From Candidatus Anderseniibacteriota bacterium (GTDB taxonomy: Bacteria > Patescibacteriota > Andersenbacteria > UBA10190): 64,000 bases of DNA. The stretch spans positions 218,544 through 282,543 of the forward strand of contig JACPWO010000001.1 of the NCBI GenBank assembly GCA_016197005.1. The letters are read 5' to 3'. The notes beneath the pieces were generated by a model. The model saw only the letters and a program-made list of their open reading frames with translations. It had not been told where the DNA came from and made no database searches. The position numbers and the translations under genes are program-made. Below, piece by piece: positions 1 through 64,000 of the stretch; position 1 is the first letter of the stretch; every line of letters begins with the position of its first letter.

Positions 1-1062
1 TGAGCCATCGCTTAGTGGAATAAGTTCTTGAACTGAGCCTTTACCAAATGTCTTTTCTCCGACCACGGGAGCTTCTTTCTGTTCATGTAAGGCTCCAGCA
101 ATAATTTCGGATGCCGAAGCGCTACCTTGGTTGGCAAGGATAACAAGTGGTATATCTCGCAGGTTAGGATTGCCCTTGGTGAGGTGCTCCGTTTCCGTAT
201 CGCCGCGTTCAGATACCACGAGCGTCCCGGGGTTCAAAAAATGTGAAGCAATATCGACAGCTGTCTGTAAAAATCCACCTGGGTTATTGCGTACATCAAG
301 AATAATACCGGCTGGTTTTTGTTGGGCTAACTTTGAGGCAATCGCAGCAAATTGATCTTCGGTATCTCCGTTAAAGGTAAGGAGTTCAATAAGAGCAATG
401 TTGTCAGCAAGGTTTTCTGAGCGGACACTTTCAATGGTGATGGTATCTCGTCTGAGAGTAAATTCTTTCGTCACTACCTCTTCTCCATCCTGACGAGCAA
501 TAGTAAGTTTTACTTCTGTGCCTTGTTCACCACGAATATGTTGCACCACGTCATCGACAGTCATATCTGACGTTATTGGTTCGTCATCGATTGAAACAAT
601 GATGTCTCCCGCCAAAATACCAGCCTGCTCGGCAGGTGACCCGGCCAAAGGAGCAATAACGCGAATGAGGCCATCACGAGCCCCAATTTCAATCCCAACT
701 CCGGAGAATTGACCGGAGAGTGTTTCTTGAAACTGCTCACTATCTGCCGGATCAGAAAATACAGTGTATGGGTCGCCAGTGGCCCTCACCATGCCAGCCA
801 CTGCTCCGTAAAAAAGATCTTTGTCATCAAGGTCGCCAATGTAATTTTGATGGAGCGCATCCCAAGCTTCCCAGAATGTAGGGAAGACGAGTTGGCGCTG
901 TCCTTCATCAGTAACAGCTACTAAAAGCGGCCCGCCAACAGGAGCGTTCACGGGAACAACATAGCGACCAACAAAAAGACCAAAACCGACCGCCAGTACT
1001 ACGGCGGCAATACGCCCGGCGCTTCCCCTTCGCTTGGGCTGCTGTGGTGCAACTTGATCCAT
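1..1062 (-). CDS. C-terminal processing (tail-specific) peptidase, family S41, with PDZ domain. N-terminal part only; C-terminus runs off the left window edge.
   Basis: Hand translation of the minus strand from the ATG at 1062/1065 gives MMDQVAPQQPKRRGSAGRIAAVVLAVGFG... (TM anchor) ...GIEIGARDGLIRVIAPLAGSPAEQAGILAGDIIVSIDDEP (PDZ) ... NQGSASASEIIAGAL...KTFGKGSVQ (S41 catalytic Ser and Lys motifs). The frame is open to position 1. It is absent from the ORF track because no stop lies inside the window. Confidence 0.8.
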   Translation of the reverse strand, partial: MDQVAPQQPKRRGSAGRIAAVVLAVGFGLFVGRYVVPVNAPVGGPLLVAVTDEGQRQLVFPTFWEAWDALHQNYIGDLDDKDLFYGAVAGMVRATGDPYTVFSDPADSEQFQETLSGQFSGVGIEIGARDGLIRVIAPLAGSPAEQAGILAGDIIVSIDDEPITSDMTVDDVVQHIRGEQGTEVKLTIARQDGEEVVTKEFTLRRDTITIESVRSENLADNIALIELLTFNGDTEDQFAAIASKLAQQKPAGIILDVRNNPGGFLQTAVDIASHFLNPGTLVVSERGDTETEHLTKGNPNLRDIPLVILANQGSASASEIIAGALHEQKEAPVVGEKTFGKGSVQELIPLSDGS

Positions 1063-1064
1063 CA

Positions 1065-2864
1065 TTACTTTTCCGATTCTACCTTAATATGTAGGTCTTT
1101 GAGAAGCTTGGGATCTACTTCCGACGGAGCATTCATCATAAGATCACGCGCTTTTCCGTCCTTCGGGAAAGCATAAATTTCACGAATATTTGGTTCGTTC
1201 AGCAAAATCATAAGTAAACGATCAATACCTGGAGCACATCCGCCGTGAGGAGGGGTCCCATATTCAAATGCTTTAATCATTGCACCGAACTTTTTATCGA
1301 CTTCTTCTTTAGAATAGCCAGCAATCTTAAACGCTTCATACATAACATCTGGTCGGTGGTTACGTATAGCACCAGAACTAATCTCAAAGCCATTGAGCGC
1401 TAAATCATATTGATACCCCAAAATATCTAGCGGGTCTTTTGTCTTTAATGCTTCAATACCGCCTTGTGGCATTGAAAATGGGTTGTGCGAGAAGTCTATC
1501 TTTCCTTCTTCTTCGTTATATTCGTACATCGGGAAATCTGTAATCCATACCCAGGCGGCTTGCTTTGGGTCTCGCAGCTGTAATGCTTCGGCTGCTGCTA
1601 GTCGCACCGCTCCGAGCGCTTTGCTTGCCTCGATGAACGACCCAGCACCAAAGAATATAATGTCGCCCTTCTTGGCTCCCACGTTGATTACAATCTGTTT
1701 CGCAACGTCTTCACCTAAATGTTTAATAATTGGCGAGGTAAGTTCCTCCTTAACTAGAATGTAGGCCAACCCACCCGCTCCATTCTGCTTGGCAACCTCT
1801 GTCAGCTTATCGATCGTGCCTCGCGTAAAGATAGCTCCGCCTGGTATATGTAACGCATGCACAACTCCCTTTTTCAGAGCTTCATTAAATACTTTGAATG
1901 ACCCTGTTTTAGCAATATCGGAAACGTCCGATATAAAAAGCTCGAAACGAATATCTGGTTTATCGCTACCATACTTTGTCATCGCCTCGTGCCACGTTAT
2001 TCGGGGGAAAGGCTTTTCCAGAATTTTCTTCTCACTAAACGTTTCGGTGAGTTCCACCATGAGCGGCTCCACTGCCTGGAACACATCTTCTTGTTCGACA
2101 AAAGACATTTCTAAATCAATTTGGTAAAAATCACCGGCGTGGCGATCAGCTCGAGGATCTTCATCACGAAAACATGGCGCTATTTGAAAATATCTGTCTA
2201 AACCTCCGACCATTAACAACTGCTTGAATTGCTGGGGCGCTTGCGGCAACGCATAGAACTTGCCTGGATATAGACGACTCGGAACCAGGAAATCTCGTGC
2301 TCCTTCCGGAGAGGAGTTCGCTAAAATTGGGGTTTGTACTTCCGTAAAGCCGGCACTGCGCATGTACTGTCTCGTATGGTCTATAAAGTCGCCTCGCATT
2401 TTAAGCATGCGTTGCAGACGAGGATGACGTAAATCTAAAAAGCGGTACTGGAGACGAAGCTCTTCGCCAGCTTCTACTTTTTCGGCAATGGGAAACGGAG
2501 GTGTTTTTGACGGTCCAAGTATTTCGAGAGAAGCAACTTCTATTTCAATTTCCCCTGTAGCTAAATCTGGATTCTGCATTTCTTTCGGCCGTGCAACTAC
2601 TTTTCCTTCAACATGGACGACGAATTCACTGCGAAGCGTGTCAGCTGTTTTAAAGTCGCCACCTTTTTGGGGATTGAACGTAAGCTGCGTTATTCCCCAC
2701 TTATCCCGAAGGTCAATAAAAATAAGGCCACCGTGGTCACGACGAGAATGTACCCAGCCAGATAAATGGACAACTTCTCCAGCGTGTTCAGCCCGCAGCT
2801 GCCCGCACGTATGTGTCCGATATTTATTCTTGGTAACAATTGCCTTTTCGGCCGGTTTTGACAT
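1065..2864 (-). CDS. aspS: aspartyl-tRNA synthetase
   Basis: 599 aa; N-terminal OB anticodon-binding domain plus class II motifs (FRDEDPRADR, GGCAPGIDRLLM). Confidence 0.92.
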   Translation of the reverse strand: MSKPAEKAIVTKNKYRTHTCGQLRAEHAGEVVHLSGWVHSRRDHGGLIFIDLRDKWGITQLTFNPQKGGDFKTADTLRSEFVVHVEGKVVARPKEMQNPDLATGEIEIEVASLEILGPSKTPPFPIAEKVEAGEELRLQYRFLDLRHPRLQRMLKMRGDFIDHTRQYMRSAGFTEVQTPILANSSPEGARDFLVPSRLYPGKFYALPQAPQQFKQLLMVGGLDRYFQIAPCFRDEDPRADRHAGDFYQIDLEMSFVEQEDVFQAVEPLMVELTETFSEKKILEKPFPRITWHEAMTKYGSDKPDIRFELFISDVSDIAKTGSFKVFNEALKKGVVHALHIPGGAIFTRGTIDKLTEVAKQNGAGGLAYILVKEELTSPIIKHLGEDVAKQIVINVGAKKGDIIFFGAGSFIEASKALGAVRLAAAEALQLRDPKQAAWVWITDFPMYEYNEEEGKIDFSHNPFSMPQGGIEALKTKDPLDILGYQYDLALNGFEISSGAIRNHRPDVMYEAFKIAGYSKEEVDKKFGAMIKAFEYGTPPHGGCAPGIDRLLMILLNEPNIREIYAFPKDGKARDLMMNAPSEVDPKLLKDLHIKVESEK

Positions 2865-2939
2865 GGCCTTAGCGTACTTAAAAGCCCCCGCTTCAGCAAA
2901 CTTTGTCCTACAAAAAATAGCCGAGTAATTCGGCTATTT

Positions 2940-3400
2940 AGTAATTCCGAGGGGACTTGTAGCGACCAACGTCACTAGAAATCCCCTAGGTGCCTCTCCC
3001 GAATAAACGGGGTCGGCGGTCGTATGATCCTAGGGTGCGCCGCGCTCCTTCAAACGCGGCTTCATTGGAGTAATGAACACTGCATACAAGTATGCATTCG
3101 GTATATTTCAAGAAATCAAAAATACCGACTGCCTACTTATGTGATAGTTGTCAAAAAGTTCCAGAAATTTGGAACCCTCTAATATACAAAACCAGCTTAG
3201 ATGTGGCAAGGCGGTAATCATCGCGTGAGCAGTAGGTCCACACGAGCACTCCTAGGCGCAAGGCAAGGCAAGCAACATCTTGCGTAAAGCAAGAGAACTG
3301 TCCTAGCTTTATTGCTCGGAGCAAATCCTTAGCTAAAAGAAGCCAAGGCCCTCCTTACCACGTCTAAACCGGTTGAACCAGGCACAGACGCATATTTCAG
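2940..3400 (+). ncRNA. Candidate structured non-coding RNA in an ORF-free, hairpin-rich stretch. It has weak, ordered resemblance to bacterial RNase P RNA conserved blocks; identity unresolved.
   Basis: No ORF longer than 60 aa on either strand across 2929-3530. Ordered blocks AGGGTGCGCCGCG (3037), GGCGGTAATCATCGCGTGAGCAG (3212), CGGAGCAA (3314), GCCAAGGCC (3345), ACAGACGC (3385). Several GC-rich hairpins. No clear P4 (GGAAAGTCCGG) block found. Confidence 0.15.
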
Positions 3401-3535
3401 AGAACTGATTATTATAATCATAATGGCTCTTTTGTCAAATGTATTTTGTAATTTATATTTTGTGCAAAAAGAAAGGCGGCCATAGATGTTTCGGAGACAT
3501 CCATAACCGCCGGGTTTACCTACTCTCGGTTGACC

Positions 3536-4308
3536 TCACCCAGCCGCAGCGAGCTGAGATGGCCTGGACTTGGACCGGGACTTCAAGCTATGTGGCAGTC
3601 GGAACTGCGTAATAGCTGCTGTGGCCAGATCCCAGTCAAGAATGGTTCGTTGCTCGGGAATTCCATTCGTGTCGAGCGAGATGATGCCCTTGTGGAAAGC
3701 AAGCATGGGCGAAGTTTTCACATCAATTCCCAGACGATCGCAGATCACGGCCCAGCAGTACTGCTCATCATCGGGGCTGTCAAAGCCCTTGCATACTCGC
3801 CTCATTGCTGACCAAAGGACATCCTTTCGAAACCATTGCATTCTACTTCTCCTAAGGAAAATGGGGTTGGAAACTGTCAACCGCAAGAACGCTAGTTCCC
3901 GCACAAAGCATGCATCGCGATCTCAACACGCTGTCGGTGATTTCGCGGCATTTTGAGAGGGCGACGGCCGGCTGCGGCCAGTTTCTCTCTGGAAGTGCTC
4001 AACCAGACATCGCGTTGTAATACTCCCTCAGCAGCGCGCGACTGCACAACTTCCGCGACCACTAGCTCGGTGTCGTTCGAGATTTCTGACCAGCCTTTTG
4101 ACTGACCAATTCCCTCGAGAACGCACAGTGGTAAATCCCGGTCAGCACTGCGTAGCCGTTTGTTTTTCCGGCTACAGTACTCCCGAATTTGACCCGCAGT
4201 CACCACCAAGCTATCGACACTCCTTCTCTGCTTCCTCACACCGTTTTGTCCCGACATGTCCTTACTCCTTTCGAGACTCTCTTCAAGTAAATAAAGTGTA
4301 CGGTGCAC
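3536..4308 (-). pseudogene. Two short, frame-overlapping ORFs (138 aa and 122 aa) of unknown family in a GC-rich segment. Possibly a disrupted gene of a decayed insert.
   Basis: ORFs 3892..4308 and 3536..3904 lie on the same strand in different frames and overlap by 13 nt. Local GC is visibly higher than surrounding genes. No recognisable motifs. Confidence 0.25.
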
Positions 4309-4479
4309 CTAAGCGCACATGCCTGTCCACAGGCATGAAGAAAATATACTCTGGTTTTGTTTTTTGTCAATAATCTTTGACAATATTTCAACCTACTCTA
4401 TTAGGTGTTTCGAATGCCGACAAATATTACCTTTCCAGACATATATCAGCCATTAGATTTGTGCGGCAACGAATTTTCT

Positions 4480-4555
4480 TGGTGCGTCCACCAGGAATCG
4501 AACCTGGAACCGTTGGCTTAAAAGGCCACTGCTCTGCCGATTGAGCTATGGACGC
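4480..4555 (-). tRNA. tRNA-Lys (anticodon UUU), CCA encoded
   Basis: Reverse complement folds as a cloverleaf: acceptor GCGTCCA/TGGACGC, D arm GCTC/GAGC, anticodon loop CTTTTAA, T arm CCAGG-TTCGATT-CCTGG, discriminator A, then CCA. Confidence 0.9.
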
Positions 4556-4660
4556 ATACATATATTCCCCTCGTTAAGTTTTGCACACGACGGACTAGCA
4601 CTCAACGTAGATATGATATACTACACCCAGCTTTAATTCTCAACCTTAAACATAAAAGAT

Positions 4661-5311
4661 ATGAGCAGAACATTGCGTTTGGAAGTCTCGGCAGGCATTG
4701 TCGCGGCTATCATTGGTGTAGCTGCAGCCTTAGCTGCACTCCCCTCCTTCGCTGCTAGCGAAGACTATCCGTTTAATATCCGAGGCATCGTCCAGTCGGT
4801 CGATAAGACCAACATGAAGATCGTGGTGCAAGGCACTAAGTCTTCGGCGAAAGCAGTTGCCGAAACTCAGAGTAAAGAAGTTCAATATAGCCTCAAGAGT
4901 GTAAAAATCTGGAAGTGGGAAAATGGTAAACAGGTTGCTCGCAATATTAGCTTCGTAAAACCAAATGACGAAGTAGTAATGATTGGGAGAAAGGTTAGTG
5001 GCACTTTCGTTGTCGATAAACTCACAATCAACGACCGTAAATTTACGGTCGTAGGACGAGTGAAGGATTACAACACTGCCGAAAACTGGATTAAAGTGCG
5101 AGTCGGTCGTTCAACGTTGCAACACAAAGGTGTTGTGAACACTGACATCAAGTTCTACTACGATGACGACACTACTTGCATGCGCTTAGGCAATGAAATT
5201 GATTGTAGTGAAATTGCAAGCGAAAATCAGGGTATCCGTATAGATGGAGAACGCTCCAGCACCGGTGGCAAATGGAATGCTACAAAGATCTGGAACCGCT
5301 TCCCTATCTAG
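4661..5311 (+). CDS. secreted hypothetical protein (N-terminal signal peptide)
   Basis: 216 aa; N-terminal hydrophobic segment AGIVAAIIGVAAALAALPSFAA followed by a hydrophilic beta-rich body. A strong terminator follows. Confidence 0.6.
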   Translation: MSRTLRLEVSAGIVAAIIGVAAALAALPSFAASEDYPFNIRGIVQSVDKTNMKIVVQGTKSSAKAVAETQSKEVQYSLKSVKIWKWENGKQVARNISFVKPNDEVVMIGRKVSGTFVVDKLTINDRKFTVVGRVKDYNTAENWIKVRVGRSTLQHKGVVNTDIKFYYDDDTTCMRLGNEIDCSEIASENQGIRIDGERSSTGGKWNATKIWNRFPI

Positions 5312-5334
5312 CTAGCTATCTGTTGAAACAAAAA

Positions 5335-5357
5335 GCGGCCGCTCGGGCCGCTTTTTT
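5335..5357. terminator. bidirectional rho-independent terminator
   Basis: AAAA-GCGGCC-GCTCG-GGCCGC-TTTTTT: a perfect 6-bp GC stem flanked by an A-run and a T-run. It sits between convergent genes 4661..5311 (+) and 5376..6149 (-). Confidence 0.8.
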
Positions 5358-5375
5358 GTAGATTAAGGAATATTT

Positions 5376-6149
5376 TTATCGTTCCATGTCTTTTGCCCAA
5401 CCATCAAGAATTTCAGGTACTTTGCTAATGGAATCAAGGGTAATGTAGTCGTTGTTAAAGGGATCTACTTTCATATAGTTCCAAGTACCTCGTGGAATAT
5501 AAATAGCTTTTACTCCCAACTCCAATGCTGGGTTAATATCCGTTCGGATAGAGTTTCCAATTGATGCAATAAAGTCTTTATCGAACTGCTCTACCGCTTC
5601 CCGCAGAACCTTTGCCTTATCCCCATCCGGTAAGAAGTGGATTGTTGAGAAATATTTTCCTAGATCAGTTGAATCTAGCTTGCGCTGTTGAATATCGGCA
5701 GCTCCGGCGGTCATAAGATGTAATTCGTAGCGGCCATAGCGTACCAGCTCATTTAGCACTTCTACTACATCCGGAATTACAAAGTACGGTGGATCATACG
5801 TTTGGATGATCATAGCCGTCAGCAACTGCTCAATATGCGGTTTTGGCGTACGGCCTCGTTCCTGACATAGCTCTCGGTAGCACGTTACCCAAGTGTTAAT
5901 GAGACGCTTTGGCAAATACTTCTCGTGCGGTGGAATTTCTTCCAACATCTTGTTATCGATGCTGCGAGCCCGTTGCAGAATCTCATCGATTTGTGGAGCA
6001 CGCGTTTCGAACCCCAAAATAATAAAACGCAGACACTCACAAAAAATCATTTCGAATTTGTAGCCTTCATCCACCAGGGTGTCATCTAAGTCGAAGAAGA
6101 CCTGCTTCTTAGTAAATCTATTAGTCATAGTATCGGGAGTGTAATCCAA
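5376..6149 (-). CDS. HAD-superfamily hydrolase
   Basis: N-terminal FFDLDDTLVD (HAD motif I, DxDxT/V); 257 aa. Confidence 0.6.
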   Translation of the reverse strand: MDYTPDTMTNRFTKKQVFFDLDDTLVDEGYKFEMIFCECLRFIILGFETRAPQIDEILQRARSIDNKMLEEIPPHEKYLPKRLINTWVTCYRELCQERGRTPKPHIEQLLTAMIIQTYDPPYFVIPDVVEVLNELVRYGRYELHLMTAGAADIQQRKLDSTDLGKYFSTIHFLPDGDKAKVLREAVEQFDKDFIASIGNSIRTDINPALELGVKAIYIPRGTWNYMKVDPFNNDYITLDSISKVPEILDGWAKDMER

Positions 6150-6162
6150 CCTCTAAATTTGT

Positions 6163-7248
6163 CTAGAGCCACTTTTTTCGCTTTGGTTTGCTTTTTCCAC
6201 CGTCTAGTTCTTCTAAGAGCTTTCTCTGTTCCCGTGAAAGACGCCGTGGTACGTCTATAGTCACCCGGACAATATGGTCGCCCTTTCCGCCCTCAAGACC
6301 GCGAAAACCCTGCCCGGAAAAGCGAAATTCAGTCCCTGGCTGAGTACCAGCAGGAATATCGAGAGATTCTTGTCCATAGAGCGTCCGAACTGGGGCCGTA
6401 GTTCCTAGAGCAGCCTGTGGAAAAGAAATGACTGCTTCGGAGCGCACATCATTACCGTCTCGACGTAACGCTGGATCAGGAGTGACGTGAATACTGATAT
6501 ACATATCCCCGGCTATGCCACCATGGGGTGGAGCCTCTCCTCTGCCAGAAAGTCGGATCTGTTGCCCATCCGAAATTCCGGCCGGAATATCTACTTCCAG
6601 CTCTTGAGTTTGCAGTGTTCTTCCTTCGCCGTGACAACGACTGCAAGGTTGCTTCGCTTGCTTTCCTTCACCCTGGCAGGTTGGGCAGATAGATCTCGTG
6701 GCAAATACGCCGAGCGGTGTTTGCCTTGATTGCGTAACTACCCCCTGTCCACCGCAGGTAGCACAAGTTTCGATTGGAGTCCCGGGCTCAGCGCTGTTAC
6801 CATGGCAGCGCTCACACTTCTGATACATGCGCGGCGCAACTGTTTGTTTGGTTCCTTGTGCAGATTCTAAAAAAGATATCGTGACATCAACTGCCACATC
6901 AGACCCACGACGAGTGGCTGGACGCCCACCACGTCCGCCGAATCCACCGCCAAACATTGAACCAAAAATATCTCCAATACCGCCTAAGTCTTCAAAATTG
7001 ATGTTAAAACCACCAAACGGGTTGCCCCCACCTGGTTCTTCAGAAGTCTGTCCAAACTGATCGTACTGTGCTCGTTTTTTCTCATCGCTTAAAACTTGGT
7101 ATGCTTCGTTGATTTGTTTGAACTTATTTTCATCACCCCCCGCTTTGTCTGGGTGATGGGCATGCGCCAGCTTTCGATAAGCTTTTTTAATATCTTCTTT
7201 TGTGGCATCCCGGCTAACGCCAAGCACGCTGTAATAATCGTCAGCCAT
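6163..7248 (-). CDS. dnaJ: chaperone DnaJ
   Basis: J domain with HPD (AHAHHPDK), G/F-rich region, four CxxCxGxG zinc-finger repeats, C-terminal domain. Confidence 0.93.
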
Positions 7249-7251
7249 GGG

Positions 7252-8181
7252 TTATATCTCTACCCGCTCAGCAGTTACTTGTGTTTGTTCAATGCGGACA
7301 AGACCTGCTTTCTTCGCCATCCACATAAGAGCACCAGCTAAGAAGAGCGGTATCCAGGAAATAAGGGGAACGGTCGCCCGGATAGCGAGAAGACCAATGG
7401 TAGCCATCACAATGACGGCGAGGATTCCATTACCGGCTGTTACTCGACGTAAGAAGTCATTGCTGTACATCACTGCAACCTTCGCTACGGTTTCGTTGCC
7501 GTCTAAGTCTTCTAGTTTGAGTGATCGAGCCAGTTCTTGGCGTGCTTGTTCGAGTTGCTGGGGCGGGAGCGATGAGAATGAATCACCCAGCTGCTGGCGT
7601 GCCTGCGCCGAGATAAGTTCATCGACCGTTGCTTGTGGGGTATATCCTGGCAGCATGTTGCTAATAACGGGTGCGACGGGAGCCAGAATGGTGGCAGCTA
7701 CTTCTTCGGATAGACCAAACTTTCCTTCTCGGAGTCCTTCGCGCAAAGCCGGTACTGACAACGCAAAAGCAGCAACGGCAATACCAGCAATAAGGAGACC
7801 AATACCGGGAATAAGAATGTAACGAAGTTGTGTACGAAGGCGTTCAGTAGACTTTCGGACAATACTATCTTGAGCAGCGAATATAAAGAGAGCTAAAAGT
7901 GCACCGCCTACTAAAGATGCAACTGACAGCCGACCGACTATGAACATGGTAACTAGGCCAGTTACTATTATCGACAGGCGTCCCCCAAACCACTTAGCGA
8001 GGAATAAACTAGACAGTGAAGTTATCGCAGCCCATAACAACACTACTGCTACCACGCCCCAAGATAATCCGAGCGTCGCATTTAAATTCACAACTGAAAC
8101 ACTTACGATCAACGCTACCGCGAGCGTGGTAAGAGCCGCGATGATAACAATCCCGACTTCTTTTTGGCGAGAGGGCTGCAT
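7252..8181 (-). CDS. hypothetical polytopic membrane protein sitting between dnaK and dnaJ
   Basis: 309 aa with multiple hydrophobic helices; no recognisable motif. Confidence 0.5.
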   Translation of the reverse strand: MQPSRQKEVGIVIIAALTTLAVALIVSVSVVNLNATLGLSWGVVAVVLLWAAITSLSSLFLAKWFGGRLSIIVTGLVTMFIVGRLSVASLVGGALLALFIFAAQDSIVRKSTERLRTQLRYILIPGIGLLIAGIAVAAFALSVPALREGLREGKFGLSEEVAATILAPVAPVISNMLPGYTPQATVDELISAQARQQLGDSFSSLPPQQLEQARQELARSLKLEDLDGNETVAKVAVMYSNDFLRRVTAGNGILAVIVMATIGLLAIRATVPLISWIPLFLAGALMWMAKKAGLVRIEQTQVTAERVEI

Positions 8182-8209
8182 GCGCCTTTAAGTATACGCC
8201 AAGAAGGAA

Positions 8210-10069
8210 TTACTTTTTCTCTTCAGCCTTACCGTCAACGACGTCGGGTTTTGTTGGGCCTGCCTGACTAGTTTGTCCGTAAATGTGCTGACCCAATTTT
8301 AGCGCTTCTTGTGATAAGGCTTCAGTTGCCTGTTTCAGAACGGCCGTGTCCTCACCTGTCTGTGCTTTCTTGAGAGCCTCTAATTTTTCTTCGATACCCT
8401 TTTTAATATCTGCTGGTGCTTTATCTCCAGCTTCTTTGAGAGCCTTTTCAGTAGCATAGACAAGTTGCTCAGCCTGATTCCTTACCTCTACCGCTTCTTT
8501 CTTCTTCTTGTCATCAGCCGCGAATTTTTCGGCTTCGCTCTTCATACGGGTTACCTCTTCATCGGAGATACCGGATGTGCCCTCGATTCGGATTTTCTGT
8601 TCTTTACTAGTGCCTTTGTCTTTGGCTGAGACACTCAATATACCGTTGGCATCGATATCAAAGGTTACTTCAATCTGTGGCACTCCTCGAGGTGCGGGAG
8701 CGATACCATCCAAAATGAAACGTCCCAAAGACTTATTATCCGCTGCCATTTCCCGCTCTCCTTGTAGAACGTGGATTTCTACTTGTGGCTGACTGTCAGC
8801 AGCTGTAGAAAATACTTGGGATTTTTTGGTCGGCACAGTTGTGTTCTTTTCAATGAGAGACGTACGAACACCACCTAATGTTTCCAACCCCAGTGTAAGT
8901 GGAGTGACATCGAGAAGAAGTACATCCTTAACGTCTCCCGTCATAATCCCACCCTGAATAGCAGCACCGGCAGCTACGACTTCATCTGGGTTAATATTTT
9001 TGTGTGGTTCTTTACCAAATAATTCCTTAACCGCGGCCACCACCTTCGGCATACGAGTCTGCCCACCTACCAAAACTACTTCGTTAATTTCGCTTGCAGA
9101 AAGACCAGCTTCTTTTAAGGCTTCTTTTGTGACGGTAATTGTTTTATCTATAAGGTCAGCCGTTAACTCTTCCAGCTTCGCTCGAGTCAACGTTAGCACT
9201 AAGTGCTTAGGTCCTTCAGGGCCAGTGGTTATGAATGGCTGGTTAATTTCAGTTTGGTTCGAACTTGAAAGCTCATGCTTAGCCCGCTCAGCGGATTCTT
9301 TGAGACGCTGCAGAGCCATTTGATCCTTACTTAAATCTATTCCTTCTTGCTTCTTAAACTCGTTGATGAGCCAATCAATAATCCGTTGATCGAAATCGTC
9401 ACCGCCCAAATAGGTGTCTCCGTGGGTTGCTACAACTTCAATTGTGTCAGCGCTTACTTCCAGAACGGATACGTCAAACGTTCCACCACCTAAGTCGAAG
9501 ACAACGATTTTTTCTTCTTTCTTCTTATCCAAGCCGTAGGCCAGAGCAGCTGCAGTTGGCTCATTTATGATACGTTTTACGTTAAAGCCAGCAATGGTAC
9601 CAGCATCTTTCGTCGCTTTGCGTTGTGAGTCATCGAAATATGCGGGAACGGTAATAACAGCCTCTTTAATTTCGTGTCCAAGCTTACTTTCAGCATCACT
9701 CTTTAATTTTTGGAGCACCATGGCTGAGATTTCAGCTGGACGAAGCCATTTGTCACCAAACTTTATTTCAACACTACCATCACTTCCTTCTCGCACATCA
9801 TATGGCAGCATTGCTTTGGCTTTTTGCACGGCCGGATCAGAAAAACGGCGGCCAATGAGACGTTTGGCAGAGAAAATTGTGTTAGCAGAATTTACAACTG
9901 CCTGGCGCTTAGCTACTACACCCACGAGCCGCTCACCATTTTTAGTGGCAACCACCGACGGAGTCGTGCGATTACCTTCACTATTTTCAATAATGACCGG
10001 CTCGCCTCCTTCAACGTAGGCTACCGCTGAGTTTGTTGTTCCTAAATCAATTCCTAATATTGTAGACAT
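8210..10069 (-). CDS. dnaK: chaperone DnaK (Hsp70)
   Basis: [26 protein letters not shown] signatures; 619 aa. Confidence 0.97.
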
Positions 10070-10096
10070 AATAATTTTATAAGTTAATATTCAAAG

Positions 10097-10552
10097 CTAT
10101 TTTCCTACTCTTACTTTAGCTGGTCGCAAAACGCGATCTCCCATTTTCCATCCCGTTTGTAGCACTTCGACGACCATACTACCCTCTTCTTCTGCTTGCC
10201 CCACCGCTTCATGGAATAATGGGTTAAATGGTTCTTTATTCGCCGTTATTGGTTCAAGCCCGAATTCAGCAAGTACTCGTTCAAAGTCTCGAGCAATATG
10301 GAGAACTCCCTTTGACCAATTATCCGCCTCTTTTCCTGTTGGGGCATGAGCTATTAGGGCGTTGAAATTATCGGCAACTTGTAAAAGAGGTTCTAGTACC
10401 TGTGCCTTAAACCGCTGTTGTTGAGACATCCCCTCATCCGACAGCCGCTTTCGGAGATTTTTGAGCTCCGCTCTCGCGCGCTGCCAGCCAGCTAAATATT
10501 CCCGCTCCTGTGTAGACGCTTTCCCATGAAGTTGTGAAGAGTATATGCTCAT
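10097..10552 (-). CDS. grpE: nucleotide exchange factor GrpE
   Basis: 151 aa; coiled-coil N-terminus plus GrpE C-terminal domain. Positioned between hrcA and dnaK. Confidence 0.85.
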   Translation of the reverse strand: MSIYSSQLHGKASTQEREYLAGWQRARAELKNLRKRLSDEGMSQQQRFKAQVLEPLLQVADNFNALIAHAPTGKEADNWSKGVLHIARDFERVLAEFGLEPITANKEPFNPLFHEAVGQAEEEGSMVVEVLQTGWKMGDRVLRPAKVRVGK

Positions 10553-10556
10553 AGAT

Positions 10557-11264
10557 TTATTTATTACTCATAATACTGGCCATCGCTTCCAGTAAGGGCA
10601 TATGCCGGGCGTACGGCATACGTTTGGGACCGAGTACAAGCAACACCGCTTCTTCACCATCCGGTAATGTAACAGTCCGCGCTAGAACACTGGTATATTT
10701 CGCATTGTAAGCGGGGTTTTCTTCCCCGATATACACGACAACTTCATTGCGAGCCTGCTCGACAAACTCAGTGATATGGTCATCCAGAGTATCGGTAATA
10801 TTTGTTACCTCTCGAACTGTTTCTATATCCTCTCCCTCCGGTTGATCAAAGAGACGTGATAATCCAAACTCGTACACGCCTTGTCCGGTCGTACGTCCGC
10901 TAGCAGCTAGTGTTTTGGTAAGTCCGGAAAGCAATTTAACAGCGGAAGGCATTGATGCATCAGAGGACTCCGCTAGGTTGTGATACTGCTCGGCAAGCGC
11001 TGCCATCCGTCGTTCATTCAAATCTCGCACAATCAGCTTATTTACATACCAGCGATACCCTTTATCTGTAGGAATACGTCCGGCTGAAGTATGCGGTTGC
11101 TCTATATATCCCTCTTCTTCTAGATCGCGGAGCATACTGCGGATCGTGGCGGAACTAGCAGTAAAGCCAGCTTGTTCCTGCAAACGAACACTGCCGACGG
11201 GTTCGGCGGTCGAAATATATTCGATTATGAGCTCATGTAAGAGCTTAGAATAGCGAGAATCCAT
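10557..11264 (-). CDS. hrcA: heat-inducible transcriptional repressor HrcA. Start moved to the internal Met MDSRYSKLL; the ORF-track start is 11300.
   Basis: N-terminus LLHELIIEYISTAEPVGS is the HrcA wHTH signature. First gene of the grpE-dnaK-dnaJ operon. Using 11300 as start would place CIRCE inside the coding region. Confidence 0.8.
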   Translation of the reverse strand: MDSRYSKLLHELIIEYISTAEPVGSVRLQEQAGFTASSATIRSMLRDLEEEGYIEQPHTSAGRIPTDKGYRWYVNKLIVRDLNERRMAALAEQYHNLAESSDASMPSAVKLLSGLTKTLAASGRTTGQGVYEFGLSRLFDQPEGEDIETVREVTNITDTLDDHITEFVEQARNEVVVYIGEENPAYNAKYTSVLARTVTLPDGEEAVLLVLGPKRMPYARHMPLLEAMASIMSNK

Positions 11265-11266
11265 GG

Positions 11267-11293
11267 TTAGCACTCTACCAAGCAGAGTGCTAA
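11267..11293. promoter_or_regulatory. CIRCE operator (HrcA binding site), perfect inverted repeat
   Basis: TTAGCACTC-N9-GAGTGCTAA read directly at 11267-11293, 2 nt upstream of the inferred hrcA start. Confidence 0.9.
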
Positions 11294-11303
11294 AGTGCAA
11301 TAT

Positions 11304-12464
11304 TTATGTGGCAAGGGGATGAACCACCAATAGAGCTTTAGCCGCATTGGTAGGGTTGATAGAAATGTCGTGAATAGCGTAGTTCGGCAAACCCAACGAG
11401 AAGGTATTCCAGGCTTGCCCACCATCCTCCGAGCGATATACGACGCCATTAATGGCCACGAAGATGCGATTGGCATTCGTGGGACTGGTACGAACCACGA
11501 CAGAGTTAAATGTTTCCGCTACTTCTACCGGAACAGAAAGTTGCAGCCAGCTTTGTCCACCATCACGAGTAACCACGGCGCCATCATTAACACCGACTAA
11601 CAGTGCTTGTGGGAAACCAACGATATATGACACATCAAGAACGTCTCGTTCTCCCCCGCTCAGAAACGGTGTTTTCGGAATACCAATAACAGCCGGTACT
11701 TCTATGGCTGTTTGCGTGTTGTTCGTGATACGGAGAAGTCGTTTGGATTCTGTTATGACAAGAAGCTCTCCTGGAGTGTGCGGCGAAACAACTAAGGTAC
11801 GAATACCCATTTGCTTACTCCCAATTGCGATTGCTGGTCCTTCCGGTTGAACGGTATAGAAAGTACGCCATACTTTGGCTGCCTGTTCTCCAATAAAGAG
11901 AGACCCTAAGCTCGTACCACCATAAATCCGATCTGCGTTAAAAGGATCAGGCTCGAGCGTTAAAACTACAGAAGAAGCACTCTGACCGTTGCCACCAACA
12001 AGCTTAAAACTTTCCTCATTAACTGGGGTTGGTACCGTAAATACAGCGTGCCAACTTTTCCCTTCATCGAGACTCCGTACAACATATCCTTGTCCACCAG
12101 CATCTCGCCCAGCAGCGACAAGAACACCGCTTTGCAAAGCAATAACGTCAGTGGCAAACGTCAGCGGAGTTGGAAAAATCTTCCAACTTACACCATCATC
12201 GTGAGATATAACGATTCCCTGTTCACCGGCAGCGATATATATCGATTGGGGGTCGTGAGCCGGTCGATGAATATTTTGCAGTGGAAACTGCGCAATGTAT
12301 TCGCCTTCAGTGGTAGTAACTTGTACTGACTGTTCAAAGAGTGCCCCAGCACTTTCTGATCGATATACTCCCCCAGCAGATGGTGGTGGTACTTCCTTAC
12401 TACACCCAGACAACCCAACAGCCGCGACTAGGGCCACTGGCGTAATTATGCTGTAAAACTTCAT
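11304..12464 (-). CDS. lipoprotein with BNR/Asp-box repeats (Ycf48/sialidase-like beta-propeller)
   Basis: Lipobox LSGCS after a signal peptide. Repeated S/DxDxGxxW motifs (DGVSWKIF, GKSWHAVF, DGGQSWLQL, DGGQAWNTF). Confidence 0.65.
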   Translation of the reverse strand: MKFYSIITPVALVAAVGLSGCSKEVPPPSAGGVYRSESAGALFEQSVQVTTTEGEYIAQFPLQNIHRPAHDPQSIYIAAGEQGIVISHDDGVSWKIFPTPLTFATDVIALQSGVLVAAGRDAGGQGYVVRSLDEGKSWHAVFTVPTPVNEESFKLVGGNGQSASSVVLTLEPDPFNADRIYGGTSLGSLFIGEQAAKVWRTFYTVQPEGPAIAIGSKQMGIRTLVVSPHTPGELLVITESKRLLRITNNTQTAIEVPAVIGIPKTPFLSGGERDVLDVSYIVGFPQALLVGVNDGAVVTRDGGQSWLQLSVPVEVAETFNSVVVRTSPTNANRIFVAINGVVYRSEDGGQAWNTFSLGLPNYAIHDISINPTNAAKALLVVHPLAT

Positions 12465-12480
12465 GTGTTATGATTGTAGC

Positions 12481-13371
12481 ATGTCGTTTAGCAAAGTTCC
12501 GGTTAAACAATTTGAGTGGATTGACACCCAGCGCCCTTCTAACGAAGAAATAGCGACGTTTGCTCGTGAGGCAAAACTTCTTCACTCCGATGTGGAATTT
12601 TTATTAGAAGATCAACCGCGACCGGAAGTAGCAGTACGAGCAGACTATGTTTTAATTTTAGTTCGTGTCCCCGTGTTTGATAAAAAGACACGCGTCACCA
12701 GTGGGGCTTCGGTTGCTTTCATTACGACGAAAGACCGCCTCTATACCCTTCATACTCAGCCGGTAGTAGTTCTGGAACAAGTGAGACAAGAAATCGAGGA
12801 TCATCCAAATGACCACGAGCCTCACATTGGTGAAAACACTATTAGTTTGGCGCTCTATATTATCGACAAGCTTGGTGATAGTTCATTTCGCAAACTGACA
12901 CGACTCACCAAGCATATCGATATTGCCGAAGATGCAGTGTTTTTTGGTAATGAACGAAAGATGGTGGAAGAAGTGGCTATTTTAGGACGTGATGTACTTG
13001 ATTTCCGAAGGATTGTTCGACCACATATTAGTTTGTTTAAAAATATTCCGGATATTTTGGATGAAAATACCGCCTCGCAGTGGCGACGAGTCGGCGGCCA
13101 GATGGAGCAGCTATGGGAGTTACTTGAAAGTTTGTATAACAGTGCAAAGGAGTTACGCGAAACAAATGATTCTCTACTCCAACATAAAGAAAATGAATTA
13201 TTGCGCTTGCTTACGCTGTATTCCATTGTCGCTATTCCTGCTCTTCTTCTAGCTGGGTCTTACAACTCAGGAGCTCCGACGTTTGAAGTAATTTTCTGGG
13301 TGGTTCTTCTTTTCTTAGTATTTTGTCTCGGCTTCGTGTTCCTGCGTGCCAAGCGAAGAAAGATAATCTAG
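12481..13371 (+). CDS. CorA-family divalent cation transporter-like protein lacking the canonical GMN motif
   Basis: C-terminal two-TM hairpin LTLYSIVAIPALLLAGSYNSGAPTFEV aligns to the CorA xxIAGIYGMNFxxMPEL region, with YNSGA replacing YGMNF. Basic C-tail KRRKII. Start placed at MSFSKV (12481) because the ORF-track start at 12463 overlaps the divergent gene's start. Confidence 0.55.
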   Translation: MSFSKVPVKQFEWIDTQRPSNEEIATFAREAKLLHSDVEFLLEDQPRPEVAVRADYVLILVRVPVFDKKTRVTSGASVAFITTKDRLYTLHTQPVVVLEQVRQEIEDHPNDHEPHIGENTISLALYIIDKLGDSSFRKLTRLTKHIDIAEDAVFFGNERKMVEEVAILGRDVLDFRRIVRPHISLFKNIPDILDENTASQWRRVGGQMEQLWELLESLYNSAKELRETNDSLLQHKENELLRLLTLYSIVAIPALLLAGSYNSGAPTFEVIFWVVLLFLVFCLGFVFLRAKRRKII

Positions 13372-13372
13372 T

Positions 13373-14809
13373 GTGAAGGTTCCCATTTTATATAATTCGT
13401 TAACCAAGAAAAACGAAGAGCTACAGACGAAGGAGCCAGGAAAAGTCCGCATATACAACTGCGGACCCACTGTGTACAAACGACAACACGTTGGCAATAT
13501 GCGCCGCTACCTCTTCGCAGATTTTTTGCGTCGTAGTCTTGAATTCTTTGGCTATGAAGTTCGTGAAATCACTAATATTACTGACGTAGGTCATCTTACT
13601 CAAGATGAAATCGATGCTGGTGAAGATAAGTTAGAAGTGGAGGCTAAAAGACAGAAAAAAACACCCCAGGATATTGCGGCCGAACAAACTGACTTATTTC
13701 TTCACGATTTACAATCCCTCAATATCCAACCAGCACATAAATACCCAAAGGCCAGTGAACACATTAAGCAGATGCTCACTTTGACGGAGGCATTACTAAA
13801 AAAGGGACATGCTTATCAGACAGCTAGCGGTGTATATTTCGATGTCACTTCCTTTCCAGCGTACGGTGCTCTCTCTGGTAACACACTCAATAACATTGCC
13901 GCTGGTGCTCGTGTTACTGTTCGCAGTGAAAAAAAACATCCGGCTGACTTTGCGCTCTGGAAAACTGACGATCCGGAACACATCCAACAGTGGGACTCTC
14001 CCTGGGGACGAGGGTACCCTGGCTGGCACATCGAATGTTCGGCAATGAGCTTAGAATATTTAGGGTCAGATATAGATATTCATACGGGTGGTGAAGATAA
14101 TCGCTTCCCCCACCATGAGAATGAAATAGCTCAGTCGGAAGGCGCTACTGGTGAACCATTTGTCCGCGTTTGGATGCACAATCGTCATCTTTTATTTTCT
14201 GGAAAAAAACTAGCGAAACGAGAAGGACTGCAAATAACACTGGATACAATCCGGGAGCGTGGGTATTCCCCCCTCGCCTTTCGTTTCTTTGTGTTTAGTA
14301 GTCATTATCGCTCTCCCCTAGAATTTTCCTGGGAAGCCATGAATGCCGCTGAAGGGAAATTAAATACGTTTCGTCACTTTCTACGACGATTAATGGAACT
14401 GCCGAGCACTCCCCCTATTGGTCAGCAAATGCGTGGATCAGAAGCACTGCGAAAATTTGCCGAAGCGTTAAGTCAGGATTTAAATACTCCCCGTGCCTTA
14501 GCCGTCGTATTTGATTTCATAAAGCAATCCAATGCCGCCCTCGACGCTTCTCCTGATGGCGAAACAGCGGGCGAAATTGAAGCGACGCTTAAGAAAATAG
14601 ATAGTGTTCTGGGAATCTTTGAGCAGCTCAAAGAGGAAATTAAGACTGAAACTATTCCTCTAGCAGTTAGAAATTTAGCTCGACAAAGAGAAGAGGCGCG
14701 GCGTGCTAAAAATTTCGAAAAAGCTGATGAGCTGAGAGCTGCTATCGAAAAAGAAGGATATACACTGGAAGATACCTCGTCTGGGCCGCGTTTAGCTAAG
14801 CAATCCTAG
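13373..14809 (+). CDS. cysS: cysteinyl-tRNA synthetase
   Basis: CGPTVY zinc-site Cys, HIGH-region variant HVGN, KMSKS-region variant KLAKR, anticodon-binding C-terminal domain; 478 aa. Confidence 0.88.
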   Translation: MKVPILYNSLTKKNEELQTKEPGKVRIYNCGPTVYKRQHVGNMRRYLFADFLRRSLEFFGYEVREITNITDVGHLTQDEIDAGEDKLEVEAKRQKKTPQDIAAEQTDLFLHDLQSLNIQPAHKYPKASEHIKQMLTLTEALLKKGHAYQTASGVYFDVTSFPAYGALSGNTLNNIAAGARVTVRSEKKHPADFALWKTDDPEHIQQWDSPWGRGYPGWHIECSAMSLEYLGSDIDIHTGGEDNRFPHHENEIAQSEGATGEPFVRVWMHNRHLLFSGKKLAKREGLQITLDTIRERGYSPLAFRFFVFSSHYRSPLEFSWEAMNAAEGKLNTFRHFLRRLMELPSTPPIGQQMRGSEALRKFAEALSQDLNTPRALAVVFDFIKQSNAALDASPDGETAGEIEATLKKIDSVLGIFEQLKEEIKTETIPLAVRNLARQREEARRAKNFEKADELRAAIEKEGYTLEDTSSGPRLAKQS

Positions 14810-14852
14810 GTAGGGCTATTTCTTCACACGTTATACACTCCTCGGTCGTCGG

Positions 14853-16274
14853 TTGGGACTGTATACTTTGAAAACTATGGCTAGGGCACGCAAAACTCCT
14901 CCTTCTATACTACGCACTCCTCCTCACAACACCGAGGCGGAAGAATCTGTGTTAGGCAGTTTACTGATTGATAAGGACGCTATTGTAAAAGTGGCTGACT
15001 GGCTCGCGGTCAATGATTTCTATCGCTCAAAGTATGGAGCCATGTATCAAGCCATGCTTGATCTCTATGCCGCGGGTGATCCCATTGATGTCTTATCTGT
15101 TATTAACCGACTCAAAGAGAAAGAACAACTGATTGAAGTTGGTGGTGAAACAGCCGTCACTCACCTCGCAACCGTCGTGCCAACAGCCGGTAACGTTGTG
15201 CACTACGGCCGTATTGTGCAGCGCAGTGGAACCCGGCGTCGCCTTATTTCCGCAGCCTCAGATATTTCTGAAATTGCGTACAACGAAGAAGAAAATATTG
15301 AGAATATTATGGATGAGTCGGAGCGAAAGTTATTCGCTGTCTCCCAAAGTCACAAACACCAGAAATTTATTCGCTTGTCCGATGCGCTCGAAGACGCCTT
15401 TACCCGTATAGACAAGCTCCATAAAGGCGACCACTCTCTGCGGGGCGTCCCAACCGGTTTCTCTGCTTTGGATAACAAACTGGCTGGCTGGCAAAAATCT
15501 GACCTTATTGTTTTGGCCGCTCGCCCGAGCGTTGGAAAGACTACCTTGGCTCTGGATTTTGCGCGACACGCGGCCCTGGCCGGCTCAAAGGTCGGAATAT
15601 TTAGCTTGGAAATGTCCAAGGATCAATTAGTAGATCGTCTGCTCGCCTCCCATGCTCACGTCAATTTATGGCGTCTGCGTACTGGCAATTTAGAACAGGG
15701 ACGCGGCGACTTTGATGACTTTGAACGTATTGCGGAAGCCATGGGTGAACTTTCTCAAGCTCCCATTTATATTGATGACCAAGCTTCCGCCAACATTATG
15801 GGTATGCGAACTATGGCTCGCCGCCTGCAATCAGAATATGGCCTTGATTTACTCATTATCGATTACCTTCAACTAATGGAGTCGAGTAGGTACAAAGATA
15901 ACCGCGTACAAGAAGTATCGGATATCTCTCGTAATCTTAAAAAGCTTGCCCTGGAACTCAACGTTCCTATTATTGCTCTCTCTCAGCTTTCTCGAGCAGT
16001 TGAAATGCGCACCGATCAGCGACCAAAACTTTCTGACCTTCGTGAATCGGGAAGCATTGAGCAGGATGCGGACGTCGTGATGTTCCTTCACCGTCAACCG
16101 TACGATAGTGAGAATGGTGAACGACCAGAAGTAATGGAAGTAGATCTACTTATAGAAAAACATCGTAATGGGCCGACCGGAGAGGTTCCTCTGCACTTCC
16201 ACACTAAATACGTCACCTATACCGAGGTTGAAGAAATGCGAGCCGAAGAAGCTCCAGCAGTATCTCAAGCGTAA
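14853..16274 (+). CDS. dnaB: replicative DNA helicase DnaB
   Basis: N-terminal DnaB domain (PHNTEAEESVLGSLL), Walker A ARPSVGKTT, RecA-like C-terminus; 473 aa, no intein. Confidence 0.93.
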   Translation: MGLYTLKTMARARKTPPSILRTPPHNTEAEESVLGSLLIDKDAIVKVADWLAVNDFYRSKYGAMYQAMLDLYAAGDPIDVLSVINRLKEKEQLIEVGGETAVTHLATVVPTAGNVVHYGRIVQRSGTRRRLISAASDISEIAYNEEENIENIMDESERKLFAVSQSHKHQKFIRLSDALEDAFTRIDKLHKGDHSLRGVPTGFSALDNKLAGWQKSDLIVLAARPSVGKTTLALDFARHAALAGSKVGIFSLEMSKDQLVDRLLASHAHVNLWRLRTGNLEQGRGDFDDFERIAEAMGELSQAPIYIDDQASANIMGMRTMARRLQSEYGLDLLIIDYLQLMESSRYKDNRVQEVSDISRNLKKLALELNVPIIALSQLSRAVEMRTDQRPKLSDLRESGSIEQDADVVMFLHRQPYDSENGERPEVMEVDLLIEKHRNGPTGEVPLHFHTKYVTYTEVEEMRAEEAPAVSQA

Positions 16275-16314
16275 ATAGCTAACGCTGGCAGGCTCTATTT
16301 GTATAGTCTAGTCT

Positions 16315-16923
16315 TTGAATATGCCTTCCATATTACCTAAAGCCGTTCGTGATCTAGCTCAAGAGTTATCTCGCCTCCCAAGTATTGGTCCAAAAACTGC
16401 GCAGCGACTATCGCTCCATCTTTTGCGTATGCCAGAAAATGTTGTCCGTCACTTTGCTCAGACAATAGAATCCCTTCATCGCAGCGTGCAAATATGCAAA
16501 GAATGTTTCAGTCTAGCTGAAAAAGATTTGTGCATTATCTGTCGAGATACAAGTCGCAATCGTTCCATTATTTGTGTCGTAGAGGGGCCTCTCGATGTAG
16601 AAGCAATTGAACGAACCGATTCTTACCGAGGACTGTACCACGTGTTAGGCGGTGTCCTGTCTCCAATGGAGGGTGTAAGTGCTGACCAATTAACAGTGGA
16701 TGAGTTGTTTAACCGGCTCAGACAAGAAGAAGTAAAGGAAGTCATTATTGCCTTAGGACACACGATGGAAAGTGACGCTACCGTTAGATACATCATGGCC
16801 GGGATAAAAGATTTGGATCTCCACGTGACGCGACTAGCACGAGGACTTCCTACCGGTGGAGATATTGAATTTGCTGACGCTACTACCTTGTCCGCCGCTT
16901 TTGAAGGGCGACGGAAGGTATAA
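16315..16923 (+). CDS. recR: recombination protein RecR
   Basis: HhH (LPSIGPKTAQRL), C4 zinc finger (CKEC...CIIC), Toprim domain; 202 aa. Confidence 0.92.
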   Translation: MNMPSILPKAVRDLAQELSRLPSIGPKTAQRLSLHLLRMPENVVRHFAQTIESLHRSVQICKECFSLAEKDLCIICRDTSRNRSIICVVEGPLDVEAIERTDSYRGLYHVLGGVLSPMEGVSADQLTVDELFNRLRQEEVKEVIIALGHTMESDATVRYIMAGIKDLDLHVTRLARGLPTGGDIEFADATTLSAAFEGRRKV

Positions 16924-16934
16924 ACAAAAGATCG

Positions 16935-17267
16935 CTACTTGGTAGCGATCTTAGTGATTTCAACTTTGGTATACCACTGTTTGTGGCCGAAATATTTCTT
17001 CTGGCGTTTCTTTGGTTTTACTTTCACACCGAAAACCTTTTCATGACGGCCGTGCTCCAAGATTTTACCTTCAACCTTTGCGCCACTTAAGAATGGGGTT
17101 CCAATATTCATTGTCTTATCAGTTGCAGCCATCAAGACTTCTTCGAAAGTTAATGATTTTCCTTCGTCAGCCACTACTTTTTCCAGCAGGACAACATCGC
17201 CCTCTTTAACGAGGTACTGTTTTCCACCGTTTTGGAATACTGCTGTCGTTGCCATATGTGGGGCCAA
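16935..17267 (-). CDS. rplU: 50S ribosomal protein bL21 (true start possibly the second Met at 17255)
   Basis: TAVFQNGGKQYLVKEGDVVLLEK matches the bL21 N-terminus. Confidence 0.85.
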   Translation of the reverse strand: MAPHMATTAVFQNGGKQYLVKEGDVVLLEKVVADEGKSLTFEEVLMAATDKTMNIGTPFLSGAKVEGKILEHGRHEKVFGVKVKPKKRQKKYFGHKQWYTKVEITKIATK

Positions 17268-17283
17268 CTATAGCACAAGGGCC

Positions 17284-17799
17284 TTAAAAAGCAACCTCGT
17301 CCCCTACTTGAATGCCTAAGATCGCTGCCTGCCCGGCGGCTAGCTCTAGAGCTCCATCAATAGCCTGCGAATGACGGTATCGAGCAAGATCCGAATCAGC
17401 TACCCCTATCTCAGCCGGAACACTTGCTTCAATACCGGCTACTTTCCCATCGCGAATCCAGAGGATATCGATAGGAATAATCATATCTTTCATCCAAAAC
17501 GTCGCCGTGGAACGAGGAGTAAAGGTAAAATACATTCCCTTACCTTCAGGTACAGCCGCACAGCCACTTAATCCTTGAGCGTGCTCTTCTTTCGTATCGG
17601 CGAGGGCAATAGGAACTTGTATGTCACCAACTTGTACGTGAGTTTCAGAAAAATTGTGACAATCCTCTCCGGCAACTTCCTCTTCTTGGTTCTGCGTAGA
17701 CCGGGTAGGTGTTGATCGACCATTAAAGGCAATCGCCACAATAAAAGCGGCAAGAATGATGACAAGACTACCAATGATGTACCGGTGCTGTGGTTGCAT
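17284..17799 (-). CDS. DUF192 (COG1430) domain protein with N-terminal TM anchor
   Basis: GMYFTF...FWMKDMIIPIDILWI matches the DUF192 core (MxF.F...MWMKNT.IPLDI.FID). Confidence 0.6.
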   Translation of the reverse strand: MQPQHRYIIGSLVIILAAFIVAIAFNGRSTPTRSTQNQEEEVAGEDCHNFSETHVQVGDIQVPIALADTKEEHAQGLSGCAAVPEGKGMYFTFTPRSTATFWMKDMIIPIDILWIRDGKVAGIEASVPAEIGVADSDLARYRHSQAIDGALELAAGQAAILGIQVGDEVAF

Positions 17800-18799
17800 A
17801 CTGACTTTTTAGCTTACGGCGCCTTATCCAAAGACGCAACCCCGAAGCGGCTACCCCTAAGGCACTGACAACGAAAAAAATAAGTTTGGCTTGCGTTGTC
17901 AAAAGAATACTAGCGAGACCCAAAAATGCGGTAACAACTAAGGCAGCTGCTAAAATAGTACGCTTGCTAACCCCCGCCTTTTGCCAGCGGTGATGGATAT
18001 GATTAACCGTGTCACCAGACGTCACAGAATGGCCACTAATGATGCGTCGCAGGACAACAACCCCTACATCAACAATTGGTATCGCTAAAATAAGGAGCGC
18101 GGTAGCTATCTTTCCTCCGCCACCTGACGCAACAATCGCCAGATACATCCCAATAAACCAACTCCCAACCGTGCCAAGATATACCTTGGCTGGTGGAGCG
18201 TTCCAAATAAAGAAAGCCGCTAGCGCAGAGGCTCCAATACCGGCTAGACCTAAGGTTGTACCACTTTGAATTGAAGGCAGCATAGCAACTGCCACCAGGG
18301 CGATGTGGGCAATGACTCCGACGCCGCCAGCGAGTCCGTCCATGCCATCAAGCCAATTAACTGCATTCATAAGGAGCACAATCCAGGCTATCGCTAAAAG
18401 ATCGGCCGGTAAGGTTAAGGGTCCTACTTGAAAAAGTGTTAAATTCAGAAGTCCATCGGCAAAGGGATGACTGACATACGGAATAGTCCAACCACTGACT
18501 ACTACAATAGCGGCAATCACAATCTGCCAGATAAGTTGCGTACGAGCCGACAGTTTCATAATCTCGTCGGATTTCCCAACAATAATAACGAGAATCGAGG
18601 CAATAAGCAGACCCCAGCGCATACCCCACTCAGGAATGACAAACCAGGCGGCAGCTACTACCAAGGCAGTCAGCAACACACCGACGTATGCTCGCCCACT
18701 TTTTATCTCGCGGGATATGAGAAAATTCAGCAGAACAAATATTCCCAGCCATACATAGCCATAAGAAGCGGTAAACAATGTCGTATCAAGTGGCAACAT
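17768..18799 (-). CDS. GT4-family polyprenyl-phosphate N-acetylhexosamine-1-phosphate transferase (MraY/WecA family)
   Basis: NAVNWLDGMDGLAGG and HIHHR motifs; about 10 TM helices; 343 aa. Confidence 0.75.
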   Translation of the reverse strand: MLPLDTTLFTASYGYVWLGIFVLLNFLISREIKSGRAYVGVLLTALVVAAAWFVIPEWGMRWGLLIASILVIIVGKSDEIMKLSARTQLIWQIVIAAIVVVSGWTIPYVSHPFADGLLNLTLFQVGPLTLPADLLAIAWIVLLMNAVNWLDGMDGLAGGVGVIAHIALVAVAMLPSIQSGTTLGLAGIGASALAAFFIWNAPPAKVYLGTVGSWFIGMYLAIVASGGGGKIATALLILAIPIVDVGVVVLRRIISGHSVTSGDTVNHIHHRWQKAGVSKRTILAAALVVTAFLGLASILLTTQAKLIFFVVSALGVAASGLRLWIRRRKLKSQYATTAPVHHW

Positions 18800-20312
18800 G
18801 AACTTTCTTTCGAGATTTCTGCATCACGTTAAAGTGAAGATCGCGCCCAAGCAGGAGACGAGTTTCCGCATCCAGAGCCGGGAAGGCAGATAAGATCATT
18901 GATATAATTGGCACCAATATCCATTGCAGCACAAATTGAATATGACGCCACCACGTATAGTGAGCTGGCCGCGGTGGTGATAGTAGCAGTGTTAACGCAG
19001 CGGATATAACCAACCCACTCATCGCAATCGACATAAGGGTCCTGGCAACAAACGGCAAACTATATGACAGAAACGTGGCGTGAAATTCAGGACTACCGAA
19101 AATGATAGGCAGCCAACCTAATCCGGCCACAATGATGGGAGCAGTCGCCCACGAAAAATGCCCTTCTAATGTGCGAAACAAGTACGGAAATTTTCGATCG
19201 AAAGGAATCTCTCGGTTCCGCAGAAAACCTTCCATAATGTAGGGAAAGTTTTCAATTCCCCACGCCCACCGTCGTTTCTGCCGATACTGATTCTTAAGTG
19301 TCTTCCACCAGCTATCAGCAAGCGCGGCATCCATAGAAACTGTTATGTAGAGTGGCTGAGCGCGATAATTACCAGCGTAATGTAAAAGTGCCTGCCAAAA
19401 GATACGAGAGTCTTCAGAAATAATGTCTCGTTGCCAGTACCCAACTTCTTGTAAAGCTAGTAGGGTCATGGAATGACTAGAAAATGTTACCAGACGCTCT
19501 GGCCTGGTACTTTCAATCATCTGCCAGAACGTAGAACCCATGGCAATGACGCGTGAGAATGATGGCGCATCCCACAAATTATTGTTGTACACCGGGATCG
19601 GCTGGTAACTCGCCTGATATTTATCTTCCTGTTCTAAAAATACATGAGTTAAGTACGCAAAATACTGCGACGGCAACACCGTATCACTATCTAGGTTACT
19701 AACTAGAACGTGCGGTACGGGAATATTGAGATCTTTAGTTTTTTCTTCTAACTTTTTTATTGCCCAGCAGGCATTTGCACTTTTCACTCGTTTTTCATTG
19801 GGCAGCCCATCAGGATGAAAAGTAGTGAGAAATGTTCGGAAATATGAACCAAATTCCATGGTCAGAGCCTGAGCTCTTTCTTGAGCGTCCGTTCCGGCTC
19901 GTTCTTCAAAACCAACAACCACATGAAGGTTTTCAGCAGGAAACGTTGAAGCTTTTAAACTTGATAGTGTTGAATGTAGTACCTCAAGCGACTCGTTATA
20001 TGTTGGAACAACAATGTAATGGTGAATATCATCCCAGCCCATCTCCGCTTTCGGAAGCTGCTGTAGTTTTTCCATCCAATTAATAGTGCGGTGGGCTTTG
20101 AGTTGGCGGTAGGCGTATATGAGATGCGTACTCATATAGACGATACGAACCAATACATATACGTCGTACGCAATAACAAAAATTGCGATCCAGTACGGAA
20201 CGAAAAATGATAGGAGTGTGAGGCTTATAAGTGTTCCCCACGACAACGCTCCCGGCAGTATTTGCCAGAGGCGACGACGAAGCGAGACAATGTCGAATTC
20301 AATAGCAATCAT
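18786..20312 (-). CDS. processive family-2 glycosyltransferase (cellulose/chitin synthase-like) with N-terminal TM segments
   Basis: DSD...QRKRWAWG (D, D, D, QxxRW architecture); 508 aa; overlaps the GT4 gene. Confidence 0.7.
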   Translation of the reverse strand: MIAIEFDIVSLRRRLWQILPGALSWGTLISLTLLSFFVPYWIAIFVIAYDVYVLVRIVYMSTHLIYAYRQLKAHRTINWMEKLQQLPKAEMGWDDIHHYIVVPTYNESLEVLHSTLSSLKASTFPAENLHVVVGFEERAGTDAQERAQALTMEFGSYFRTFLTTFHPDGLPNEKRVKSANACWAIKKLEEKTKDLNIPVPHVLVSNLDSDTVLPSQYFAYLTHVFLEQEDKYQASYQPIPVYNNNLWDAPSFSRVIAMGSTFWQMIESTRPERLVTFSSHSMTLLALQEVGYWQRDIISEDSRIFWQALLHYAGNYRAQPLYITVSMDAALADSWWKTLKNQYRQKRRWAWGIENFPYIMEGFLRNREIPFDRKFPYLFRTLEGHFSWATAPIIVAGLGWLPIIFGSPEFHATFLSYSLPFVARTLMSIAMSGLVISAALTLLLSPPRPAHYTWWRHIQFVLQWILVPIISMILSAFPALDAETRLLLGRDLHFNVMQKSRKKVHVAT

Positions 20313-20665
20313 CGATTCATAATGAGAATAGCCGTGAAAGCTGCCAGAAGAAGAGCTTGAGCGGCAACGGCAGCACCCATAAGGATAGCGGCCGATAAAT
20401 AATTTGTTTTCCTAAGGACGTATGCCAGTAATCCATCAAGTACTACTAAGGCAGTACCTAAGACGGGCAATACCAGAATCTGATGCCCTTCACCAATAAA
20501 GTCAATCCCCACCCCCACGTTGTAATGGAGAATAGCCGCAGGCAAGTCACGAGGGAAAAGAGTGAGCGATAAGATCCATAAAGCAGCGTTTAACAGAGCA
20601 CCTGCTCCCCCTGTTAAGAGAAGTGGGCTACGAAACCGAGCAGCAATATTAAAACTCCTTTTCAT
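20309..20665 (-). CDS. small hypothetical membrane protein
   Basis: 118 aa, three hydrophobic helices; translationally coupled to GT2. Confidence 0.4.
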   Translation of the reverse strand: MKRSFNIAARFRSPLLLTGGAGALLNAALWILSLTLFPRDLPAAILHYNVGVGIDFIGEGHQILVLPVLGTALVVLDGLLAYVLRKTNYLSAAILMGAAVAAQALLLAAFTAILIMNR

Positions 20666-21902
20666 ACTCGGCGGCTACCGCGAGAACTCGCTCCACATAC
20701 CAACCGTTTACGTGATACTCCCAGTACGGCCCAGAAACATAGCGAGCAAGTGCTTCACGTTCCGCTCCCCTAGCAGCACCACGATCCGCGAGGTACACCG
20801 CCGTTCCTACAAACGCATCAGACAGCTCATAGGGATTAACCGGAGACTTTTTCATAAGTGCCTCCACCCTTCCCTCTATCCCTTCCCAGGTAGCAGGCAT
20901 AAACTGCGACGGTCCAATTGCGCCTCCCCACCCTTTTCCATTACTTGGGCGACGAGATATTTGTGCTTTAGAGCGATCAAGTCCTAATTTATCTGTAATG
21001 CGAATAAAGGCATCTCGGCTGGCAGGTTGCATATCATCCGGGAATACGCCACTTCCAACATTATTACCTAAATTTGATTCCACTTTAAGAACAGCCATAA
21101 CAAGCGCCGGGCGAACGCCCGTTAACGTACCGGCGTTTCTGGCCATGTCTGAAGCGCTGCCTAATGTTACTTGAATGTTGCTACTTTTCAGTGAGAATAT
21201 CTGGTTCGCAATTTCTTCCCGTGCCTGTTTTGCTTCCGCTAGCATTGCGTTCACGCGAGACTCTTCTGCTGTTTGCGAAACAAGTTCGGCTTGTTCTGCC
21301 TTTTCTTGGTCAGTGATTTCTTCCTGCTGAACAGCCAATGTTTTTTGCAGTTGAGTAAGACTTGTTTGCTGCTCCTGCAAACTTTCTTGTTTACTCGAAA
21401 GATCCGCTAACTGTTCATGGATTTTCTTGGTGGCGGCCGCTACTTGTTCTTGTAAATCCTCAAGCGCTGCTCCTGCTGCCATTACTTCACTCACACTAAA
21501 ATTACTAAAAAATGTCCGAATAAGGGAGCCTTGTTCTTGTTGGTACAGCGTACGAATGAGATGCCGAAGGTATGCTCGCTGTTCTTCTAGGTTCTCTTGC
21601 AGATCTCCAATATCTTCGGTCGTTTTTTCCTCCTGCGCCGCAACTGTTTCTATGGTTGCTTGGGTACGCTGAAGTTCAAGACGAGCTTTACTTAGTTGTC
21701 GTCTTAGTTCTTCAACTTGTGACTTAGTTTCTGCTACTTCTCCAGCTACCTGCTGACTATCCCCAGTAAGTTCTTTAATTTTCTGATCAAGTTTAGCAAC
21801 TTCTTTTTCTTTTGCTTCAATTTCTTGTTGGGTGGCCGCACAAACAGTGCTGGGCATTACTGCCAACAAAGCCACTACTAGCAAAAAACCGAGACGCTTC
21901 AT
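20649..21902 (-). CDS. secreted coiled-coil protein with C-terminal lytic transglycosylase (SLT/GH23) domain
   Basis: Signal peptide MKRLGFLLVVALLAVMPSTVCA, long Q/E-rich coiled coil, then LKVESNLG (catalytic Glu) ... GPSQFMPATW ... Y. Start moved to MKRLG. Confidence 0.7.
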   Translation of the reverse strand: MKRLGFLLVVALLAVMPSTVCAATQQEIEAKEKEVAKLDQKIKELTGDSQQVAGEVAETKSQVEELRRQLSKARLELQRTQATIETVAAQEEKTTEDIGDLQENLEEQRAYLRHLIRTLYQQEQGSLIRTFFSNFSVSEVMAAGAALEDLQEQVAAATKKIHEQLADLSSKQESLQEQQTSLTQLQKTLAVQQEEITDQEKAEQAELVSQTAEESRVNAMLAEAKQAREEIANQIFSLKSSNIQVTLGSASDMARNAGTLTGVRPALVMAVLKVESNLGNNVGSGVFPDDMQPASRDAFIRITDKLGLDRSKAQISRRPSNGKGWGGAIGPSQFMPATWEGIEGRVEALMKKSPVNPYELSDAFVGTAVYLADRGAARGAEREALARYVSGPYWEYHVNGWYVERVLAVAAEYEKEF

Positions 21903-22432
21903 TGTCCTATCCCCAACCCCTTTGCCCACTGGTGCCATTCACCGCCATCTTCATTTAATCCCGCCACTGCTTCCGTTGGGCTAATTATTCTCACCGCTTC
22001 CACCTCGCCAACATCAAGTAAGTGCTTGTCACTGGTAATGATAACGTCAGCGTCGCCACCAACCGCAGCCTCAATAAACTTTAAGTCTTCCAAGTCATCG
22101 ATAATAACTTCCGTAGACTCTGCCCGTACATCATGAAGAGAAGATAGGAAGTTCTCGATAAGCTCACTATCTTCTGGTTGGTTTACGAGTTTTCCTACTA
22201 TGTTCTTATACTCTCGCTTTACGGCGGGGGTAGCTAAGGCCGTAATTTCTCCAGCCACAGCCGCTTCCAGCAACTGAGTCGCAGCGCTGAATGGGTCACT
22301 TGTACTGTTAATTAAAACATTGGTGTCTAGTACAACACGCACATGCTTAGAATCCCCTATTAGAGGATAAGAATCAAGGATGGGGATAAATCCTCTCCTC
22401 GTTTTGGATATGTTTGTTACAATTGTGTTCAA
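21899..22432 (-). CDS. PIN-domain protein (putative ribonuclease / toxin-like)
   Basis: VVLDTNVLI N-terminal PIN signature with downstream acidic residues; 177 aa. 4-nt ATGA overlap with the downstream gene. Confidence 0.65.
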   Translation of the reverse strand: MNTIVTNISKTRRGFIPILDSYPLIGDSKHVRVVLDTNVLINSTSDPFSAATQLLEAAVAGEITALATPAVKREYKNIVGKLVNQPEDSELIENFLSSLHDVRAESTEVIIDDLEDLKFIEAAVGGDADVIITSDKHLLDVGEVEAVRIISPTEAVAGLNEDGGEWHQWAKGLGIGQ

Positions 22433-22446
22433 AGAAACATCCCCTT

Positions 22447-23064
22447 ATGCCTTATAGCGATCTTACGAGGAAACAGAGTGAAACACTGAATTGTATTCGG
22501 CAGTGGTTAGCTGAGCACAACTACGCCCCAAGTTACCGGGATATTATGCATGAGATGAACATCAAGTCCCCCGCTACGACCTATAACCACGTGCAGGCAT
22601 TGGTAGAAAAAGGATATCTTCACATGCCGGATGGACTCTTACGGTCCGTTGAGCTTACTGACAAATCAAATATGTTCCGTAAAGGCGTTGATTTGCCATT
22701 AGTTGGAGCAATCGCTGCCGGCGTTCCTATCCAGGCCATCGAGGGTCGGGATACCATGACGGTTCCGCTCGAACTCCTGCCCAACCTCAATTGTTATGTA
22801 CTCCAGGTAAAGGGAGATTCTATGATTGAGGCCGGCATTTTAGATGGTGATTACGTCATCATTGAACGAAACTTCTACCCTAATAACGGCGAAGTTGTGG
22901 TTGCACTGTTGGATAACGAAAATGCCACTCTAAAAAAATATTATCGTGAAGAAGGTCGAATCCGCCTGCAGCCAGCCAATAAGAAAATGCGCCCCATTTA
23001 CACAAAGAATCCGGTTATCCAGGGAATAGTTCGCGCCGTTCTGCGTAGATACGACGAAGAGTAG
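22447..23064 (+). CDS. lexA: LexA repressor
   Basis: N-terminal wHTH plus S24 peptidase domain, with A-G cleavage site, VKGDSM catalytic Ser and a downstream Lys. Start placed at MPYSDL because the ORF-track start at 22414 overlaps the divergent PIN gene start. Confidence 0.85.
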   Translation: MPYSDLTRKQSETLNCIRQWLAEHNYAPSYRDIMHEMNIKSPATTYNHVQALVEKGYLHMPDGLLRSVELTDKSNMFRKGVDLPLVGAIAAGVPIQAIEGRDTMTVPLELLPNLNCYVLQVKGDSMIEAGILDGDYVIIERNFYPNNGEVVVALLDNENATLKKYYREEGRIRLQPANKKMRPIYTKNPVIQGIVRAVLRRYDEE

Positions 23065-23101
23065 CTTCCTCTTTTAACTAAATACGAGGTATCCTCCTTA
23101 C

Positions 23102-23587
23102 GTGGATATAAAAAATAGTATTGTTTTACTTGCGCTGCTGGGACTAGGACTTTTATTTGCCTGGCATAAACGAGTGCTCATTATGCCATTTGTCGTCGCT
23201 CTTCTTACGTCCCTGGCCTGGACTTTTTACTATCCTTATGAATACGCCGACAATAATTTCCTTTTATTTGGCAGAATTAATATGTATCCGCTGGTGCTCT
23301 GGACGGTCAGTCTGGTCGCGCTGTATTCTCTGTATCTTCGTCTCCCTAAACGATACCGCCCGATAGCCTTTACTATGCTTTATTTTACGCTACTGGGAGC
23401 AGTGGAAACCATTGGCTACCATTACTTAAACATTCGACTTACCAGTAACTACACCAGTCTCCTTGGGTTGGGAGTTATTCACGCTCCTGTCTCAATGAAA
23501 ATATTTTATGTAGTAGCTGGGCCAGCGTATATCCTTCTCACCCGAAGTATTGCTCATGCAATGGAAAAAAGAGTGAGCGAAGAATAA
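23102..23587 (+). CDS. hypothetical membrane protein
   Basis: 161 aa, four or five TM helices. Confidence 0.45.
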   Translation: MDIKNSIVLLALLGLGLLFAWHKRVLIMPFVVALLTSLAWTFYYPYEYADNNFLLFGRINMYPLVLWTVSLVALYSLYLRLPKRYRPIAFTMLYFTLLGAVETIGYHYLNIRLTSNYTSLLGLGVIHAPVSMKIFYVVAGPAYILLTRSIAHAMEKRVSEE

Positions 23588-23712
23588 AAGCAGATCTACA
23601 TTCTACAAAAAGCATCTAACAAAAATATTTTTATTTGACAAACAAGAGAAATACCGATAAAACTATAGCTTATAGTTTGTCCCCTATCACTTCTATGGAA
23701 AGAGAGTGACGA

Positions 23713-23907
23713 ATGCCTCGCATATGCAAATGTGGCAAGAAAATAGAACCCGCCTATCGTGATGTGGGCGCATGTGAAGATTGCTTTGCTGAAAAAATGG
23801 CTGATCCACACACATTGATCAGGATGGCTAACCCCGCCACTCCTCTCCCGCCCTCAAAAGATTATCGGCCTCACCACTCTCGATATTTTCGAGGTCGTCG
23901 CCATTAG
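23713..23907 (+). CDS. small zinc-ribbon-like protein (CxxG...CxxC)
   Basis: 64 aa with CKCGKK and CEDC pairs. Preceded by a plausible sigma70-like promoter: TTGACA (23635-23640), 17 nt, TAAAAC. Confidence 0.35.
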   Translation: MPRICKCGKKIEPAYRDVGACEDCFAEKMADPHTLIRMANPATPLPPSKDYRPHHSRYFRGRRH

Positions 23908-23930
23908 CCCAACTATCCCGTTGGGCATTT

Positions 23931-25016
23931 TTATACTTCTTCGCTATCCTCTCCGGCCGCTAATTTTGTGTACGTATCACCGGTATCTATTTGATCCAGT
24001 CGATTTCCGAGTTTATCCAGCCGTCGTGCTGAATCATCAAAACGGTTCTTGGCATTCGCGAGATGTTTTCCGACAGTTGAAAACTCTTCAGAGAATACTC
24101 CAAAATCTTGGCGTAGTTGTCCTAAGTGTTGCATGATTTCTCTCGCCTGTTGCTCTACCTTCATTCCCCTCAACCCTACTAGCACTGTCTGCAAATATGC
24201 TAAGAAACTATTTGGAGAGGTTGGGATGACATGGCACTTCAAACAAAATTCCCATAGACTTTCGCCGTCAGACGGCTGAATCATTGTTTCGTAATACACA
24301 CCTTCAAGCGGAATATACATGAAGGCATAATCCAGGGTCCGTTCAGCGGGGACGATATATTTTTTTGAAATATCCGTAATGTGCTTTTTAACATCCCGGA
24401 TAAATTCTTTGCGGAATCGTGCTTTGCGATCAGTTTCTTGTTCATTGCTATAGATTTCGTAATTTGCCAGCGGAAACTTAGCGTCGACGGCAACAATATA
24501 ACCATCTTGTAGTTTAATAGTTGCATCAGCAATTTCACCGCTACCTCGGAGTATGTATTGTAGGTCAAACCGGTCAGCTGGCAGCACTTCACTGAGGAGA
24601 TTCGCGAGAAGTACTTCACCAAAACTTCCTCGGATCTTGGGGTGCTTGAGCATTGTTTGAAATGAGACAATATCTTCACTTGTCTTCTGAAGCTGACTTG
24701 TTGCCTGCTCTAACTTTCCCAAACCAGCGCTTACCGTTCGGACGGTACGTTCGGCAGCACTTACTCGACTAGCTAAAAAGTCTTTCGATTCATTGACCGC
24801 GTGGGTATGCTCTCGTAAGCGTTCGTTTACCTCTCGACTCATATGTTGCAACTGCTGACTGAATAATTTTTGTAGCTCTAAGACACTACTGTCAGTTTGC
24901 CCACCCCGCCGGGTGCGAACTAATAGAAAAACGAGAATACCGCTTGTTATAAGGCCGATTCCGGCCGCTATCATCGAAATAACTTGTTCCGTCATAGGGT
25001 CACTGTAGTATATCAA
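23931..25016 (-). CDS. rmuC: DNA recombination protein RmuC
   Basis: N-terminal TM, long coiled coil, C-terminal RmuC nuclease-like domain (FPLANYEIY...YAFMYIPLEGVYYE). Confidence 0.75.
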   Translation of the reverse strand: MIYYSDPMTEQVISMIAAGIGLITSGILVFLLVRTRRGGQTDSSVLELQKLFSQQLQHMSREVNERLREHTHAVNESKDFLASRVSAAERTVRTVSAGLGKLEQATSQLQKTSEDIVSFQTMLKHPKIRGSFGEVLLANLLSEVLPADRFDLQYILRGSGEIADATIKLQDGYIVAVDAKFPLANYEIYSNEQETDRKARFRKEFIRDVKKHITDISKKYIVPAERTLDYAFMYIPLEGVYYETMIQPSDGESLWEFCLKCHVIPTSPNSFLAYLQTVLVGLRGMKVEQQAREIMQHLGQLRQDFGVFSEEFSTVGKHLANAKNRFDDSARRLDKLGNRLDQIDTGDTYTKLAAGEDSEEV

Positions 25017-25018
25017 CC

Positions 25019-25378
25019 ATGCAGCTTTGTGGCACGGTTATCCGCGGAGAAGGTCGAGGCAAGGATTTAGGCTTTCCGACCGCTAATATTGAGACTTCGG
25101 ACTCCATTCCAGATTCGGGAGTATATGCCGGGATCGCTACCATCGGTACCGAGCAGTATCTCGCGGCTATTCATATTGGCCCGCGGCCAACGTTCGATGA
25201 CCTACGACCAACACTGGAAGCTCACCTTCTGGATTTCTCCAAGGATTTGTATGGGAAAGAAGTGTGTATTGATATTCGCCAAAAACTGCGCGGTGTAAAA
25301 AAATTTGATACCATAGAGGCATTACGGCAGGCTATCGAAAACGACTGCGCTGCCGTCCGTAAACTTCTTCGTACTTAA
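25019..25378 (+). CDS. riboflavin kinase (stand-alone RibF C-terminal domain)
   Basis: GEGRGKDLGFPTANI flavokinase signature; 119 aa. Confidence 0.7.
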   Translation: MQLCGTVIRGEGRGKDLGFPTANIETSDSIPDSGVYAGIATIGTEQYLAAIHIGPRPTFDDLRPTLEAHLLDFSKDLYGKEVCIDIRQKLRGVKKFDTIEALRQAIENDCAAVRKLLRT

Positions 25379-25387
25379 TACTATTTC

Positions 25388-25849
25388 GTGCCAGGAACTG
25401 TTCACCTTTTAGTCGGTGCTGCAATCGCTACGCTGGTTCCGAATGTACCAGTAATGGTGGTGTTGGCGTTTTTCTCCCATTACATCTTGGATTTAATCCC
25501 CCATTTAGATCCTGATACTTTTGCTGATGACCAGCACCCCTATACCTGGTGGCAAAAAGCCACTCTTACGGTGGATGTTATTCTAGTATTCTCTCTTCTC
25601 CTCGCACTGTTTTGGCTGCGACAAGAACCGTTTCAGTATTTGCTGGGAGCGGTAGTGGGACTTATGCCAGACATCCTCACTCCCCTGGAGAGTTATCCGG
25701 CATTTACTCCCCTCAAAAAAGCTCATGAACTACTTCATTGGAACAAACGACGAGCACGGTGGTGGTCGTGGTATGTCCCAGCCTTACTACTCCCGGTAGT
25801 TATTAGTACCGGCGCTCTCCTCATTATCTGGGGAGAACTTAATACATAA
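25388..25849 (+). CDS. DUF457-like membrane-bound metal-dependent hydrolase
   Basis: SHYILDLIPHLD His-rich motif in a polytopic membrane protein; 153 aa. Confidence 0.45.
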   Translation: MPGTVHLLVGAAIATLVPNVPVMVVLAFFSHYILDLIPHLDPDTFADDQHPYTWWQKATLTVDVILVFSLLLALFWLRQEPFQYLLGAVVGLMPDILTPLESYPAFTPLKKAHELLHWNKRRARWWSWYVPALLLPVVISTGALLIIWGELNT

Positions 25850-25879
25850 AATTTTCTTTCCTAAGACCGGAAAGTGATT

Positions 25880-26506
25880 TTACTGGGCCGCAGCGTAACG
25901 TCGGGCAACTTCATCCCAATTCACTACATTCCACCAGCTCTCAATGTACTCTGATCTATTCGATAAAAATTTTATGTAGTACGCATGTTCCCACACATCC
26001 AATCCAAGGATTGGTGTTCCACCTATGCCAGCAATTTCTTTACCCATTAAAGGGCTATCTTGATTGGCAGTTGAACCGATTACAAGCTCACCGCCATCAA
26101 CCACAAGCCACGCCCATCCTGAACCAAAGCGAGTTACCCCAGCTTCAGCAAATTTCTTTTCAAATTCGTCAAAACTGCCAAATGTGTTTTGTATATCTGC
26201 TGCTAGCCCTCCAGTTGGCTGCCCACCCGTACCTGGAGCCATCAATGTCCAAAACAGTGAATGGTTGGCGTGTCCCCCACCGTTGTTTCTGACAGCAGTG
26301 CGAATATCTTCGGAAACGCTCGTGAGATTAGCAATTAAGTCTTCAACTGATTTACTGGCTAAGTCAGGATGACTTTCTAAAGCAGCATTTACTTTGTCGA
26401 TATACGCCTGATGATGTTTGGTGTGATGAATCTCCATTGTTTTCGCATCAATGTGTGGCTCAAGTGCGTCATAAGAGTACAGCAGTTTCGGAAGCGTATA
26501 CGGCAT
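25880..26506 (-). CDS. sodA: Fe/Mn superoxide dismutase (start moved to MPYTLPKL)
   Basis: [16 protein letters not shown]...HHTKHHQAY...DVWEHAYY metal-ligand signatures. Confidence 0.92.
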
Positions 26507-26587
26507 AAGATAGTTCGTTAAAAGTAATATCTTCACCATACCCACTCCGCCTTCCCTTCTCAAGGCGTTCTCCGCTAGGCTTAAAGG

Positions 26588-27154
26588 ATGTCCGGCACTA
26601 CTCATCAAATGGTTGCACTCCTGGCTGCCTTCTGGATTCTCACTCAGTATCCCATCTCGCTCGGGCCCACTCTCGCCATTTTTGCTATTTTCGCGGTAAT
26701 GATCGGGGCGCTTACCCCCGACTTAGATCAACCCTCAGCTAATCTGCTACGTCGCACCATTGGTGGAAAATTCATTCACAAGTTATTTACTGCTTTCTCA
26801 GGCGGTCATCGACACTTCACCCACGCCATCGTTGGTATTATTTTCATTGGCTTACTTCTACGCTGGCTTACGACTCGTTATCTTCTCCCTGAATTCCATA
26901 CCTCGGCGTTAGCGTTATGGTATGCCTTTATGATTGGCTACATTAGCCACCCGATTGCCGATACTTTAACAGATCATGGCGTGCCGTGGTTGTGGCCACT
27001 GCCGTGGAGTATAAAGATACCACCCGGTCCAGAGCAGCTACGAGTTACAACTGGTAGTTTTGTTGAGAATATTTTAGTGCGAGGTGCTCTTTTGATTGCT
27101 ATTGGATTTCTACTTACTACTCACTGGGTAACCCTTTTAGCCCTCTTTCAGTAG
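26588..27154 (+). CDS. YdjM-like (DUF457) membrane-bound metal-dependent hydrolase
   Basis: GGHRHFTHA motif; polytopic; 188 aa. Confidence 0.6.
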
Positions 27155-27218
27155 CTGATATACTTAGGATAGCCAGTAGACACACTCTGGCATCGTTCCT
27201 TTCACGCCGGAGGTTCAA

Positions 27219-28079
27219 ATGATCGACAAGCTCGTTGGCTGGGCTTCGTTACTGCTGCTAATTGGCTTCACGGGTGGCGGCTTCGTAGCTGCCATTGCAA
27301 CTGTCTACGATGGGACATACCAAAAGCACCATGTGGCGATTTCCGTAGCAACGTGGTTCTTAGCGACGTTGGGAATCACGCTTTACTACCATCGCTTCGT
27401 GACGCACCGCAGTTACCGCTTCTCTACAGTTGGGAAATATGTTCTTCGTCCCTTTCTTGCATGGTTTGGCTTATTGAGTTGGCAAGGACCGCCAAAAAGA
27501 TGGTGTGCGGTTCACCGACACCATCATAAGCACTCAGACCAGGACGAAGATATGCATTCGCCGCACGCCCCGTACTCGAAGTGGTGGGGTGCCCTCTGGG
27601 CACATACCTTCTGGATCCCCTACGCAGTACCAGAAGAGCAGCCGAAGGACTTGGATAAGTTCGACAGAGTAATGAGTCGAACTGAAGTCTACTTGTTACT
27701 AGGTCCCGGCAGCGGTGTCGTGCTTTCTTATCTACTGGGTGGACTAGTGGGTATTGCATGGTATCTGGCTTCAGTATTCGTAAGCACCTGCATTTTGACA
27801 TGGGCAATAAACAGCTTGTGTCACTTGGTGGGCAGTCGAGATCTGGAAACCGGAGACCTAAGCACGAATGTTCTGATTCTAGGGTGGCTTACGGGCGGTG
27901 AAGCACTGCACAATGGTCACCATGGATTTCAGAAATCACCTCGGTTTGCGCATAAACCGTGGGAGGTGCCATTCGACACCGGCTATCTCGCATTGCGAGT
28001 ATTCGAATTCCTGGGCTTGGTCGATACGTTGAAAGTGCCTACCGCAGACCAGGTACTGAAGAGGCTACGTACCGCCTAA
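27219..28079 (+). CDS. membrane fatty-acid desaturase family protein
   Basis: Three His boxes (HRFVTHRSY, HRHHH, HNGHHGF); 286 aa. Confidence 0.8.
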   Translation: MIDKLVGWASLLLLIGFTGGGFVAAIATVYDGTYQKHHVAISVATWFLATLGITLYYHRFVTHRSYRFSTVGKYVLRPFLAWFGLLSWQGPPKRWCAVHRHHHKHSDQDEDMHSPHAPYSKWWGALWAHTFWIPYAVPEEQPKDLDKFDRVMSRTEVYLLLGPGSGVVLSYLLGGLVGIAWYLASVFVSTCILTWAINSLCHLVGSRDLETGDLSTNVLILGWLTGGEALHNGHHGFQKSPRFAHKPWEVPFDTGYLALRVFEFLGLVDTLKVPTADQVLKRLRTA

Positions 28080-28176
28080 CCAAGACATGAATAAAGTTCC
28101 AGCTGGCTCACTACCAGCTGTTTTTCTTTGCCAAATTGGACAGTATATTCGAAAACAGTTAAAACAAACCTTACAA

Positions 28177-28248
28177 GGCCCGTTCGTCTAGTGGCTAGGA
28201 CACCAGGTTCTCATCCTGGAAACAGGGATTCGATTTCCCTACGGGCTA
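28177..28248 (+). tRNA. tRNA-Glu (anticodon CUC), no encoded CCA
   Basis: Acceptor GGCCCGT/ACGGGCT, anticodon stem CCAGG/CCTGG, loop TTCTCAT, T loop TTCGATT. Confidence 0.88.
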
Positions 28249-28481
28249 CAAGTTTAAAAACTAATCTTACAAAAAACCCGCACTACCACCCTGCACGATT
28301 GTACGGGTTGCATACCCCTTTTCTTGAGCGCATCAGTGATTGTTGTTTGTACGCACATAAGAACGAGAAATGTACACTTCAACTCTCGCTATCAGGAGCA
28401 GAATCGGCGGCAGGAAAACTGCATGTACTGAGACAGTAGCGTTGCACTTAGGATGTTAATCTACGTCTATAACTTTTCTTT

Positions 28482-29186
28482 TTACGTACCAGAAATGAGA
28501 ATAGTATCGGTTGATTTAATATATTTGCTCATCCATTTTTTTGCCTCAGCACTCGTTTGGAAATGATGGGTATCCGCATCGTTTTCCGACGCATGAATAG
28601 CATCTCGCGCAGTTGCGTTAGTATCCCCCACAACCAGAATCATATCTGCGTACTGAGGAGAAATGGCAGCAACTGAAGGAGGTGGATTTTCTAAAACGGC
28701 AAGACGACGATGTTTGCCAATTGCGGCTAGCGTTTTGAGTCCCGCTAACATACTTTCCGGGGTAGAGGCAGCGGTATCATCTAGGAGCTGCGCCCCTTCT
28801 TTCGTCTTTGAAATACTTAAATATCCCTTCGGCGGCATGAATGACTGTAACCGTTGAGCTATTTGCAACAGCGACCGCCGTGTCACTGCTACTCCTGCCG
28901 CTATTTCGAGCGCTGTAATAACGGGTGCTATCTGGTACCGAGATACTACTCCTGGCACATTGAGCTCTAAAATAAGACCTTCAACATCTATTTCCAGCGC
29001 AAACCCACCTCGAATCAGTCGAGCAGCGCGGCGAAGAGTAGCTCGTACGCTACTCTCTTTCCGAGAGGGTGCTCCTTCGCCAAAAGCTGCCTTTAAAGCA
29101 GCATCAGTGACGACTGCATTCCACGCATCGGTGCGACTGAGGTTAGTTTGGAACTTGGTATTTCGTTTTTGGACCAGTTTCATCAT
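28482..29186 (-). CDS. Mur-ligase C-terminal-domain fragment (MurF/MurE-like remnant)
   Basis: GKHRRLAVLENPPP resembles the Mur ligase C-domain GxxRxxxVLGDMxELG. Only 234 aa, with no ATP-binding middle domain. Sits where murE/murF would follow ftsI. Confidence 0.45.
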   Translation of the reverse strand: MMKLVQKRNTKFQTNLSRTDAWNAVVTDAALKAAFGEGAPSRKESSVRATLRRAARLIRGGFALEIDVEGLILELNVPGVVSRYQIAPVITALEIAAGVAVTRRSLLQIAQRLQSFMPPKGYLSISKTKEGAQLLDDTAASTPESMLAGLKTLAAIGKHRRLAVLENPPPSVAAISPQYADMILVVGDTNATARDAIHASENDADTHHFQTSAEAKKWMSKYIKSTDTILISGT

Positions 29187-31041
29187 ATGAAGGAGGGATC
29201 TGATAGTAATTTAGCAGCTTTTCCGATAAATCGCGGAACATTGGGGCAGCTGTACCGGACGCGAAGGAAAGGCCAGCTGGGTTATCTAGTTTAATTAGTA
29301 TTGAGAAGCGAGGATTTTCTACTGGCCCGAAACCAACAAATGAAATAATTTTACGATCTTTCGAGTACTTACCAGTCTCGTCTGATACCTGGGCTGTTCC
29401 CGTTTTTCCAGCCATATAATACCCTGGCACTCGAGCGAGACCAGCTACGCCGTTTTCAATAACGCTGACCATCATCGCACTTACCTTGTCAGCTGTCTGT
29501 TTAGAAACGACCTGACGAACAGCGGCCGGCTCGGTTACTTTTTCTTCTAACCCCTCTCTAATACGAGATACAATGCGAGGCTGCATGAGCATGCCGTCAT
29601 TTGCAATAGCGTTTATAGCATTGAGCGCTTGCAACGGAGTTAACGCCACACCTTGACCGAAACTGGCAGTAGCAACGGTTGTAATATTCCAATTATTTGG
29701 TTCGGGTAAATTCGTTTGGGTTTCTCCATCAAGTTCAACTGCTGTTCGCTCGCCCAATCCAAAGCGACGGAGATAATCGTAAATCATCTCTGCACCCATT
29801 TGCTGACCGAGCCATACCATACCGATGTTGTTCGATTGTTCGAGTACCTGTGTCATTGTTTGCACGCCGTGATGCTTACTATCGAAAGTATCAATCGTGT
29901 ATTCTGCTACTTTTACTGGTCCACTATCGGTGAAGGTTGTATTTGGCTCCACCAATCCTTCTTCGATAGCTGCTGACATAATAACCGGCTTTAAAATGGA
30001 TCCTGGTTCGAACAAGTCCGATACCACTGGATTGGTTTGTACTTCGGGGTGGTTCACCGCGTAATACGTATTGGGATCAAAGGTTGGATAGGTTGCCATG
30101 CCAAGAATAGCGCCATCTTCTGGATCCATCACAATAATGCTGCCGCGTTCCGCACCATACTTCTCTACCCCATTCTTTAGTACTTCCTCAGCGAATGATT
30201 GGACAACACGATCCAATGTGAGCACTATGTCAGCTCCATCCTTAGCCGGCCGAAATTCGCCTTCGGCTACACCAATGAAATTGCCGGCATTATCTTTTTC
30301 GGCAGATAACCACCCTAAGTCTCCTCGTAAAATTGAATCATAAAATCCTTCTACGCCGTATCTACCCACTCGCCCACTTTCTTCAAAGCCGACGTATCCG
30401 ATAGCATGCGCCGCTAGTTCACCGTCAGGGTATATTCGAATTTCCTGCTCTTCCAAGACAATACCGGGCAAGTGCTTTTCTTCTAAGTACGCTCGGAGTT
30501 CTTCGTCCAATATCTCGTGCGGGCGAAGAATTGGTTCATAAGGATCAGTTCTTTTATCAAATTTCACTTCAAATTGTTGGATAAGATCATGAATTTGTTC
30601 ATCTTCTGATTTTTCTGGTTCAGGATTTTCGATCGGGGTAGGAGTTGGCGTAGCAGCAACTGTACGCAGCTGTCCGGTGCGTTCAATAATTGCTTTAGTC
30701 CGCTCGTCCTGTCGTTTCCGATATGCGAATAAGGCCGGAGCTACTTCTCGAGCCACATAATGAGGATCGTCCATATCACGTGGGACAGCGTAGGTTATCC
30801 ATCCTTTGTCGTTACTGGCTACCGGAAAAAGATCCAGCCCTTCACTCATGTAAATAATTCCGCGATGCGGAGAAAGCTCGGAGGCGCGTTTTCGCTGCGC
30901 TTCTGCCACATTTATATAATGTCCGTGACGCACGGTCTGTAAATACACCAAGCGCACACCTAAAATACCCATAAGGATGGCAGCGGACATAATTAAAACG
31001 CCGATTCTCCATCCGCCAGTATTCAAAGATGATTGTGCCAT
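29143..31041 (-). CDS. ftsI: penicillin-binding protein 2 / FtsI (peptidoglycan D,D-transpeptidase)
   Basis: N-terminal TM, dimerisation domain, transpeptidase motifs (SILKP, SNN, KTGT); 632 aa. Confidence 0.88.
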   Translation of the reverse strand: MAQSSLNTGGWRIGVLIMSAAILMGILGVRLVYLQTVRHGHYINVAEAQRKRASELSPHRGIIYMSEGLDLFPVASNDKGWITYAVPRDMDDPHYVAREVAPALFAYRKRQDERTKAIIERTGQLRTVAATPTPTPIENPEPEKSEDEQIHDLIQQFEVKFDKRTDPYEPILRPHEILDEELRAYLEEKHLPGIVLEEQEIRIYPDGELAAHAIGYVGFEESGRVGRYGVEGFYDSILRGDLGWLSAEKDNAGNFIGVAEGEFRPAKDGADIVLTLDRVVQSFAEEVLKNGVEKYGAERGSIIVMDPEDGAILGMATYPTFDPNTYYAVNHPEVQTNPVVSDLFEPGSILKPVIMSAAIEEGLVEPNTTFTDSGPVKVAEYTIDTFDSKHHGVQTMTQVLEQSNNIGMVWLGQQMGAEMIYDYLRRFGLGERTAVELDGETQTNLPEPNNWNITTVATASFGQGVALTPLQALNAINAIANDGMLMQPRIVSRIREGLEEKVTEPAAVRQVVSKQTADKVSAMMVSVIENGVAGLARVPGYYMAGKTGTAQVSDETGKYSKDRKIISFVGFGPVENPRFSILIKLDNPAGLSFASGTAAPMFRDLSEKLLNYYQIPPSYDETGPKTKYQVPN

Positions 31042-31068
31042 TACCTCTTATCCCCCTCTCTTAGGTAG

Positions 31069-31464
31069 TTAATCACCGAGCGCTACACGATCAGATAAGG
31101 TAGCTAAGTAACTGACGCGATCTGCTTCAACTAAATTAAGTTCCTGGGTTCGCTCTTCAACTGCTTGTAAGCTACGGAGTTGAGCGCCTTCGAGCTCGAG
31201 TTGTCGTTGTTGATCACGTAAATCTAAAATTTGTGCCTCAAGTTCTCGAATATTCGTGCCTTGAGACGCCGTCCCAACAACTTGCCTTAAATATAGAAAT
31301 CCAAGCATGCCAACAGTTACTAAGGCCACCATGCCTGCCACTAACGTAACAGTAGTATGACTGACACTGCCTCGCTGCGAGTTACCTTTACGTAATGATA
31401 CGCGGAAATTCCGCCGCGCTGGACGATATCTTGCACCAATAGATTGTTGAATGTTTGCTGTCAC
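31069..31464 (-). CDS. ftsL: cell division protein FtsL-like
   Basis: Single TM plus coiled coil; located between rsmH and ftsI. Confidence 0.65.
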   Translation of the reverse strand: MTANIQQSIGARYRPARRNFRVSLRKGNSQRGSVSHTTVTLVAGMVALVTVGMLGFLYLRQVVGTASQGTNIRELEAQILDLRDQQRQLELEGAQLRSLQAVEERTQELNLVEADRVSYLATLSDRVALGD

Positions 31465-31518
31465 GTGTTTGTGTGATCCCGTCCCCCGACGAGATAAGTT
31501 AGTGTTAAGTGTTTAGGG

Positions 31519-32448
31519 TTACATTTTTTGGGCTGCTCTTAGTTTGGCTGAACGCGACCGTGGATTTCTTGCCTTCTCCTCTTGTGTAGCTACCATTGGT
31601 TTTTTAGTGAGAGTGGTAAGGCTTTTGGTCTCCTTCAGGAAGCGTTTTACGATCCGATCTTCGAGGCTATGGAAGCTGATAACAACCAGGCGTCCGTGGG
31701 TTTTGAGGTGAGAGACTGCTTTTGGCAGCCCCATCTCCAAACTTTCTAGTTCCCGATTGACTACTATCCGTAGTGCTTGAAAGGTTCGTGTTGCTGGATG
31801 AATTCGTCCCCCCTCATATCTACCCGGTACGGCTGCGATAATTTCGTCAGCGACCGCAGCAGCGGGAAGGTTAGGCGACATTCGCTTTAAAGCAGAAGCA
31901 ATGCGACGAGCATATCGTTCTTCTCCATACTGCCGCAGGATATCTGCTAGTTCCTCTTCCGGGATCCCCGCAATAAGCTCTGGAGCATCTGGGGCATACC
32001 CGAGACGCTGCTCCAGCCACTTAACTGACGGCAAGCTAGAAGGAGGAAGTTTTGGCTGTACCTGCCCCACGGTCGAGAATTTCATCGCCAGTGGTCCAGT
32101 TGATCGAAACGATATTCCTCGCTCGCTGTCGGATAGCTGATGGCTACCAACACCGAGATCAAAGAGGATATGATCAAACGTTTCATTCCCAGCCACTTCA
32201 TCGAGGTAGGCGTAAGAGGCAGCCGTGAGGCGCACCCTACTTCCATACTGCTGCAGGCGCTTTTTCGCTTGGGCAAGCGCACTGTCGTCGATATCGAGGC
32301 CGAGCACCTGTGTGTCTGCAGCAGCTGCTAAGTACATCTCAGCATGTCCGCCTAGACCAACGGTGGCATCAAGCAAATGGGTTCCTTCCTGCGGAGAAAA
32401 AAGATCGAGTACTGGCTGAGTCAGGACTGGGGTGTGACTTGGTGTCAT
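31519..32448 (-). CDS. rsmH: 16S rRNA (cytosine1402-N4)-methyltransferase RsmH
   Basis: LDATVGLGGH SAM motif, FHSLEDRIVK signature; 309 aa. Confidence 0.92.
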   Translation of the reverse strand: MTPSHTPVLTQPVLDLFSPQEGTHLLDATVGLGGHAEMYLAAAADTQVLGLDIDDSALAQAKKRLQQYGSRVRLTAASYAYLDEVAGNETFDHILFDLGVGSHQLSDSERGISFRSTGPLAMKFSTVGQVQPKLPPSSLPSVKWLEQRLGYAPDAPELIAGIPEEELADILRQYGEERYARRIASALKRMSPNLPAAAVADEIIAAVPGRYEGGRIHPATRTFQALRIVVNRELESLEMGLPKAVSHLKTHGRLVVISFHSLEDRIVKRFLKETKSLTTLTKKPMVATQEEKARNPRSRSAKLRAAQKM

Positions 32449-32876
32449 ACTCCCAGCTCCCCCATTGCTTCAGCAATATTGTCGCTCTCTTTTTCAGTAG
32501 CTGCCTTGTACTCACTCCAACTGTCCTCATTCCAGATTTCCATCCGGTTATAAAGACCAGCTACGACTACATGTTTCCCCAGGTTAGCGTAATTGCGCAG
32601 ATATTCTGGCACCATGACGCGACCCTGGCTATCAAGTGTGGCATCCCAGGCACCAGCTAACATAAGTCGAGTAAATGCTCGAGATTTTTTACTGGTGAGC
32701 GGAAGTGCGGCGAGTTTTTGCGCCAAGATCTCCCACTCTTGCTTGGGATATACAAATAGACATGTATCAAGTCCACGAGTGACTACGATTCCCTCCTGCA
32801 GCTTCCGCCGAAATTTTACCGGCAAAGCTAATCGTCCTTTTTCATCCAAACTATGAGCGTATTCTCCAATAAACAT
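32445..32876 (-). CDS. mraZ: transcriptional regulator MraZ
   Basis: Duplicated DxxxR (LDEKGRLALP / LDSQGRVMVP) motifs; 143 aa. Confidence 0.9.
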   Translation of the reverse strand: MFIGEYAHSLDEKGRLALPVKFRRKLQEGIVVTRGLDTCLFVYPKQEWEILAQKLAALPLTSKKSRAFTRLMLAGAWDATLDSQGRVMVPEYLRNYANLGKHVVVAGLYNRMEIWNEDSWSEYKAATEKESDNIAEAMGELGV

Positions 32877-33165
32877 AAGTATGTACGCTCAATTAGGAAT
32901 CGATTGTAAAGTTCACCCCCCACACCTGATCGCGCTCCCTCTCCCTACTAAGCGTGATCACGTGTGGGGCGTAGAAGCATACTGGGCTTATGCACAGAAC
33001 CCTCCACTTTTCCCCACTCTTTTCCACGTGTATCCACTTTACTCTTGTGGCCTACCACTTCGCAACACGTAAAACCACGACTTTTGCACATCCGCCAGCG
33101 AGTGCGAGGAAACCTATCTTCAATGACAAAAGGACTCACCCCAGGTGAGTCCTTTTGTCAGCAAA

Positions 33166-33798
33166 CTAGTTTGATCGGGTACGCGCCACCCTTCCCTCAT
33201 GCAAGATAAGCTGCACGGCCAGGAATAGTCCGGCTCCCAGTGTGTTCATTAAGAGATCTAACGACGTATCGTAGGCAGGGCCAACCGTCTTCGTGAAGAA
33301 AATATGATCAAGGGCCAACTCTACAATCTCATTCCCCACTCCCGCTAAGGCGGTAAGTGATAATGTTAGGATAGCGGTGTAGTATGGATGATCTTCCCAT
33401 ACCTTTTGCGGTAAGTATTTAAGAAAAAACGTCCAGACGATGTACGCTACTAGTACAAATGTCGCCAGGTGCTCCGCGCGATTTATGATCGGTACTTGTT
33501 CCTGACTGCGTACTAACAGCGACACCGCATTCAGAATGAACACCGCAAAGACAAGTGGGAAAGCGTAACTAAGATCTATGCCCCGTCGCAGGAAAACGGC
33601 ATAGATCTTTTCGCAAGTGAGGTAAATGAGCAGTAGATATAGGCTCCAGACGAGTGAAATATGTTGCAGGACAGAAAAAGTCTGCGGAAAGAGATGAGAA
33701 ACTAGGATCGCCAGGAAATATAGTATGAACAATGCGCGGCAGACAAAAACAATTGCGCGCGGCTGCAAGAGAGCAGGCTGACGATCAGTGGGATTCAT
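33166..33798 (-). CDS. VanZ-like polytopic membrane protein
   Basis: C-terminal ...GPAYDTSLDLLMNTLGAGLF resembles the VanZ R/D...N..G signature; 210 aa. Confidence 0.4.
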   Translation of the reverse strand: MNPTDRQPALLQPRAIVFVCRALFILYFLAILVSHLFPQTFSVLQHISLVWSLYLLLIYLTCEKIYAVFLRRGIDLSYAFPLVFAVFILNAVSLLVRSQEQVPIINRAEHLATFVLVAYIVWTFFLKYLPQKVWEDHPYYTAILTLSLTALAGVGNEIVELALDHIFFTKTVGPAYDTSLDLLMNTLGAGLFLAVQLILHEGRVARTRSN

Positions 33799-33813
33799 AC
33801 CACTTTCAATTGC

Positions 33814-34452
33814 TTATGCGGTAACTACGCCGGATGTCGAGCGCTGCTTGTCAAAATCTGGCTGGAGCTGTTGAGGAAGCTTGTTGATCAGTTCTTTGTA
33901 GGCACCTCCGAAAAACTGACGGAGAAAAACGTCACTGAAGTTAAGACGATACTGGTATTCATTAACTGTCATCGGAGTATAACTAATTTCCCGATTAATC
34001 TGCTGCTCTATTCTATTTGCAAACTGTTGAAGCTTGTTATCTTCAATCGCTCCTACCACTAACAAATCAGTTGGTGCAGATTTAGCAGCAGTGAAATAGC
34101 CAGATACTGCGGCGTAATGAACGTCACCCACATTTTCGAGATGATTGAACAAAACATCCTGAATACCCGGTCCGGCCTTTTGCATAATCGATCCCAGTTC
34201 TGAGTACAAAATAAAATCTTCTTTTACGGTGTAATACTTACGACGACGCTCGTCGTACGTATCAAGCATGCCAACGTTTTGCAAAATAGTGAGCTCACGA
34301 CGGACAGCATTCAGTCGTTCTCCGACAATACGAGCAATCTCCCGAACGAAGTAGGGACGTTTTACTCCAGTGGTGAATAGCGTAATGATTTTGACCCGGG
34401 TACGAGAACCGAAAATCTTTTCTAGAGGAAAGGTTTTTTTTGGGCTATCCAT
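33814..34452 (-). CDS. winged-helix transcriptional regulator (ArsR/MarR-like N-terminal wHTH)
   Basis: LFGSRTRVKIITLF...REIARIVGERLNAVRRELTILQNVGML helix-turn-helix. Confidence 0.55.
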   Translation of the reverse strand: MDSPKKTFPLEKIFGSRTRVKIITLFTTGVKRPYFVREIARIVGERLNAVRRELTILQNVGMLDTYDERRRKYYTVKEDFILYSELGSIMQKAGPGIQDVLFNHLENVGDVHYAAVSGYFTAAKSAPTDLLVVGAIEDNKLQQFANRIEQQINREISYTPMTVNEYQYRLNFSDVFLRQFFGGAYKELINKLPQQLQPDFDKQRSTSGVVTA

Positions 34453-34533
34453 AAAGTCTGAAGGAAATTGTAAACGTCGGCCCTAGATAAGGCAAGCCAG
34501 GAAAAAGCATTTGAACATGATATACTGGCTGCC

Positions 34534-36708
34534 ATGGCAAGGGATCAAGCTCTGCCCGACGCACAGGAAGTATTAGTAACGCGCGAGGGCGTAGCGGGAG
34601 AAACATACCTATTTGAGCCAGGTACCGGGGAAACCCGACTAGGCTGGCTTTTTGCTGCACTCCAGACGCGTGATCGGGAAGGTATTGGTAGTGAAATCCT
34701 GGATACTGTTGCCACCGCAATTCAGCGTGAATATTACCGTGATCCCCGTCGAAGTGCTGCCTCCAGCTTTGAACTCGCTCTTCACCAGGCCAACCTCATT
34801 CTTCATGACATGGCCGAACAAGGAATGCGAGACTGGATGGTAGATTTTCATGCCTCCGTAGTTGCTCTGGCTGGTAATGAATTACATATTAGCGTGGCCG
34901 GTGAAGGTCAGGTACTGCTTGCACGCAAAGCGAACTTAACAAATATTTCGGTTGGACTTGCTCATTCACCTATTACCGATCCGCTCCAAACATTTTCTCA
35001 AGTAGCGAGCGGTATCGCGGCACCACGAGATACGCTCTACGTTGCTGGCAGCCCCCTGTCTTCTATTGTAGCTGAGACGGAACTAAAGCGACTGGCTCTA
35101 GAAAACTCCGCCAACATTATTGCCAGTCGACTTACTCAGCAAACGAAAGATACGTCGAGTACCACCTCGCTCGCGGCGGTAGTAGTAGTGTTTGCCCCAC
35201 AATATGCGGCACGAGAGAAAGATACGACAATGAGCGCGGCGCCAGCTGGTGGACGCGCAGTTAATCGGTCGTACCTTACCCCCAGACAGCCCCTCATTAT
35301 TCACCGTGGCCTGCCGCGGCAAACGTTATCCCTGCTGGGTAAAGGCAGTAAAGCTGCCTTTAACTTCACTCGTGAGCGCGTATGGCCGCACGTAAAGAGC
35401 GGATCGCGCCAAGGCGGTCGAGCACTCCTCCAGGTTTCAAAAGTTACTGGGAGCAGTCTTAAAAACGTTGCCACCGACAGGGCTGGCAGAGTGCGTTTCA
35501 AGCTGCCAAACCCGACTCAAATGGGTAAGTCTGCAGCGGTTGGTACCGCTCAGTTTACGTTGGGGCTGCGGCAACGACTCACTACCCTTCCGAAGAGCAG
35601 CAAACTGTTTGGCGTTATTTCTCTTATTTTACTCGTTCTCTTAGGGGGAAGCCTTTTACTCTTACAACAGAAGCGAGCATCCGATGCCGCCATCCAACAA
35701 GCGAGCGAAACATTACAAGAAGCCCGAGCAAAAGCAGAAGCAGCGAAGACCGCTCTCATCTATGATAATCGCGACCAGGCTAATGGATTACTTGACGAGG
35801 CAAGTACACTTACACAGCAGCTACAAGGGAAAAATATTTATATCGAAGAATCTCGCCAGCTGCTAACAGAAATCGAAGAACAACGTGATCGCCTGCAGCG
35901 CATTAGTCGTGTCGATAGTGCGAAGGTAAAAACAATTGGGGACTTTGAAGCCAATATTTCGAAAACCCCTCAGCGTTTATTCTTTGTTTCTGACGCTTTG
36001 TATGCCTATCACCCGGAAAATAACGCCATCGTTCGCATGGCGCTTGATGGTACTTCCCAAGTAGTACAACAAACCAGTCAAGGAATTGGCTTCTTCACTG
36101 AGGGGATTGTTCATACGCCTGATAAGACTATTACCTTAATAACTGACCCAGCCGGCGCTGCCCTCTTTGATACCAAAGACAACTCGCTCTCAAAACAAGA
36201 AATATCCTTTGCTTCTACGAAGCCAGTTATAGCAGATGCGGCGGTATTCGGGAATCGCTTATATGTCCTTGATCGATCAATTAATAACATTCTGTCATAC
36301 AACAAAACGCTCCGGGGGTACTCAGCCGGCACTCCTTGGATAACTGACCAAAACTTCCCGGTTCGCACTATCGTCAATATTGCGGTAGACGGAAATGTAT
36401 ATACGCTGCACGAAGATGGCAGTATCCATAGTCTGTTTAAAGGTGTAGCTGCCGAATTTAACCAGGAAGCAGTCTCCCCTATTATTCCGGCAACTGCCCG
36501 TATTATTACTACCGACGAATATCAATTCATATACGTCATTGATCCAGCCAACAAGCGCATCGTAGTCTACGACAAGAATGGTAAGCTCATCCGCCAACAT
36601 GTCGTTGACGTCGCTTCTGAATTCTCTGATGCCACTATTTATCCAGACGAGACGAAAGCCTATGTCCTGGACGGAACTCGAGTACTCGAAATTTCGCTAA
36701 CGGAATAA
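34534..36708 (+). CDS. large bitopic protein: N-terminal cytoplasmic domain, one TM helix, coiled coil, C-terminal beta-propeller-like repeat domain
   Basis: 724 aa; TM LFGVISLILLVLLGGSLLLL near residue 350; C-terminal repeated YV.D...I..Y motifs (NHL/YVTN-like). Confidence 0.5.
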   Translation: MARDQALPDAQEVLVTREGVAGETYLFEPGTGETRLGWLFAALQTRDREGIGSEILDTVATAIQREYYRDPRRSAASSFELALHQANLILHDMAEQGMRDWMVDFHASVVALAGNELHISVAGEGQVLLARKANLTNISVGLAHSPITDPLQTFSQVASGIAAPRDTLYVAGSPLSSIVAETELKRLALENSANIIASRLTQQTKDTSSTTSLAAVVVVFAPQYAAREKDTTMSAAPAGGRAVNRSYLTPRQPLIIHRGLPRQTLSLLGKGSKAAFNFTRERVWPHVKSGSRQGGRALLQVSKVTGSSLKNVATDRAGRVRFKLPNPTQMGKSAAVGTAQFTLGLRQRLTTLPKSSKLFGVISLILLVLLGGSLLLLQQKRASDAAIQQASETLQEARAKAEAAKTALIYDNRDQANGLLDEASTLTQQLQGKNIYIEESRQLLTEIEEQRDRLQRISRVDSAKVKTIGDFEANISKTPQRLFFVSDALYAYHPENNAIVRMALDGTSQVVQQTSQGIGFFTEGIVHTPDKTITLITDPAGAALFDTKDNSLSKQEISFASTKPVIADAAVFGNRLYVLDRSINNILSYNKTLRGYSAGTPWITDQNFPVRTIVNIAVDGNVYTLHEDGSIHSLFKGVAAEFNQEAVSPIIPATARIITTDEYQFIYVIDPANKRIVVYDKNGKLIRQHVVDVASEFSDATIYPDETKAYVLDGTRVLEISLTE

Positions 36709-36724
36709 ATACCTTACGTAGCCT

Positions 36725-39172
36725 TTAAAACTGGCTGACTGGAACCGTAAGCTGCTGACCGCCCTCTACTCTCCCAGCAATAAGTTGCTGCGCAATCCAG
36801 TATTCAACTTTGTCCTGAATAAGTCGTTTCATTGGCCGAGCTCCAAACTCAGGGTCGTATCCAGTTGCTGCTAAATAGTTTATAAGCTCATCAGTAACAG
36901 CAATAGTGATGCCATGCTGTGCATCTAGGCGAGCATTGAGACTTGTCATCATCCGAATTGCTACTTCTCGAATATGCTGAGCAGAAAGCGGCACAAAGGT
37001 AACAACACCATCAAACCGGTTCAAAAGTTCTGGTAAGAAAATACCCTTTTGCAAAATATGCTCTCGTAGCCTCGTATCAAAGTCGGGTGGAAATGTTCCG
37101 TCATCGGTAACACTGGTGCGAATAAGTTCAGCGCCAGCGTTACTGGTAGCAATAATAATACTGTGTACGAAAGAGTACTTGCGACCGCGCGCATCAGTAA
37201 TATATCCCTCATCGAGTAGAGGTAAGAAGAGTTCTTGAACGGCAACGCTCGCCTTTTCAAACTCATCAAGCAGAATAACGGAAAAAGGATGTTCGGCGAC
37301 GAGTCCAGTCAGGCGCCCGATCGGTCGACCAACCGTACCAATGAGACGTTCGATGGCGTCGCTACCTTGAAACTCTGACATATCCAGCCGCTGCAAGTAG
37401 CTTTCAGCACCGAAGTAAGCCTCCGCCAGTGCCTTTGCCGTTTCTGTTTTTCCGACTCCTGTTGGACCCAAGAACAAAAATGTACCGATCGGATGTTTGC
37501 CACTGCGCACACCGGCTCGTGCGCGAATCATAGCTCGCGAGACTGCCTCAACTCCCTCGTGCTGATTAACTACACGTCGGTGAATTTGATCAGCGAGCGA
37601 TAGGAGCCGCCCAGCCTCCTCTTGCCGCACTTTCCCAAAATCAATCCCCGTCTTGCGCGTAATGACTGCATCAACATCTTCGGGGAGAATTGTCACTGTC
37701 TTACTCCCCTCTGCTTCAACCACAACTTCTTCCAAAACATCAAAAGCTTTTTCTGGAAATGGTATGTGCGGCAAAATACTGGCGGTACTTTTTACAATTT
37801 CTTCCAGCGTCCGATACGGTAAAAACACTCCACTCTTCTTTTCCCACTGTTCAACCATCAGAGCTAAGAGTTTTAATGTTCGTTCTTCACTAAGCGGCGG
37901 TACTTCTACAATTTCAAATAAATGCTCCAGTTCGCTGTTACCAGCCAAACGCTGATGATAATCATCCAACGACATAACTGCTACTACTCTTACAGTTGGT
38001 GAAGAAAAGAAAGGCACCAGTACGTCGGTTATATTGGCCACTCCTTCTCCGCCCCCTAAGGCGCCACTTAAACCGTCGAGGACAACAATGACATTCCCCG
38101 CTCGTTCCATTTCGTTAAGAGCGCGTGAGACAATTGCGATCTGCTGCGGCCTACTATTACCTCCACTAATCAGTTGGCTGACATGAACATACAGAACTCG
38201 TTGCGATTCCAGGGCCGGATGAGCAGTTCCAGCGGCAATACGACGCATTACCTCTTTTATGACGCCAATTCTTCCCACTCCTGGTTGTCCGACTAACAAG
38301 ACATTACTCTGCCGCCGACGAGCTAAGCTATTAATAAGAAGATCTACTTGCTTCGGATGGGCCGCACCAATATCCCAGGCACTGCCGCGAGGGGGACGGG
38401 AAAACTGGTCAACCAAAGGTGTAAACCCCGCAGCCCAGGAAATACCAATTCCGGTAAAATCTAGCAGGTTCTCTTCTGACCACCAGCGTAAACGTTGGTG
38501 GTGCCACGCGCGGCGAGCCTCTTCCCACCATACCGCGAAACGAATATCTTCTTCCTGTAATTGTCGGCGACGCAGAAACATGTGCATCTGCGGATGAAGC
38601 AAGAACGCTGCCAATGCATCAGTGGCGGATATATATGAGTATTGACTACTCTGGGCGCTTATGGCTGCATCTTTGCCCATATCATCCCAGGAGTAGTTCG
38701 GCAGTACAGCTGTGGTAATTTCAGCTACAACTTCTTCTGCACTGAGCTGCAAACGCTTCAGTACCATTTGTGCAGCAGATGTCCGTAAAACATTTTTGCA
38801 GAATGATTCGAATTCCTTGCTGTTTCCTTTTTTATACGTTTGGGCAGCAAGCAGTAATCCAAAATCTGCCGCATCCGCTCCATTCTTCGTGGGCAACGTT
38901 GTTGATGGTAACCGGCGAGGTACAAACGTGATGGTATATACAAATAGCCAGCCAGCGACCAGGGCTACTGAGGCACAAAGACCACTTAGTACAAAGAGAG
39001 AGATAGGTAAAAATCCTTCCCAAAAATATCCGGTGATAGCACCGGCTACAGCCGCTGTAACCGCCCCAATTAGTACAAATGCAGACACAACACTAAGCGC
39101 CTCATTTGTTTGCACCGCCTGTAATCGACGGCGTGGATTAAAGATTTGAGTTAGATTCCCTCCGTCCGCCAT
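36725..39172 (-). CDS. membrane-anchored Clp/Hsp100-family AAA+ ATPase with degenerate D1 and intact D2
   Basis: N-terminal two TM helices. D1 Walker A GQPGVGRIG (K to R, T to G) and Walker B VVLDGL (E lost). D2 GPTGVGKTETAKALA, ILLDEFEKA, sensor-2 GARPMKR. 815 aa. Confidence 0.75.
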   Translation of the reverse strand: MADGGNLTQIFNPRRRLQAVQTNEALSVVSAFVLIGAVTAAVAGAITGYFWEGFLPISLFVLSGLCASVALVAGWLFVYTITFVPRRLPSTTLPTKNGADAADFGLLLAAQTYKKGNSKEFESFCKNVLRTSAAQMVLKRLQLSAEEVVAEITTAVLPNYSWDDMGKDAAISAQSSQYSYISATDALAAFLLHPQMHMFLRRRQLQEEDIRFAVWWEEARRAWHHQRLRWWSEENLLDFTGIGISWAAGFTPLVDQFSRPPRGSAWDIGAAHPKQVDLLINSLARRRQSNVLLVGQPGVGRIGVIKEVMRRIAAGTAHPALESQRVLYVHVSQLISGGNSRPQQIAIVSRALNEMERAGNVIVVLDGLSGALGGGEGVANITDVLVPFFSSPTVRVVAVMSLDDYHQRLAGNSELEHLFEIVEVPPLSEERTLKLLALMVEQWEKKSGVFLPYRTLEEIVKSTASILPHIPFPEKAFDVLEEVVVEAEGSKTVTILPEDVDAVITRKTGIDFGKVRQEEAGRLLSLADQIHRRVVNQHEGVEAVSRAMIRARAGVRSGKHPIGTFLFLGPTGVGKTETAKALAEAYFGAESYLQRLDMSEFQGSDAIERLIGTVGRPIGRLTGLVAEHPFSVILLDEFEKASVAVQELFLPLLDEGYITDARGRKYSFVHSIIIATSNAGAELIRTSVTDDGTFPPDFDTRLREHILQKGIFLPELLNRFDGVVTFVPLSAQHIREVAIRMMTSLNARLDAQHGITIAVTDELINYLAATGYDPEFGARPMKRLIQDKVEYWIAQQLIAGRVEGGQQLTVPVSQF

Positions 39173-39176
39173 AGTG

Positions 39177-39542
39177 TTAGAAAAGCGTCTGGATACTTAC
39201 AAATAACCCAAGGGCACCAACGACCGGCCAAGCAATAAAAACGATGACTGTAAGAATACTTGCAACTAGAACGAGCAACGCAGCGATACTATAAGTCGCT
39301 AAAGTAAAAGTGCGCACAACGAATCCAATAACTCGCGAGATCATATTCCACGCAAACGCGAGCGCCAACTTACTTAAGCCAGCTCGTTCGTACGAGACAA
39401 CATCCTTATGCCAGTGAGAGACAAGCGTACGGAGCATCAGGGGCACTGAAAAAAGTCTCAGGAGCACCCGCTGTATATTCCACGCAAGCGTCAGTAAAAA
39501 AGTGGGTGCATCCAATATATGCCAGCGAAGGAGACTAAGCAT
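39177..39542 (-). CDS. small hypothetical membrane protein immediately upstream of the Clp-like gene
   Basis: 121 aa, three TM helices; 4-nt spacing to the downstream gene. Confidence 0.4.
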   Translation of the reverse strand: MLSLLRWHILDAPTFLLTLAWNIQRVLLRLFSVPLMLRTLVSHWHKDVVSYERAGLSKLALAFAWNMISRVIGFVVRTFTLATYSIAALLVLVASILTVIVFIAWPVVGALGLFVSIQTLF

Positions 39543-39606
39543 TTCTGTATTGTAGCACGCAAAAGCCGGGCACTGCGCCCGGCCTTTGTCCTCTGGCTTA
39601 CTTACT

Positions 39607-40041
39607 TTATTTGAGTTCTACTTTGCCGCCAGCGGCTTCAATTTTCTTTTTCATTTCTTCAGCTTCTGCCTTTGGAACATTCTCTTTGATAGGGGCTGGA
39701 GCTTTGTCAACGAGATCCTTGGCATCTTTCAAACCAAGACCAGTTACTTCTCGAACTGCTTTGATGACAGCAATTTTCTGTTCACCAGTAGCAGTGAGTT
39801 CAACTGTGAAAGATGACTTTTCTGGAGCAGCTTCTCCGGCTCCGCCAGCGGCTGGAGCAGCCATCATCGCCATTGGGGCGGAAGCAGAGACACCGAATTT
39901 GTCCTCAAGAACTTTGACGAGTTCTGACAAATCGAGCACTGACATTTCTTCTACTTGCTTAACGAGATCCTTGAATTTAGTAGGAACCTCTACTGCCTTT
40001 TTGTCTTCATTTGTTTGATCTTTGGTTTCTTCTGCAACCAT
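39607..40041 (-). CDS. rplL: 50S ribosomal protein bL12 (L7/L12)
   Basis: Ala/Pro hinge and C-terminal [17 protein letters not shown]...GGKVELK. Confidence 0.93.
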
Positions 40042-40072
40042 AGGTATGAATTAAAAATTTATAAATTTAAAG

Positions 40073-40594
40073 TTATTCTTTTGATTCTTTAATTGCTTGC
40101 AACACATACACCATTGAACGAGGTACTCCTGACAGAACCATAGCAAAACCACGCATAGGTCCGGCCAGCACGCCAACGAGTTGCCCAAGGAGCTGCTGCC
40201 TGCTTGGAAGCTTCGCCAGCGCTGTTGCCTGTTCCATGGTAATAACATTGCCTTCCAGTACACCTGACAGAATCCGCATCTGATCTTCATGCTGTTTCGC
40301 AAATTCATAAATGAATTTAGCCGGAGCGACCACATCACTTCCCCACACCACCGCTACCTGATCTTCATGCTGTTTCGGGTCGAAATCTACTTTGGCATCA
40401 GTTAAAGCAAGCTTTAAGAGACGCTTTGGTACTACCTTCATTTTGCAACCTGCTTCATGGAGTTTATCCCGAAGATCGGTCATATCTTTCAAGGTAACGC
40501 CGTCAAAACCAACGAAGACAACTGACGTAGCTTCAGATACATCTTTGCTAACTTTTTGGATGATTTCTTCCTTTTGTGTACGAGTAAGTGACAT
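40073..40594 (-). CDS. rplJ: 50S ribosomal protein uL10
   Basis: 173 aa; directly upstream of rplL; conserved L10 N-terminal region. Confidence 0.88.
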   Translation of the reverse strand: MSLTRTQKEEIIQKVSKDVSEATSVVFVGFDGVTLKDMTDLRDKLHEAGCKMKVVPKRLLKLALTDAKVDFDPKQHEDQVAVVWGSDVVAPAKFIYEFAKQHEDQMRILSGVLEGNVITMEQATALAKLPSRQQLLGQLVGVLAGPMRGFAMVLSGVPRSMVYVLQAIKESKE

Positions 40595-40827
40595 GGGTGA
40601 GAATAAAAAAATCGGGTTATCACCCGAATGCGTAAAAAACAGCTAATTGGCTGTCTTCCTCTTAGGGGCTTATGTGAATGCCCTAGGTCTTCGGATGACT
40701 GGACTATTTATCGTATAAACAGCGTATAAATGCAAATTGACAAAATAACAGGAAAGTTGCCTTACTTCCTTTTCTAGGAAAAGTGTAGGCAAGAGTAATT
40801 TTAGCCACACCGCTAGTCTAACCAACG

Positions 40828-41841
40828 TTACTGTAAATGCTCTGCCTTATTCCGGTTATGTTCGTCGTTCGTCTCGGCAAAAATGGTCTCACCCGACGGA
40901 GCAGATAAGTAGTAATAATATTCGGATGCTTCTGGTTTAATCGCGGCCGTCAGTGCACGCAGACCGGGATTGCTAATTGGGCCGGGCGGTAGACCACGGT
41001 ATTTTCGGGTGTTGTATGGCGAGTCTATCGCCAAATCTGCGACCGTAAGACCGGCTGTTGGCTTATTCAACGCATACCGAATGGTGGCATCAACGTACAG
41101 TCCTTCACCATCATCAAGTCGTTTCCATAAAATACCAGCCACGACCGCCATATCATCGTCAGTTTGCACTTCTCGTTCTAGAATACTGGCCATGTTGACC
41201 ATCTCATCCAGCGTTCGATCAGTTCCAGCCGCTAGGCCACTCTGAACAATCCGTCGATCAAAGTTTGTTAGCATACGACGAATAACATCGAGCGAAGTGT
41301 CATCTTCAAATACCCGATACGTATCTGGAAAAAGGTACCCTTCGAGTGTTCGTCCCTCTGGCAACTCACCTACAAAAGAAAATTCTTCAGCAAATTGAGC
41401 CGGACTGGAGACTGCCTGCATAAATTCCTCTTTCGTGCCAATACCACGTTCGGCCGTTCGCGCTGCTATTTGTTCGAGAGTAAAACCTTCGGGATACGTC
41501 AGGGTTAGTTCATTCTCCGTAGTATCTCCATTAATGAAGCGCGTAACGACTTCGCTGACTGGTTGTCCAATTGTTAAGTGATACGTTCCAGCCTGAATTT
41601 TATCCGCTGCTTCTTGCCGCCAGCTGTAGTACTTCCAAGGTAGCTCGCTACCAGTAAATCCTTCCGCCGCCAGTGCGCTCCACACGGCTCGGGAGGAAGT
41701 ACCGGATTCAATGGCAAAATCTCCGTCCTTTTCAAGGACAGCCCCCGCGATGAGCCAACGAAAACTAACAAGTAAGACGACGAATAGGACCAAACCGATG
41801 ATTCCGTAAAATTTGCGAGGACTTGTTACTTGAATAGCCAT
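40828..41841 (-). CDS. mltG: endolytic murein transglycosylase MltG (YceG family)
   Basis: N-terminal TM plus YceG domain; C-terminal YYYLSAPSGETIFAETNDEHNRN signature. Confidence 0.82.
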   Translation of the reverse strand: MAIQVTSPRKFYGIIGLVLFVVLLVSFRWLIAGAVLEKDGDFAIESGTSSRAVWSALAAEGFTGSELPWKYYSWRQEAADKIQAGTYHLTIGQPVSEVVTRFINGDTTENELTLTYPEGFTLEQIAARTAERGIGTKEEFMQAVSSPAQFAEEFSFVGELPEGRTLEGYLFPDTYRVFEDDTSLDVIRRMLTNFDRRIVQSGLAAGTDRTLDEMVNMASILEREVQTDDDMAVVAGILWKRLDDGEGLYVDATIRYALNKPTAGLTVADLAIDSPYNTRKYRGLPPGPISNPGLRALTAAIKPEASEYYYYLSAPSGETIFAETNDEHNRNKAEHLQ

Positions 41842-41850
41842 AGACAGCTT

Positions 41851-42918
41851 TTAAAGATATTCTTTTTTACCCTCCCTTTCAATCCTCTCCACTACTTCCT
41901 TTACTTTATGGGCAGCGTCAGTATCACAAACGAGTACTGCCTTATCCGTTACCACCACCACGGCGTTATCAATACCTATTAACGAGACGGCTTTGTCCGT
42001 TGTGTTGTAAATAAAATTATTTTCCGAATCCACATGAATATGATGGCCGGCTGGCATATGATCTCCCACTTTTCCAAAGATTTCTTTTACAGTTGCCCAA
42101 TTACCAACGTCACTCCAACCATAGTCACCCGTAACAGCAATAATGGTTTTTGTTTTTTCCACGAATGTTTTTTCCAGTGCCACCTTCGGTAAGTTTTCAT
42201 ACACTTGTCGCCACTTATCCGTATCTTTGCTGGTAATTGCTGACGCTAGCTCTTCGCTCGCCTCTTTCCATTCAGGGCTAAGCGTCGTTACCTGAGACAG
42301 TAAATAAGTCGGCTTCAGCGAAAAGTATCCTAAATTCCAGAAGTAACCTCCGGCGGCCACAAAGCCTTCAGCTGTTTCTTTATTTGGTTTCTCAATAAAT
42401 TTTTCGACATGATATACGTTTGGTTTTCCTGCGAGAGCCTCTCCCACTTTGAAATACCCAAGAGTGGTATTGGGATTAAGCGGAACGTGTCCCGCAATAA
42501 TGAGCGCCTCAGGATATTGCTCCAGTAAAGCTGGAACAGTTTGTAAGTCCTTGAGAAATACTTCTTCATTGGCAAATACATGATCCGACCACAAGAAGGT
42601 GGTCGGCATATCACCTTTTCCTGATGCAATCAGATTAAGACAGACGTTTAAGAAAGCGGCGGTCGTATCACGTTTAGCCGGTTCTAGTAAAAGATGATCG
42701 GTTGTAACACCAGGTAGTAACTGCTCTATCTGCTTGGCATATTTTTCCGATGTGGCCACAAAAATATTTTCCGGAGATGTAAGAGCTGTGGCTCGTTCAT
42801 AGGCATGAACCAACAAAGGCTTACCGGTACCTAAATCCACAAACTGCTTCGGATTGTCCCGAACTGATAGAGGCCACAACCGTGTCCCCCCACCCCCCGC
42901 CATAATGACGACGTTCAT
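41851..42918 (-). CDS. mannose-1-phosphate guanylyltransferase (GDP-mannose pyrophosphorylase)
   Basis: MNVVIMAGGGGTRLWPLS nucleotidyltransferase N-terminus; 355 aa. Confidence 0.8.
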   Translation of the reverse strand: MNVVIMAGGGGTRLWPLSVRDNPKQFVDLGTGKPLLVHAYERATALTSPENIFVATSEKYAKQIEQLLPGVTTDHLLLEPAKRDTTAAFLNVCLNLIASGKGDMPTTFLWSDHVFANEEVFLKDLQTVPALLEQYPEALIIAGHVPLNPNTTLGYFKVGEALAGKPNVYHVEKFIEKPNKETAEGFVAAGGYFWNLGYFSLKPTYLLSQVTTLSPEWKEASEELASAITSKDTDKWRQVYENLPKVALEKTFVEKTKTIIAVTGDYGWSDVGNWATVKEIFGKVGDHMPAGHHIHVDSENNFIYNTTDKAVSLIGIDNAVVVVTDKAVLVCDTDAAHKVKEVVERIEREGKKEYL

Positions 42919-42920
42919 GA

Positions 42921-44354
42921 TTGGAGTGTACCGAGCATGGTAAACTATTGTCCATGTCAGTCGCTGCTCGTGCCGTTCATGGAATCAACGTCTGCGTTAT
43001 TCCCTCCCCATATAACGATGATCGTCCGCTCGCTTTGCGGCATCGCTCACTCGCCACAGTCTCCGGGGCGCTTTTGGCAGTAAAGCTCTTGGCCGCCCTA
43101 GCGATAGCTTTTGCTCCCACTCCCGCTGAGCTTTCCGTCATCACCACTAACCGTATTATCCAACTTACTAACGCTGAACGACAAAAAGGTGGCTTATCTG
43201 CTCTTACTACGAATAGCCAACTAACAGCGGCCGCTCAAGAAAAATGCAAACACATGCTTGAGGAAGATTACTTCGCCCACATTTCCCCAAGTGGTGTTAC
43301 CCCGTGGTTTTGGATAAAAAAACATGGATATACCTACCAAGTGGCTGGGGAAAACTTAGCAATTGATTTTACTGAAGCTGAAGACGTGGTAGCTGCCTGG
43401 ATGGCCAGCCCCTCCCACAAAGCGAATATTATGCACAGCGAATATACCGAGACCGGGGTGGCAGTGGTGAGTGGTGAATTTCAAGGAGGCACCTCTATTG
43501 TTGTTGTACATATGTTTGGATTACCAGCTGGCGCAACAGCTCCGTCCTCTACACCCGTCCCTACATCTACACCAGCGACTGCCGGCACTCAACAAAAAAT
43601 ATCCACCCCCACTCCCTCGCCCACCACCACTCCACTTCCTACCACCCCGACAGCAGTACCCCCGAGCCCGTCCGCTGTTCCTCTCCGCACGCCCCGCATT
43701 GCGCTGGCCGGTACCGCGACGGCCGGAGCGACCGTGCTCGTTTCAATTGAAGGCGAAGGTAACAGTGCCATTACTGTTTTAGCGAACGGACAAGCCGCCG
43801 ACACTATTAACTTGCCGCCGACTGGCCAAGCCACAGCTGCAATAAATATCTCTTCTATTCCAGATGGAGCTGTAGTCCTTCGCGCCTATGCCTCAGGCTT
43901 TGGCAGACAAAGCGAACTATCTGAAGGAGTAGCTATAACGAAGGATACGACTGGGCCAGCGCTGGCCTTTGCAGATCTTTCCTTTGTGATTTCTCCGGCC
44001 TTTGATACCGCCCAAGCAGCGGTGAGCCTGCCAAGCGTAAATGGCTCACAAAGCATTCAACTCATCGATATTCGTTCTACAGAAACACTCGAAGCGCGCG
44101 ATGAGCATGGCAACGTTTCCGTTGTAGATACGACGTCGCTTAAGCCCAGCTTCGAAGAAACCGCTCAAAGTGCAGAGCTGCGAGCGCCCCAACGACTGCT
44201 CCAGGTGTCTCGTCACATGTCAGTAGTTGTCCTCATCGTCTTACTTGTCCTGCTATCGATGGCAATAATAATCCGCATTCACGTCCAACACCCTGCTCTT
44301 ATTATGCACGCGTCGCTGGCTATTCTTCTCTCAAGTGTTCTGTTTCTGATCTAA
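42921..44354 (+). CDS. CAP/SCP/PR-1 domain protein with Pro/Thr-rich linker and C-terminal TM anchors
   Basis: CAP domain (NAERQKGGL...HMLEEDYFAH...GENLA); PT-rich linker STPVPTSTPATAGTQQKISTPTPSPTTTPLPTTPT; C-terminal hydrophobic helices. True start possibly at MSVAARAV (42954). Confidence 0.7.
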   Translation: MECTEHGKLLSMSVAARAVHGINVCVIPSPYNDDRPLALRHRSLATVSGALLAVKLLAALAIAFAPTPAELSVITTNRIIQLTNAERQKGGLSALTTNSQLTAAAQEKCKHMLEEDYFAHISPSGVTPWFWIKKHGYTYQVAGENLAIDFTEAEDVVAAWMASPSHKANIMHSEYTETGVAVVSGEFQGGTSIVVVHMFGLPAGATAPSSTPVPTSTPATAGTQQKISTPTPSPTTTPLPTTPTAVPPSPSAVPLRTPRIALAGTATAGATVLVSIEGEGNSAITVLANGQAADTINLPPTGQATAAINISSIPDGAVVLRAYASGFGRQSELSEGVAITKDTTGPALAFADLSFVISPAFDTAQAAVSLPSVNGSQSIQLIDIRSTETLEARDEHGNVSVVDTTSLKPSFEETAQSAELRAPQRLLQVSRHMSVVVLIVLLVLLSMAIIIRIHVQHPALIMHASLAILLSSVLFLI

Positions 44355-44453
44355 TTTTACACCCAAAAGGATTATTGAGATTTTGCCGTTTTAGGTGGTA
44401 AAATCCACGTGTGATGTGGAATATTGGATTTCCAACCGAAGGAGGTGTTAACC

Positions 44454-44630
44454 ATGGCTGACGCACTTATCGTCGCAAGTAAAGTCCGTGCTCACCTCAA
44501 GACTCAAGGTGTGAAGATGTCTGGTGAACTTCCGGACGCACTCAACAAGAAAGTTATGGCCCTTCTTAATGATGCCGCTGCACGCTGCAAGGGTAACAAA
44601 CGTTCTACCGTAAAACCTCAGGACGTATAA
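44454..44630 (+). CDS. small hypothetical protein (58 aa) with strong ribosome-binding site
   Basis: GAAGGAGGTG 7 nt upstream of ATG 44454. Protein MADALIVASKVRAHLKTQGVKMSGELPDALNKKVMALLNDAAARCKGNKRSTVKPQDV. The ORF-track start at 44424 is less likely. Confidence 0.5.
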   Translation: MADALIVASKVRAHLKTQGVKMSGELPDALNKKVMALLNDAAARCKGNKRSTVKPQDV

Positions 44631-44719
44631 TGATAGGGCTAGAATAGCCCGAAAAGCCCCAGGATTGCGATTTCTTGGGGTTTTTCTTATAGTAGAAAAG
44701 CCGTAAAAACCAAATAAAA

Positions 44720-44748
44720 TTGACAAATAAGGCAAATAAGGTTAATAT
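44720..44748 (+). promoter_or_regulatory. near-consensus sigma70-type promoter for the sortase gene
   Basis: TTGACA (44720-44725), 17 nt, TAATAT (44743-44748). The ATG of the sortase gene is at 44763, so the transcript is leaderless or has a very short leader. Confidence 0.6.
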
Positions 44749-44762
44749 TACCCGTTATTTAT

Positions 44763-45449
44763 ATGAAGACCTTCCCTCTCTTTTTAGCCGTTTTTGGCTT
44801 TGCCTCCCTCTTTTTCTTTGGGCTGGGCGTTGTTGCGTTAATGGTCACCCCAGTGGTTGCCAGCTTAACGGTGGGCAAAGAGGCATACCAGCCTCTCCTG
44901 CCAGTTAGCGAGGCTCGCGAGGAAGGTTTCCTGGATGTTAAGGAAAACCCCGGAAAACAGATGTATCCTGCCCTCACGACGGAAGGACAAAGCTTGCCTC
45001 AAACAAACCGTATTGTCATTCCCGCGCTTGATGTCGATGTCCCAATCATTATGAGCCCTTCGTTGGAAGATGTTGATGTTATCGCCACTCTCAATGAAGG
45101 TGCGGCCTTGTATCCCAACGGTGTACTGCCAGGACACTTAGGTAACCTCTTCATCTCTGCTCACAGCACTGGCGAGCCATGGAAGGGTAAATATCGTTTT
45201 GCTTTCCTGCGGATTAATGAGCTACAGCCAGGAAACGTTTTGCATATTGATTACAATGGCACTCGCTACACCTACACCATGACTGATCAGGAGATTGTAA
45301 CTCCAACTCCCGATTACCGCGTGGTATCTGATCGTCCGGTGCCAACACTTTCGCTCATGGCCTGCTGGCCAATTTGGTCAACCCAAAAACGCATGCTTAT
45401 TCACGCTGACCTCACCAACGTCACCAAACTGACACAGCGTCCAGCTTAA
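44763..45449 (+). CDS. sortase-family transpeptidase
   Basis: N-terminal TM; catalytic His (LFISAHS), TLSLMACWP Cys motif and a downstream Arg; 228 aa. Confidence 0.8.
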   Translation: MKTFPLFLAVFGFASLFFFGLGVVALMVTPVVASLTVGKEAYQPLLPVSEAREEGFLDVKENPGKQMYPALTTEGQSLPQTNRIVIPALDVDVPIIMSPSLEDVDVIATLNEGAALYPNGVLPGHLGNLFISAHSTGEPWKGKYRFAFLRINELQPGNVLHIDYNGTRYTYTMTDQEIVTPTPDYRVVSDRPVPTLSLMACWPIWSTQKRMLIHADLTNVTKLTQRPA

Positions 45450-45458
45450 CTCTTTTTG

Positions 45459-46253
45459 TTAACAATTCTGCGCTTTGCGCCAACCGGCCTCCGTTGCCTC
45501 TTTTTCCGTACAAAAATATTTCTCTCCCTGCGCCGCATCTATTTCTGTCCGGCCGTAACTACCACAACCCGGAAGATGATAAATCTTCTGGCCACTACTA
45601 ATATTTCCTTTGATAGTGCAATCTCCGGACGGTAGCGGCAGCGGCGTACTGGTACCAGTTGCCCCACACTGCCCGCTCCAGATCCCCCATTTCATCTGCC
45701 GAGCAAACTCTTCAGCTGTATCTAATTGCACTTGATAGGCGACGTCCGGTGGATATTTAGAAGCCCGCGCAAATCCTTCGCGTACTAACACATCGTTTAT
45801 AAAAACATCATCAACGTAGATATACCGAAGTAATCGACCCAGGCGATCGGTTTCACTTACGTCCTTTTCTAAACGAACGCGCTTTCCCTCAACCAGTGTT
45901 TTATTTTTCTCTGAAGCTTCTTTTCCTAGACACTCAACTGGCGTCCCTACCTGAACTGACTCCGGTGTATCGATGCCGATATACCGCACGCGTCTGCCAC
46001 CTACTAATACGACGGTGTCACCATCAACTACACGCTCGACGACAGCAAATTCATCCTGAGCTCCAGCTACTTTTGTTGGAGCTGGAGTCGGAGTTGGAGT
46101 ACTTACAGGTGTTGCGAGTGGAGTGGGAAGAGATGTAGGAAGAGTTAGCGGTTGTAAAGAATTATCAGTTCGTAAAATAAAGTAGCCGGCAACTATTATA
46201 ACCAGCAGCCACAGACCTTTCTTTAAGAGCGTCGCTTTTTTCGAGACCGCCAT
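45459..46253 (-). CDS. secreted thermonuclease (SNase/micrococcal nuclease-like) with C-terminal Cys-containing KIYHxPGCxxY module
   Basis: Signal/TM; PT-rich linker; SNase core RVVDGDTVVL...RYIGIDTPE...GRLLRYIYVDD; C-terminal CTIKGNISSGQKIYHLPGCGSYGRT...C. Confidence 0.75.
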   Translation of the reverse strand: MAVSKKATLLKKGLWLLVIIVAGYFILRTDNSLQPLTLPTSLPTPLATPVSTPTPTPAPTKVAGAQDEFAVVERVVDGDTVVLVGGRRVRYIGIDTPESVQVGTPVECLGKEASEKNKTLVEGKRVRLEKDVSETDRLGRLLRYIYVDDVFINDVLVREGFARASKYPPDVAYQVQLDTAEEFARQMKWGIWSGQCGATGTSTPLPLPSGDCTIKGNISSGQKIYHLPGCGSYGRTEIDAAQGEKYFCTEKEATEAGWRKAQNC

Positions 46254-47527
46254 AATGAGTAACCAAAGGCGGCAGCGCCAACAATGATAAGTACCAAACC
46301 AATCTTAAGCCTACCTTCTGCTACGCGAGCGTCACTTGCCAGCTCATCTATTTGTTGCGGCGCAAGGTTATACCGTACTTCTCGAGCAAAATATTCCTTT
46401 TCTGGTGAAGCAATACGAACAGATACACGAGGAGTTCCGACAATGTCTCGCGGTAAGGGGAAGATGAATGTACCCTGGCGAATACTGTCGGCAAGTTTTA
46501 ACCCTTGTTCAGTGTGGCTGGCCAGAACTCCGTGATCGTCACCTAACGATACTACTACATCAGCATCAAATGTCGTCTCAGCATCGGCGGCTCCGACAAA
46601 ATCTACTGCCACGATAGCTTTATCATTTGCTTTACTTCCCATCCGATCTATTCGTGTCCATAACACATCAGCATCCGCTCCCCGCACTACCCAACGATAC
46701 GTTGCTAAACTAGAAACTTGTCGGCCACTACTTCCACGAAGCCACAGAACACCAAAATATACTTCTGGTTGATCGGCGGCAACAACTGGCATTTTAAAAC
46801 GTGTCGGCTGCCCGGCTCGAAGTGTTTGTGGCCTTCCTATTACCTGATTCAACCGACCGCGGGCTTGGTCAAATTCATAGATATCCAGCACGGGAGTAAC
46901 CGTTATCCCCTGCTCGGAAGTAGCCTCCGCTTGGATTTCAAATGAAGATCCAGCCGAAACATTTGGACCAGACAAAGGTTCAAGCACTGTATCTTGGTAC
47001 TCAGGAATATCGAATGGTCCTGGACCAAGCTCAATGACATCAGCGACAGCGGAGCCAGTGACGGTAATAGTTGCGTCATACCATCCCAAATCCCGTCCCC
47101 GCAGTGACGTCATCATTAGCCGCATCCGATAAGCGCCATTTGGTAGCCCAGGTAGTTTATACGTAACTGGCACTGCCTTTGTTTCCTGTGGGGCCAAGGT
47201 AATATTTTCAGGGAAGACTTGTACGTCGTATAAAATTACGCTGCTCTCCTGAATAGCTTCTTCTGTTCCCTCAGGCAGACTCATGAGCTCAACTCGGTAC
47301 CCTAAATCGGCAACCGTACTTTTTTCGCTATTAAATGCGTTAAAGACGCCAGTTACCGTTTGGGTTTTTGCATCAAAGGTCACTTCCGCTTTGGGGATAA
47401 AGACGCGGGGTGGATGGTAAGTGTTATTTAAGTCAATCTCTCCCCGATTGCCAAAAGGTGAAGTACTTTGAGCGTATGCGAGGCTAGGTAGCAATAATCC
47501 GATCGCGACTAGCGTAAAGAGTTTCAT
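46223..47527 (-). CDS. secreted hypothetical protein with C-terminal TM anchor and basic tail
   Basis: Signal peptide MKLFTLVAIGLLLPSLAYA; C-terminal LVLIIVGAAAFGYSLWRSRKKRRS. Confidence 0.55.
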   Translation of the reverse strand: MKLFTLVAIGLLLPSLAYAQSTSPFGNRGEIDLNNTYHPPRVFIPKAEVTFDAKTQTVTGVFNAFNSEKSTVADLGYRVELMSLPEGTEEAIQESSVILYDVQVFPENITLAPQETKAVPVTYKLPGLPNGAYRMRLMMTSLRGRDLGWYDATITVTGSAVADVIELGPGPFDIPEYQDTVLEPLSGPNVSAGSSFEIQAEATSEQGITVTPVLDIYEFDQARGRLNQVIGRPQTLRAGQPTRFKMPVVAADQPEVYFGVLWLRGSSGRQVSSLATYRWVVRGADADVLWTRIDRMGSKANDKAIVAVDFVGAADAETTFDADVVVSLGDDHGVLASHTEQGLKLADSIRQGTFIFPLPRDIVGTPRVSVRIASPEKEYFAREVRYNLAPQQIDELASDARVAEGRLKIGLVLIIVGAAAFGYSLWRSRKKRRS

Positions 47528-47560
47528 AGCAGCAGTGTATCAAATTCTTCTCCCTAACTA

Positions 47561-47587
47561 AACAACCCTGCTGTACGCAGGGTTGTT
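47561..47587. repeat. stable hairpin downstream of the first DUF11 gene; a related copy follows the second paralog
   Basis: AACAACCCTG-ctgtacg-CAGGGTTGTT. No clear T-tract on either strand, so it is not a canonical intrinsic terminator. Confidence 0.4.
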
Positions 47588-47609
47588 ATTACAGGTTTTA
47601 TGGAGTTAT

Positions 47610-48992
47610 TTAGAAGAATCGGCGGGCTAAGAACGCTAGGCCGCTTGCTCCTCCAAAAAGGTTAAAGAGAGCGAAAGAAGCAGTTCCACCAGTGCGAGCG
47701 GTTACCGGCACCTGAACAATTTGATTTACAATGTGCCTTTCAATTATTGTCTCAGTCACGCCAGCCACTTCTGGCTCTCGTTCAACAATTGTGGTGTCTT
47801 CATCTTCATCACAAACGTCATGGTCATCAGAACACGCTTCGATAGTGTTGTGAAGATTAGCTCCATTAGGCGCACTGTCTTTTACCGTAGCGGTAATGTG
47901 GTAAGTCTTTGACTCATTTTCATCTAAGTGAATTCCCGTCCAACGAACAGTTTGTCCAGAGATAGAACCACCGCTGCTGACAGATGTAATTGTGAGGTAG
48001 GATGGGACATGATCTTCTATTTCGACGTCATGGAGGTCTACGTCTCCCGTATTCTCGACTTCAATTTCATACGTCAGGCTGTGCCCAGGACGCGTGATAT
48101 CTCGATTGTCCGTCTTAGTTACTCGAATGGCTGGATCGCCTGGTGCTGGGGTAGGTGTAGGAGTTGGCGTGGGTGTAGGGGTTGGCGTCGGAGTTGGTGT
48201 AGGCGTCACAGTTGGCGTTGGAGTCACAGTCGGAGTTGGTGTCACCGTGGGAGTAGGAGTTATGGTTGGCGTTGGTGTAATTGTTGGTGTAGGCGTAGCG
48301 GTTGGAGTAGGCGTCGGAGTTGGCGTGGGTGTAGGGGTTGGCGTTGGAGTAGGAATGCCAGCAAAATTGAGCCAAATGTTAACTGCTGTTGCTCGATTAG
48401 TGGCAAAGGCTTCGTCACTCAAACTAAATGAAGTGGTTGGAGTAAACTTGCGTAACCACTTCCCTACCACCTGCAGGGTTACTTTTGTTTCTCCTGCTTT
48501 GAGACTTGATAGGTTCAGGATGTGACTACCGGTTCGACTAGCGAAACAATACAGCGTGCCATTACAGAACTTCTCGCTATACACATCATCAGTGAGCATG
48601 ATCCAGTTGCTCTGAGCTGTGCCCTCGTAGTTACTGTGGTGCCCACCCATTTGGTCAAAACGACTCAGGACCCGAGCATTGAACACGATGTTATTACATA
48701 CTAAAAAGTCGACTCGGTAACTAAACGGAACGGCTGTTATGTCATATGTACCGGCCGCAGCATTGTGGATTGGAGAATTTACGAAAAGCTGAATAACAGG
48801 TTCATTACTGAGACGTTTTGGCAAATCATCATATCCTGTTGTAAGGCGTGGATTAATAACGGTAATACCATTTGAGCCAGCGCCAGCAGCTTTTTCTAAG
48901 TTGGCAGTAAATAACAATGCACCGAGCACCATCAGGGCACTAGCTAAGAGATACGGAAAGAAACGGAGGTTCTGTTTTACTAGGCTACTCAT
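47610..48992 (-). CDS. surface protein: N-terminal signal peptide, (TP)n linker, DUF11 (conserved repeat) domain, C-terminal sorting-signal-like tail
   Basis: Linker [42 protein letters not shown]... DUF11-like IRVTKT...[29 protein letters not shown]-terminus VPVTARTGG + hydrophobic [17 protein letters not shown] + RRFF. Confidence 0.75.
48115..48375. repeat. hexanucleotide-periodic tandem DNA repeat encoding the (TP)n linker
   Basis: GGTGTAGGAGTTGGCGTGGGTGTAGGGGTTGGCGTCGGAGTTGG... has ACNCCN periodicity on the coding strand. It generates spurious antisense GVGVGV ORFs. Confidence 0.8.
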
Positions 48993-49062
48993 AAATACGT
49001 CAGATAATTAAAGGTTAACAAATTAGAATACGAAGGAAATCCCCGAACTGTCAATCTCATTT

Positions 49063-49097
49063 ACAACAACAACCCGGCACTGTGCAGGGTTGTTGTT
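49063..49097. repeat. 12-bp-stem hairpin downstream of the second DUF11 gene, related to the 47561 hairpin
   Basis: CAACAACAACCC-ggcactgtgca-GGGTTGTTGTTG; shares the AACAACCC/GGGTTGTT core with the 47561 hairpin. Confidence 0.4.
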
Positions 49098-49118
49098 GAG
49101 TCTGATCATCTTCTGAAC

Positions 49119-50816
49119 TTAGAAGAACTTGCGGAGAACGAAGGCTAGACCGCCAGCGCCACCGAATAGGTTAAGGAGAGCGACCGAAGCCAGACCGCCC
49201 GTTTTGGCCGTAATTGGAACTGGAACGATACCATAACTTGTGCCAGCTACATCTTTGACTACTGTTTGCGTGATAATGTGCTGAACAGTTTTATGAGAAG
49301 TTCCAGCTACCTTGCCCGCGTTATCTACACTGGTCGAATCACTATCTTCATCACAGACATCGAAGTCATCTGAGCAAACTTCTACTCGGTTCGACAACAG
49401 GACTCCGTCAGGAACATTGCTTTTAACAGTGACGGTAATAGTGAATGTCTTGGTGTCGTTTTCTCCGATAGTAATACCGTCCCATGTAACTTTCTGACCA
49501 GCAATTGTGCCACCATCACTAGCTGACTTGATTGTTAAGTAGGATGGTACGTTGTCTTCAATGTGGATGTCGTGAATATCTACGTCACCCGTGTTCTCGA
49601 CTTCAATTTCATAGGTAAATGTATTGCCCGGTTTAACGAGATTCTGACTGGCTGTCTTCGTTACTCGAATATCTGCGTCATCAGGATCGGGAGTTGCCGT
49701 TGGGGTAGGCGTAGGAGTTGGCGTGGGTGTCACGGTGACCGTTGGAGTTGGAGTTACCGTAGCAGTCGGGGTTGGAGTCGGTGTCGGAGTTATAGTCGGC
49801 GTAGCAGTCGGAGTCACCGTAGGCGTCGCTGTGGGTGTAGCTGTCGGGGTAGATGTCGGTGTTGGAGTAACAGTTGCAGTGGGTGTTGGAGTTGCGGTTG
49901 GGGTTGGAGTAGCTGTAGGTGTCGCGGTCGGAGTAACTGTCGGGGTTGCTGTTGGTGTGACAGTAGGAGTCGCCGTTGGCGTAGCTGTTGGCGTAGCTGT
50001 AGGAGTAGCAGTTACAGTCGGCGTGGGAGTCGGGGTATCAGTAGGTGTTGGAGTCGGAGTAGCGGTAGGCGTAGGAGTTGGCGTGGGTGTAGGGGTACCA
50101 GTAGGAGTAACGGTCGGAGTCGTTGTTGGTGTAGTGGTTGGTGTTGCAGTCGGCGTGGCTGTAGGAGTTGGAGTGGCGGTTACCGTCGGAGTTGGGGTTG
50201 GAGTACCTAATACTGACGTGTCATAAAACAAAACATACTCGTCAATCCTTGGTCCAGCCGTCAATACAAAGCTGGCAACATTTGGAGCTGAATCGTAAAT
50301 TGTTACCTCATCTTTTAAAATACGACCGAGTTTCTCTCGTCCGTTATTTGGTCGCTCACTTCGTTCACGGCGAACACCATTTGAGCCACCGGTAAATGTA
50401 GAGCCATCAAGAATGATGAGACCGGCGGCACCAACTTTCCCGCGAGCAACATCACCATCAACTTTAATCTTGATCCAACCAGGGCCACGTTGCAGGGCTA
50501 AGCCGGTTGGATATACTGGTTCGGATTCAACAATAGGTTGGCCGCCAGTCGCGACTGGGAAGGTTTCGTTATCTTGGACAATTTGACCGCTCCCTAATTT
50601 TACAGTTGGCGTCATAACGCTCCGTCGAGTGGAGAGAACGGCACTAAAATCTACTCGAGCGTTAATGACTGGTGTCAAAGCTTCGGCAATATGTGTTTGG
50701 ACAGATACGAACGCAAGAATTCCGACAACAAGAAACGCCCCAGACAAACTGATAAATGGCGTTGAGATTCCAATCTTCTTTGCGAAAATTTTCTTTGACA
50801 GTATTTCCTTAAACAT
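49119..50816 (-). CDS. surface protein paralog: signal/TM, roughly 150-aa (TP)n-type linker, DUF11 domain, C-terminal sorting-signal-like tail
   Basis: Linker [36 protein letters not shown]...; DUF11-like [47 protein letters not shown]; C-terminus [11 protein letters not shown] + [20 protein letters not shown] + RKFF. Confidence 0.75.
49690..50215. repeat. roughly 520-bp hexanucleotide/dodecanucleotide tandem repeat encoding the (TP)n linker of the second paralog
   Basis: GTTGGGGTAGGCGTAGGAGTTGGCGTGGGTGTCACGGTGACCGTTGGAGTTGG... continuous GTNGGN-type periodicity. Confidence 0.8.
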
Positions 50817-50966
50817 GTCTTATATTTAATGAGTAAAACAGCTGATTATCTTACAAAGCACTGCCCCTACCGTCAAATGAATGACGCGTATGTTGCTACT
50901 ATACCTACTCCCTCGTGGCGCGCTAGAGATAAAACGGCTTTGTTGCCAGGTAGTCTGACAGAAATT

Positions 50967-51398
50967 TTACTGATCCCAGAAGGTCCGGCCGGTTTTGTAA
51001 GATTCTACATATGACGGAACAGTCGGAAAAACTGGTTGGGGCAGATTATCCATGTCATACCAAGCCCAGCCTTCACTTTTGTTTGGCTCCATTAATTTTG
51101 GCTCTCCGCTTTTCCAATCTGCAGCAAAAGCCAAGTCAACATAATGCTTAGGGGCAAACTCCTTTAAGTTGTAGAGCCTAAGAAAACGAATGTTATCTAT
51201 CTCTAAATCTGTCTCTTCTTTTACTTCTCGCCGCACTACATCTTCAAACGATTCCATATATTCCATATGTCCTCCTGGCCACGCATACATGTTTTCTCCG
51301 TGGGATCCCTTTCTTACTCCCAGTAAAACCTTGCCATTTTTAATAATCATGACACCTATACCAACTTTGGGACGATTTTGTTCGGTCTGGTTATTCAT
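50967..51398 (-). CDS. NUDIX hydrolase
   Basis: Nudix box GGHMEYMESFEDVVRREVKEETDL; 143 aa. Confidence 0.8.
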   Translation of the reverse strand: MNNQTEQNRPKVGIGVMIIKNGKVLLGVRKGSHGENMYAWPGGHMEYMESFEDVVRREVKEETDLEIDNIRFLRLYNLKEFAPKHYVDLAFAADWKSGEPKLMEPNKSEGWAWYDMDNLPQPVFPTVPSYVESYKTGRTFWDQ

Positions 51399-51969
51399 GA
51401 GAATACTCTAACAGTTCATCTAGCACTTGAGGTAACTCTGTCACACCATCTCCCTCGGTAAAATGTCCCATGTTATGCATAACGATCACTTTCGCATTCA
51501 GCTTTTGCTCAAACATTTGCTTGTTCTCTTCCACTGCCCCAAAGTCATCATTGTCTGAAATAAAAACTGAAAACTTTTGAGTTGTTTTTAAGATCTTTGA
51601 AAAATCAATGGGTGTTTTCATCCATGGTTCTGCTACTAACTCTGTCTCTTCGTCTTCAAGGTTTTCTAATATAAACCAACCAGCAACAAAAACACATCCA
51701 CCTACCTTTTTGTCTGAATGTTTTTCTAAATATCTCATAATCGTTTGGCAGCCAATGCTATGACCGACAAAATATGTATGCTCATCAAGGTTGCCGACAA
51801 CCGCTTCTAATCGGTCCACCCATTTCTCAATGACAGGTTCATCATCACGAGACATTAGAGGCACATTTACTTCAAATCCTCGCTGCTCCAGTTGCTGCTT
51901 AAGCCATGGAAGCCAGTGTTCGTCCGGCCTCCCGCTCCAGCCGTGAACAATAAAGACTCGATTATTCAT
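51391..51969 (-). CDS. alpha/beta-fold serine hydrolase (YdeN/RBBP9-like esterase family)
   Basis: VFIVHGWSG...GHSIGCQ nucleophile elbow; 192 aa; 8-nt overlap with the downstream NUDIX gene. Confidence 0.6.
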   Translation of the reverse strand: MNNRVFIVHGWSGRPDEHWLPWLKQQLEQRGFEVNVPLMSRDDEPVIEKWVDRLEAVVGNLDEHTYFVGHSIGCQTIMRYLEKHSDKKVGGCVFVAGWFILENLEDEETELVAEPWMKTPIDFSKILKTTQKFSVFISDNDDFGAVEENKQMFEQKLNAKVIVMHNMGHFTEGDGVTELPQVLDELLEYSHE

Positions 51970-52427
51970 GTGGTAACTATATATGATTTTAGGGGAGCGT
52001 CAGCAAAGTACTTTCCACCAAAAAAGTTCTTGATCATTTCGTCGTGGGTTGGAAAGATTGCAGCTGGCAATTTACTGGGTTCAAACCACCCCAACTCGTA
52101 ACATCGATCCGGTTCAAGATTTTCTGGCTCTCCTATAACTTCTTTTGCTAAAAATCCGAGCTGAATATAGTGACCACGGCTCCCGTTCGGAGTGTTAACC
52201 AGTGTTCGAAACTCCAGTTCGGTAGTAGGAGCTATTAGATTCGTTTCCTCCTTAAGTTCTCGAGCTGCTGCATCCGCTATATTTTCTCCTTTCTCTAAGT
52301 GGCCACCAGGGAGAGCCCAGGTACCATCGCCGAATATATTCTTCCTTTTCCCGAATAGAAGCTTGCCCTCACGCATTACGAACACGTTCACGCCAACATA
52401 CATTGTATCGTAGGTATCTGTAGTCAT
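51966..52427 (-). CDS. NUDIX hydrolase
   Basis: Nudix box GGHLEKGENIADAAARELKEETNL; 153 aa; 4-nt overlap with the downstream gene. Confidence 0.8.
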   Translation of the reverse strand: MTTDTYDTMYVGVNVFVMREGKLLFGKRKNIFGDGTWALPGGHLEKGENIADAAARELKEETNLIAPTTELEFRTLVNTPNGSRGHYIQLGFLAKEVIGEPENLEPDRCYELGWFEPSKLPAAIFPTHDEMIKNFFGGKYFADAPLKSYIVTT

Positions 52428-52465
52428 TTATTCTAGTTTATGCTTCCTTTTTTACTCGCTCAAGT

Positions 52466-52885
52466 TTACCTATTTCTTAGATAAAAGAAGTCACTGAATA
52501 TTTTGTCGAGATCTACAAGATCTGTATATTCACTTACCTGGAGACGCGGGTTACCCGCTATCATAGCAGAAAGATGTCGATCGTTTGCCGGTCGGAAAAT
52601 ACATATGATCTTTTTACCTAATGATTCAGCCATAGCAATTTCGTATCCGACGCCAAGACTGGGGCTTGTTACTTCAGCAACGACTGCATCAGACTGGGTT
52701 AGCCAGTTCACATCGCGAGCAAAAATATCCGTATCCTTCCGCGCTGTTTCTGTCTCTACAACTTTTACATTACCTACATGTTCAGTGAGAACAGTTCCGA
52801 ATTTTTCCAATTGTTTAATAATCTCAAAGTAAAGCGCTTGATCCTGCCTACCACCTCTAATTGATCCAGCAAAATATATTTTCAT
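52466..52885 (-). CDS. 2'-deoxynucleoside 5'-phosphate N-hydrolase (DNPH1/Rcl-like, nucleoside 2-deoxyribosyltransferase fold)
   Basis: MKIYFAGSIRGGRQDQALYFEIIKQLEKFGTVLTEHV matches the DNPH1 N-terminal signature YFCGSIRGGR.D...FGTVLTEHV nearly residue for residue. Confidence 0.8.
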   Translation of the reverse strand: MKIYFAGSIRGGRQDQALYFEIIKQLEKFGTVLTEHVGNVKVVETETARKDTDIFARDVNWLTQSDAVVAEVTSPSLGVGYEIAMAESLGKKIICIFRPANDRHLSAMIAGNPRLQVSEYTDLVDLDKIFSDFFYLRNR

Positions 52886-52914
52886 AAATACGGTATATTG
52901 TTTTTACTATATCT

Positions 52915-53520
52915 ATGAACCAAAAACTCGTCATTTTTGATTTCGATGGCGTCATTATCGACTCGTTCAAAACGGTGTTTGATATTACCCGCCTAGAAAG
53001 ACCTACTCTGACTGAACAAGCGTACAGAAAATTATTCGAAGGTAATATTAATGATGTAAAAAATCTCAGTCCTTCATCGCAAAAAATAGATTTCTTTGAT
53101 ATATACAGTAAAAAAGCAGCGTCCCTTTTACTAATTCCTGGGGTTGTCGAACAAATTAAAAAAATTTCTGACTACTACGATCTTACGATTGTATCTTCTA
53201 CTACGACTCCTATTATTGATAATTTCCTAAAACAACATGATCTTAGGGATTACTTTAAAGAAATACTGGGTAACGATGTTGCCTTCAGTAAAGTAACAAA
53301 GTTTAAAATGTTATTTAAACAGTACCAGATCTTAAATACTGATGCAGTCTACATCACAGATACTCTTGGCGACATTCGTGAAGCAACACAGGTAAACCTT
53401 CCCTGCATTGCCGTTACCTGGGGATTCCACGATGAAGACTTATTACGTAGTGGCAGCCCAGCTCGTTTAATAAATAATCCAAAAGAACTTGTACCAAAAG
53501 TTTTTGAAATTTTAGCGTAG
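52915..53520 (+). CDS. HAD-superfamily phosphatase (subfamily IA)
   Basis: LVIFDFDGVIIDS motif I; 201 aa. Confidence 0.75.
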   Translation: MNQKLVIFDFDGVIIDSFKTVFDITRLERPTLTEQAYRKLFEGNINDVKNLSPSSQKIDFFDIYSKKAASLLLIPGVVEQIKKISDYYDLTIVSSTTTPIIDNFLKQHDLRDYFKEILGNDVAFSKVTKFKMLFKQYQILNTDAVYITDTLGDIREATQVNLPCIAVTWGFHDEDLLRSGSPARLINNPKELVPKVFEILA

Positions 53521-53721
53521 CGTTGTTCTTTAGTAGTTACTATTAACGAATTTGACGTTTCTTCTTGCGTACATAAATATATTAAATATATGAATCCTCG
53601 CACAAACATTATTGAAATGCGTAAGCTTGCATACCTGAAACATTGGCTAACACCAGTGCCGGGTTTTTGTGCGTACGGAATATATAAACATTAGATTCTA
53701 GTTACTATTTTCCTTACTCAT

Positions 53722-53748
53722 AAACCCCCGGCAAATGCCGGGGGTTTT
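53722..53748 (+). terminator. rho-independent terminator
   Basis: CCCCCGGC-aaat-GCCGGGGG followed by TTTT. It lies about 200 nt downstream of the HAD gene and may terminate an sRNA. Confidence 0.75.
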
Positions 53749-53792
53749 AATTTCCCCACGTTAGTTCTTTGCAAACAAGAAAGGTGCGAATC

Positions 53793-54023
53793 ATGGCAAC
53801 GTCTAAAAACGACCAGGCAGTTGAACTTTTGATTGAGCAGCTAAAAAGTGATCGTCTCAAAAAGGCAGTCTTTGAGCGACTATTCCCTGGACACGGGGAA
53901 GCCGTTCTCGCCCTGCACGGACGGCACGACTTACTATCACAGATCAAGTACCAGGTAAGTCTTGGCCCACCCCAATCAATCTCACCCTGTAACTGCATTA
54001 ACTGCGGATTTGGAGACGTCTGA
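53793..54023 (+). CDS. small hypothetical protein (76 aa)
   Basis: AAGAAAGGTG RBS before ATG 53793 (MATSKNDQAV...). Overlaps the next small ORF by ATGA; terminator downstream. Confidence 0.35.
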   Translation: MATSKNDQAVELLIEQLKSDRLKKAVFERLFPGHGEAVLALHGRHDLLSQIKYQVSLGPPQSISPCNCINCGFGDV

Positions 54024-54241
54024 TGGAAACAAACCACGATCGCATTGAAAAATTGTATAACACTGTTCAATGGAATCCACGGTGGGGTCAGGAGCCAGTT
54101 TTTACCTGGAGGTCGCTACCTCCACGGTCAGCAAGTTCGAGAATGGATTCGACTGAATCCACCAGTGAGCAATCTGACCGAGGCGGGTTATCATACCCGG
54201 AACGCTTCTCTTCCCAGTCCTCAATTGATCTGATGCATTAG
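54023..54241 (+). CDS. small hypothetical protein (72 aa)
   Basis: ATGA-coupled to the preceding ORF; followed by a terminator at 54255. Confidence 0.3.
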   Translation: METNHDRIEKLYNTVQWNPRWGQEPVFTWRSLPPRSASSRMDSTESTSEQSDRGGLSYPERFSSQSSIDLMH

Positions 54242-54254
54242 CAGTCAGTCATGT

Positions 54255-54286
54255 ACGCACGCTTACACGAAGCGTGCGTTTTTCTT
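54255..54286 (+). terminator. rho-independent terminator
   Basis: ACGCACGCTT-acac-GAAGCGTGCGT followed by TTTTTCTTT. Confidence 0.7.
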
Positions 54287-54312
54287 TACAATTTGTGAGA
54301 ATGCGTAGTTGC

Positions 54313-54741
54313 TTATAACTTTAGTTCAAAAATGTTTGGTGGCTTCGCTTCTAAATCCGAATATCTAATCCAAGTTGGCTTCACTTTAAACCAGCGCTGA
54401 TCGGATCTCTCGGCAAACTTTTTTGAGCGAGGATTTTTCTTAATATGTAAATCTCGGTACCGCTCCATTTCTGAACCTTTAATTTCTATAGCTTCGCCTT
54501 CGTACTGTACTGTAAGAGGTTTTCCAGGATCGTTACCAAGCGTAATTGCAACATGGGGTCTATTGATCAAGTTGCGGTACTTTCGAGACTGATTAGAAGT
54601 ACCAAAAATAAGGTCCAAATTACCTGCCTCTGTTATGGCTACCAATGCAGATTCCGGCTTACTTTGCTCATTCACAGTCGCCACAACTCCTAAAATCTGC
54701 GTCGCGATAAATTTACTAATTAACCTCTTATTGTCTTCCAT
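54313..54741 (-). CDS. pyridoxamine 5'-phosphate oxidase-like FMN-binding split-barrel protein
   Basis: 142 aa; VATVNEQSKPESALVAITEAGNLDLIFGTS...PHVAITLG resembles the PNPOx-like / general stress protein 26 family. Confidence 0.55.
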   Translation of the reverse strand: MEDNKRLISKFIATQILGVVATVNEQSKPESALVAITEAGNLDLIFGTSNQSRKYRNLINRPHVAITLGNDPGKPLTVQYEGEAIEIKGSEMERYRDLHIKKNPRSKKFAERSDQRWFKVKPTWIRYSDLEAKPPNIFELKL

Positions 54742-54742
54742 T

Positions 54743-54769
54743 GCAGGGATACTTAGATCAGCTTAGAAC
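54743..54769 (+). repeat. copy 1 of a conserved 27-nt intergenic motif
   Basis: GCAGGGATACTTAGATCAGCTTAGAAC; 23/27 identical to copy 2. Contains the direct half-repeat TTAGAY-N5-TTAGAAC. Confidence 0.6.
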
Positions 54770-54889
54770 TTTATTATGCCTGATGGGTTATTAACTCCCA
54801 TACCTTGATGGTCTTTAAGTTTATGCTTCGTTTGTATAACTTTGTATATGAGGTAATGGTGCACACTTTGAACTAAGAAAGGAAACGAC

Positions 54890-55114
54890 ATGAGTACTCC
54901 TTATCAAGAACACCCCGACTCTAATGTGAGTCAGGCCCTAACTCGTCTCTGTGATGCGTTGTGCAGTTGGGAACGAGCAACTGGAAGAACTTCGGTACTT
55001 GTTCTTCGTGAGTCTGGGGGTTTTCACTTCCGAGCTGATAGTGGCAAACCTCTGAGCTCAGATAACGATGACATTCCTGACGAACAACTATTTCGGATGC
55101 TCAGTCAGGAATAA
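54890..55114 (+). CDS. small hypothetical protein (74 aa)
   Basis: AAGAAAGGAAACGAC-ATG RBS. Terminator immediately downstream. Confidence 0.4.
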   Translation: MSTPYQEHPDSNVSQALTRLCDALCSWERATGRTSVLVLRESGGFHFRADSGKPLSSDNDDIPDEQLFRMLSQE

Positions 55115-55142
55115 ATCAAGTACTTAATGCAGTCTTTTGTTG

Positions 55143-55176
55143 ACCGCAAGCACACCTGCATCTTGCGGTTTTTTCT
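55143..55176 (+). terminator. rho-independent terminator
   Basis: ACCGCAAG-cacacctgcat-CTTGCGGT followed by TTTTTTCTTT. Confidence 0.7.
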
Positions 55177-55193
55177 TTGCATTAATTTTCTTA

Positions 55194-55220
55194 GCAGGGA
55201 TATTTAGACCAAGTTAGAAC
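55194..55220 (+). repeat. copy 2 of the 27-nt intergenic motif
   Basis: GCAGGGATATTTAGACCAAGTTAGAAC. Confidence 0.6.
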
Positions 55221-55290
55221 CTATTCCTTACGGTGCCTGTTGGATAGATGTAGTGAAAAGACTTGAAAATGATCAACTATTATGGTATAG

Positions 55291-55542
55291 TTGTCTGTGA
55301 TCCACGCTACAAATCCCCAGGAAGATACCAACCTTATCGGAAATTCTACCGAGGTTTTTGTGACGTACTACAATAGAAATATTCCGGATGCCTTTCCTCA
55401 TGCTACTCGCAAGACGCTAAATGTGTTTAAGGCTCAATATCCATCGTTATTCAAGGAAAACGGAGAATGGATTATCGACAAGCACCGAAAAAAGTATATG
55501 GATTGGCTCGCTTCCTACCACGATTCACAAGTCACGCCCTAA
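55291..55542 (+). CDS. doubtful small ORF (TTG start in the ORF track). The region may instead be a transcribed non-coding unit.
   Basis: No ATG start. A good promoter-like element, TTGAAA (55263-55268) / 17 nt / TATAGT (55286-55291), ends at the proposed start codon, which argues against this start. Confidence 0.2.
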   Translation: MSVIHATNPQEDTNLIGNSTEVFVTYYNRNIPDAFPHATRKTLNVFKAQYPSLFKENGEWIIDKHRKKYMDWLASYHDSQVTP

Positions 55543-55569
55543 ATTCTCAGTACGTAGCTTGCCATAAGA

Positions 55570-55596
55570 GCAGAAGTATTTAGACCGAGCTAGACC
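55570..55596 (+). repeat. copy 3 (more diverged) of the 27-nt intergenic motif
   Basis: GCAGAAGTATTTAGACCGAGCTAGACC; 21/27 identical to copy 2. Confidence 0.5.
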
Positions 55597-56205
55597 CTAC
55601 TGAGACTTAATCCAGTTCTTAAATTCAACAAAGTTTTTATACAAAAATCCCCTGCCTCCTTTTTTCTCATATAGCTCAATTACATCAGATTGGTTATCAA
55701 TCATTAGTGATTTTGAAATATTCTTTTCTCCTAGCTTTTCTAAGGCAATATCAAACAATCTTCCGTTCTGTTCCTTTTTAAGAAAACCATAGTCAGCGGA
55801 ATTTACGACTGCATCAAATTTTTGACTAAGGTTGTTATTTTTGACCGTGATTTCGGAAAATACATCCATATTATCGGTAACTAACCCAACTTTAGTGCCT
55901 TGTTTCCTTAGAGTATTTATGAGAGCTAGTAATTGATCATCAAGCTTCATGAGTCTTACGCTTTCCTCAAATGCCTCCTTGAGAATCTCTACATCTATCC
56001 CTGTTCTACTCGCAATATCATCGTTTACTTGATCAGAGGTAACTTCTCCCCGCATCCATCTGCGGACGAGCTCACGGTTACCCTCAAAAACATTCTTTGC
56101 GATCCAGTCAGCAATTTCAGAGTGTTCTGGTTTGAGTGTTGTTGTATAAAAATAGTCAAAACAAAGTACGCCGTCAAAATCAAAAAGAATTGTTTTAAAA
56201 TTCAT
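55597..56205 (-). CDS. HAD-superfamily hydrolase
   Basis: ILFDFDGVLCFD motif I; 202 aa. Confidence 0.7.
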   Translation of the reverse strand: MNFKTILFDFDGVLCFDYFYTTTLKPEHSEIADWIAKNVFEGNRELVRRWMRGEVTSDQVNDDIASRTGIDVEILKEAFEESVRLMKLDDQLLALINTLRKQGTKVGLVTDNMDVFSEITVKNNNLSQKFDAVVNSADYGFLKKEQNGRLFDIALEKLGEKNISKSLMIDNQSDVIELYEKKGGRGFLYKNFVEFKNWIKSQ

Positions 56206-56235
56206 CAGCTCGGATATATAGACCAGTTAAAATTT

Positions 56236-56496
56236 TCAATCAAAAGATATTACTAGAAAGCCATGCTTTTCTACATCGGCCTTTGGCCAAAACTTTACAT
56301 CATTAGTTTTTAGAACATGAGTTACTACTTTCTCAATTTCTCTTCCGGTATAGCTCTTAGTTTTTGGATCCCATTCTTTAAGAAGAAGTAGGTCACCCGG
56401 ACTGCATTCCCAGTCAGCTAACCTTAACTCATATTTTTTCTCACCATCAAAAATTCTTTGGAAATACTCAGGCCAGACTTTTTTCTCTTTTTTCAT
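56236..56496 (-). CDS. ASCH/DUF3850-like small beta-barrel protein
   Basis: 86 aa; EYFQRIFDGEKKYELRLADWECSPGDLLLLKEW resembles ASCH-type PUA-like domains. Confidence 0.45.
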   Translation of the reverse strand: MKKEKKVWPEYFQRIFDGEKKYELRLADWECSPGDLLLLKEWDPKTKSYTGREIEKVVTHVLKTNDVKFWPKADVEKHGFLVISFD

Positions 56497-56752
56497 ATAT
56501 GAAGTATTGCACTAAAGTTACGCCCCACATGATTATGCCAATGGAAAATGAAGCCAACGGTAGCCATGCACGTGTCAAAGTGAAAAATCCGATTGATGAG
56601 GCGTAAAACGCAAGAGCGATGAGGATTGTCATCAAAGGTTGGCCGGATCGTTTTTCCTGGTAGTTCTTTTTGATTTGCGCTGGAATACCGACGAGTACAA
56701 GAGCCAGAGAAAAAATACTCACGAGTAAACTCAGTGTGAATTGAAGATCCAT
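56468..56752 (-). CDS. small hypothetical membrane protein
   Basis: 94 aa, three TM helices. Confidence 0.35.
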   Translation of the reverse strand: MDLQFTLSLLVSIFSLALVLVGIPAQIKKNYQEKRSGQPLMTILIALAFYASSIGFFTLTRAWLPLASFSIGIIMWGVTLVQYFIYEKREKSLA

Positions 56753-56777
56753 GCGGGTCTAGTTTGATCTTTGAACT

Positions 56778-57224
56778 TTAGCTACCGTGATATCCACGAA
56801 ATGCTCGAGCGATGGCCCTATATTGTCCCATATATTTAGCTTGTTTATGACCTTGCATCCAAACACTCCATTCGTCATCTTCGATTTGGGGATCAATCCC
56901 CGCTAAAGCAGTCCAATTACTCCATAAGTTTGCATAGTGAGATGCTTTCTCGGAGTGATCCTCAACGAACTGAACCAACGCTTCCTTTTCGTAACTATCA
57001 AAAAGCTCATCCATTGCACCGGCCGTTAACCTTGACTCATCACCCATTGCCTTGATGCGCTCCCGTATCTCCGAGTGTATTTGCATAACATCCGAGTCAT
57101 CTTCCCAATTTTCTTCTTCGATAATGCGGTTTGCCTCTGTTATCCAACCAGCTTCGTTTGGTTCCTCTGGTGAAAATGAGAATCTTGGAACTTTTTCAAA
57201 ACCCATGTCTTTATATTCATTCAA
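56778..57224 (-). CDS. acidic hypothetical protein
   Basis: 148 aa, Asp/Glu- and Trp-rich; no recognised motif. Confidence 0.4.
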   Translation of the reverse strand: MNEYKDMGFEKVPRFSFSPEEPNEAGWITEANRIIEEENWEDDSDVMQIHSEIRERIKAMGDESRLTAGAMDELFDSYEKEALVQFVEDHSEKASHYANLWSNWTALAGIDPQIEDDEWSVWMQGHKQAKYMGQYRAIARAFRGYHGS

Positions 57225-57287
57225 CTTTTTATTTCCAGCAAGTCCAGATGAGAAGAGCTGAGCTTAAACACATTCTGACTATTTCTT

Positions 57288-57363
<76 letters not shown>

Positions 57364-57374
57364 AATATTGTTTT

Positions 57375-58037
57375 TTAAGTTTCCTCTATTGTGAACTTTC
57401 TTGCAAGAAGCTTGTAAAAACTTTCTATTTCTTTGTATAAACGTACATCATAGTATCTAACGGAGATGCAACCCGGATAGCCTTCTTTCTTATTTTTACC
57501 AGAATTTTTCTTCCGATATACATAAAATTTTTCTGAAGGAATTTTGGTTAACTTTGACCAAAATTTAATTTGCTTTTCTTGATTATGATAAGAATGAAGA
57601 TGCAGCTGTGCACGAAATTTATTTTCTTTTATCACAAAGCAGGCACGTAGAAGAGATAAAAAGAGCGCAATCATTTCTGGGTCAGAATTCATAAATGCTA
57701 CTGATCCACGCCCCTTCTCTCCTTCCGACCAATACAGAGCAGAACATATTAGCTTTCCAAGGGGCATGCTTATTGTGAGGTTACTAAAGTCCCTTTCTGC
57801 TTTCTGGTGAATTACCTTGTCTCTATTCCACTTTTTTTCTAGTACCATTTTCCTTCCTCGCTGATTACCTATTTCTTTTCTTTTTTCAATTCTTCTTTTT
57901 GCTTTCTCTCCCAGGACTACATTCCCTAACCACACAGAGCAGGTGCTTTTAGAGATTCCAAGCATCTTGCTTATCTCTGGATATGTTCTTCCAAGCTTTC
58001 TTAAGGAAATTGCTTTTGCCTTTAATGCGGCTTTCAT
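57375..58037 (-). CDS. free-standing LAGLIDADG-family homing-endonuclease-like protein with N-terminal HTH
   Basis: N-terminal HTH (ISLRKLGRTYPEISKMLGISKSTCSVWL); single degenerate LAGLIDADG block ICSALYWSEGEKGRGSVAF followed by the typical amphipathic helices (EMIALFLSLLRACF). Lys-rich; 220 aa. Ends 11 nt from tRNA-Trp. Confidence 0.55.
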   Translation of the reverse strand: MKAALKAKAISLRKLGRTYPEISKMLGISKSTCSVWLGNVVLGEKAKRRIEKRKEIGNQRGRKMVLEKKWNRDKVIHQKAERDFSNLTISMPLGKLICSALYWSEGEKGRGSVAFMNSDPEMIALFLSLLRACFVIKENKFRAQLHLHSYHNQEKQIKFWSKLTKIPSEKFYVYRKKNSGKNKKEGYPGCISVRYYDVRLYKEIESFYKLLARKFTIEET

Positions 58038-58091
58038 AAACCAATGAAGGAGGTTATATAACCTCCTTCATTGTATCATGTTTAGCTTAAT

Positions 58092-58256
58092 TTATTTCTT
58101 AGCCTTTTCTTTGTGAGTCGTATGAGCTCGGCACTTCTTGCAAAACTTTTCCAGTTCTAGCTTATGACTATCAGCCCGACGGAGGTTCCGTCGAGTGTGG
58201 TAATTAAACATTTTGCACGTAGTGCACTGGAGACGAATAACGTTATCTTGAGACAT
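58092..58256 (-). CDS. rpmG: 50S ribosomal protein bL33
   Basis: Hand translation: MSQDNVIRLQCTTCKMFNYHTRRNLRRADSHKLELEKFCKKCRAHTTHKEKAKK, with the CxxC...CxxC zinc ribbon typical of bL33. Below the ORF-track size cutoff. Confidence 0.8.
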   Translation of the reverse strand: MSQDNVIRLQCTTCKMFNYHTRRNLRRADSHKLELEKFCKKCRAHTTHKEKAKK

Positions 58257-58258
58257 AG

Positions 58259-58588
58259 TTATGATTTTTTCTTATCTAATCTATCTAAGCCGATAATTTT
58301 GACACCATAATAGACTACGAGCGCAATTACAAGGAAGTCTACGAAAACTGCCATAAAACTGCCCCATTTGACCTCAACTGCACCCAACGTCCATTTCATC
58401 GCCGCGAGCGTTTCTCCCCGCCCAATAACGATGCCAATGAGAGGATTTATGACGTCTTGGACGAGAGAAGATACTACTTTTGAGACAGCACCACCTAAAA
58501 TAAAACCAACGGCCAGACCAACTACTCCCTGCTGGCGGACAAATTCTAAGAACCCCTGAAACTGATTTTTAATAATAGTGGCAGACAT
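58259..58588 (-). CDS. mscL: large-conductance mechanosensitive channel MscL
   Basis: FLEFVRQQGVVGLAVGFILGGAVSKVVSSLVQDVINPLIG matches the MscL TM1 region; 109 aa. Confidence 0.85.
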   Translation of the reverse strand: MSATIIKNQFQGFLEFVRQQGVVGLAVGFILGGAVSKVVSSLVQDVINPLIGIVIGRGETLAAMKWTLGAVEVKWGSFMAVFVDFLVIALVVYYGVKIIGLDRLDKKKS

Positions 58589-58634
58589 ATTTTTGTGATC
58601 GGATCGTAGGATATTTTGCCTAATCGGTCAATGA

Positions 58635-60137
58635 TTAAAAACTAGTTTTGAGTATCCATTGTCCCGGCGGATTCTCCCATTCATATAGTTTCTTCGGAAT
58701 AGGATCAGCGACTCCACTTCCTTCTAACCTTCGCCACTGTCCGCCGGCTGGCTCGTATTTTGCTAACACCGTCCATTCAGGATAGGTAATATCCCGCACA
58801 ACCAAGAGAACACGCTGTTCTCCTTTTTCTTCTGTTTCAAAATCTATGAATACGGTATTCGGTTTATCGGTCGACATGATCCGCTCTAGCGTTGCACCCT
58901 CGCCAATCATTCCGGAGGATTGTTTCTCGATAAAGGAAATGAGTTCCTCGTCGGAAAATGTTGAGGAAACATCAAGGAAGGAATTAGTATCTTCCGTCGC
59001 CGGTCTCACCCATGCCACGTGTACCGAATTTATCGAAGGCAATTTGCTTTGCAGGCGCACTCGACCAGAGCGGATGTCCAAAATATACAATGAGGCGCCT
59101 CGTATTCCTTCTTTCATAGTGTAAGCGATGTACTTTCCACCTTCATCCACTTGAGCCGACATCAGCACACCCTGATGACGACTAATGGGCTGCGCAGTAT
59201 TGTCATGCCACTGCCAAAACTCTATTCCCGTCTCAGCTTGAACAGCGTAGATAAGTCGGCTTTCATCGAGCCATTGGATGAAAGGTACTCGACCACGAAC
59301 GGGCTGCTGACTGCTCGTGCCACCATCATGTGCAATTCGCAGCATGGTAAATCGACTATCGGCATTTTCCGCATATGCCAAAACGGTGCCACTTGGACTT
59401 ATATCCACTACCCCATGATCAAATACATCTTCCAGTTTTTCTATATCCTCTTTCAAAAACCGTGCCTTTGTTAGTGGTGGTTTTGTTCCGGCAACAATGA
59501 GTTCTAATTTTTCTTCACCAGCTTCTCCGCTATCTGCCACAAACCACATCGCTGTTCCCGCTTTATTCCATCTCAGGCGCGTTACAATATCGTTTTTTAT
59601 AAGATTCTCCGCTACCACCCGCGTACCAGCGGCTACCTTGTCGTATGTCCACAGCTCTGTTCGCTGCTCTTCTTCCCGTTCATCAATGTTATCAAGCCAG
59701 TAAGCCACCTCTTTACCGGTAGAACTAATAAGTGGACTACGCGGGGTAACCAGTTCAGTTGGGGCAACGATGAGCTCAGATTCCTTATCTTCTTGTTGTT
59801 GGCGAAGCGATCCGTCACTCGCCAAGAAATACCAAGACTGGCCGTCAAATAACATTTCATGTTCAATGTTTGGTAGACGTACTGGTTTGCAAGTTGACTC
59901 TTGGCAAGAAAAGAGTTTTTTACTTTCGCTTGTCCCATCACTTTCTACCAACATGACATCCATCGCTGGAATGGTTACCGCAACGTCCTGTGCTGGTAGT
60001 ATTTGTGGGGTGGTAGGACGCGTGTATTCAGCCAGACCACTGTTGCCTTGCATAAACAGCCAGATGACCATCCCAATTGCTACTGCCAACACACCCAAAA
60101 GAAGGGCGGTTAAAACTTTAAGGATTTCCGGCGTCAT
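58635..60137 (-). CDS. membrane-anchored or secreted beta-propeller (TolB/WD40-like) hypothetical protein
   Basis: N-terminal TM LLGVLAVAIGMVIWLF; 500 aa with repeated beta-strand-rich segments. Confidence 0.45.
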   Translation of the reverse strand: MTPEILKVLTALLLGVLAVAIGMVIWLFMQGNSGLAEYTRPTTPQILPAQDVAVTIPAMDVMLVESDGTSESKKLFSCQESTCKPVRLPNIEHEMLFDGQSWYFLASDGSLRQQQEDKESELIVAPTELVTPRSPLISSTGKEVAYWLDNIDEREEEQRTELWTYDKVAAGTRVVAENLIKNDIVTRLRWNKAGTAMWFVADSGEAGEEKLELIVAGTKPPLTKARFLKEDIEKLEDVFDHGVVDISPSGTVLAYAENADSRFTMLRIAHDGGTSSQQPVRGRVPFIQWLDESRLIYAVQAETGIEFWQWHDNTAQPISRHQGVLMSAQVDEGGKYIAYTMKEGIRGASLYILDIRSGRVRLQSKLPSINSVHVAWVRPATEDTNSFLDVSSTFSDEELISFIEKQSSGMIGEGATLERIMSTDKPNTVFIDFETEEKGEQRVLLVVRDITYPEWTVLAKYEPAGGQWRRLEGSGVADPIPKKLYEWENPPGQWILKTSF

Positions 60138-60205
60138 ACGTAATCGTAAGCGTAGCAGGGCCTGGACTTTTGATCGATAGCTCGTATGCTACGTTATACA
60201 TAAAT

Positions 60206-60277
60206 GCCGATGTGGCTCAGTGGTAGAGCAACTCCATGGTAAGGAGTAGGTCGCGAGTTCGATTCTCGCCATCGGCT
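60206..60277 (+). tRNA. tRNA-Thr (anticodon GGU)
   Basis: Acceptor GCCGATG/CATCGGC, anticodon stem ACTCC/GGAGT, loop ATGGTAA, T loop TTCGATT. Confidence 0.85.
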
Positions 60278-60525
60278 CAAACAGAAGTAAACCGTTTTAC
60301 GTTTTTACCTTGGTGTTCAACTTCTTCAGTAAAGTTTGTGTATGTCCGAACCCACATCGAATCTTTATCAAGGTTGCGGTACACAACCAGAGGCTCAAGC
60401 GTATCTTCCTGTACCGCCAGCGTTACAATTTCATACGTCCCACCTTTTTTGTAGTGCGTGAACCTATCCCCTGCTTTCAGTGGTAATTTCTGAAGTTGAT
60501 TTTGAGCAGAGTCTTTGTCGGTCAC
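60277..60525 (-). CDS. DUF1653-family protein
   Basis: FTHYKKGGTYEIVTLAVQEDTLEPLVVYRNL...WVRTYTNFTEEVE matches the DUF1653 pattern (YRHYKG..Y......E....VVY......W.RP...F.E.V). Confidence 0.6.
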   Translation of the reverse strand: MTDKDSAQNQLQKLPLKAGDRFTHYKKGGTYEIVTLAVQEDTLEPLVVYRNLDKDSMWVRTYTNFTEEVEHQGKNVKRFTSV

Positions 60526-61604
60526 TTTTTCGCAGCCAAGACGGCGTCCAAATCTGCCTTCATTGCTGCAATTTCTGGCTTGGCCATGTGCTCACGAACA
60601 GGTGCAAGTAACTGAATAAGCTCATGAGCAACGGTATTTTTTAGATCCATTGGGTGAAGGTTGCCTGTTGCATATGTCTTCTCTAGTTCTGCATAAGATG
60701 TGAATTCCAGATTACCTCCGTGCTCTTCTTTTCGCTCAATCACAAACGGTTTTGATCGATTCCAGAACAACATTGTCTTCGTCCAATTGAGAATGGGGTT
60801 ATGGTCGATCTCTTTTTCTGGTGCAAATGCTTTCTTAATCTTGTGTTCGATATCCTTCGGATCATCATGAACGAAAATAGCGGAATCTGGATTAGATTTG
60901 CTCATCTTATCCTCCTTATTCTTTCCATTCAGACTCTGCAACAGTGGATGATGAATGATGATCGGTTTTGGTTTATCTGGCGCTATCTTACTGGCAGCAT
61001 CCCGTACCACGACGTGAATCTTTCGTTGATCCATCCCCGCATGAGCAATATCTATATTCTGAAAGAAAACGTCAGCGGCTTGCATCGCCGGATACATTGT
61101 TCGAGCGTAATCTACGTCTTCTCCTGCTTCCTTCCCTGTAATGTCTATACTCCGGAGCATACGTGCTAACGTCGTATGTTGTCCGACTTTAATAACCGTA
61201 CCCCAGTAGCTTTCCGGATCTTTGTTGTACCACTCACTTGCTAAACGAAATTCGATATCTTCAGGGTTACCGCCAACTGCTACGTAACTGGCTTTCATTG
61301 CTTCCGTAAAATATCCTCGACCAATAGTGGCTGCTGTCTCACGAGTACCATCAAGTTTGTTGTTAATAGCGGAATGCCAATCTGCCAGCCATACGGTACA
61401 CTTCACACCTAAGTCAGTTAAGTCCTTCATAACGAGAGCGCTCATAATGCCTGTTCCCAAGTGAACATAGCCGGAAATTTCAAAACCAATGTAATGCGTT
61501 AGCTGACTTTCGCTCTTAAGTCGCTCTTGTAATTCCGTAGCGGTAATAATCTCGGCGTTATTACTGATAAGGCGATTTATTATTTTTTCCTTGGATTCAC
61601 CCAT
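60522..61604 (-). CDS. tyrS: tyrosyl-tRNA synthetase, archaeal/eukaryotic type
   Basis: YIGFEISGYVHLGTGIM, AGMDQRKIHVVVRD, KMSKS, and C-terminal HPMDLKNTVAHELIQLLAPVREHM align closely to the Methanocaldococcus TyrRS blocks YIGFEPSGKIHLGHYL, GGMEQRKIHMLARE, KMSSS, HPMDLKNAVAEELIKILEPIRKRL. Start placed at MGESKEK. Confidence 0.85.
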   Translation of the reverse strand: MGESKEKIINRLISNNAEIITATELQERLKSESQLTHYIGFEISGYVHLGTGIMSALVMKDLTDLGVKCTVWLADWHSAINNKLDGTRETAATIGRGYFTEAMKASYVAVGGNPEDIEFRLASEWYNKDPESYWGTVIKVGQHTTLARMLRSIDITGKEAGEDVDYARTMYPAMQAADVFFQNIDIAHAGMDQRKIHVVVRDAASKIAPDKPKPIIIHHPLLQSLNGKNKEDKMSKSNPDSAIFVHDDPKDIEHKIKKAFAPEKEIDHNPILNWTKTMLFWNRSKPFVIERKEEHGGNLEFTSYAELEKTYATGNLHPMDLKNTVAHELIQLLAPVREHMAKPEIAAMKADLDAVLAAKK

Positions 61605-61664
61605 ATAGAAAGTAGCGTAGCTTAGAAAAAGCCCGCGTGCCACTTCGACATGCGGGTTATGAGC

Positions 61665-62069
61665 CTAGTCTTGCCCTATTTCAAGGTGCACTTGAAGACT
61701 TTCCCAATATTCTTCAGATTCTGCCACCTGCACAGGGATCACAAGAACGGAGAAAGAATCAATGCCGATTTTTTTTGAGGAACCAATACGCGTCAATTCC
61801 TCGTCCGGACCCCAGGAAATAATTTCCTCATTGTGCACCGCAACATAATTCCCTCGAAGAGCAGCATTTCTTTCGGGGTGCGTATTGAGAAAAGTCTGGA
61901 ACCAAGCAAAGTCGTTACGTTGTCGCCGCAACATGTCGTCAGAAGATTCCCCCTCACTCTCAGTCACTTCTGGATGAACGGTTACATGGATATCAAGATC
62001 CAATAGTTTCCCCAGAGCCTGTAAGACTTGGGCTTTTTGAACGACATCTGATGATTCTCTTGTTGCCAT
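61665..62069 (-). CDS. acidic hypothetical protein
   Basis: About 134 aa from MATRESS; no recognised motif. Confidence 0.4.
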   Translation of the reverse strand: MATRESSDVVQKAQVLQALGKLLDLDIHVTVHPEVTESEGESSDDMLRRQRNDFAWFQTFLNTHPERNAALRGNYVAVHNEEIISWGPDEELTRIGSSKKIGIDSFSVLVIPVQVAESEEYWESLQVHLEIGQD

Positions 62070-62114
62070 TACGAACTCCTTGAAAGGACAAGGGAACAAA
62101 ATCTACTTTTCTTG

Positions 62115-62186
62115 AGCCACCTGTCGGATTTGAACCGACGGCCTTCACTTTACAAAAGTGTTGCTCTACCGCTGAGCTAAGGTGGC
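62115..62186 (-). tRNA. tRNA-Thr (anticodon UGU)
   Basis: Reverse complement: acceptor GCCACCT/AGGTGGC, D arm GCTC/GAGC, anticodon loop TTTGTAA (one A-A mismatch at the base of the stem), T loop TTCAAAT. Confidence 0.75.
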
Positions 62187-62271
62187 ACTATATTTCTACT
62201 GCTACTAATCGCGTCCTTGCCTTGACAGTAACGACAAGTATACTATCAACTATTCGTCTGTAAAGACGTAC

Positions 62272-62343
62272 CCGGGGATGGCAGATCGGCTTATGCAGCG
62301 GACTGTAAATCCGCGAAGGTAGGTTCAACTCCTACTCCCCGGA
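62272..62343 (+). tRNA. tRNA-Tyr (anticodon GUA), class I with short variable loop, C1:G72 first base pair, discriminator A, no encoded CCA
   Basis: Acceptor CCGGGGA/TCCCCGG, anticodon stem GCGGA/TCCGC, loop CTGTAAA, 4-nt variable region, T arm GTAGG-TTCAACT-CCTAC. Confidence 0.7.
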
Positions 62344-62378
62344 CAGAAACACACGGTTCTTTGAAAACGGAGGTTCGA

Positions 62379-62849
62379 ATGCATGACTTTCGAGTTGGTA
62401 AAGTCCACTCTTTGGCAACCGACGGGGGAAAAGAGGTGATTGTTTGGAATACCAAGCTGCTGATGAGAGGGCTATTCAGTCGCCGAAAAATCCTCCCACG
62501 AGTAATACGAGCGCATTCTATATCGCAGGGACTCTCTCTTAAACCGATCCTCCTCATTGCCCACGGGACTGTTAGAAATGGGCGCTGGTACTTCAGTGAT
62601 TCGAGGAAAAGAGTTTCTTTGATACAGCGGTGGATTGATAAACATGACGGGAAGACTGGAGCACTTCTCCTTTTCAGTTGTAATCCCTCTAATCTTGAAG
62701 TCCGCTCCCGATTTTCTCTGGTTGTACATTTAAATCGGGTGGCTAGTTTATTGGACTTGTTTCGCGGTGGGTGCGTACGACTCTATCACCCACAGCTTGG
62801 TTACATTGAGGACAACTATTACCGCCTACACTCTATTATTCGCTCATAA
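62379..62849 (+). CDS. hypothetical protein
   Basis: ACGGAGG RBS then ATG 62379 (MHDFRVGKV...); about 156 aa; no recognised motif. Confidence 0.4.
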   Translation: MHDFRVGKVHSLATDGGKEVIVWNTKLLMRGLFSRRKILPRVIRAHSISQGLSLKPILLIAHGTVRNGRWYFSDSRKRVSLIQRWIDKHDGKTGALLLFSCNPSNLEVRSRFSLVVHLNRVASLLDLFRGGCVRLYHPQLGYIEDNYYRLHSIIRS

Positions 62850-62942
62850 CCATCCAGGCAACTGTGATGGTTTTTTCTTGCCTTAAAACATGAGCAGCAC
62901 TGGATAGATACCAGCCTGCAATTCACAAAGACGTTCTAATTG

Positions 62943-63374
62943 TTACTGCCAAACCGCGAGGATAACTCCAACCGCAAGAAGCGTTACAAGGTAGTATCCA
63001 ATATTTAGTATCCAGAGCGTCCAAGACTTTCCCTCCCACAAAACTGAGCTAATTGTTATTGGCACTGCAAATCCAAGCCAACTCCAGAACCCAACCATCA
63101 GTCCCGCGGTTACACCGGTTGTTTCGGTATAGGCACTGGCAAATGTAAGTGAATGAGACAACACGTAGGCCATGAGAAATGAAGTGAGGGCAGCCATCGC
63201 GTATAACTTCCCCATCCCCTTAGCTTTTCCTTCAGCCATTTGCTCCGGGGTAAATTTCATAAGTGCAATCCATTTCTTTCCAAATAGTGGGCCGTACCAC
63301 AACGTTCCTATAACCATATTAACAACCGCTGAAGTAATAACAGCGAGATAATTTACCGGTACTTCCATTGGCAT
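62943..63374 (-). CDS. DUF1761-family membrane protein
   Basis: NYLAVITSAVVNMVIGTLWYGPLFGKKW matches the DUF1761 N-terminal consensus; four TM helices. Confidence 0.55.
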   Translation of the reverse strand: MPMEVPVNYLAVITSAVVNMVIGTLWYGPLFGKKWIALMKFTPEQMAEGKAKGMGKLYAMAALTSFLMAYVLSHSLTFASAYTETTGVTAGLMVGFWSWLGFAVPITISSVLWEGKSWTLWILNIGYYLVTLLAVGVILAVWQ

Positions 63375-63460
63375 ATGAATATGACGTTTAAAAAAATTAA
63401 TGTTTATATAAAGTTATTATCAAGATAGATCGCAAGACAGACAAAAGCTAGTGAGATAGA

Positions 63461-63994
63461 ATGACCGTGTACATGCTTAAAAAATATACTCAGAATTTCT
63501 GGCACTGGTATGAGCGTAATTACAAGCTTAATGTCAGTATCTCGTCTGGATTGTTTTTATTTCAACTCATTCACCTGGTTTGGCTCACAGCTGATGTCGT
63601 CACGTTTCGTTTAGTTGGACGATCGTACTTTGAACCAACTGGGGTCTGGGAATTTCTTATTGTTTTCGTTGACTATCTAGAAATTCCCACTCTGATTAGT
63701 GTTTCCTTCATTTATATAAATGAGCTGCGAAAAAAATATAGTTTTAAAAGTTGGTTCCTTCTACTCCTCCTTAATTCACAGTGGTTTCACATCTTCTGGA
63801 TTACTGACGAAGTTGTTGAGGAAGTATTTACGGGAAGTGGTCATACGGTCCTCCCCTTTTGGGCCGCCTGGATTGCTATCCTCATTGATTATCTAGAGTT
63901 GCCGGTCATAGTTGATCTCGTCATTCGATTTGTTAAAGCAACCCGCCAACATACGGTCCAAGAGTTTATAAAAGAGGAGTTTCTGGAAGATTAA
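63461..63994 (+). CDS. hypothetical polytopic membrane protein
   Basis: 177 aa, five hydrophobic helices. Confidence 0.4.
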   Translation: MTVYMLKKYTQNFWHWYERNYKLNVSISSGLFLFQLIHLVWLTADVVTFRLVGRSYFEPTGVWEFLIVFVDYLEIPTLISVSFIYINELRKKYSFKSWFLLLLLNSQWFHIFWITDEVVEEVFTGSGHTVLPFWAAWIAILIDYLELPVIVDLVIRFVKATRQHTVQEFIKEEFLED

Positions 63995-64000
63995 GGCGGA

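Follow-up and report, generated by a model that had tools for sequence, protein, structure and literature searches.

A cluster of five small genes in Candidatus Andersenbacteria, lying within a 64,000-nucleotide stretch of DNA (the window), is read here, with a probability of about one half, as a lineage-specific grouping of small house-cleaning hydrolases, not a conserved dedicated system, through which runs a Nudix-then-DNPH1 thread. A succession of this kind is plausible: the paralogous NudixA and NudixB, both of the MutT/NUDT15/AtNUDX1 clade, would convert (non-canonical) dNTPs to dNMP and PPi, and the DNPH1 orthologue would then break the N-glycosidic bond of the dNMP by way of a covalent Glu82-deoxyribose-5-phosphate intermediate, in a reaction for which Asp58 would supply the acid and Glu35 would activate water. 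Since the products released would be free base and 2-deoxyribose 5-phosphate, a damaged or modified nucleotide would thereby be barred from re-phosphorylation and from incorporation into DNA. The remaining two proteins, a YdeN-type hydrolase and a HAD phosphatase, may conceivably have a part in this as well.

All five genes are real, and four of them occupy the minus strand. The DNPH1/Rcl orthologue (52466-52885, 139 amino acids; PF05014), a predicted 2'-deoxynucleoside 5'-monophosphate N-glycosidase, is followed downstream by NudixB (51966-52427, 153 amino acids; PF00293), a Nudix hydrolase of the MutT/NUDT15/AtNUDX1 clade, by a YdeN/RBBP9-family serine hydrolase (51391-51969, 192 amino acids; PF06821) and by a second Nudix hydrolase, NudixA (50967-51398, 143 amino acids; PF00293). 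The earlier note on this DNA had all four coupled translationally by overlaps of 4-8 nt. The NudixB stop and YdeN start do overlap by 4 nt (ATGA), and the YdeN stop and NudixA start by 8 nt (ATGAATAA), but a 38-nt spacer separates DNPH1 from NudixB, so that the coupling covers three genes, not four. Short overlaps between genes are frequent in compact genomes and are no proof of a common pathway. The fifth gene, encoding the HAD-IA phosphatase (52915-53520, plus strand, 201 amino acids; PF13419), is divergent from DNPH1, as had been claimed, the start codons of the pair lying just 29 nt apart; it is a putative member of the cluster. Scans for promoter- and terminator-like matches yield no more hits here than in shuffled sequence, which makes the transcription units presumptive, and an Rfam search of the 790-nt gap beyond the HAD gene (53521-54312) gave only sub-threshold matches, stacked on a likely terminator hairpin.

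The DNPH1-like protein is the best characterised member of the set by homology. It matches PF05014 at 4.5e-15 in a Pfam profile search, rat Rcl (2khz) at E=2e-36, with 53% identity to the rat Rcl fragment, and human DNPH1 at E=1.5e-33, so that the family assignment made earlier stands. Y4, I9, R10, E35, H36, I54, D58, S76, E82 and S106 are invariant in 25 homologues and rat Rcl; their human equivalents are, in order, Y24, I29, R30, E55, H56, I76, D80, S98, E104 and S128, residues whose roles in the human enzyme have been described (PMC10603095). All nine of the human residues described there as catalytic or substrate-binding are kept, and invariantly so. The catalytic triad Tyr24/Asp80/Glu104 corresponds to Y4/D58/E82, invariant in all 26 sequences; the 5'-phosphate pocket, formed in the human protein by Ser98 together with Ser128' from a helical extension of the partner subunit (PMC10603095), corresponds to S76 and S106 (in an LSAMI motif), both likewise invariant; and the Glu55-His56 helical element, which serves in water activation and in contact with the base O2 (PMC10603095), corresponds, with Arg30, to E35, H36 and R10. 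The catalytic Glu and Tyr on which membership of the family turns are thus present in an intact active site. In the human enzyme R30 forms a salt bridge with D73; the window protein has D51 at the aligned position, which is not invariant among the bacterial family.

Compared with mammalian DNPH1/Rcl (PDB 2khz, 4fyh, 8os9), the window protein shares length and fold family, the triad, the Glu that activates water, the His and Arg that bind the base, and the two phosphate-binding Ser; it differs in having a prokaryotic host and in being known here from sequence. It is a true orthologue of human DNPH1. The MilB and BlsM CMP and hydroxymethyl-CMP N-glycosidases of antibiotic biosynthesis, also PF05014 proteins, share its fold and the Glu-nucleophile chemistry on nucleoside 5'-monophosphates. 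MilB, however, has Phe at the DNPH1 Tyr position, which admits ribose, and Glu at the DNPH1 His position, which binds cytosine, whereas the corresponding residues of the window protein are Tyr4 and His36; by the Tyr/His versus Phe/Glu rule that separates the two groups (PMC10603095), it is of the DNPH1 type and not the MilB type. At least 588 prokaryotic species have a DNPH1 orthologue approximately 50-60% identical to it.

The two Nudix proteins, 35% identical to one another, are assigned less narrowly. Both pass the Pfam PF00293 cut-off (2e-21 for NudixB, 4.7e-17 for NudixA), and both contain the Nudix box G.{5}E.{7}[RK]E.{2}EE with its catalytic Glu residues, in agreement with the identification of two such enzymes in the earlier note; where the EExGU portion of the box calls for Gly, NudixA has Asp and NudixB has Asn. 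The best matches of both are pyrophosphohydrolases of the AtNUDX1/NUDT15/MTH1 type, with which they have the catalytic box in common: NudixA matches AtNUDT1 at E=5e-29, Rickettsia 4kyx at 6.5e-27 and NUDT15 at 6e-19, and the closest solved structures to NudixB are a geranyl-diphosphate phosphohydrolase (6ypb, 1.1e-19), AtNUDT1 (5e-19) and NUDT15 (7e-10). Matches of either protein to NCBIfam equivalogs all fall far under the cut-offs; in particular, the MutT/8-oxo-dGTP diphosphatase models TIGR00586 and NF008044 are not reached (27-32 bits, where 97.9 and 148 are required). The assignment is accordingly to the superfamily only, a level at which dNTPase activity would still be allowed. To judge from its 901 homologues with E<=1e-20, the best 120 of which are 64-80% identical, NudixA is highly conserved in Patescibacteria. 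Two points tell against the dNTP step: Nudix sequences do not disclose substrate specificity, and enzymes of the AtNUDX1 clade also use isoprenoid diphosphates (compare the best NudixB match, 6ypb).

The YdeN-like protein matches PF06821 at 2e-28 (99.9 bits), B. subtilis YdeN (1uxo) at E=3e-26 and RBBP9 at E=5e-7. Across 23 YdeN homologues neither S71, the serine of GHSxG, nor H169 varies, and residue 141 is always D or E, so that nucleophile, acid and His positions are all present, as expected of the serine hydrolase that had been proposed. The PF06821 fold and the positions of the Ser-Asp/Glu-His triad are common to this protein, B. subtilis YdeN, ML-005 and human RBBP9. The characterised members of the family are a short-chain esterase (ML-005) and an aromatic aminopeptidase (RBBP9), chemistry that is unrelated to nucleotides and has no known link with them. 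Three longer YdeN homologues (311-331 amino acids) were considered as Rosetta-stone fusions and set aside; their N-terminal extension is an unrelated helical domain, neither Nudix nor DNPH1. The HAD protein matches PF13419 (HAD_2) at 9.6e-20 (71.9 bits) and has motif I, DxDx(T/V), as FDFDGV at residues 8-13, which bears out its assignment as a HAD-IA phosphatase; against the TIGR01549 HAD-IA profile it scores 23.1 bits, just under the 23.3-bit cut-off. It reaches no NCBIfam equivalog cut-off, and in the PDB it matches only two uncharacterised HAD structures, at ~5e-9, with no close characterised relative. A HAD orthologue adjoins DNPH1 in none of 80 DNPH1-centred loci.

The earlier note saw in these genes a dedicated pipeline of four or five genes, and it is this claim that fails. 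The DNPH1-Nudix-YdeN-Nudix quartet is found in none of 80 loci centred on DNPH1 (from 80 species), 80 metagenome loci centred on YdeN, 5 centred on NudixA and 4 syntenic relatives, 169 comparison loci altogether, with at least 1.5 kb of flank on both sides in 60 of the 80 DNPH1 loci and 28 of the 80 YdeN loci. Relatives do without the arrangement, which points to everyday housekeeping enzymes grouped locally and not to a dedicated system. At this site, relatives with the NTP_transferase-CAP-sortase anchor carry other house-cleaning genes, namely Maf, a YfbR-like HD protein, Nudix, HAD and PNPOx, which favours the house-cleaning reading. The absence of the quartet and the fact that the four syntenic relatives have other combinations of genes in the corresponding place, together with the want of any nucleotide link for the YdeN-type and HAD proteins and the character of the 51-58.5 kb interval, where small accessory genes follow one another at a GC content of 0.35-0.43 against 0.46 for the whole window, also suit another account, in which five unrelated small housekeeping hydrolases have been packed at a variable site of a compact genome with no flow of metabolites between them. 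That account is possible, if on balance doubtful: same-strand Nudix-DNPH1 and Nudix-YdeN pairs are commoner than the background density of Nudix genes in the same loci suggests (Nudix and YdeN are paired in 10 of the 80 YdeN-centred loci), the YdeN-NudixA coupling is kept, with a 4-nt overlap, in one comparison locus (L169), and DNPH1, NudixA and tmk are tightly packed in another (L028).

The grouping of house-cleaning hydrolases with a Nudix-then-DNPH1 thread draws its comparative support from loci of the latter kind. Of 27 DNPH1 loci in Patescibacteria, 9 have a Nudix gene near DNPH1, in every case on its strand and no more than 3.3 kb away. In L028 the NudixA orthologue (2e-57) directly follows DNPH1, gaps of 1 and 4 nt separate the three packed genes, and shmt, CYTH, four Nudix genes, two P-loop kinases and dut surround them in one cluster. 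Against the thread, the specific pairing with NudixA is rare, its orthologue being beside DNPH1 in only 2 of the 80 DNPH1 loci and DNPH1 being present in none of the five NudixA-centred loci.

More general partners of DNPH1 are the thymidylate genes (dut, tmk, thyA/thyX, dcd, glyA), which flank it in 13 of 80 loci, the figure for control loci being 1 of 80 (Fisher p=0.001; exposure-adjusted p=0.02; the counts ignore genome relatedness); one locus (L166) has the order thyX-DNPH1-tmk, plus dcd. A further point against the thread is that the window itself contains none of dut, tmk or the thy genes. The genomic partners of DNPH1 are Nudix genes in this cluster; in other bacteria they are thymidylate genes. 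Clusters of thymidylate, dUTPase and Nudix genes around DNPH1 recur in Patescibacteria and Bdellovibrionales, and no published bacterial DNPH1 gene neighbourhood was found in the literature searched. Because the orthologue elsewhere sits beside dut, tmk, thyA, thyX, dcd and glyA, and because the window protein keeps the His that binds uracil O2 and the Tyr that is specific for deoxy substrates, its likeliest substrates would be deoxyuridine-type nucleotides, dUMP or a 5-substituted dUMP such as hmdUMP. The window cluster is in itself of little weight, since every gene belongs to a known family and is annotated already in the public record; the comparative by-product is that these neighbourhoods lend independent genomic support to a sanitising role of DNPH1 toward pyrimidine deoxynucleotides. 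Cancer drug development currently has DNPH1 among its targets, and its bacterial orthologues are tractable for biochemistry.

The same neighbourhoods can be given another construction, suggested by the phage protein DmtZ, an NDT-like dAMP hydrolase and deoxyribose-5-phosphate transferase (PMC12884076). DmtZ has a DNPH1-like fold, acts on dNMPs and is encoded next to a dUTPase-like gene (PMC12884076). By analogy, the Patescibacteria DNPH1 orthologue might act as a deoxyribose-5-phosphate transferase, exchanging one base for another on dNMPs that the cell has scavenged, as DmtZ does between dAMP and the Z base, in which case DNPH1, the adjacent Nudix and the thymidylate genes may rebalance or repair the deoxynucleotides of a cell whose own biosynthesis is minimal, and thyX/thyA-tmk-dut-Nudix clusters with DNPH1 would mark a previously unrecognised salvage route. 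We regard this as a long shot. DmtZ is dAMP-selective and belongs to Z-genome biosynthesis, and tblastn finds no phage record similar to the window protein.

CPR bacteria live by scavenging, a way of life that would also suit feeding instead of sanitation: DNPH1 would yield 2-deoxyribose 5-phosphate from scavenged DNA-derived dNMPs for carbon and energy (via a deoxyribose-phosphate aldolase encoded at some other locus) and free the bases for salvage. A secreted-type SNase nuclease is encoded 5 kb off, at 45459-46253, and deoxyribose 5-phosphate is what DNPH1 chemistry gives (PMC10603095). Such a role is nevertheless improbable, as mammalian DNPH1 turns over canonical dNMPs slowly (PMC10483697), the conserved partners of DNPH1 are genes of dTMP synthesis and not deoC, deoA or deoB, and no aldolase gene appears among the annotated part of the window.

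An anti-phage nucleotide-depletion module, which had been offered as an alternative, we consider scarcely credible. Screening the five proteins and nine neighbours against PADLOC-DB v2 yields only weak, fold-level matches among the five, to ThsB TIR-like (4.4e-5 over 54 residues of DNPH1) and to the candidate PDC-S07 (2e-9 and 3e-11 on the Nudix domains), and no significant match to a defence model; YdeN, HAD and eight of the nine neighbours match no defence family. Neither a sensor nor a regulator is encoded, the neighbourhood consists of syntenic housekeeping genes, and DNPH1 and NudixA are widespread, single-copy-like families. A phage origin, or an enzyme of phage type, was likewise rejected, since a tblastn search with DNPH1 (E<=1e-3) of 50,697 phage records returned no homologue. 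The ninth neighbour, the SNase nuclease, matches the PADLOC candidate model C3a212 (SNc+LTD) at 1.1e-28, which is read as shared SNase-domain homology.

Five open reading frames are present where the earlier note placed them. On the minus strand lie genes for a Nudix hydrolase (NudixA, 50967-51398), a YdeN-type serine hydrolase (51391-51969), a second Nudix hydrolase (NudixB, 51966-52427) and a DNPH1-like protein (52466-52885); a HAD phosphatase gene (52915-53520) diverges from them on the plus strand, with 29 nt between its start codon and that of DNPH1. All five proteins score well over Pfam gathering thresholds, which bears out the family assignments; all belong unmistakably to known families. 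The public MAG Candidatus Andersenbacteria GCA_016178385.1 encodes identical proteins, and its annotation (nucleoside 2-deoxyribosyltransferase, NUDIX domain-containing protein, serine hydrolase family protein) already describes them correctly at family level. The description of the minus-strand genes as four translationally coupled genes needs amending: NudixB overlaps YdeN by 4 nt (ATGA) and YdeN overlaps NudixA by 8 nt (ATGAATAA), but 38 nt separate DNPH1 from NudixB, making this a set of three coupled genes with one upstream gene. Promoter and terminator consensus matches around the cluster are no commoner than in shuffled sequence, so that a single transcript is only presumed. Downstream of the HAD gene, a gap of ~790 nt (53521-54312) in this compact genome has no Pfam-recognisable gene, and the public record has one 76-aa ORF there; the several sub-threshold Rfam leader/sRNA models that stack at 53700-53750 most likely reflect a terminator-like hairpin.

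The DNPH1-like protein matches rat Rcl at E=2e-36 (53% identity to the rat fragment) and human DNPH1 at E=1.5e-33. In the human enzyme Y24, D80 and E104 form the catalytic triad, with a covalent deoxyribose-phosphate ester on E104; for step two, E55 activates a water molecule; H56 contacts O2 of the base, R30 recognizes the base, which is sandwiched between I29 and I76, and S98 binds the phosphate together with S128' of the partner subunit (PMC10603095). The aligned window residues (Y4, D58, E82, E35, H36, R10, I9, I54, S76 and S106) do not vary among 25 aligned prokaryotic homologues and rat Rcl; the catalytic residues are thus kept, as the earlier note's reading demands. Unlike MilB, the ribonucleotide- and cytosine-specific relative with Phe in place of the DNPH1 Tyr and Glu in place of its His (PMC10603095), the window protein carries the DNPH1-type Tyr and His. 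All sequence criteria agree in making it a DNPH1 orthologue. It belongs to a large family with a wide taxonomic spread: 7,761 database proteins match at E<=1e-5, and a member is encoded in at least 588 species genomes, from Patescibacteria, Bacteroidota, Bdellovibrionales, Chloroflexota, Acidobacteriota and archaea.

What accompanies DNPH1 elsewhere is informative about its role. Clustering of the neighbours in 80 DNPH1-centred loci from 80 species (in 60 of them each flank extends 1.5 kb or more), with groups confirmed by Pfam, yields dUTPase (11), thymidylate kinase (9), SHMT (7), ThyA (5), ThyX (3) and dCTP deaminase (3). These thymidylate-type genes span 13 of the 80 loci, 11 of the 27 labelled Patescibacteria and two Bdellovibrionales, against one of 80 YdeN-centred control loci (Fisher p=0.001; exposure-adjusted p=0.02; genome relatedness is uncorrected). 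Locus L166 reads thyX-DNPH1-tmk, with dcd alongside. The long, tightly packed nucleotide-metabolism cluster L028 (Candidatus Paceibacterota JANOFO010000003.1, 1-11275) runs shmt-CYTH-...-Nudix-Nudix-P-loop kinase-DNPH1-NudixA orthologue-tmk-x-Nudix-P-loop kinase-dut-argS, and dcd and thyX diverge from this run; the NudixA orthologue of the cluster, which adjoins DNPH1, matches at 2e-57. Clusters of a similar kind (thyA/X-shmt-tmk-DNPH1-dut) are found in L005, L016, L025, L029, L071 (NudixA orthologue 0.7 kb from DNPH1, 3e-52) and L073, and seven of the nine Nudix-holding DNPH1 loci are also thymidylate-cluster loci. The window itself contains no dut, tmk or thy gene. A very different, mobile-element-rich setting is seen in L164 and L165, where a DNPH1 homologue (P0013, 64% identical) sits amid PIN-domain toxin-antitoxin-like genes and a Y1 transposase. 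A literature search found no description of prokaryotic DNPH1 in thymidylate/dUTPase/Nudix clusters, though one may already have been published. Widespread prokaryotic orthologues repeatedly embedded in such clusters are relevant to work on DNPH1 or on CPR metabolism.

The best-supported reading, to which we assign a probability of about 0.5, is a two-step route of pool sanitation. A Nudix enzyme would turn a non-canonical dNTP into dNMP and PPi, and DNPH1 would then strip the base through a Glu82 covalent intermediate, releasing free base and deoxyribose 5-phosphate, in parallel with the human pathway, whose last step is the cleavage of hmdUMP by DNPH1. Deoxyuridine-type nucleotides are the most likely substrates because of the neighbourhood evidence, the conserved uracil-contacting His and the deoxy-specific Tyr. 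Gene identities and neighbourhood statistics are direct observations; which substrates are used, and that the two steps are coupled, we infer. The two Nudix proteins are paralogues (35% identity) with intact catalytic Nudix boxes, and their closest solved relatives are AtNUDT1, rose geranyl-diphosphate phosphohydrolase, a Rickettsia MutT-like enzyme, NUDT15 and MTH1. Both fall far under every NCBIfam equivalog cut-off, so sequence does not fix their substrate; the NudixA family is very conserved in Patescibacteria (64-80% identity among the top 120 matches). That DNPH1 orthologues may act instead as deoxyribose-5-phosphate transferases, by analogy with phage DmtZ (PMC12884076), is very unlikely. 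Feeding of deoxyribose 5-phosphate from scavenged DNA into carbon metabolism is an improbable purpose of the cluster. In its favour, a SNase-family protein is encoded 5 kb away (45459-46253, minus strand; PF00565, 1.9e-21; conserved in L162 at 5e-90), plausibly an extracellular DNA/RNA-scavenging nuclease; against it, the partners of DNPH1 elsewhere are of the thymidylate type, and mammalian DNPH1 is reported to be slow on canonical dNMPs (PMC10483697).

Neither the YdeN-type hydrolase nor the HAD phosphatase has an assignable place in the sanitizing route. The hydrolase resembles B. subtilis YdeN (E=3e-26), with its Ser-acid-His positions conserved, and neither of the chemistries of characterized family members, the short-chain esterase ML-005 (PMC6119806) and the aromatic aminopeptidase RBBP9 (PMC8866121), points to nucleotides; the HAD protein has just two distant, uncharacterized structural relatives. 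Three YdeN homologues (P0163, P0178 and P0180; 311-331 aa) have an added N-terminal helical domain of ~135 aa with no recorded Pfam match. A DUF3850/ASCH-domain protein of 86 aa is encoded 4 kb from the cluster (56236-56496, minus strand); in L122 and L123 its orthologues sit immediately beside YdeN homologues, and in L120 ~1 kb downstream.

The earlier note saw in NudixA, YdeN, NudixB and DNPH1 a dedicated pipeline that should be co-conserved. A three-way search centred on DNPH1, YdeN and NudixA and the syntenic relatives speak against it. The quartet is found in none of the 80 DNPH1-centred loci (L012 has a YdeN orthologue and a Nudix gene 2-3 kb upstream of DNPH1), and DNPH1 is found in none of 80 YdeN-centred metagenome loci and none of five NudixA-centred ones. 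Same-strand Nudix-box ORFs occur in ten of the YdeN-centred loci, adjacent or within 0.5 kb in eight, and among the NudixA-centred loci L169 retains YdeN-NudixA with a 4-nt overlap; other genes near NudixA in these five loci are Maf, a YfbR-like HD protein, an NT5C-like protein, a DUF1653-Nudix fusion, PNP/UDP phosphorylase and HAD. The window flank (NTP_transferase, CAP, sortase and SNase; 41851-46253) is syntenic with L162, L163, L169 and L171, and beside it the small-hydrolase set (Nudix, YdeN, HD, Maf, HAD, PNPOx, DNPH1) varies per contig: YdeN-HAD in L162, PNPOx-YdeN-HD-x-x-Nudix in L163, HD-...-YdeN-NudixA-(DUF1653-Nudix) in L169 and Maf-NudixA-(DUF1653-Nudix) in L171. The chromosomal position is therefore fixed, but the 'house-cleaning' genes that occupy it vary. 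The window gene order is unique among the loci examined, and for want of a conserved counterpart the cluster does not define a new system. That housekeeping genes with no bearing on one another were packed together by chance at a variable site is a tenable, if doubtful, alternative: it is favoured by the unconserved quartet and by the different genes that relatives carry here, whereas the recurrent same-strand pairs tell against it. What persists is a habitual grouping of small house-cleaning hydrolases, with recurrent Nudix-DNPH1 and Nudix-YdeN pairs.

The same syntenic housekeeping setting tells against anti-phage nucleotide depletion, which the earlier note had raised as an alternative and which is extremely improbable. 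PADLOC returns, for the five proteins, only a 54-residue TIR-like fold match (DNPH1) and generic Nudix matches to a candidate family; eight of the nine neighbours give no match, and the ninth, the SNase nuclease, matches a candidate model through its SNase domain. A tblastn search of 50,697 phage records (E<=1e-3) finds no DNPH1 homologue.

From 51000 to 58500 GC is 0.35-0.43 (window mean, 0.46), in a series of small accessory genes (Nudix, YdeN, DNPH1, two HAD, PNPOx-like, DUF3850/ASCH and small ORFs of no known family) that ends near tRNA-Trp (57288-57363). On the low-coordinate side of the cluster, two Pro/Thr-repeat DUF11 surface proteins (47610-48992 and 49119-50816, minus strand) end in P[VI]TA[RK]TGG, a hydrophobic helix and an RRFF/RKFF tail, which looks like a variant sortase sorting signal; a sortase gene (44763-45449, plus strand) lies 2-4 kb from them, and the public NCBI contig breaks at the DUF11 repeats.

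Follow-up and report, generated by a model that had tools for sequence, protein, structure and literature searches.

A short motif recurs in a row behind the tRNA-Trp gene in the 64-kb stretch of DNA from an uncultured Candidatus Andersenbacteria (CPR) bacterium analysed here (the window), and the comparisons described below make it reasonably probable that its copies are att-type junctions produced by serial site-specific insertion at the 3' end of this tRNA. The four best-scoring motif matches of the 64 kb, both strands considered, are all found on the strand of tRNA-Trp and no more than 2.6 kb downstream of it. Two distant relatives also carry the motif, only downstream of tRNA-Trp and on its strand, with at least four copies in the relative L018 and two copies in the relative L021.

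Three of the copies in the window had been described in an initial annotation, which did not see the weaker fourth copy or the tRNA-Trp gene. The three copies are real as judged by exact matching, direct count and an independent repeat search. Those at 54743 and 55194 match GCAGGGATAYTTAGAYCARSTTAGAAC exactly, with no match in 100 shuffles, and a direct count returned the reported identities of 23/27 between copies 1 and 2 and of 21/27 between copy 3 (55570) and copy 2. The repeat search yielded a single 31-nt family that consists of the three copies and the fourth one. The copies had rightly been placed in one direct orientation; they had been assigned to the plus strand, but the relevant strand is the minus strand, that of tRNA-Trp. 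The tRNA gene and the motif copies behind it are:

57288-57363, minus strand: tRNA-Trp (CCA anticodon), found by ARAGORN and Rfam, 3' end ...GGGTTCGAATCCTGATACCCCTGCCA
56207-56237, minus strand: motif copy A4 (weak), GAAAATTTTAACTGGTCTATATATCCGAGCT, 65% identity, gapped-scan score 30
55569-55599, minus strand: motif copy A3 (copy 3 of the initial annotation), TAGGGTCTAGCTCGGTCTAAATACTTCTGCT, found by repeat search and gapped scan
55193-55223, minus strand: motif copy A2 (copy 2), TAGGTTCTAACTTGGTCTAAATATCCCTGCT, the best preserved copy
54742-54772, minus strand: motif copy A1 (copy 1), AAAGTTCTAAGCTGATCTAAGTATCCCTGCA, found by exact match, repeat search and profile

A gapped scan of 25,584 sequence windows on both strands ranked these four sites at the top with scores of 60, 60, 36 and 30, against a background maximum of 26 over both strands of the 64 kb. 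A candidate fifth, gapped copy at 56753-56779 scored at background level and was discarded. Furthermore, an independent profile built solely from motif copies of other genomes detected A2 (E=1.2e-7) and A1 (E=0.005) in the window, with A3 being marginal (E=0.18) and A4 not significant. Statements on the restriction of the motif within this genome refer to the 64-kb window. All copies are direct repeats with no inverted partner in the window, and they are spaced by 376-638 nt with real genes in the intervals. Read on the minus strand, a copy is composed of a conserved 16-nt arm (GTTCTAACTTGGTCT), approximately six variable bases and the core CCCTGC; in A3 and A4 the core has visibly decayed to TTCTGC and CCGAGC, respectively. 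Spacing, orientation and lack of palindromy rule out a CRISPR, a MITE or dif/pdif sites.

The core CCCTGC is identical to the end of the acceptor stem of tRNA-Trp together with its discriminator base, and we propose that this tRNA gene is the attB-like anchor of the array. Within the window the likeness to the tRNA is short, comprising CCCTGC and a few flanking bases, and is significant only for A2 (p=0.001); a 12-nt search of the window with the tRNA-Trp 3' end, allowing up to two mismatches, recovered none of the four copies. The same kind of search with the other five tRNAs of the window found no clustered or adjacent 3'-end repeats, and the matches with up to two mismatches were scattered singles. 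The 16-nt arm differs from the T-arm of the tRNA (GGGTTCGAWTCC) and is conserved in three genomes. In A2, the conserved arm is followed by CCCTGC and then by bases like those that follow the tRNA (TAAGAAAAT compared with CAAAGAAAT), and by its sequence this copy looks like an attR-type junction. The genes flanking tRNA-Trp encode RpmG (rpmG), an HTH_23 protein and hypothetical proteins.

The array reads tRNA-Trp, [148 aa, 94 aa, DUF3850], A4, [HAD], A3, [81 aa], A2, [74 aa], A1, [PNPOx...], with the following features between and beyond the copies:

56778-57224, minus strand: 148-aa gene from the ORF list, function not assigned, first gene after tRNA-Trp
56468-56752, minus strand: 94-aa predicted membrane protein, 83% identical to its counterpart in the L021 array
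56236-56496, minus strand: 86-aa DUF3850/ASCH protein (Pfam PF12961, E=2.9e-17)
55597-56205, minus strand: HAD-family hydrolase cassette (Pfam PF00702), with A4 upstream and A3 downstream
55297-55542, plus strand: 81-aa gene, no domain assigned, gene call with a GTG start at 55297
55143-55176, plus strand: intrinsic terminator of the 74-aa gene, ACCGCAAG...CTTGCGGT and then TTTTTT
54890-55114, plus strand: 74-aa gene, function not assigned, reverse-oriented unit between A2 and A1
54313-54741, minus strand: PNPOx-like gene (142 aa, Pfam PF01243), starting 1 nt after the CCCTGC of A1

The Pfam matches bear out the PNPOx, HAD and DUF3850/ASCH neighbours named in the initial annotation. The 148-aa gene, to which an independent gene caller gave a length of 142 aa, has no match in Pfam or PHROG, and the 94-aa membrane protein has only a weak, sub-threshold match to MerC in Pfam.

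The motif occupies the gap from one gene's stop codon to the next gene's start. In five of ten copies the upstream gene has its stop codon inside the first 10 nt of the 31-mer or overlapping them, and in three of ten the next start codon follows 1-4 nt past the core. The HAD gene has its stop codon, TAG, in the first three bases of A3; A4 fills the entire spacer from the DUF3850 stop codon (56236-56238) to the HAD ATG (56205); and A1 directly precedes the ATG (54741) of the PNPOx-like gene. Most cassettes are minus-strand genes, HAD and PNPOx in the window, that have their stop codon at or inside the first bases of the motif. Some units hold two or three genes and some genes are reversed, while many fit a syntax of ORF and then site. 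As for the two small genes on the plus strand, they are just cassettes that face the other way, the 81-aa gene lying between A3 and A2. A cassette-like arrangement had been suggested before and holds up, as the motif bounds gene units of differing content in three genomes; the unit then proposed, a motif followed by a small plus-strand gene and a terminator, does not generalize, most cassettes being on the minus strand.

Both small ORFs had been taken for genes, correctly: the 74-aa ORF has 13 homologue clusters at 58-75% identity, and the 81-aa gene, which an independent gene call also found, has 72 homologous representative clusters at E<=1e-3. Pfam and further searches gave no domain assignment for the 81-aa family. 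Ahead of this gene, a promoter scan recovered the predicted promoter-like site TTGAAA-17-TATAGT at 55263-55291 on the plus strand. Of two terminators placed just before motif copies, the hairpin at 55143-55169 with its T-run does precede copy 2, and a hairpin is conserved at the matching position of the 74-aa unit in L018; the second one, at 54255-54279, is separated from copy 1 by about 460 nt, which include the minus-strand PNPOx gene. The 74-aa protein has no match in Pfam, PHROGs, PDB sequences or cultured phages, and its AlphaFold model (pLDDT 76.6) found no significant fold match (best E=0.09, TM<0.5). An excisionase-like role of this protein was considered and is unsupported by these sequence and fold searches. 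Its homologues lie mostly on phage or mobile-element contigs with integrases, a terminase or DNA polymerase A, which suggests a mobile origin of the cargo.

Our comparison comprises the three genomes with the motif, i.e., the window, L018 and L021, the two relatives having been reached through genes at this locus. An anchor protein that flanks the array is 34% identical between the window and L018 and 53% identical between the window and L021. The 16-nt arm is identical between the genomes, and outside coding sequence the arrays have clearly significant matches to each other only in the motifs and the tRNA, the other intergenic sequence being unalignable. A2 shares an exact 20-nt match with three L018 copies and 26/27 positions with the L021 copy at 8381-8407, and A1 is identical to L021 8374-8409 at 31/36 positions. 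The identity of the arm at 34-53% anchor identity, and its place among the sole significant non-coding matches besides the tRNA, argue for the motif being a selected site and not a set of neutral scars. A profile scan found no motif copies at twelve unrelated loci. A genome search had been suggested as a check on the motif; the motif is not widespread, as TTCTAANNTGRTCTAARTATCC, scanned against 185,579 species genomes, returned four matches in unrelated archaea and Clostridium, which equals the chance expectation, and it is conserved at the same locus in the relatives. No free element or phage bearing the site turned up in a viral collection, which was scanned three times, for the A arm together with the core, for a looser A pattern and for the B arm, with 0 matches each.

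The clearest link between motif and tRNA is found in L018, where the remainder of the motif corresponds to the last 11 nt of its own tRNA-Trp and the next 4-6 nt. The 17-nt sequence TCCACCCCTGCGGATAC is common, without mismatch, to the L018 tRNA-Trp 3' end with its flank and to the copy at 5357-5387, and the copy at 3874-3904 shares 15 nt with the tRNA-Trp 3' end and flank. The L018 copies resemble their own tRNA significantly (two of them with p<0.0005, the remaining two with p<=0.008), and they are closer to it than to the tRNAs of the other genomes. These copies are tRNA-hybrid junctions. Judged from the sequences, a co-variation of motif and tRNA is clear only in L018, because the variable segment of L021 (TAAATAA) does not match its own tRNA (CTCCGC). 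A second repeat family in L018 (family B; 126 nt, four copies) likewise ends in CACCCCTGC(GGAT), and the L018 contig, Ga0451425_010185 of JGI 3300040954, ends inside an ORF that crosses the family-B core. For the 46-aa family-B peptide of L018 no homologues were found, and the window holds no copy of it.

The content of the arrays differs between the three genomes, with only one or two genes common to any genome pair, and the relative L019 has no array. In both L018 and L019 it is the tRNA core at which the 74-aa unit starts, and in the window it is the A2 core; the unit alignment places the A2 core where the tRNA core sits in L018. The putative order of insertion was derived solely from this unit comparison. 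Because the shared cassette genes have diverged about as much as core genes, they give no sign of recent transfer. The cassettes of the relatives carry minus-strand NUDIX, deaminase and other genes.

An unlikely alternative, which this vertical appearance of the shared genes would fit, is that the copies are inert remnants, namely decayed pseudo-3'-halves of tRNA-Trp from ancient prophage or island integrations with no function and no cassette mobility, kept alike by occasional gene conversion among the copies and with the tRNA. The identical 38-nt copies within L018 could reflect such conversion, the cores of A3 and A4 are decayed, and no integrase was found: Pfam scans detected no recombinase domain in the array genes of the window, L018 and L021 or in 30 larger window ORFs outside the array. 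Set against this is the arm, which is identical over 16-20 nt across genomes at the anchor divergence given above and amid unalignable intergenic sequence; moreover, the tight packing of stop codon, motif and start codon suggests that site and gene move as one unit.

The position of A1 and A4 directly at the ATG of the PNPOx and HAD genes could also indicate a transcription signal, i.e., a promoter, perhaps with an operator, for minus-strand genes with leaderless mRNAs, or an OmpR/PhoB-type direct-repeat site as raised in the initial annotation. The promoter version takes the AT-rich box TAAGTAT/TAAATAT, 7-8 nt before the ATG, as the -10 element. It gains from the L021 copy at 8381-8407 being 4 nt away from a GTG start, from the scarcity of Shine-Dalgarno sequences (3/46 genes) and from TANNNT boxes 5-9 nt before the ATG in 14/46 genes compared with 5.7% at control ATGs, and the window copies contain TCTAA-N5-TCTAA. 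However, the AT-rich box and the second half-site are the non-conserved part of the motif, L018 reading CTCTCCAC there, while the arm and CCCTGC are conserved. Each of the four L018 copies has another sequence in place of the second TTAGAY (GGTCTCTCCAC) with the rest of the motif conserved, and it is likewise replaced in the L021 copy at 7380-7406 (GATCCATAAAA); Pfam scans of the neighbouring genes found no regulator gene near the motif. The OmpR/PhoB proposal is thus not supported, and the recombination site, offered alongside it, is the better of the two alternatives, as the motif bounds gene units in three genomes. In L018, 94-99 nt separate the copies from the genes downstream, which have TATACT or TACAAT boxes of their own beside the ATG, A2 and A3 have no downstream gene on the motif strand, and the box within the motif (AAGTAT, AAATAT) does not fit TANNNT. 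Moreover, the motif occurs only behind tRNA-Trp and not at the many other leaderless-type starts of the window. Nor is it an upstream feature of PNPOx genes, as it was not found at two distant metagenome PNPOx loci (39-44% identity). The PNPOx orthologue in the L021 array (52% identity) has no motif ahead of it. We dropped a leaderless promoter as the main explanation, its '-10-like' part not being conserved in L018, and regard a transcription signal as quite improbable, with a residual chance of a promoter role for two of the copies.

The likeness of the motif end to a tRNA end raises one more explanation, in which the motif is a processing signal in a long rpmG/tRNA-Trp transcript and a tRNA-maturation nuclease cuts after CCCTGC(N), thereby releasing leaderless mRNAs. 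The three copies with a start codon 1-4 nt after the core and the preference of the genome for leaderless-type starts would agree with it. It is nevertheless very improbable: nine copies with their flanks have no conserved structure (RNAalifold -0.15 kcal/mol, four pairs, no covariation), there is no 5' acceptor strand for a tRNA-like minihelix, the spacing from the T-loop-like part to the core is 5 nt longer than in tRNA, and several copies precede genes in reverse orientation.

Within the favoured reading of att-type junctions, a site-specific recombinase, presumably encoded outside the window, would join a circular DNA bearing the site to the 3' end of tRNA-Trp, with the crossover in or beside CCCTGC. 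The tRNA would stay intact, the new gene or genes would land directly behind it and older insertions would be shifted further downstream. Every event would leave one junction made of element arm, core and the former downstream sequence, so that repeated events would give rise to the observed row of cassettes. Observed here are the position and strand of the copies, their conservation between genomes, the tRNA-hybrid junctions of L018 and the differing cassette content; which recombinase acts, its circular intermediates, where precisely the crossover falls and whether the sites are active today are what we infer in this scheme. Several results speak against it: no recombinase gene was found in the three arrays or among the 30 larger window ORFs scanned, the likeness to the tRNA is short within the window, the variable segment of L021 does not follow its own tRNA, the shared cassette genes show no recent transfer, and the viral collection yielded no free element with the site.

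The closest known case is that of the tandem ssrA islands of Dehalococcoides, a row of islands downstream of one small-RNA gene, each delimited by a direct repeat of ssrA's 3' end and with a conserved motif of 15 bp that lies just upstream of every repeat and has no alignment to ssrA (McMurdie et al. 2011, PMC3146451). We take this 15-bp motif as the equivalent of the 16-nt arm. The islands carry strain-specific accessory cargo, and some units lack integration genes; they are many kb long, 16 of them carry a serine-recombinase integration module, and the integrase gene reads across attL (PMC3146451). The latter geometry is the same as that of the ORF fragment in family B of L018. In contrast to the Dehalococcoides islands, the units here measure 0.4-1 kb, hold one or two genes and were not found to carry a recombinase, the core shared with the target is shorter (6 nt in the window and 15-17 nt in L018), and insertion would be at tRNA-Trp in a CPR host. 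Tandem arrays with att repeats at their boundaries are also known from tRNA-gene accretion and CIMEs, the latter being att-flanked units that have no recombination genes and rely on a recombinase in trans; known CIMEs are deletion derivatives of larger elements and lie beside an integrase-bearing partner (PMC5704250, PMC5812530). No such partner was seen here, and the regular one-gene unit size is atypical for CIMEs. As in tandem tRNA/tmRNA elements, direct 3'-end repeats, of weak identity to the tRNA in the window, lie downstream in the same orientation in all three genomes, a conserved, element-derived flank does not align to the RNA gene (the 16-nt arm), and accessory cargo breaks synteny (one or two shared genes per pair); the integrase found in some units of such elements was not found in the window, L018 and L021 arrays.

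Integron cassettes consist of an ORF and an attC site that folds into an inverted-repeat hairpin, and IntI inserts them at attI. The array resembles an integron in that many of its units fit one ORF with a short 3' site, the stop codon at or in that site and the next ORF right after it, and further in the mostly uniform orientation, with few reversed units that have their own promoter; new units would probably enter at one fixed end. It differs in that intI was not found near tRNA-Trp, the anchor is a tRNA gene instead of attI, and the site lacks an inverted-repeat hairpin (the RNAalifold result above). The pdif modules of Acinetobacter plasmids are small gene modules bounded by 28-bp XerC/XerD sites, which are imperfect palindromes alternating in orientation; the recombinase is host-encoded and acts in trans. 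Both have very small gene modules with sites of about 28 nt at their boundaries, but the motif of the array lacks palindromy and occurs in direct copies throughout. Taken together, the array is most likely a miniature, integrase-less version of a known way in which bacteria collect foreign genes, integron-like in its 0.4-1 kb units with one or two genes and no recombinase found.

A further-reaching and more tentative idea is that of an integron-like gene-capture platform in CPR, with the tRNA-Trp 3' end as a fixed insertion point, single-ORF cassettes and a non-palindromic site of ~30 nt made of the arm and the core CCCTGC. A recombinase with its gene elsewhere in the genome might then insert and shuffle the cassettes, the site might be selected across family-level divergence and provide an incoming gene with its stop codons, and the cargo might be mainly nucleotide salvage and house-cleaning enzymes. 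The cargo seen comprises NUDIX and HAD hydrolases, a nucleotidase, a deaminase and PNPOx.

CPR/Patescibacteria have tiny genomes and live attached to host cells, and to our knowledge few mobile elements have been described in them. The array reading explains the apparently low coding density and the orphan small genes at this locus, and the motif provides an annotation landmark for accessory regions in such MAGs. If a dedicated recombinase uses this ~30-nt site with a 6-nt core shared with the tRNA, it would constitute a compact new site-specific recombination system. If true, a tRNA-Trp hotspot that gains and loses one-gene units would be a concrete route of gene flux in CPR.

The motif that the initial annotation had reported in three copies forms a real, non-random repeat family. 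Its degenerate 27-mer matched exactly at 54743 and 55194, where none is expected from shuffled sequence, and the copy at 55570 agrees with copy 2 at 21/27 positions. A repeat search placed all three in a single 31-nt family together with a weaker fourth copy at 56207-56237. In a gapped scan of the entire window on both strands, these four sites took the top four scores (60, 60, 36 and 30) against a background maximum of 26. A profile made only from the copies of other genomes recovered copy 2 (E=1.2e-7) and copy 1 (E=0.005), with copy 3 being marginal (E=0.18) and the fourth copy not significant. All copies lie on the minus strand, surrounded by:

54255-54279, second terminator, with the PNPOx gene between it and copy 1
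54890-55114, plus strand, 74-aa gene, 13 homologue clusters
55143-55176, the only terminator directly preceding a motif copy
55297-55542, plus strand, 81-aa ORF, gene call with GTG start at 55297
57288-57363, minus strand as the motif, tRNA-Trp, just upstream

On the minus strand, 1 nt separates the end of copy 1 from the ATG of a PNPOx-like gene, and 2 nt separate the fourth copy from the start of a HAD gene; the first bases of copy 3 are the TAG stop codon of the HAD gene. The plus-strand units defined initially were not supported. Of their two terminators, the one at 55143-55176 does stand directly before a motif copy, but the PNPOx gene lies between copy 1 and the one at 54255-54279. The two small ORFs proved to be genuine genes, as proposed, and the promoter-like TTGAAA-17-TATAGT is present. 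The 81-aa ORF, with 72 representative homologue clusters at E<=1e-3, falls into a family of stand-alone ~80-aa proteins that is uncharacterised; none of the members tested gave an informative Pfam match. The 74-aa protein is a member of a small, conserved family marked by an invariant W-E-R motif and an acidic tail (DDIPDEQLF) at the C-terminus; its AlphaFold model (pLDDT 77; helix, β-hairpin, helix) gave no significant match in a fold search. Its homologues are mostly found on phage or mobile-element contigs (L014, L015, L016, L020, L022-L025), neighboured by ParB, integrases, DNA polymerase A or DUF5131.

The window belongs to a population of Candidatus Andersenbacteria (CPR) represented by GCA_016178385.1 and by Logan assemblies from a single project. 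Looking up the genomic context of homologues, both of the 74-aa protein and of a 500-aa gene lying past rpmG, gave three related loci, whose divergence is expressed here as the identity of a flanking anchor protein. Locus L018 (anchor 34% identical) carries, behind tRNA-Trp and on its strand, four copies of TAGGTTCTAACTTGGTCTCTCCACCCCTGCG that are nearly identical, along with weaker ones; L021 (53% identical) has two copies behind tRNA-Trp, one of them 26/27 identical to window copy 2. At L019, the small 74-aa gene adjoins tRNA-Trp and the motif repeats are absent. A 20-nt exact motif match is common to the window and L018, and the only clearly significant non-coding matches between arrays are the motifs and the tRNA. 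An nhmmer profile recovered nine strong copies across three genomes, each downstream of tRNA-Trp and on its strand, with none in the remaining ~60 kb of the window; twelve unrelated loci carried no copies. The genome-wide search suggested at the outset showed that the motif is not widespread, as 185,579 species genomes yielded only four matches, at chance level. A 220-aa gene between rpmG and tRNA-Trp (57375-58037, minus strand) occurs only in this lineage, being absent in L018, L019 and L021. Its sole Pfam match is HTH_23, a LAGLIDADG-like motif is visible by eye and a 23-nt inverted repeat marks its 5' end (palindrome 58035-58080); it is possibly a free-standing mobile gene of the homing-endonuclease type.

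The motif consists of a 16-nt arm, ~6 variable bases and the core CCCTGC. In L018, its right-hand part equals the 3' end of the local tRNA-Trp plus the following bases: TCCACCCCTGCGGATAC (17 nt) is common to the tRNA region and one copy, and 15 nt to another. These copies resemble their own tRNA significantly (two best copies p<0.0005, remaining two p<=0.008) and more closely than the tRNAs of other genomes. Judged by sequence, the tRNA is demonstrably a recombination partner in L018. The link is weaker in the window, where CCCTGC is common to all copies and the tRNA end (CCCCTGCCA). From there, copy 2 reads on as TAAGAAAAT and the tRNA as CAAAGAAAT (p=0.001). None of the other copies reaches significance on its own, and a plain 12-nt query with the tRNA end did not detect them. 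The variable segment of the L021 copies differs from the tRNA of that genome. Window and L021 thus have only the 6-nt core and some flanking bases in common with the tRNA, a core about as long as the overlap region of tyrosine recombinases. A short block, AAGGACGGTTTGA, lies ~50 nt downstream of a core in L018 (1788-1800) and L021 (7453-7465; E=0.28, not significant) and may belong to a conserved arm on the right of the site.

The copies also behave as cassette borders. In 5/10 copies, the first 10 nt of the 31-mer contain or overlap the stop codon of the preceding gene on the same strand, and in 3/10 the following gene begins 1-4 nt past the core. Every frame of the window version has a stop codon. 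Window and L021 arrays have only a 94-aa membrane protein and PNPOx in common, in the same order with different genes between, and window and L018 arrays only the 74-aa gene. Its unit can be aligned between the latter two (core, ~25 nt, terminator hairpin, reversed gene, motif copy). Its left edge differs: copy 2 borders it in the window, whereas in L018 and L019 the unit abuts tRNA-Trp directly. Such a shift is expected if newer units enter next to the tRNA, displacing the 74-aa unit and leaving copy 2 as a junction of arm, core and old flank. The cassette or recombination site first proposed is supported, and the best account of the repeat family is that its copies are recombination junctions in an array of mini-cassettes anchored at tRNA-Trp. 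They would have arisen by serial site-specific insertion at the 3' end of this tRNA, each event leaving an att-type junction; this is the best-supported explanation and probably the right one. Neither the three arrays nor a further 30 window ORFs that were scanned yielded a recombinase gene. The missing integrase and the vertical appearance of the shared genes would suit copies that are inert scars, but the arm is perfectly conserved, and we consider this fairly unlikely.

The cargo in and around the three arrays (window 50967-56496; L018 431-5262; L021 6683-10404) consists mostly of enzymes for nucleotide house-cleaning or salvage: three NUDIX, several HAD phosphatases, NT5C, dCMP deaminase, PNPOx, ASCH/DUF3850 and a nucleoside 2-deoxyribosyltransferase-like protein. 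Elsewhere in the window, two large DUF11/DUF7507 repeat proteins, probably surface proteins, are encoded side by side (47610-48992 and 49119-50816, both minus strand), adjoined by a sortase gene (44763-45449).

Our first hypothesis, a promoter for leaderless mRNAs, fits a genome with few SD-like sequences and frequent TANNNT boxes. Only 3/46 window genes have an SD-like sequence, and 14/46 carry TANNNT 5-9 nt before the ATG (peak 6 nt; for example at 12464, 34534, 39542, 42918, 47527 and 51969) vs 5.7% of internal ATGs, which suggests that leaderless mRNAs are widespread in this CPR host. However, a promoter or regulator site is unlikely, since the AT-rich box and the second half-site, on which the suggested response-regulator site depended, fall in the non-conserved part of the motif and L018 genes carry their own -10 boxes. 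The motif may have been co-opted as promoter for PNPOx and HAD. An RNA-processing signal, which lacks supporting structure, is highly improbable.

L018 contains a second repeat family of 126 nt, alternating with the first and ending in CACCCCTGC(GGAT):

37-162, 1840-1965, 3233-3358 and 4759-4884 of L018, four copies ending in the tRNA-Trp 3' end

They encode a conserved peptide (QGCWDDYRTFKWLDKV...stop) on the other strand from the tRNA. No homologues of it were found, and its frame is open across the core solely in the contig-end copy. In the tandem ssrA islands of Dehalococcoides, repeats comprise the RNA gene 3' end and an adjoining conserved non-ssrA motif, some units have no integration genes, and an integrase gene reads across attL (PMC3146451). 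The tRNA-Trp array has a matching anatomy, and the 126-nt copies mirror the last of these features: they look like fragments of a gene that spans an att site, as dsiB does in Dehalococcoides. Literature searches turned up no account of arrays of this kind in Patescibacteria. Unlike the islands, the array has units of 0.4-1 kb with one or two genes, no integration module, a short core, a deeply conserved site and a CPR host. In these features the array would, by analogy, work more like an integron, although it lacks two integron hallmarks: no intI was found, and the site has no attC-type hairpin.

Follow-up and report, generated by a model that had tools for sequence, protein, structure and literature searches.

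An archaeal-type tyrosyl-tRNA synthetase gene and a C1:G72 tRNA-Tyr gene within a conserved tRNA cluster of Candidatus Andersenbacteria

RESULTS

Organization of the tyrS/tRNA-Tyr locus

[quoted passage not shown] The mechanically delimited ORF of tyrS spans 60522..61643(-), with a GTG start at 61643; the true start is likely the ATG at 61604, which places the gene at 60522..61604(-) and yields a product of 360 aa. The tRNA-Tyr gene lies at 62272..62343(+), where the Rfam model RF00005 scores 56.3 bits (E 1.9e-9) and ARAGORN calls tRNA-Tyr(gta) at 62272..62344(+). The fold and tRNA type expected by the original prediction are thus recovered. The distance between the tyrS start and tRNA-Tyr, previously put at 700 bp, measures 668 bp and is occupied by a 134-aa ORF and a tRNA-Thr(UGU) gene.

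For the 134-aa ORF (61665..62069, on the minus strand, as is tyrS; taken from the ORF list), searches of Pfam, NCBIfam, and PHROGs gave no match. The ORF is lineage-specific, in that the related locus L001 has just a 52-nt spacer at the same place, and its membership in the Tyr system is doubtful. The tRNA-Thr(UGU) gene (62114..62186, minus strand; ARAGORN, Rfam 70.1 bits) is inverted relative to most relatives and diverges from tRNA-Tyr across an 85-nt spacer. In a promoter and terminator scan of positions 60100..62700, promoter-like hexamer pairs face both ways in this spacer; because matches in the region are just as numerous after shuffling, they were not counted as promoter evidence. On the opposite side of tyrS, a DUF1653 gene (60277..60525, minus strand; PF07866, 1.1e-18) overlaps the tyrS stop with its start by 4 nt and is probably cotranscribed with it; to our knowledge, DUF1653 has no connection to tyrosine decoding. 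The other conserved tyrS flank is a tRNA-Thr(GGU) gene (60206..60278, plus strand; ARAGORN, Rfam 71.9 bits). At gathering thresholds, Rfam identified only six tRNAs in the window, with no T-box or other leader.

Bacterial context and synteny

The host is a CPR bacterium (Candidatus Andersenbacteria), not an archaeon. Pfam and NCBIfam searches of the long ORFs in the window identified bacterial AspRS, CysRS, DnaK, and PBP2, and further genes encode DnaJ, DnaB, RmuC, YceG, and an MraY-type transferase, in line with the bacterial genome anticipated by the original prediction. The tRNA-Trp of the window is of the ordinary bacterial A1:U72/G73 type, and the closest related loci all belong to Andersenbacteria MAGs. 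An archaeal fragment misjoined to a bacterial contig during assembly or binning might be invoked on the grounds, given by Mukai, Reynolds, Crnkovic, and Söll (2017; Life 7:8; PMC5370408), that CPR and DPANN organisms co-occur and that their bins are sometimes cross-contaminated. We consider such an artefact vanishingly improbable. The tyrS and tRNA-Tyr genes sit between bacterial genes on one contig, the GC content in their vicinity (0.44) is inside the range of the window (0.40-0.49), and both the type and the order of the flanking tRNAs (Thr and Trp) are those of bacteria. Contamination was ultimately rejected because of synteny, the identical arrangement being found in >12 independent assemblies from different studies.

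The tRNA-Thr(UGU)/tRNA-Tyr/tyrS/tRNA-Thr(GGU) neighbourhood recurs in the Andersenbacteria loci L001-L012 and L021; synteny of tRNA-Thr(UGU) extends over L001-L011 and L021, and tRNA-Thr(GGU) adjoins tyrS in L001-L006 and L008-L012. The distance from tyrS to tRNA-Tyr is ~130-820 bp in every Andersenbacteria locus with both genes, and tyrS is always on the strand opposite to tRNA-Tyr in these loci. In most relatives, tRNA-Tyr follows tRNA-Thr(UGU) in the same orientation after 0-50 nt; therefore, it appears to be part of a tRNA transcription unit and not of that of tyrS.

Features of the TyrRS

As originally predicted, profile searches assign the window TyrRS to the archaeal/eukaryal type. The protein scores 368.9 bits against NF006330 (PRK08560), the NCBIfam equivalog model of archaeal-type TyrRS (cutoff, 220), and 99.7 bits against the bacterial tyrS model TIGR00234, i.e., under its cutoff of 113.8. 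In the 360-aa product, Pfam recognizes PF00579 alone (residues 32-333), with no S4-like C-terminal domain, which in bacterial enzymes binds the variable arm. Among solved structures, Pyrococcus horikoshii TyrRS (2cyc) matches best (E 6e-90) and aligns end to end, and the NCBI protein [quoted passage not shown] matches with 100% identity over 100% of the length.

The motifs singled out in the original prediction are present as HYIGFEISG, HAGMDQRKIH, and HPMDLKN. The HIGH-type motif consists of HLG at residues 48-50 with Thr in the fourth position (HLGH in the Methanocaldococcus jannaschii enzyme, Mja), and KMSKS is intact at 233-237. For residue mapping by alignment, the Mja reference sequence was checked against 1j1u. 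The tyrosine-binding residues are kept, with Y38, Y171, Q175, D178, and Q193 at the positions of Mja Y32, Y151, Q155, D158, and Q173. D320 aligns to Mja D286, which we take to be the G34 reader, and the window enzyme would be expected to read G34 through Asp320. Likewise, R151, R194, and K195 are the counterparts of Mja Arg132, Arg174, and Lys175, which have been identified from the M. jannaschii and yeast complexes as the readers of C1:G72 (PMC1934993). Recognition of C1:G72 by the window TyrRS through the conserved Arg151/Arg194/Lys195 is thus to be expected.

Features of the tRNA-Tyr

In the ARAGORN cloverleaf, the acceptor stem CCGGGGA/TCCCCGG provides C1:G72 and C2:G71, followed by discriminator A73; the anticodon loop reads CUGUAAA, and the variable region comprises 4 nt (GAAG). 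This agrees with the class-I tRNA-Tyr(GUA) described beforehand. The D stem has 3 bp plus G13.A22, and CCA is absent from the gene sequence. Alignment of 11 tRNA-Tyr genes (the window and 10 related loci), all class I, revealed C1:G72, C2:G71, and A73 in 11/11, an invariant GUA anticodon, and variable regions of 4-5 nt in the relatives. All stem positions are paired, with double compensatory changes at 3:70, 5:68, 7:66, 27:43, 28:42, 31:39, and 49:65, which involve three stems. Judged by these positions, the tRNA-Tyr carries the full archaeal/eukaryal identity set, i.e., C1:G72, A73, and GUA without a long variable arm. The same gene pair in related assemblies, together with covarying tRNA stems, is more than chance would give; tyrS and tRNA-Tyr are linked and kept under purifying selection across the Andersenbacteria class.

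An archaeal-type TyrRS with the C1:G72 readers and a tRNA-Tyr with the matching identity set would make the coherent archaeal-type pair envisaged in the original prediction. The enzyme is predicted to charge the adjacent class-I tRNA-Tyr(GUA) with C1:G72 and A73 and, lacking an S4-like domain, would not depend on a long variable arm in its substrate.

Probable replacement of the bacterial pair

The archaeal-type pair seems to have replaced the bacterial TyrRS/tRNA-Tyr rather than supplementing it. In the 64-kb window, tblastn with the TyrRS finds only itself, ARAGORN and Rfam detect no second tRNA-Tyr, and Pfam and NCBIfam identify no other class-Ic synthetase among the long ORFs, where AspRS and CysRS were found. 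Similarly, neither a second class-Ic synthetase nor a second tRNA-Tyr is present in the 11-kb related loci. Small CPR genomes rarely keep duplicate synthetases, which also counts against a supplementary pair that would operate beside a normal bacterial TyrRS/tRNA-Tyr in a special role, e.g., stress or inhibitor resistance. A CPR precedent for such a supplement is known for Trp in the form of TrpRS-A/tRNA-Trp(A73) operons of some Microgenomates (PMC5370408), and our searches covered 64 kb of a contig of at least 576 kb, plus the 11-kb related loci. Nonetheless, coexistence is given for Trp and not for Tyr in the accessible text of that paper, and the Tyr pair sits in a housekeeping tRNA cluster conserved across the class. 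A supplementary role is therefore very unlikely in our opinion, and replacement is the reading we retain.

Relatives of the enzyme

Outside the Andersenbacteria class, the nearest TyrRS relatives were found in Dormibacterota, Daviesbacteria, Micrarchaeota, Nanoarchaeota, and Thermococcales, and tyrS was probably gained laterally from a DPANN-archaeal/CPR gene pool. P0241, a cytoplasmic plant TyrRS of double length (753 aa), came out first in the representative search, but two matched copies inflate its score, so that it does not count as the closest relative. Daviesbacteria-type tyrS has a different genomic context, and no tRNA was found next to it.

The TyrRS clade closest to that of Andersenbacteria is from Dormibacterota, a non-CPR phylum. 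The bootstrap value of this grouping in the NJ tree is only 116/200. Dormibacterota TyrRS likewise preserves the residues that read C1:G72. No tRNA-Tyr occurs within +-5 to 10 kb of Dormibacterota tyrS in the four loci inspected (L013, L143, L144, and L145).

Origin of the tRNA-Tyr

The D-arm of the tRNA-Tyr (U8 G9 GCAG-AKCGGCU-..AUGC) is shared with many class-II tRNA-Tyr genes of the ordinary bacterial kind. The comparison set stems from a metagenome scan that required this D-arm pattern plus a long variable arm and is hence selected by the D-arm itself. At least 118 genes match both features; among the matches listed, 95/118 begin with G1 and four with C1. Three of the latter (L039, L043, and L093) pair C1 with G72 and possess a long variable arm. 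CPR tRNAs that combine C1:G72 with a variable arm indicate that the 1:72 flip is possible on a bacterial tRNA body, and L039, L043, and L093 are plausible intermediates of such a conversion. No TyrRS gene was found by tblastn in the locus DNA fetched for these three, and L093 (40% GC) is CPR-like, not Dormibacterota.

Across the D, anticodon, and T arms, identity reaches 0.83-0.87 to class-II bacterial tRNA-Tyr, within a set chosen by the D-arm, versus 0.63-0.69 to M. jannaschii tRNA-Tyr, the sole archaeal comparator. The M. jannaschii D stem, of 4 bp, belongs to a D-arm unlike that of the window tRNA-Tyr, whose 3-bp stem with G13.A22 is bacterial-like; the D stem of yeast tRNA-Tyr likewise has 3 bp. 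The adjacency of tRNA-Thr(UGU) and a following tRNA-Tyr was observed in 17/130 unrelated tRNA-Tyr loci and is a recurrent bacterial arrangement.

Because of this bacterial-type D-arm and the position directly after tRNA-Thr(UGU), a resident bacterial tRNA-Tyr was probably remodelled in place after acquisition of the enzyme, a course of events that we favour over the arrival of an archaeal tRNA. The first pair would have changed from G:C to C:G and the variable arm would have been deleted, whereas the remodelled tRNA would have kept its bacterial D-arm and its place in the cluster.

Alternatively, a DPANN tyrS-tRNA-Tyr cassette might have been gained as a unit beside the tRNA cluster, with subsequent loss of the resident bacterial tRNA-Tyr and tyrS. 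Co-transfer also predicts the short distances between tyrS and tRNA-Tyr in Andersenbacteria and would account for a tRNA-Tyr with the full archaeal set, short variable region included. Moreover, Mukai et al. mention cognate CPR tRNAs of "bacterial or archaeal origins" and cite a synthetic replacement in E. coli that required simultaneous transfer of enzyme and tRNA (PMC5370408). Against this scenario, which we deem unlikely, stand the common bacterial D-arm of the tRNA-Tyr, the prevalent location of the gene 0-50 nt behind a co-oriented tRNA-Thr(UGU), with tyrS on the opposite strand, and the occurrence of C1:G72 plus a variable arm in CPR lineages, both in that article and among our scan matches. 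Thus, where the original prediction had enzyme and substrate replaced together, the coherent archaeal-type pair holds up; joint import is the poorer fit to the bacterial-type D-arm and the position after tRNA-Thr(UGU).

DISCUSSION

According to textbooks, bacterial and archaeal/eukaryal Tyr charging are kept apart by the 1:72 pair of tRNA-Tyr, a barrier on which the orthogonal pairs of genetic code expansion are based. Our analysis makes it quite probable that the pair described here is the tyrosine-decoding system of Andersenbacteria (CPR/Patescibacteria) and that it operates on archaeal identity rules, having arisen by lateral acquisition of the enzyme, in-place remodelling of the tRNA, and replacement of the bacterial pair.

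That Andersenbacteria possess an archaeal-type Tyr pair has nevertheless been known since 2017. Mukai et al. reported archaea/eukarya-type TyrRS with C1-G72 tRNA-Tyr in Parcubacteria, Microgenomates, WS6, and WWE3, and their Figure 2 has Andersenbacteria as one of five major groups of bacterial TyrRS (PMC5370408). As far as the accessible text of that study goes, the phenomenon and the host group are the same and nothing essential is different. Since the point was made for the same lineage, the window is a further example rather than a discovery. Some details found here have no description in the accessible text, namely, the conserved position of tyrS within the Thr(UGU)-Tyr/Thr(GGU) cluster, the bacterial-type D-arm on a tRNA-Tyr devoid of a variable arm, and the Dormibacterota relatives.

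Comparison with established systems delimits what is archaeal and what is bacterial in this pair. The TyrRS shares family, domain layout, C1:G72 readers, the Asp286 position, and the tyrosine pocket with the M. jannaschii (1j1u) and P. horikoshii (2cyc) enzymes, and the tRNA-Tyr shares C1:G72, A73, and a short variable region with those of archaeal pairs. It differs from them in its bacterial host and in the sequence of the enzyme, which is ~39-41% identical to Mja and matches P. horikoshii TyrRS more strongly. With the canonical bacterial TyrRS/tRNA-Tyr (TIGR00234), the window pair has in common the class Ic fold (PF00579), the GUA anticodon, the D-arm, and the position after tRNA-Thr(UGU). 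In contrast, its TyrRS falls under the TIGR00234 cutoff and has no S4-like domain, and its tRNA, instead of being class II with G1:C72, carries C1:G72 and lacks a long variable arm. A bacterium living on a Tyr pair of archaeal identity is also the outcome in engineered E. coli, in which an archaeal/eukaryal TyrRS-tRNA pair replaces the native one (refs 17 and 18 in PMC5370408). In those laboratory constructs the tRNA was imported, whereas Andersenbacteria are natural and their tRNA was probably converted in place.

A broader reading would join three elements: full in-place conversion of a bacterial class-II tRNA-Tyr by the 1:72 flip and loss of the variable arm, a role as intermediates for the C1:G72 tRNAs with a variable arm in other CPR lineages, and fixation of the Andersenbacteria TyrRS lineage across Dormibacterota, so that archaeal Tyr identity would not be confined to CPR. 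We advance this combination tentatively, as it is more probably incorrect in some part than correct throughout. If true, the Dormibacterota link would imply that the gene was transferred between phyla or that archaeal Tyr identity has long been present close to the stem of Patescibacteria/Chloroflexota/Dormibacterota.

Natural bacteria past the 1:72 barrier indicate that tRNA identity rules are not tied to the domain of life, and such bacteria show a route of enzyme swap and tRNA coevolution. If confirmed, in-place remodelling of the tRNA, the embedding of tyrS in a tRNA cluster, and the Dormibacterota relatives would refine this evolutionary route and widen its host range.

Archaeal-type TyrRS

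The minus-strand tyrS ORF spans 60522..61643, most likely starting at the ATG at 61604. The resulting 360-aa TyrRS matches, with 100% identity across its entire length, a Candidatus Andersenbacteria MAG protein that NCBI names tyrosine--tRNA ligase and whose record sits on a contig of at most 575,969 bp. The archaeal type assigned by the original prediction is borne out by scores of 368.9 bits against the archaeal-type equivalog NCBIfam NF006330 (cutoff, 220) and 99.7 against the bacterial tyrS model TIGR00234, under its cutoff of 113.8. The class Ic catalytic family PF00579 is the sole Pfam match, and Pfam reveals no S4-like domain. The closest solved structure is Pyrococcus horikoshii TyrRS (2cyc; E 6e-90), followed by Plasmodium, Aeropyrum, and Methanocaldococcus enzymes; bacterial TyrRS are absent from the list of solved-structure matches. 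When aligned with Methanocaldococcus jannaschii (Mja) TyrRS, whose sequence was checked against PDB 1j1u, the protein keeps the tyrosine pocket (Y38, Y171, Q175, D178, and Q193) and has KMSKS at 233-237. Its Asp320 aligns with Mja Asp286, the G34 reader, and its Arg151/Arg194/Lys195 align with Mja Arg132/Arg174/Lys175. A crystal structure identified residues equivalent to the latter three as the C1:G72 readers in archaeal and yeast TyrRS, and the 1:72 pair has been blamed for the absent cross-reaction between bacterial and archaeal/eukaryal tyrosine systems (PMC1934993). The window enzyme would likewise be expected to read C1:G72.

HMMER, run exhaustively against 1.84 billion cluster representatives, returned 216 matches at E<=1e-30. 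The top score belongs to a 753-aa tandem double-length cytoplasmic TyrRS of Brassica napus (P0241), which was rejected as nearest relative because two matched copies inflate its score; whole-protein bit scores can thus mislead in ranking relatives. Among single-domain relatives, a Dormibacterota cluster (P0239; 51% identity) and a 373-aa protein (P0243) rank highest, ahead of a Daviesbacteria cluster (P0244), an archaeal protein, and one from Micrarchaeota. A neighbor-joining tree of 89 TyrRS sequences recovers Andersenbacteria and Dormibacterota as separate monophyletic groups (200/200 each), whose sister relationship has a bootstrap of just 116/200. The Daviesbacteria-type tyrS is flanked by the ATP synthase operon and recG, and no tRNA was found close to it at that locus; this other insertion site is consistent with independent acquisitions.

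Class I tRNA-Tyr

ARAGORN calls six tRNAs in the window, among them tRNA-Tyr(gta) at 62272..62344(+), and the Rfam tRNA model matches 62272..62343 (56.3 bits; E 1.9e-9). The cloverleaf displays the class I features read earlier from the DNA: the acceptor stem CCGGGGA/TCCCCGG makes the first pair C1:G72, the discriminator is A73, and the variable region has 4 nt. The anticodon loop is CUGUAAA, and CCA is not encoded. The D stem has 3 bp (G10-C25, C11-G24, and A12-U23), with G13 facing A22. All 11 tRNA-Tyr genes compared (the window and 10 loci) share C1:G72, C2:G71, A73, and a 4-5 nt variable region. Their stems are fully paired at all positions, with two-sided pair changes at 3:70, 5:68, 7:66, 27:43, 28:42, 31:39, and 49:65, a pattern that is the signature of a functional tRNA under selection. 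Enzyme and tRNA therefore match, the former keeping the C1:G72-reading residues and the latter carrying that pair. Given these tRNA calls and the scores, domains, and structure matches of the TyrRS, the initial description was accurate.

Host and gene neighborhood

The window encodes bacterial-type AspRS, DnaK, CysRS, a PBP2-type transpeptidase, and a Clp ATPase, as well as DnaJ, DnaB, RmuC, YceG/MltG, and an MraY-family transferase. Its GC content is fairly uniform (40-49%), and its tRNA-Trp has the usual bacterial A1:U72/G73. Scanning one genome per species located TyrRS relatives at 22 loci, the 13 nearest of which (59-78% identity) are labeled only as Andersenbacteria, "Saccharibacteria," or "bacterium" MAGs. 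The host belongs to the CPR bacteria and not to the archaea; its tyrosine system alone is out of the ordinary.

In related loci, tyrS lies between tRNA-Thr(UGU) plus tRNA-Tyr on one side and tRNA-Thr(GGU) on the other, with tRNA-Trp farther out. On the minus strand of the window, tRNA-Thr(UGU) (62186..62114) is followed by a 134-aa ORF (62069..61665), tyrS (61604..60522), and a DUF1653 gene (60525..60277) overlapping the tyrS stop. The tRNA-Thr(UGU) gene is inverted relative to the nearest relative, L001, and hence diverges from tRNA-Tyr, 85 nt away; this spacer contains promoter-like hexamers, but such matches across the region number no more than chance predicts. The 134-aa ORF, without a family match in Pfam, NCBIfam, or PHROGs, is an insertion relative to L001, whose spacer there is 52 nt.

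Elsewhere in the window, the gene between tRNA-Trp and rpmG (L33) encodes a 220-aa protein whose N terminus carries an HTH_23 domain (57375..58037, minus strand), in a stretch (52-60 kb) where GC falls to 0.40-0.42. It has no match in PHROGs or NCBIfam and may stem from a mobile or homing-endonuclease-like element inserted into this otherwise conserved stretch. Large minus-strand ORFs of 500, 434, 460, and 565 aa (58635..60137 and 46223..50816) have no family or a weak or partial match, e.g., a DUF11 repeat, as is typical of CPR "dark" proteins.

Origin of the tRNA

The original prediction held that enzyme and tRNA had been replaced together. The coherence of the pair stands, but the D-arm, position, and orientation of the tRNA favor remodeling in place of a resident bacterial tRNA-Tyr, which we consider the probable course. 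Metagenomes were scanned for the Andersenbacteria D-arm, UG-GCAG-A(U/G)CGGCU(..)-AUGC, combined with a long variable arm, and ARAGORN run on these loci identified at least 118 class II tRNA-Tyr genes, so that this D-arm does occur on bacterial tRNA-Tyr, in a set picked by the D-arm itself. Position 1 among the 118 listed is the ordinary bacterial G in 95, U in 16, A in 3, and C in 4; in three of these four C1 genes (L039, L043, and L093), C1 pairs with G72 on a bacterial class II body. When the D, anticodon, and T arms are compared, tRNA-Tyr of Andersenbacteria reaches 0.83-0.87 identity to the listed genes and 0.63-0.69 to M. jannaschii tRNA-Tyr, the only archaeal tRNA in the set and one from a non-DPANN archaeon; E. 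coli and yeast tRNA-Tyr served as further references. The M. jannaschii D-arm is quite unlike theirs, but the D stem of yeast tRNA-Tyr likewise has 3 bp, a caveat to the D-arm argument.

Joint transfer of an archaeal enzyme and its tRNA would also predict the close, class-wide linkage of tyrS and tRNA-Tyr. Against it, tRNA-Tyr follows tRNA-Thr(UGU) by 0-50 nt on the same strand in most loci, an adjacency present in 17 of the 130 unrelated tRNA-Tyr loci listed from the metagenome scan. Frequent downstream neighbors in the unrelated loci are tRNA-Thr(GGU) and tRNA-Gly, echoing the E. coli order, thrU-tyrU-glyT-thrT. Moreover, tyrS is always on the strand opposite to tRNA-Tyr, which means that they are not arranged as a cassette. 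Joint transfer thus appears unlikely, and remodeling of the resident tRNA is preferred.

Other tyrosine systems

In the metagenomic tRNA-Tyr genes L039:3943-4025, L043:719-807, and L093:6161-6244, C1:G72 and A73 occur together with the bacterial D-arm described above and a long variable arm; these genes resemble transitional forms linking bacterial and archaeal identity. The L093 contig is CPR-like (40% GC); no TyrRS gene was found within the DNA retrieved around each of the three. The U1 genes (e.g., L023:1236-1319, L029:1997-2080, and L047:37-120) pair U1 with A72 (UGGAAGG.../...CCUUCCA-A73), which is neither bacterial G1:C72 nor archaeal C1:G72, and several adjoin a second, divergent tRNA-Tyr gene.

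Archaeal-type TyrRS also occurs in the non-CPR phylum Dormibacterota (NF006330, 380 bits), at L013:4956-6092 (Ca. Amunia macphersoniae), L143, L144, and L145, on contigs of 1.4-2.2 Mb with ~69% GC. These enzymes are 45-51% identical to the window TyrRS, forming its nearest clade at the modest bootstrap noted, and retain the QRK and R(S) motifs predicted to read C1:G72. More than 100 cluster representatives share >=62% identity, all source names given being Dormibacteria or Dormibacteraeota. No matching tRNA-Tyr was found within +-5 to 10 kb of tyrS at the four loci. In three of them, from two assemblies, the class Ic genes tyrS and trpS are adjacent and convergent (trpS at L144:11159-12166, L145:11159-12166, and L143:11681-12661, all minus strand); the trpS checked, in L144, is ordinary bacterial (TIGR00233, 314 bits). 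We found no mention of archaeal-type TyrRS in Dormibacterota in the literature, and Mukai et al. (PMC5370408) deal with CPR alone.

Relation to published work

In [quoted passage not shown] (Life 2017; PMC5370408), Mukai, Reynolds, Crnkovic, and Söll reported archaea/eukarya-type TyrRS genes and C1-G72 tRNA-Tyr in several CPR groups and inferred multiple independent acquisitions from DPANN archaea. They noted that many of these CPR tRNAs keep the variable arm, as do the similar metagenomic genes described here, and therefore descend from bacterial tRNA-Tyr. The Figure 2 legend names Andersenbacteria as one of five major bacterial TyrRS groups. Since that TyrRS and the C1-G72 identity were thus already on record, our finding is a correct rediscovery: the window holds a known natural example of a CPR bacterium with archaeal tyrosine identity.
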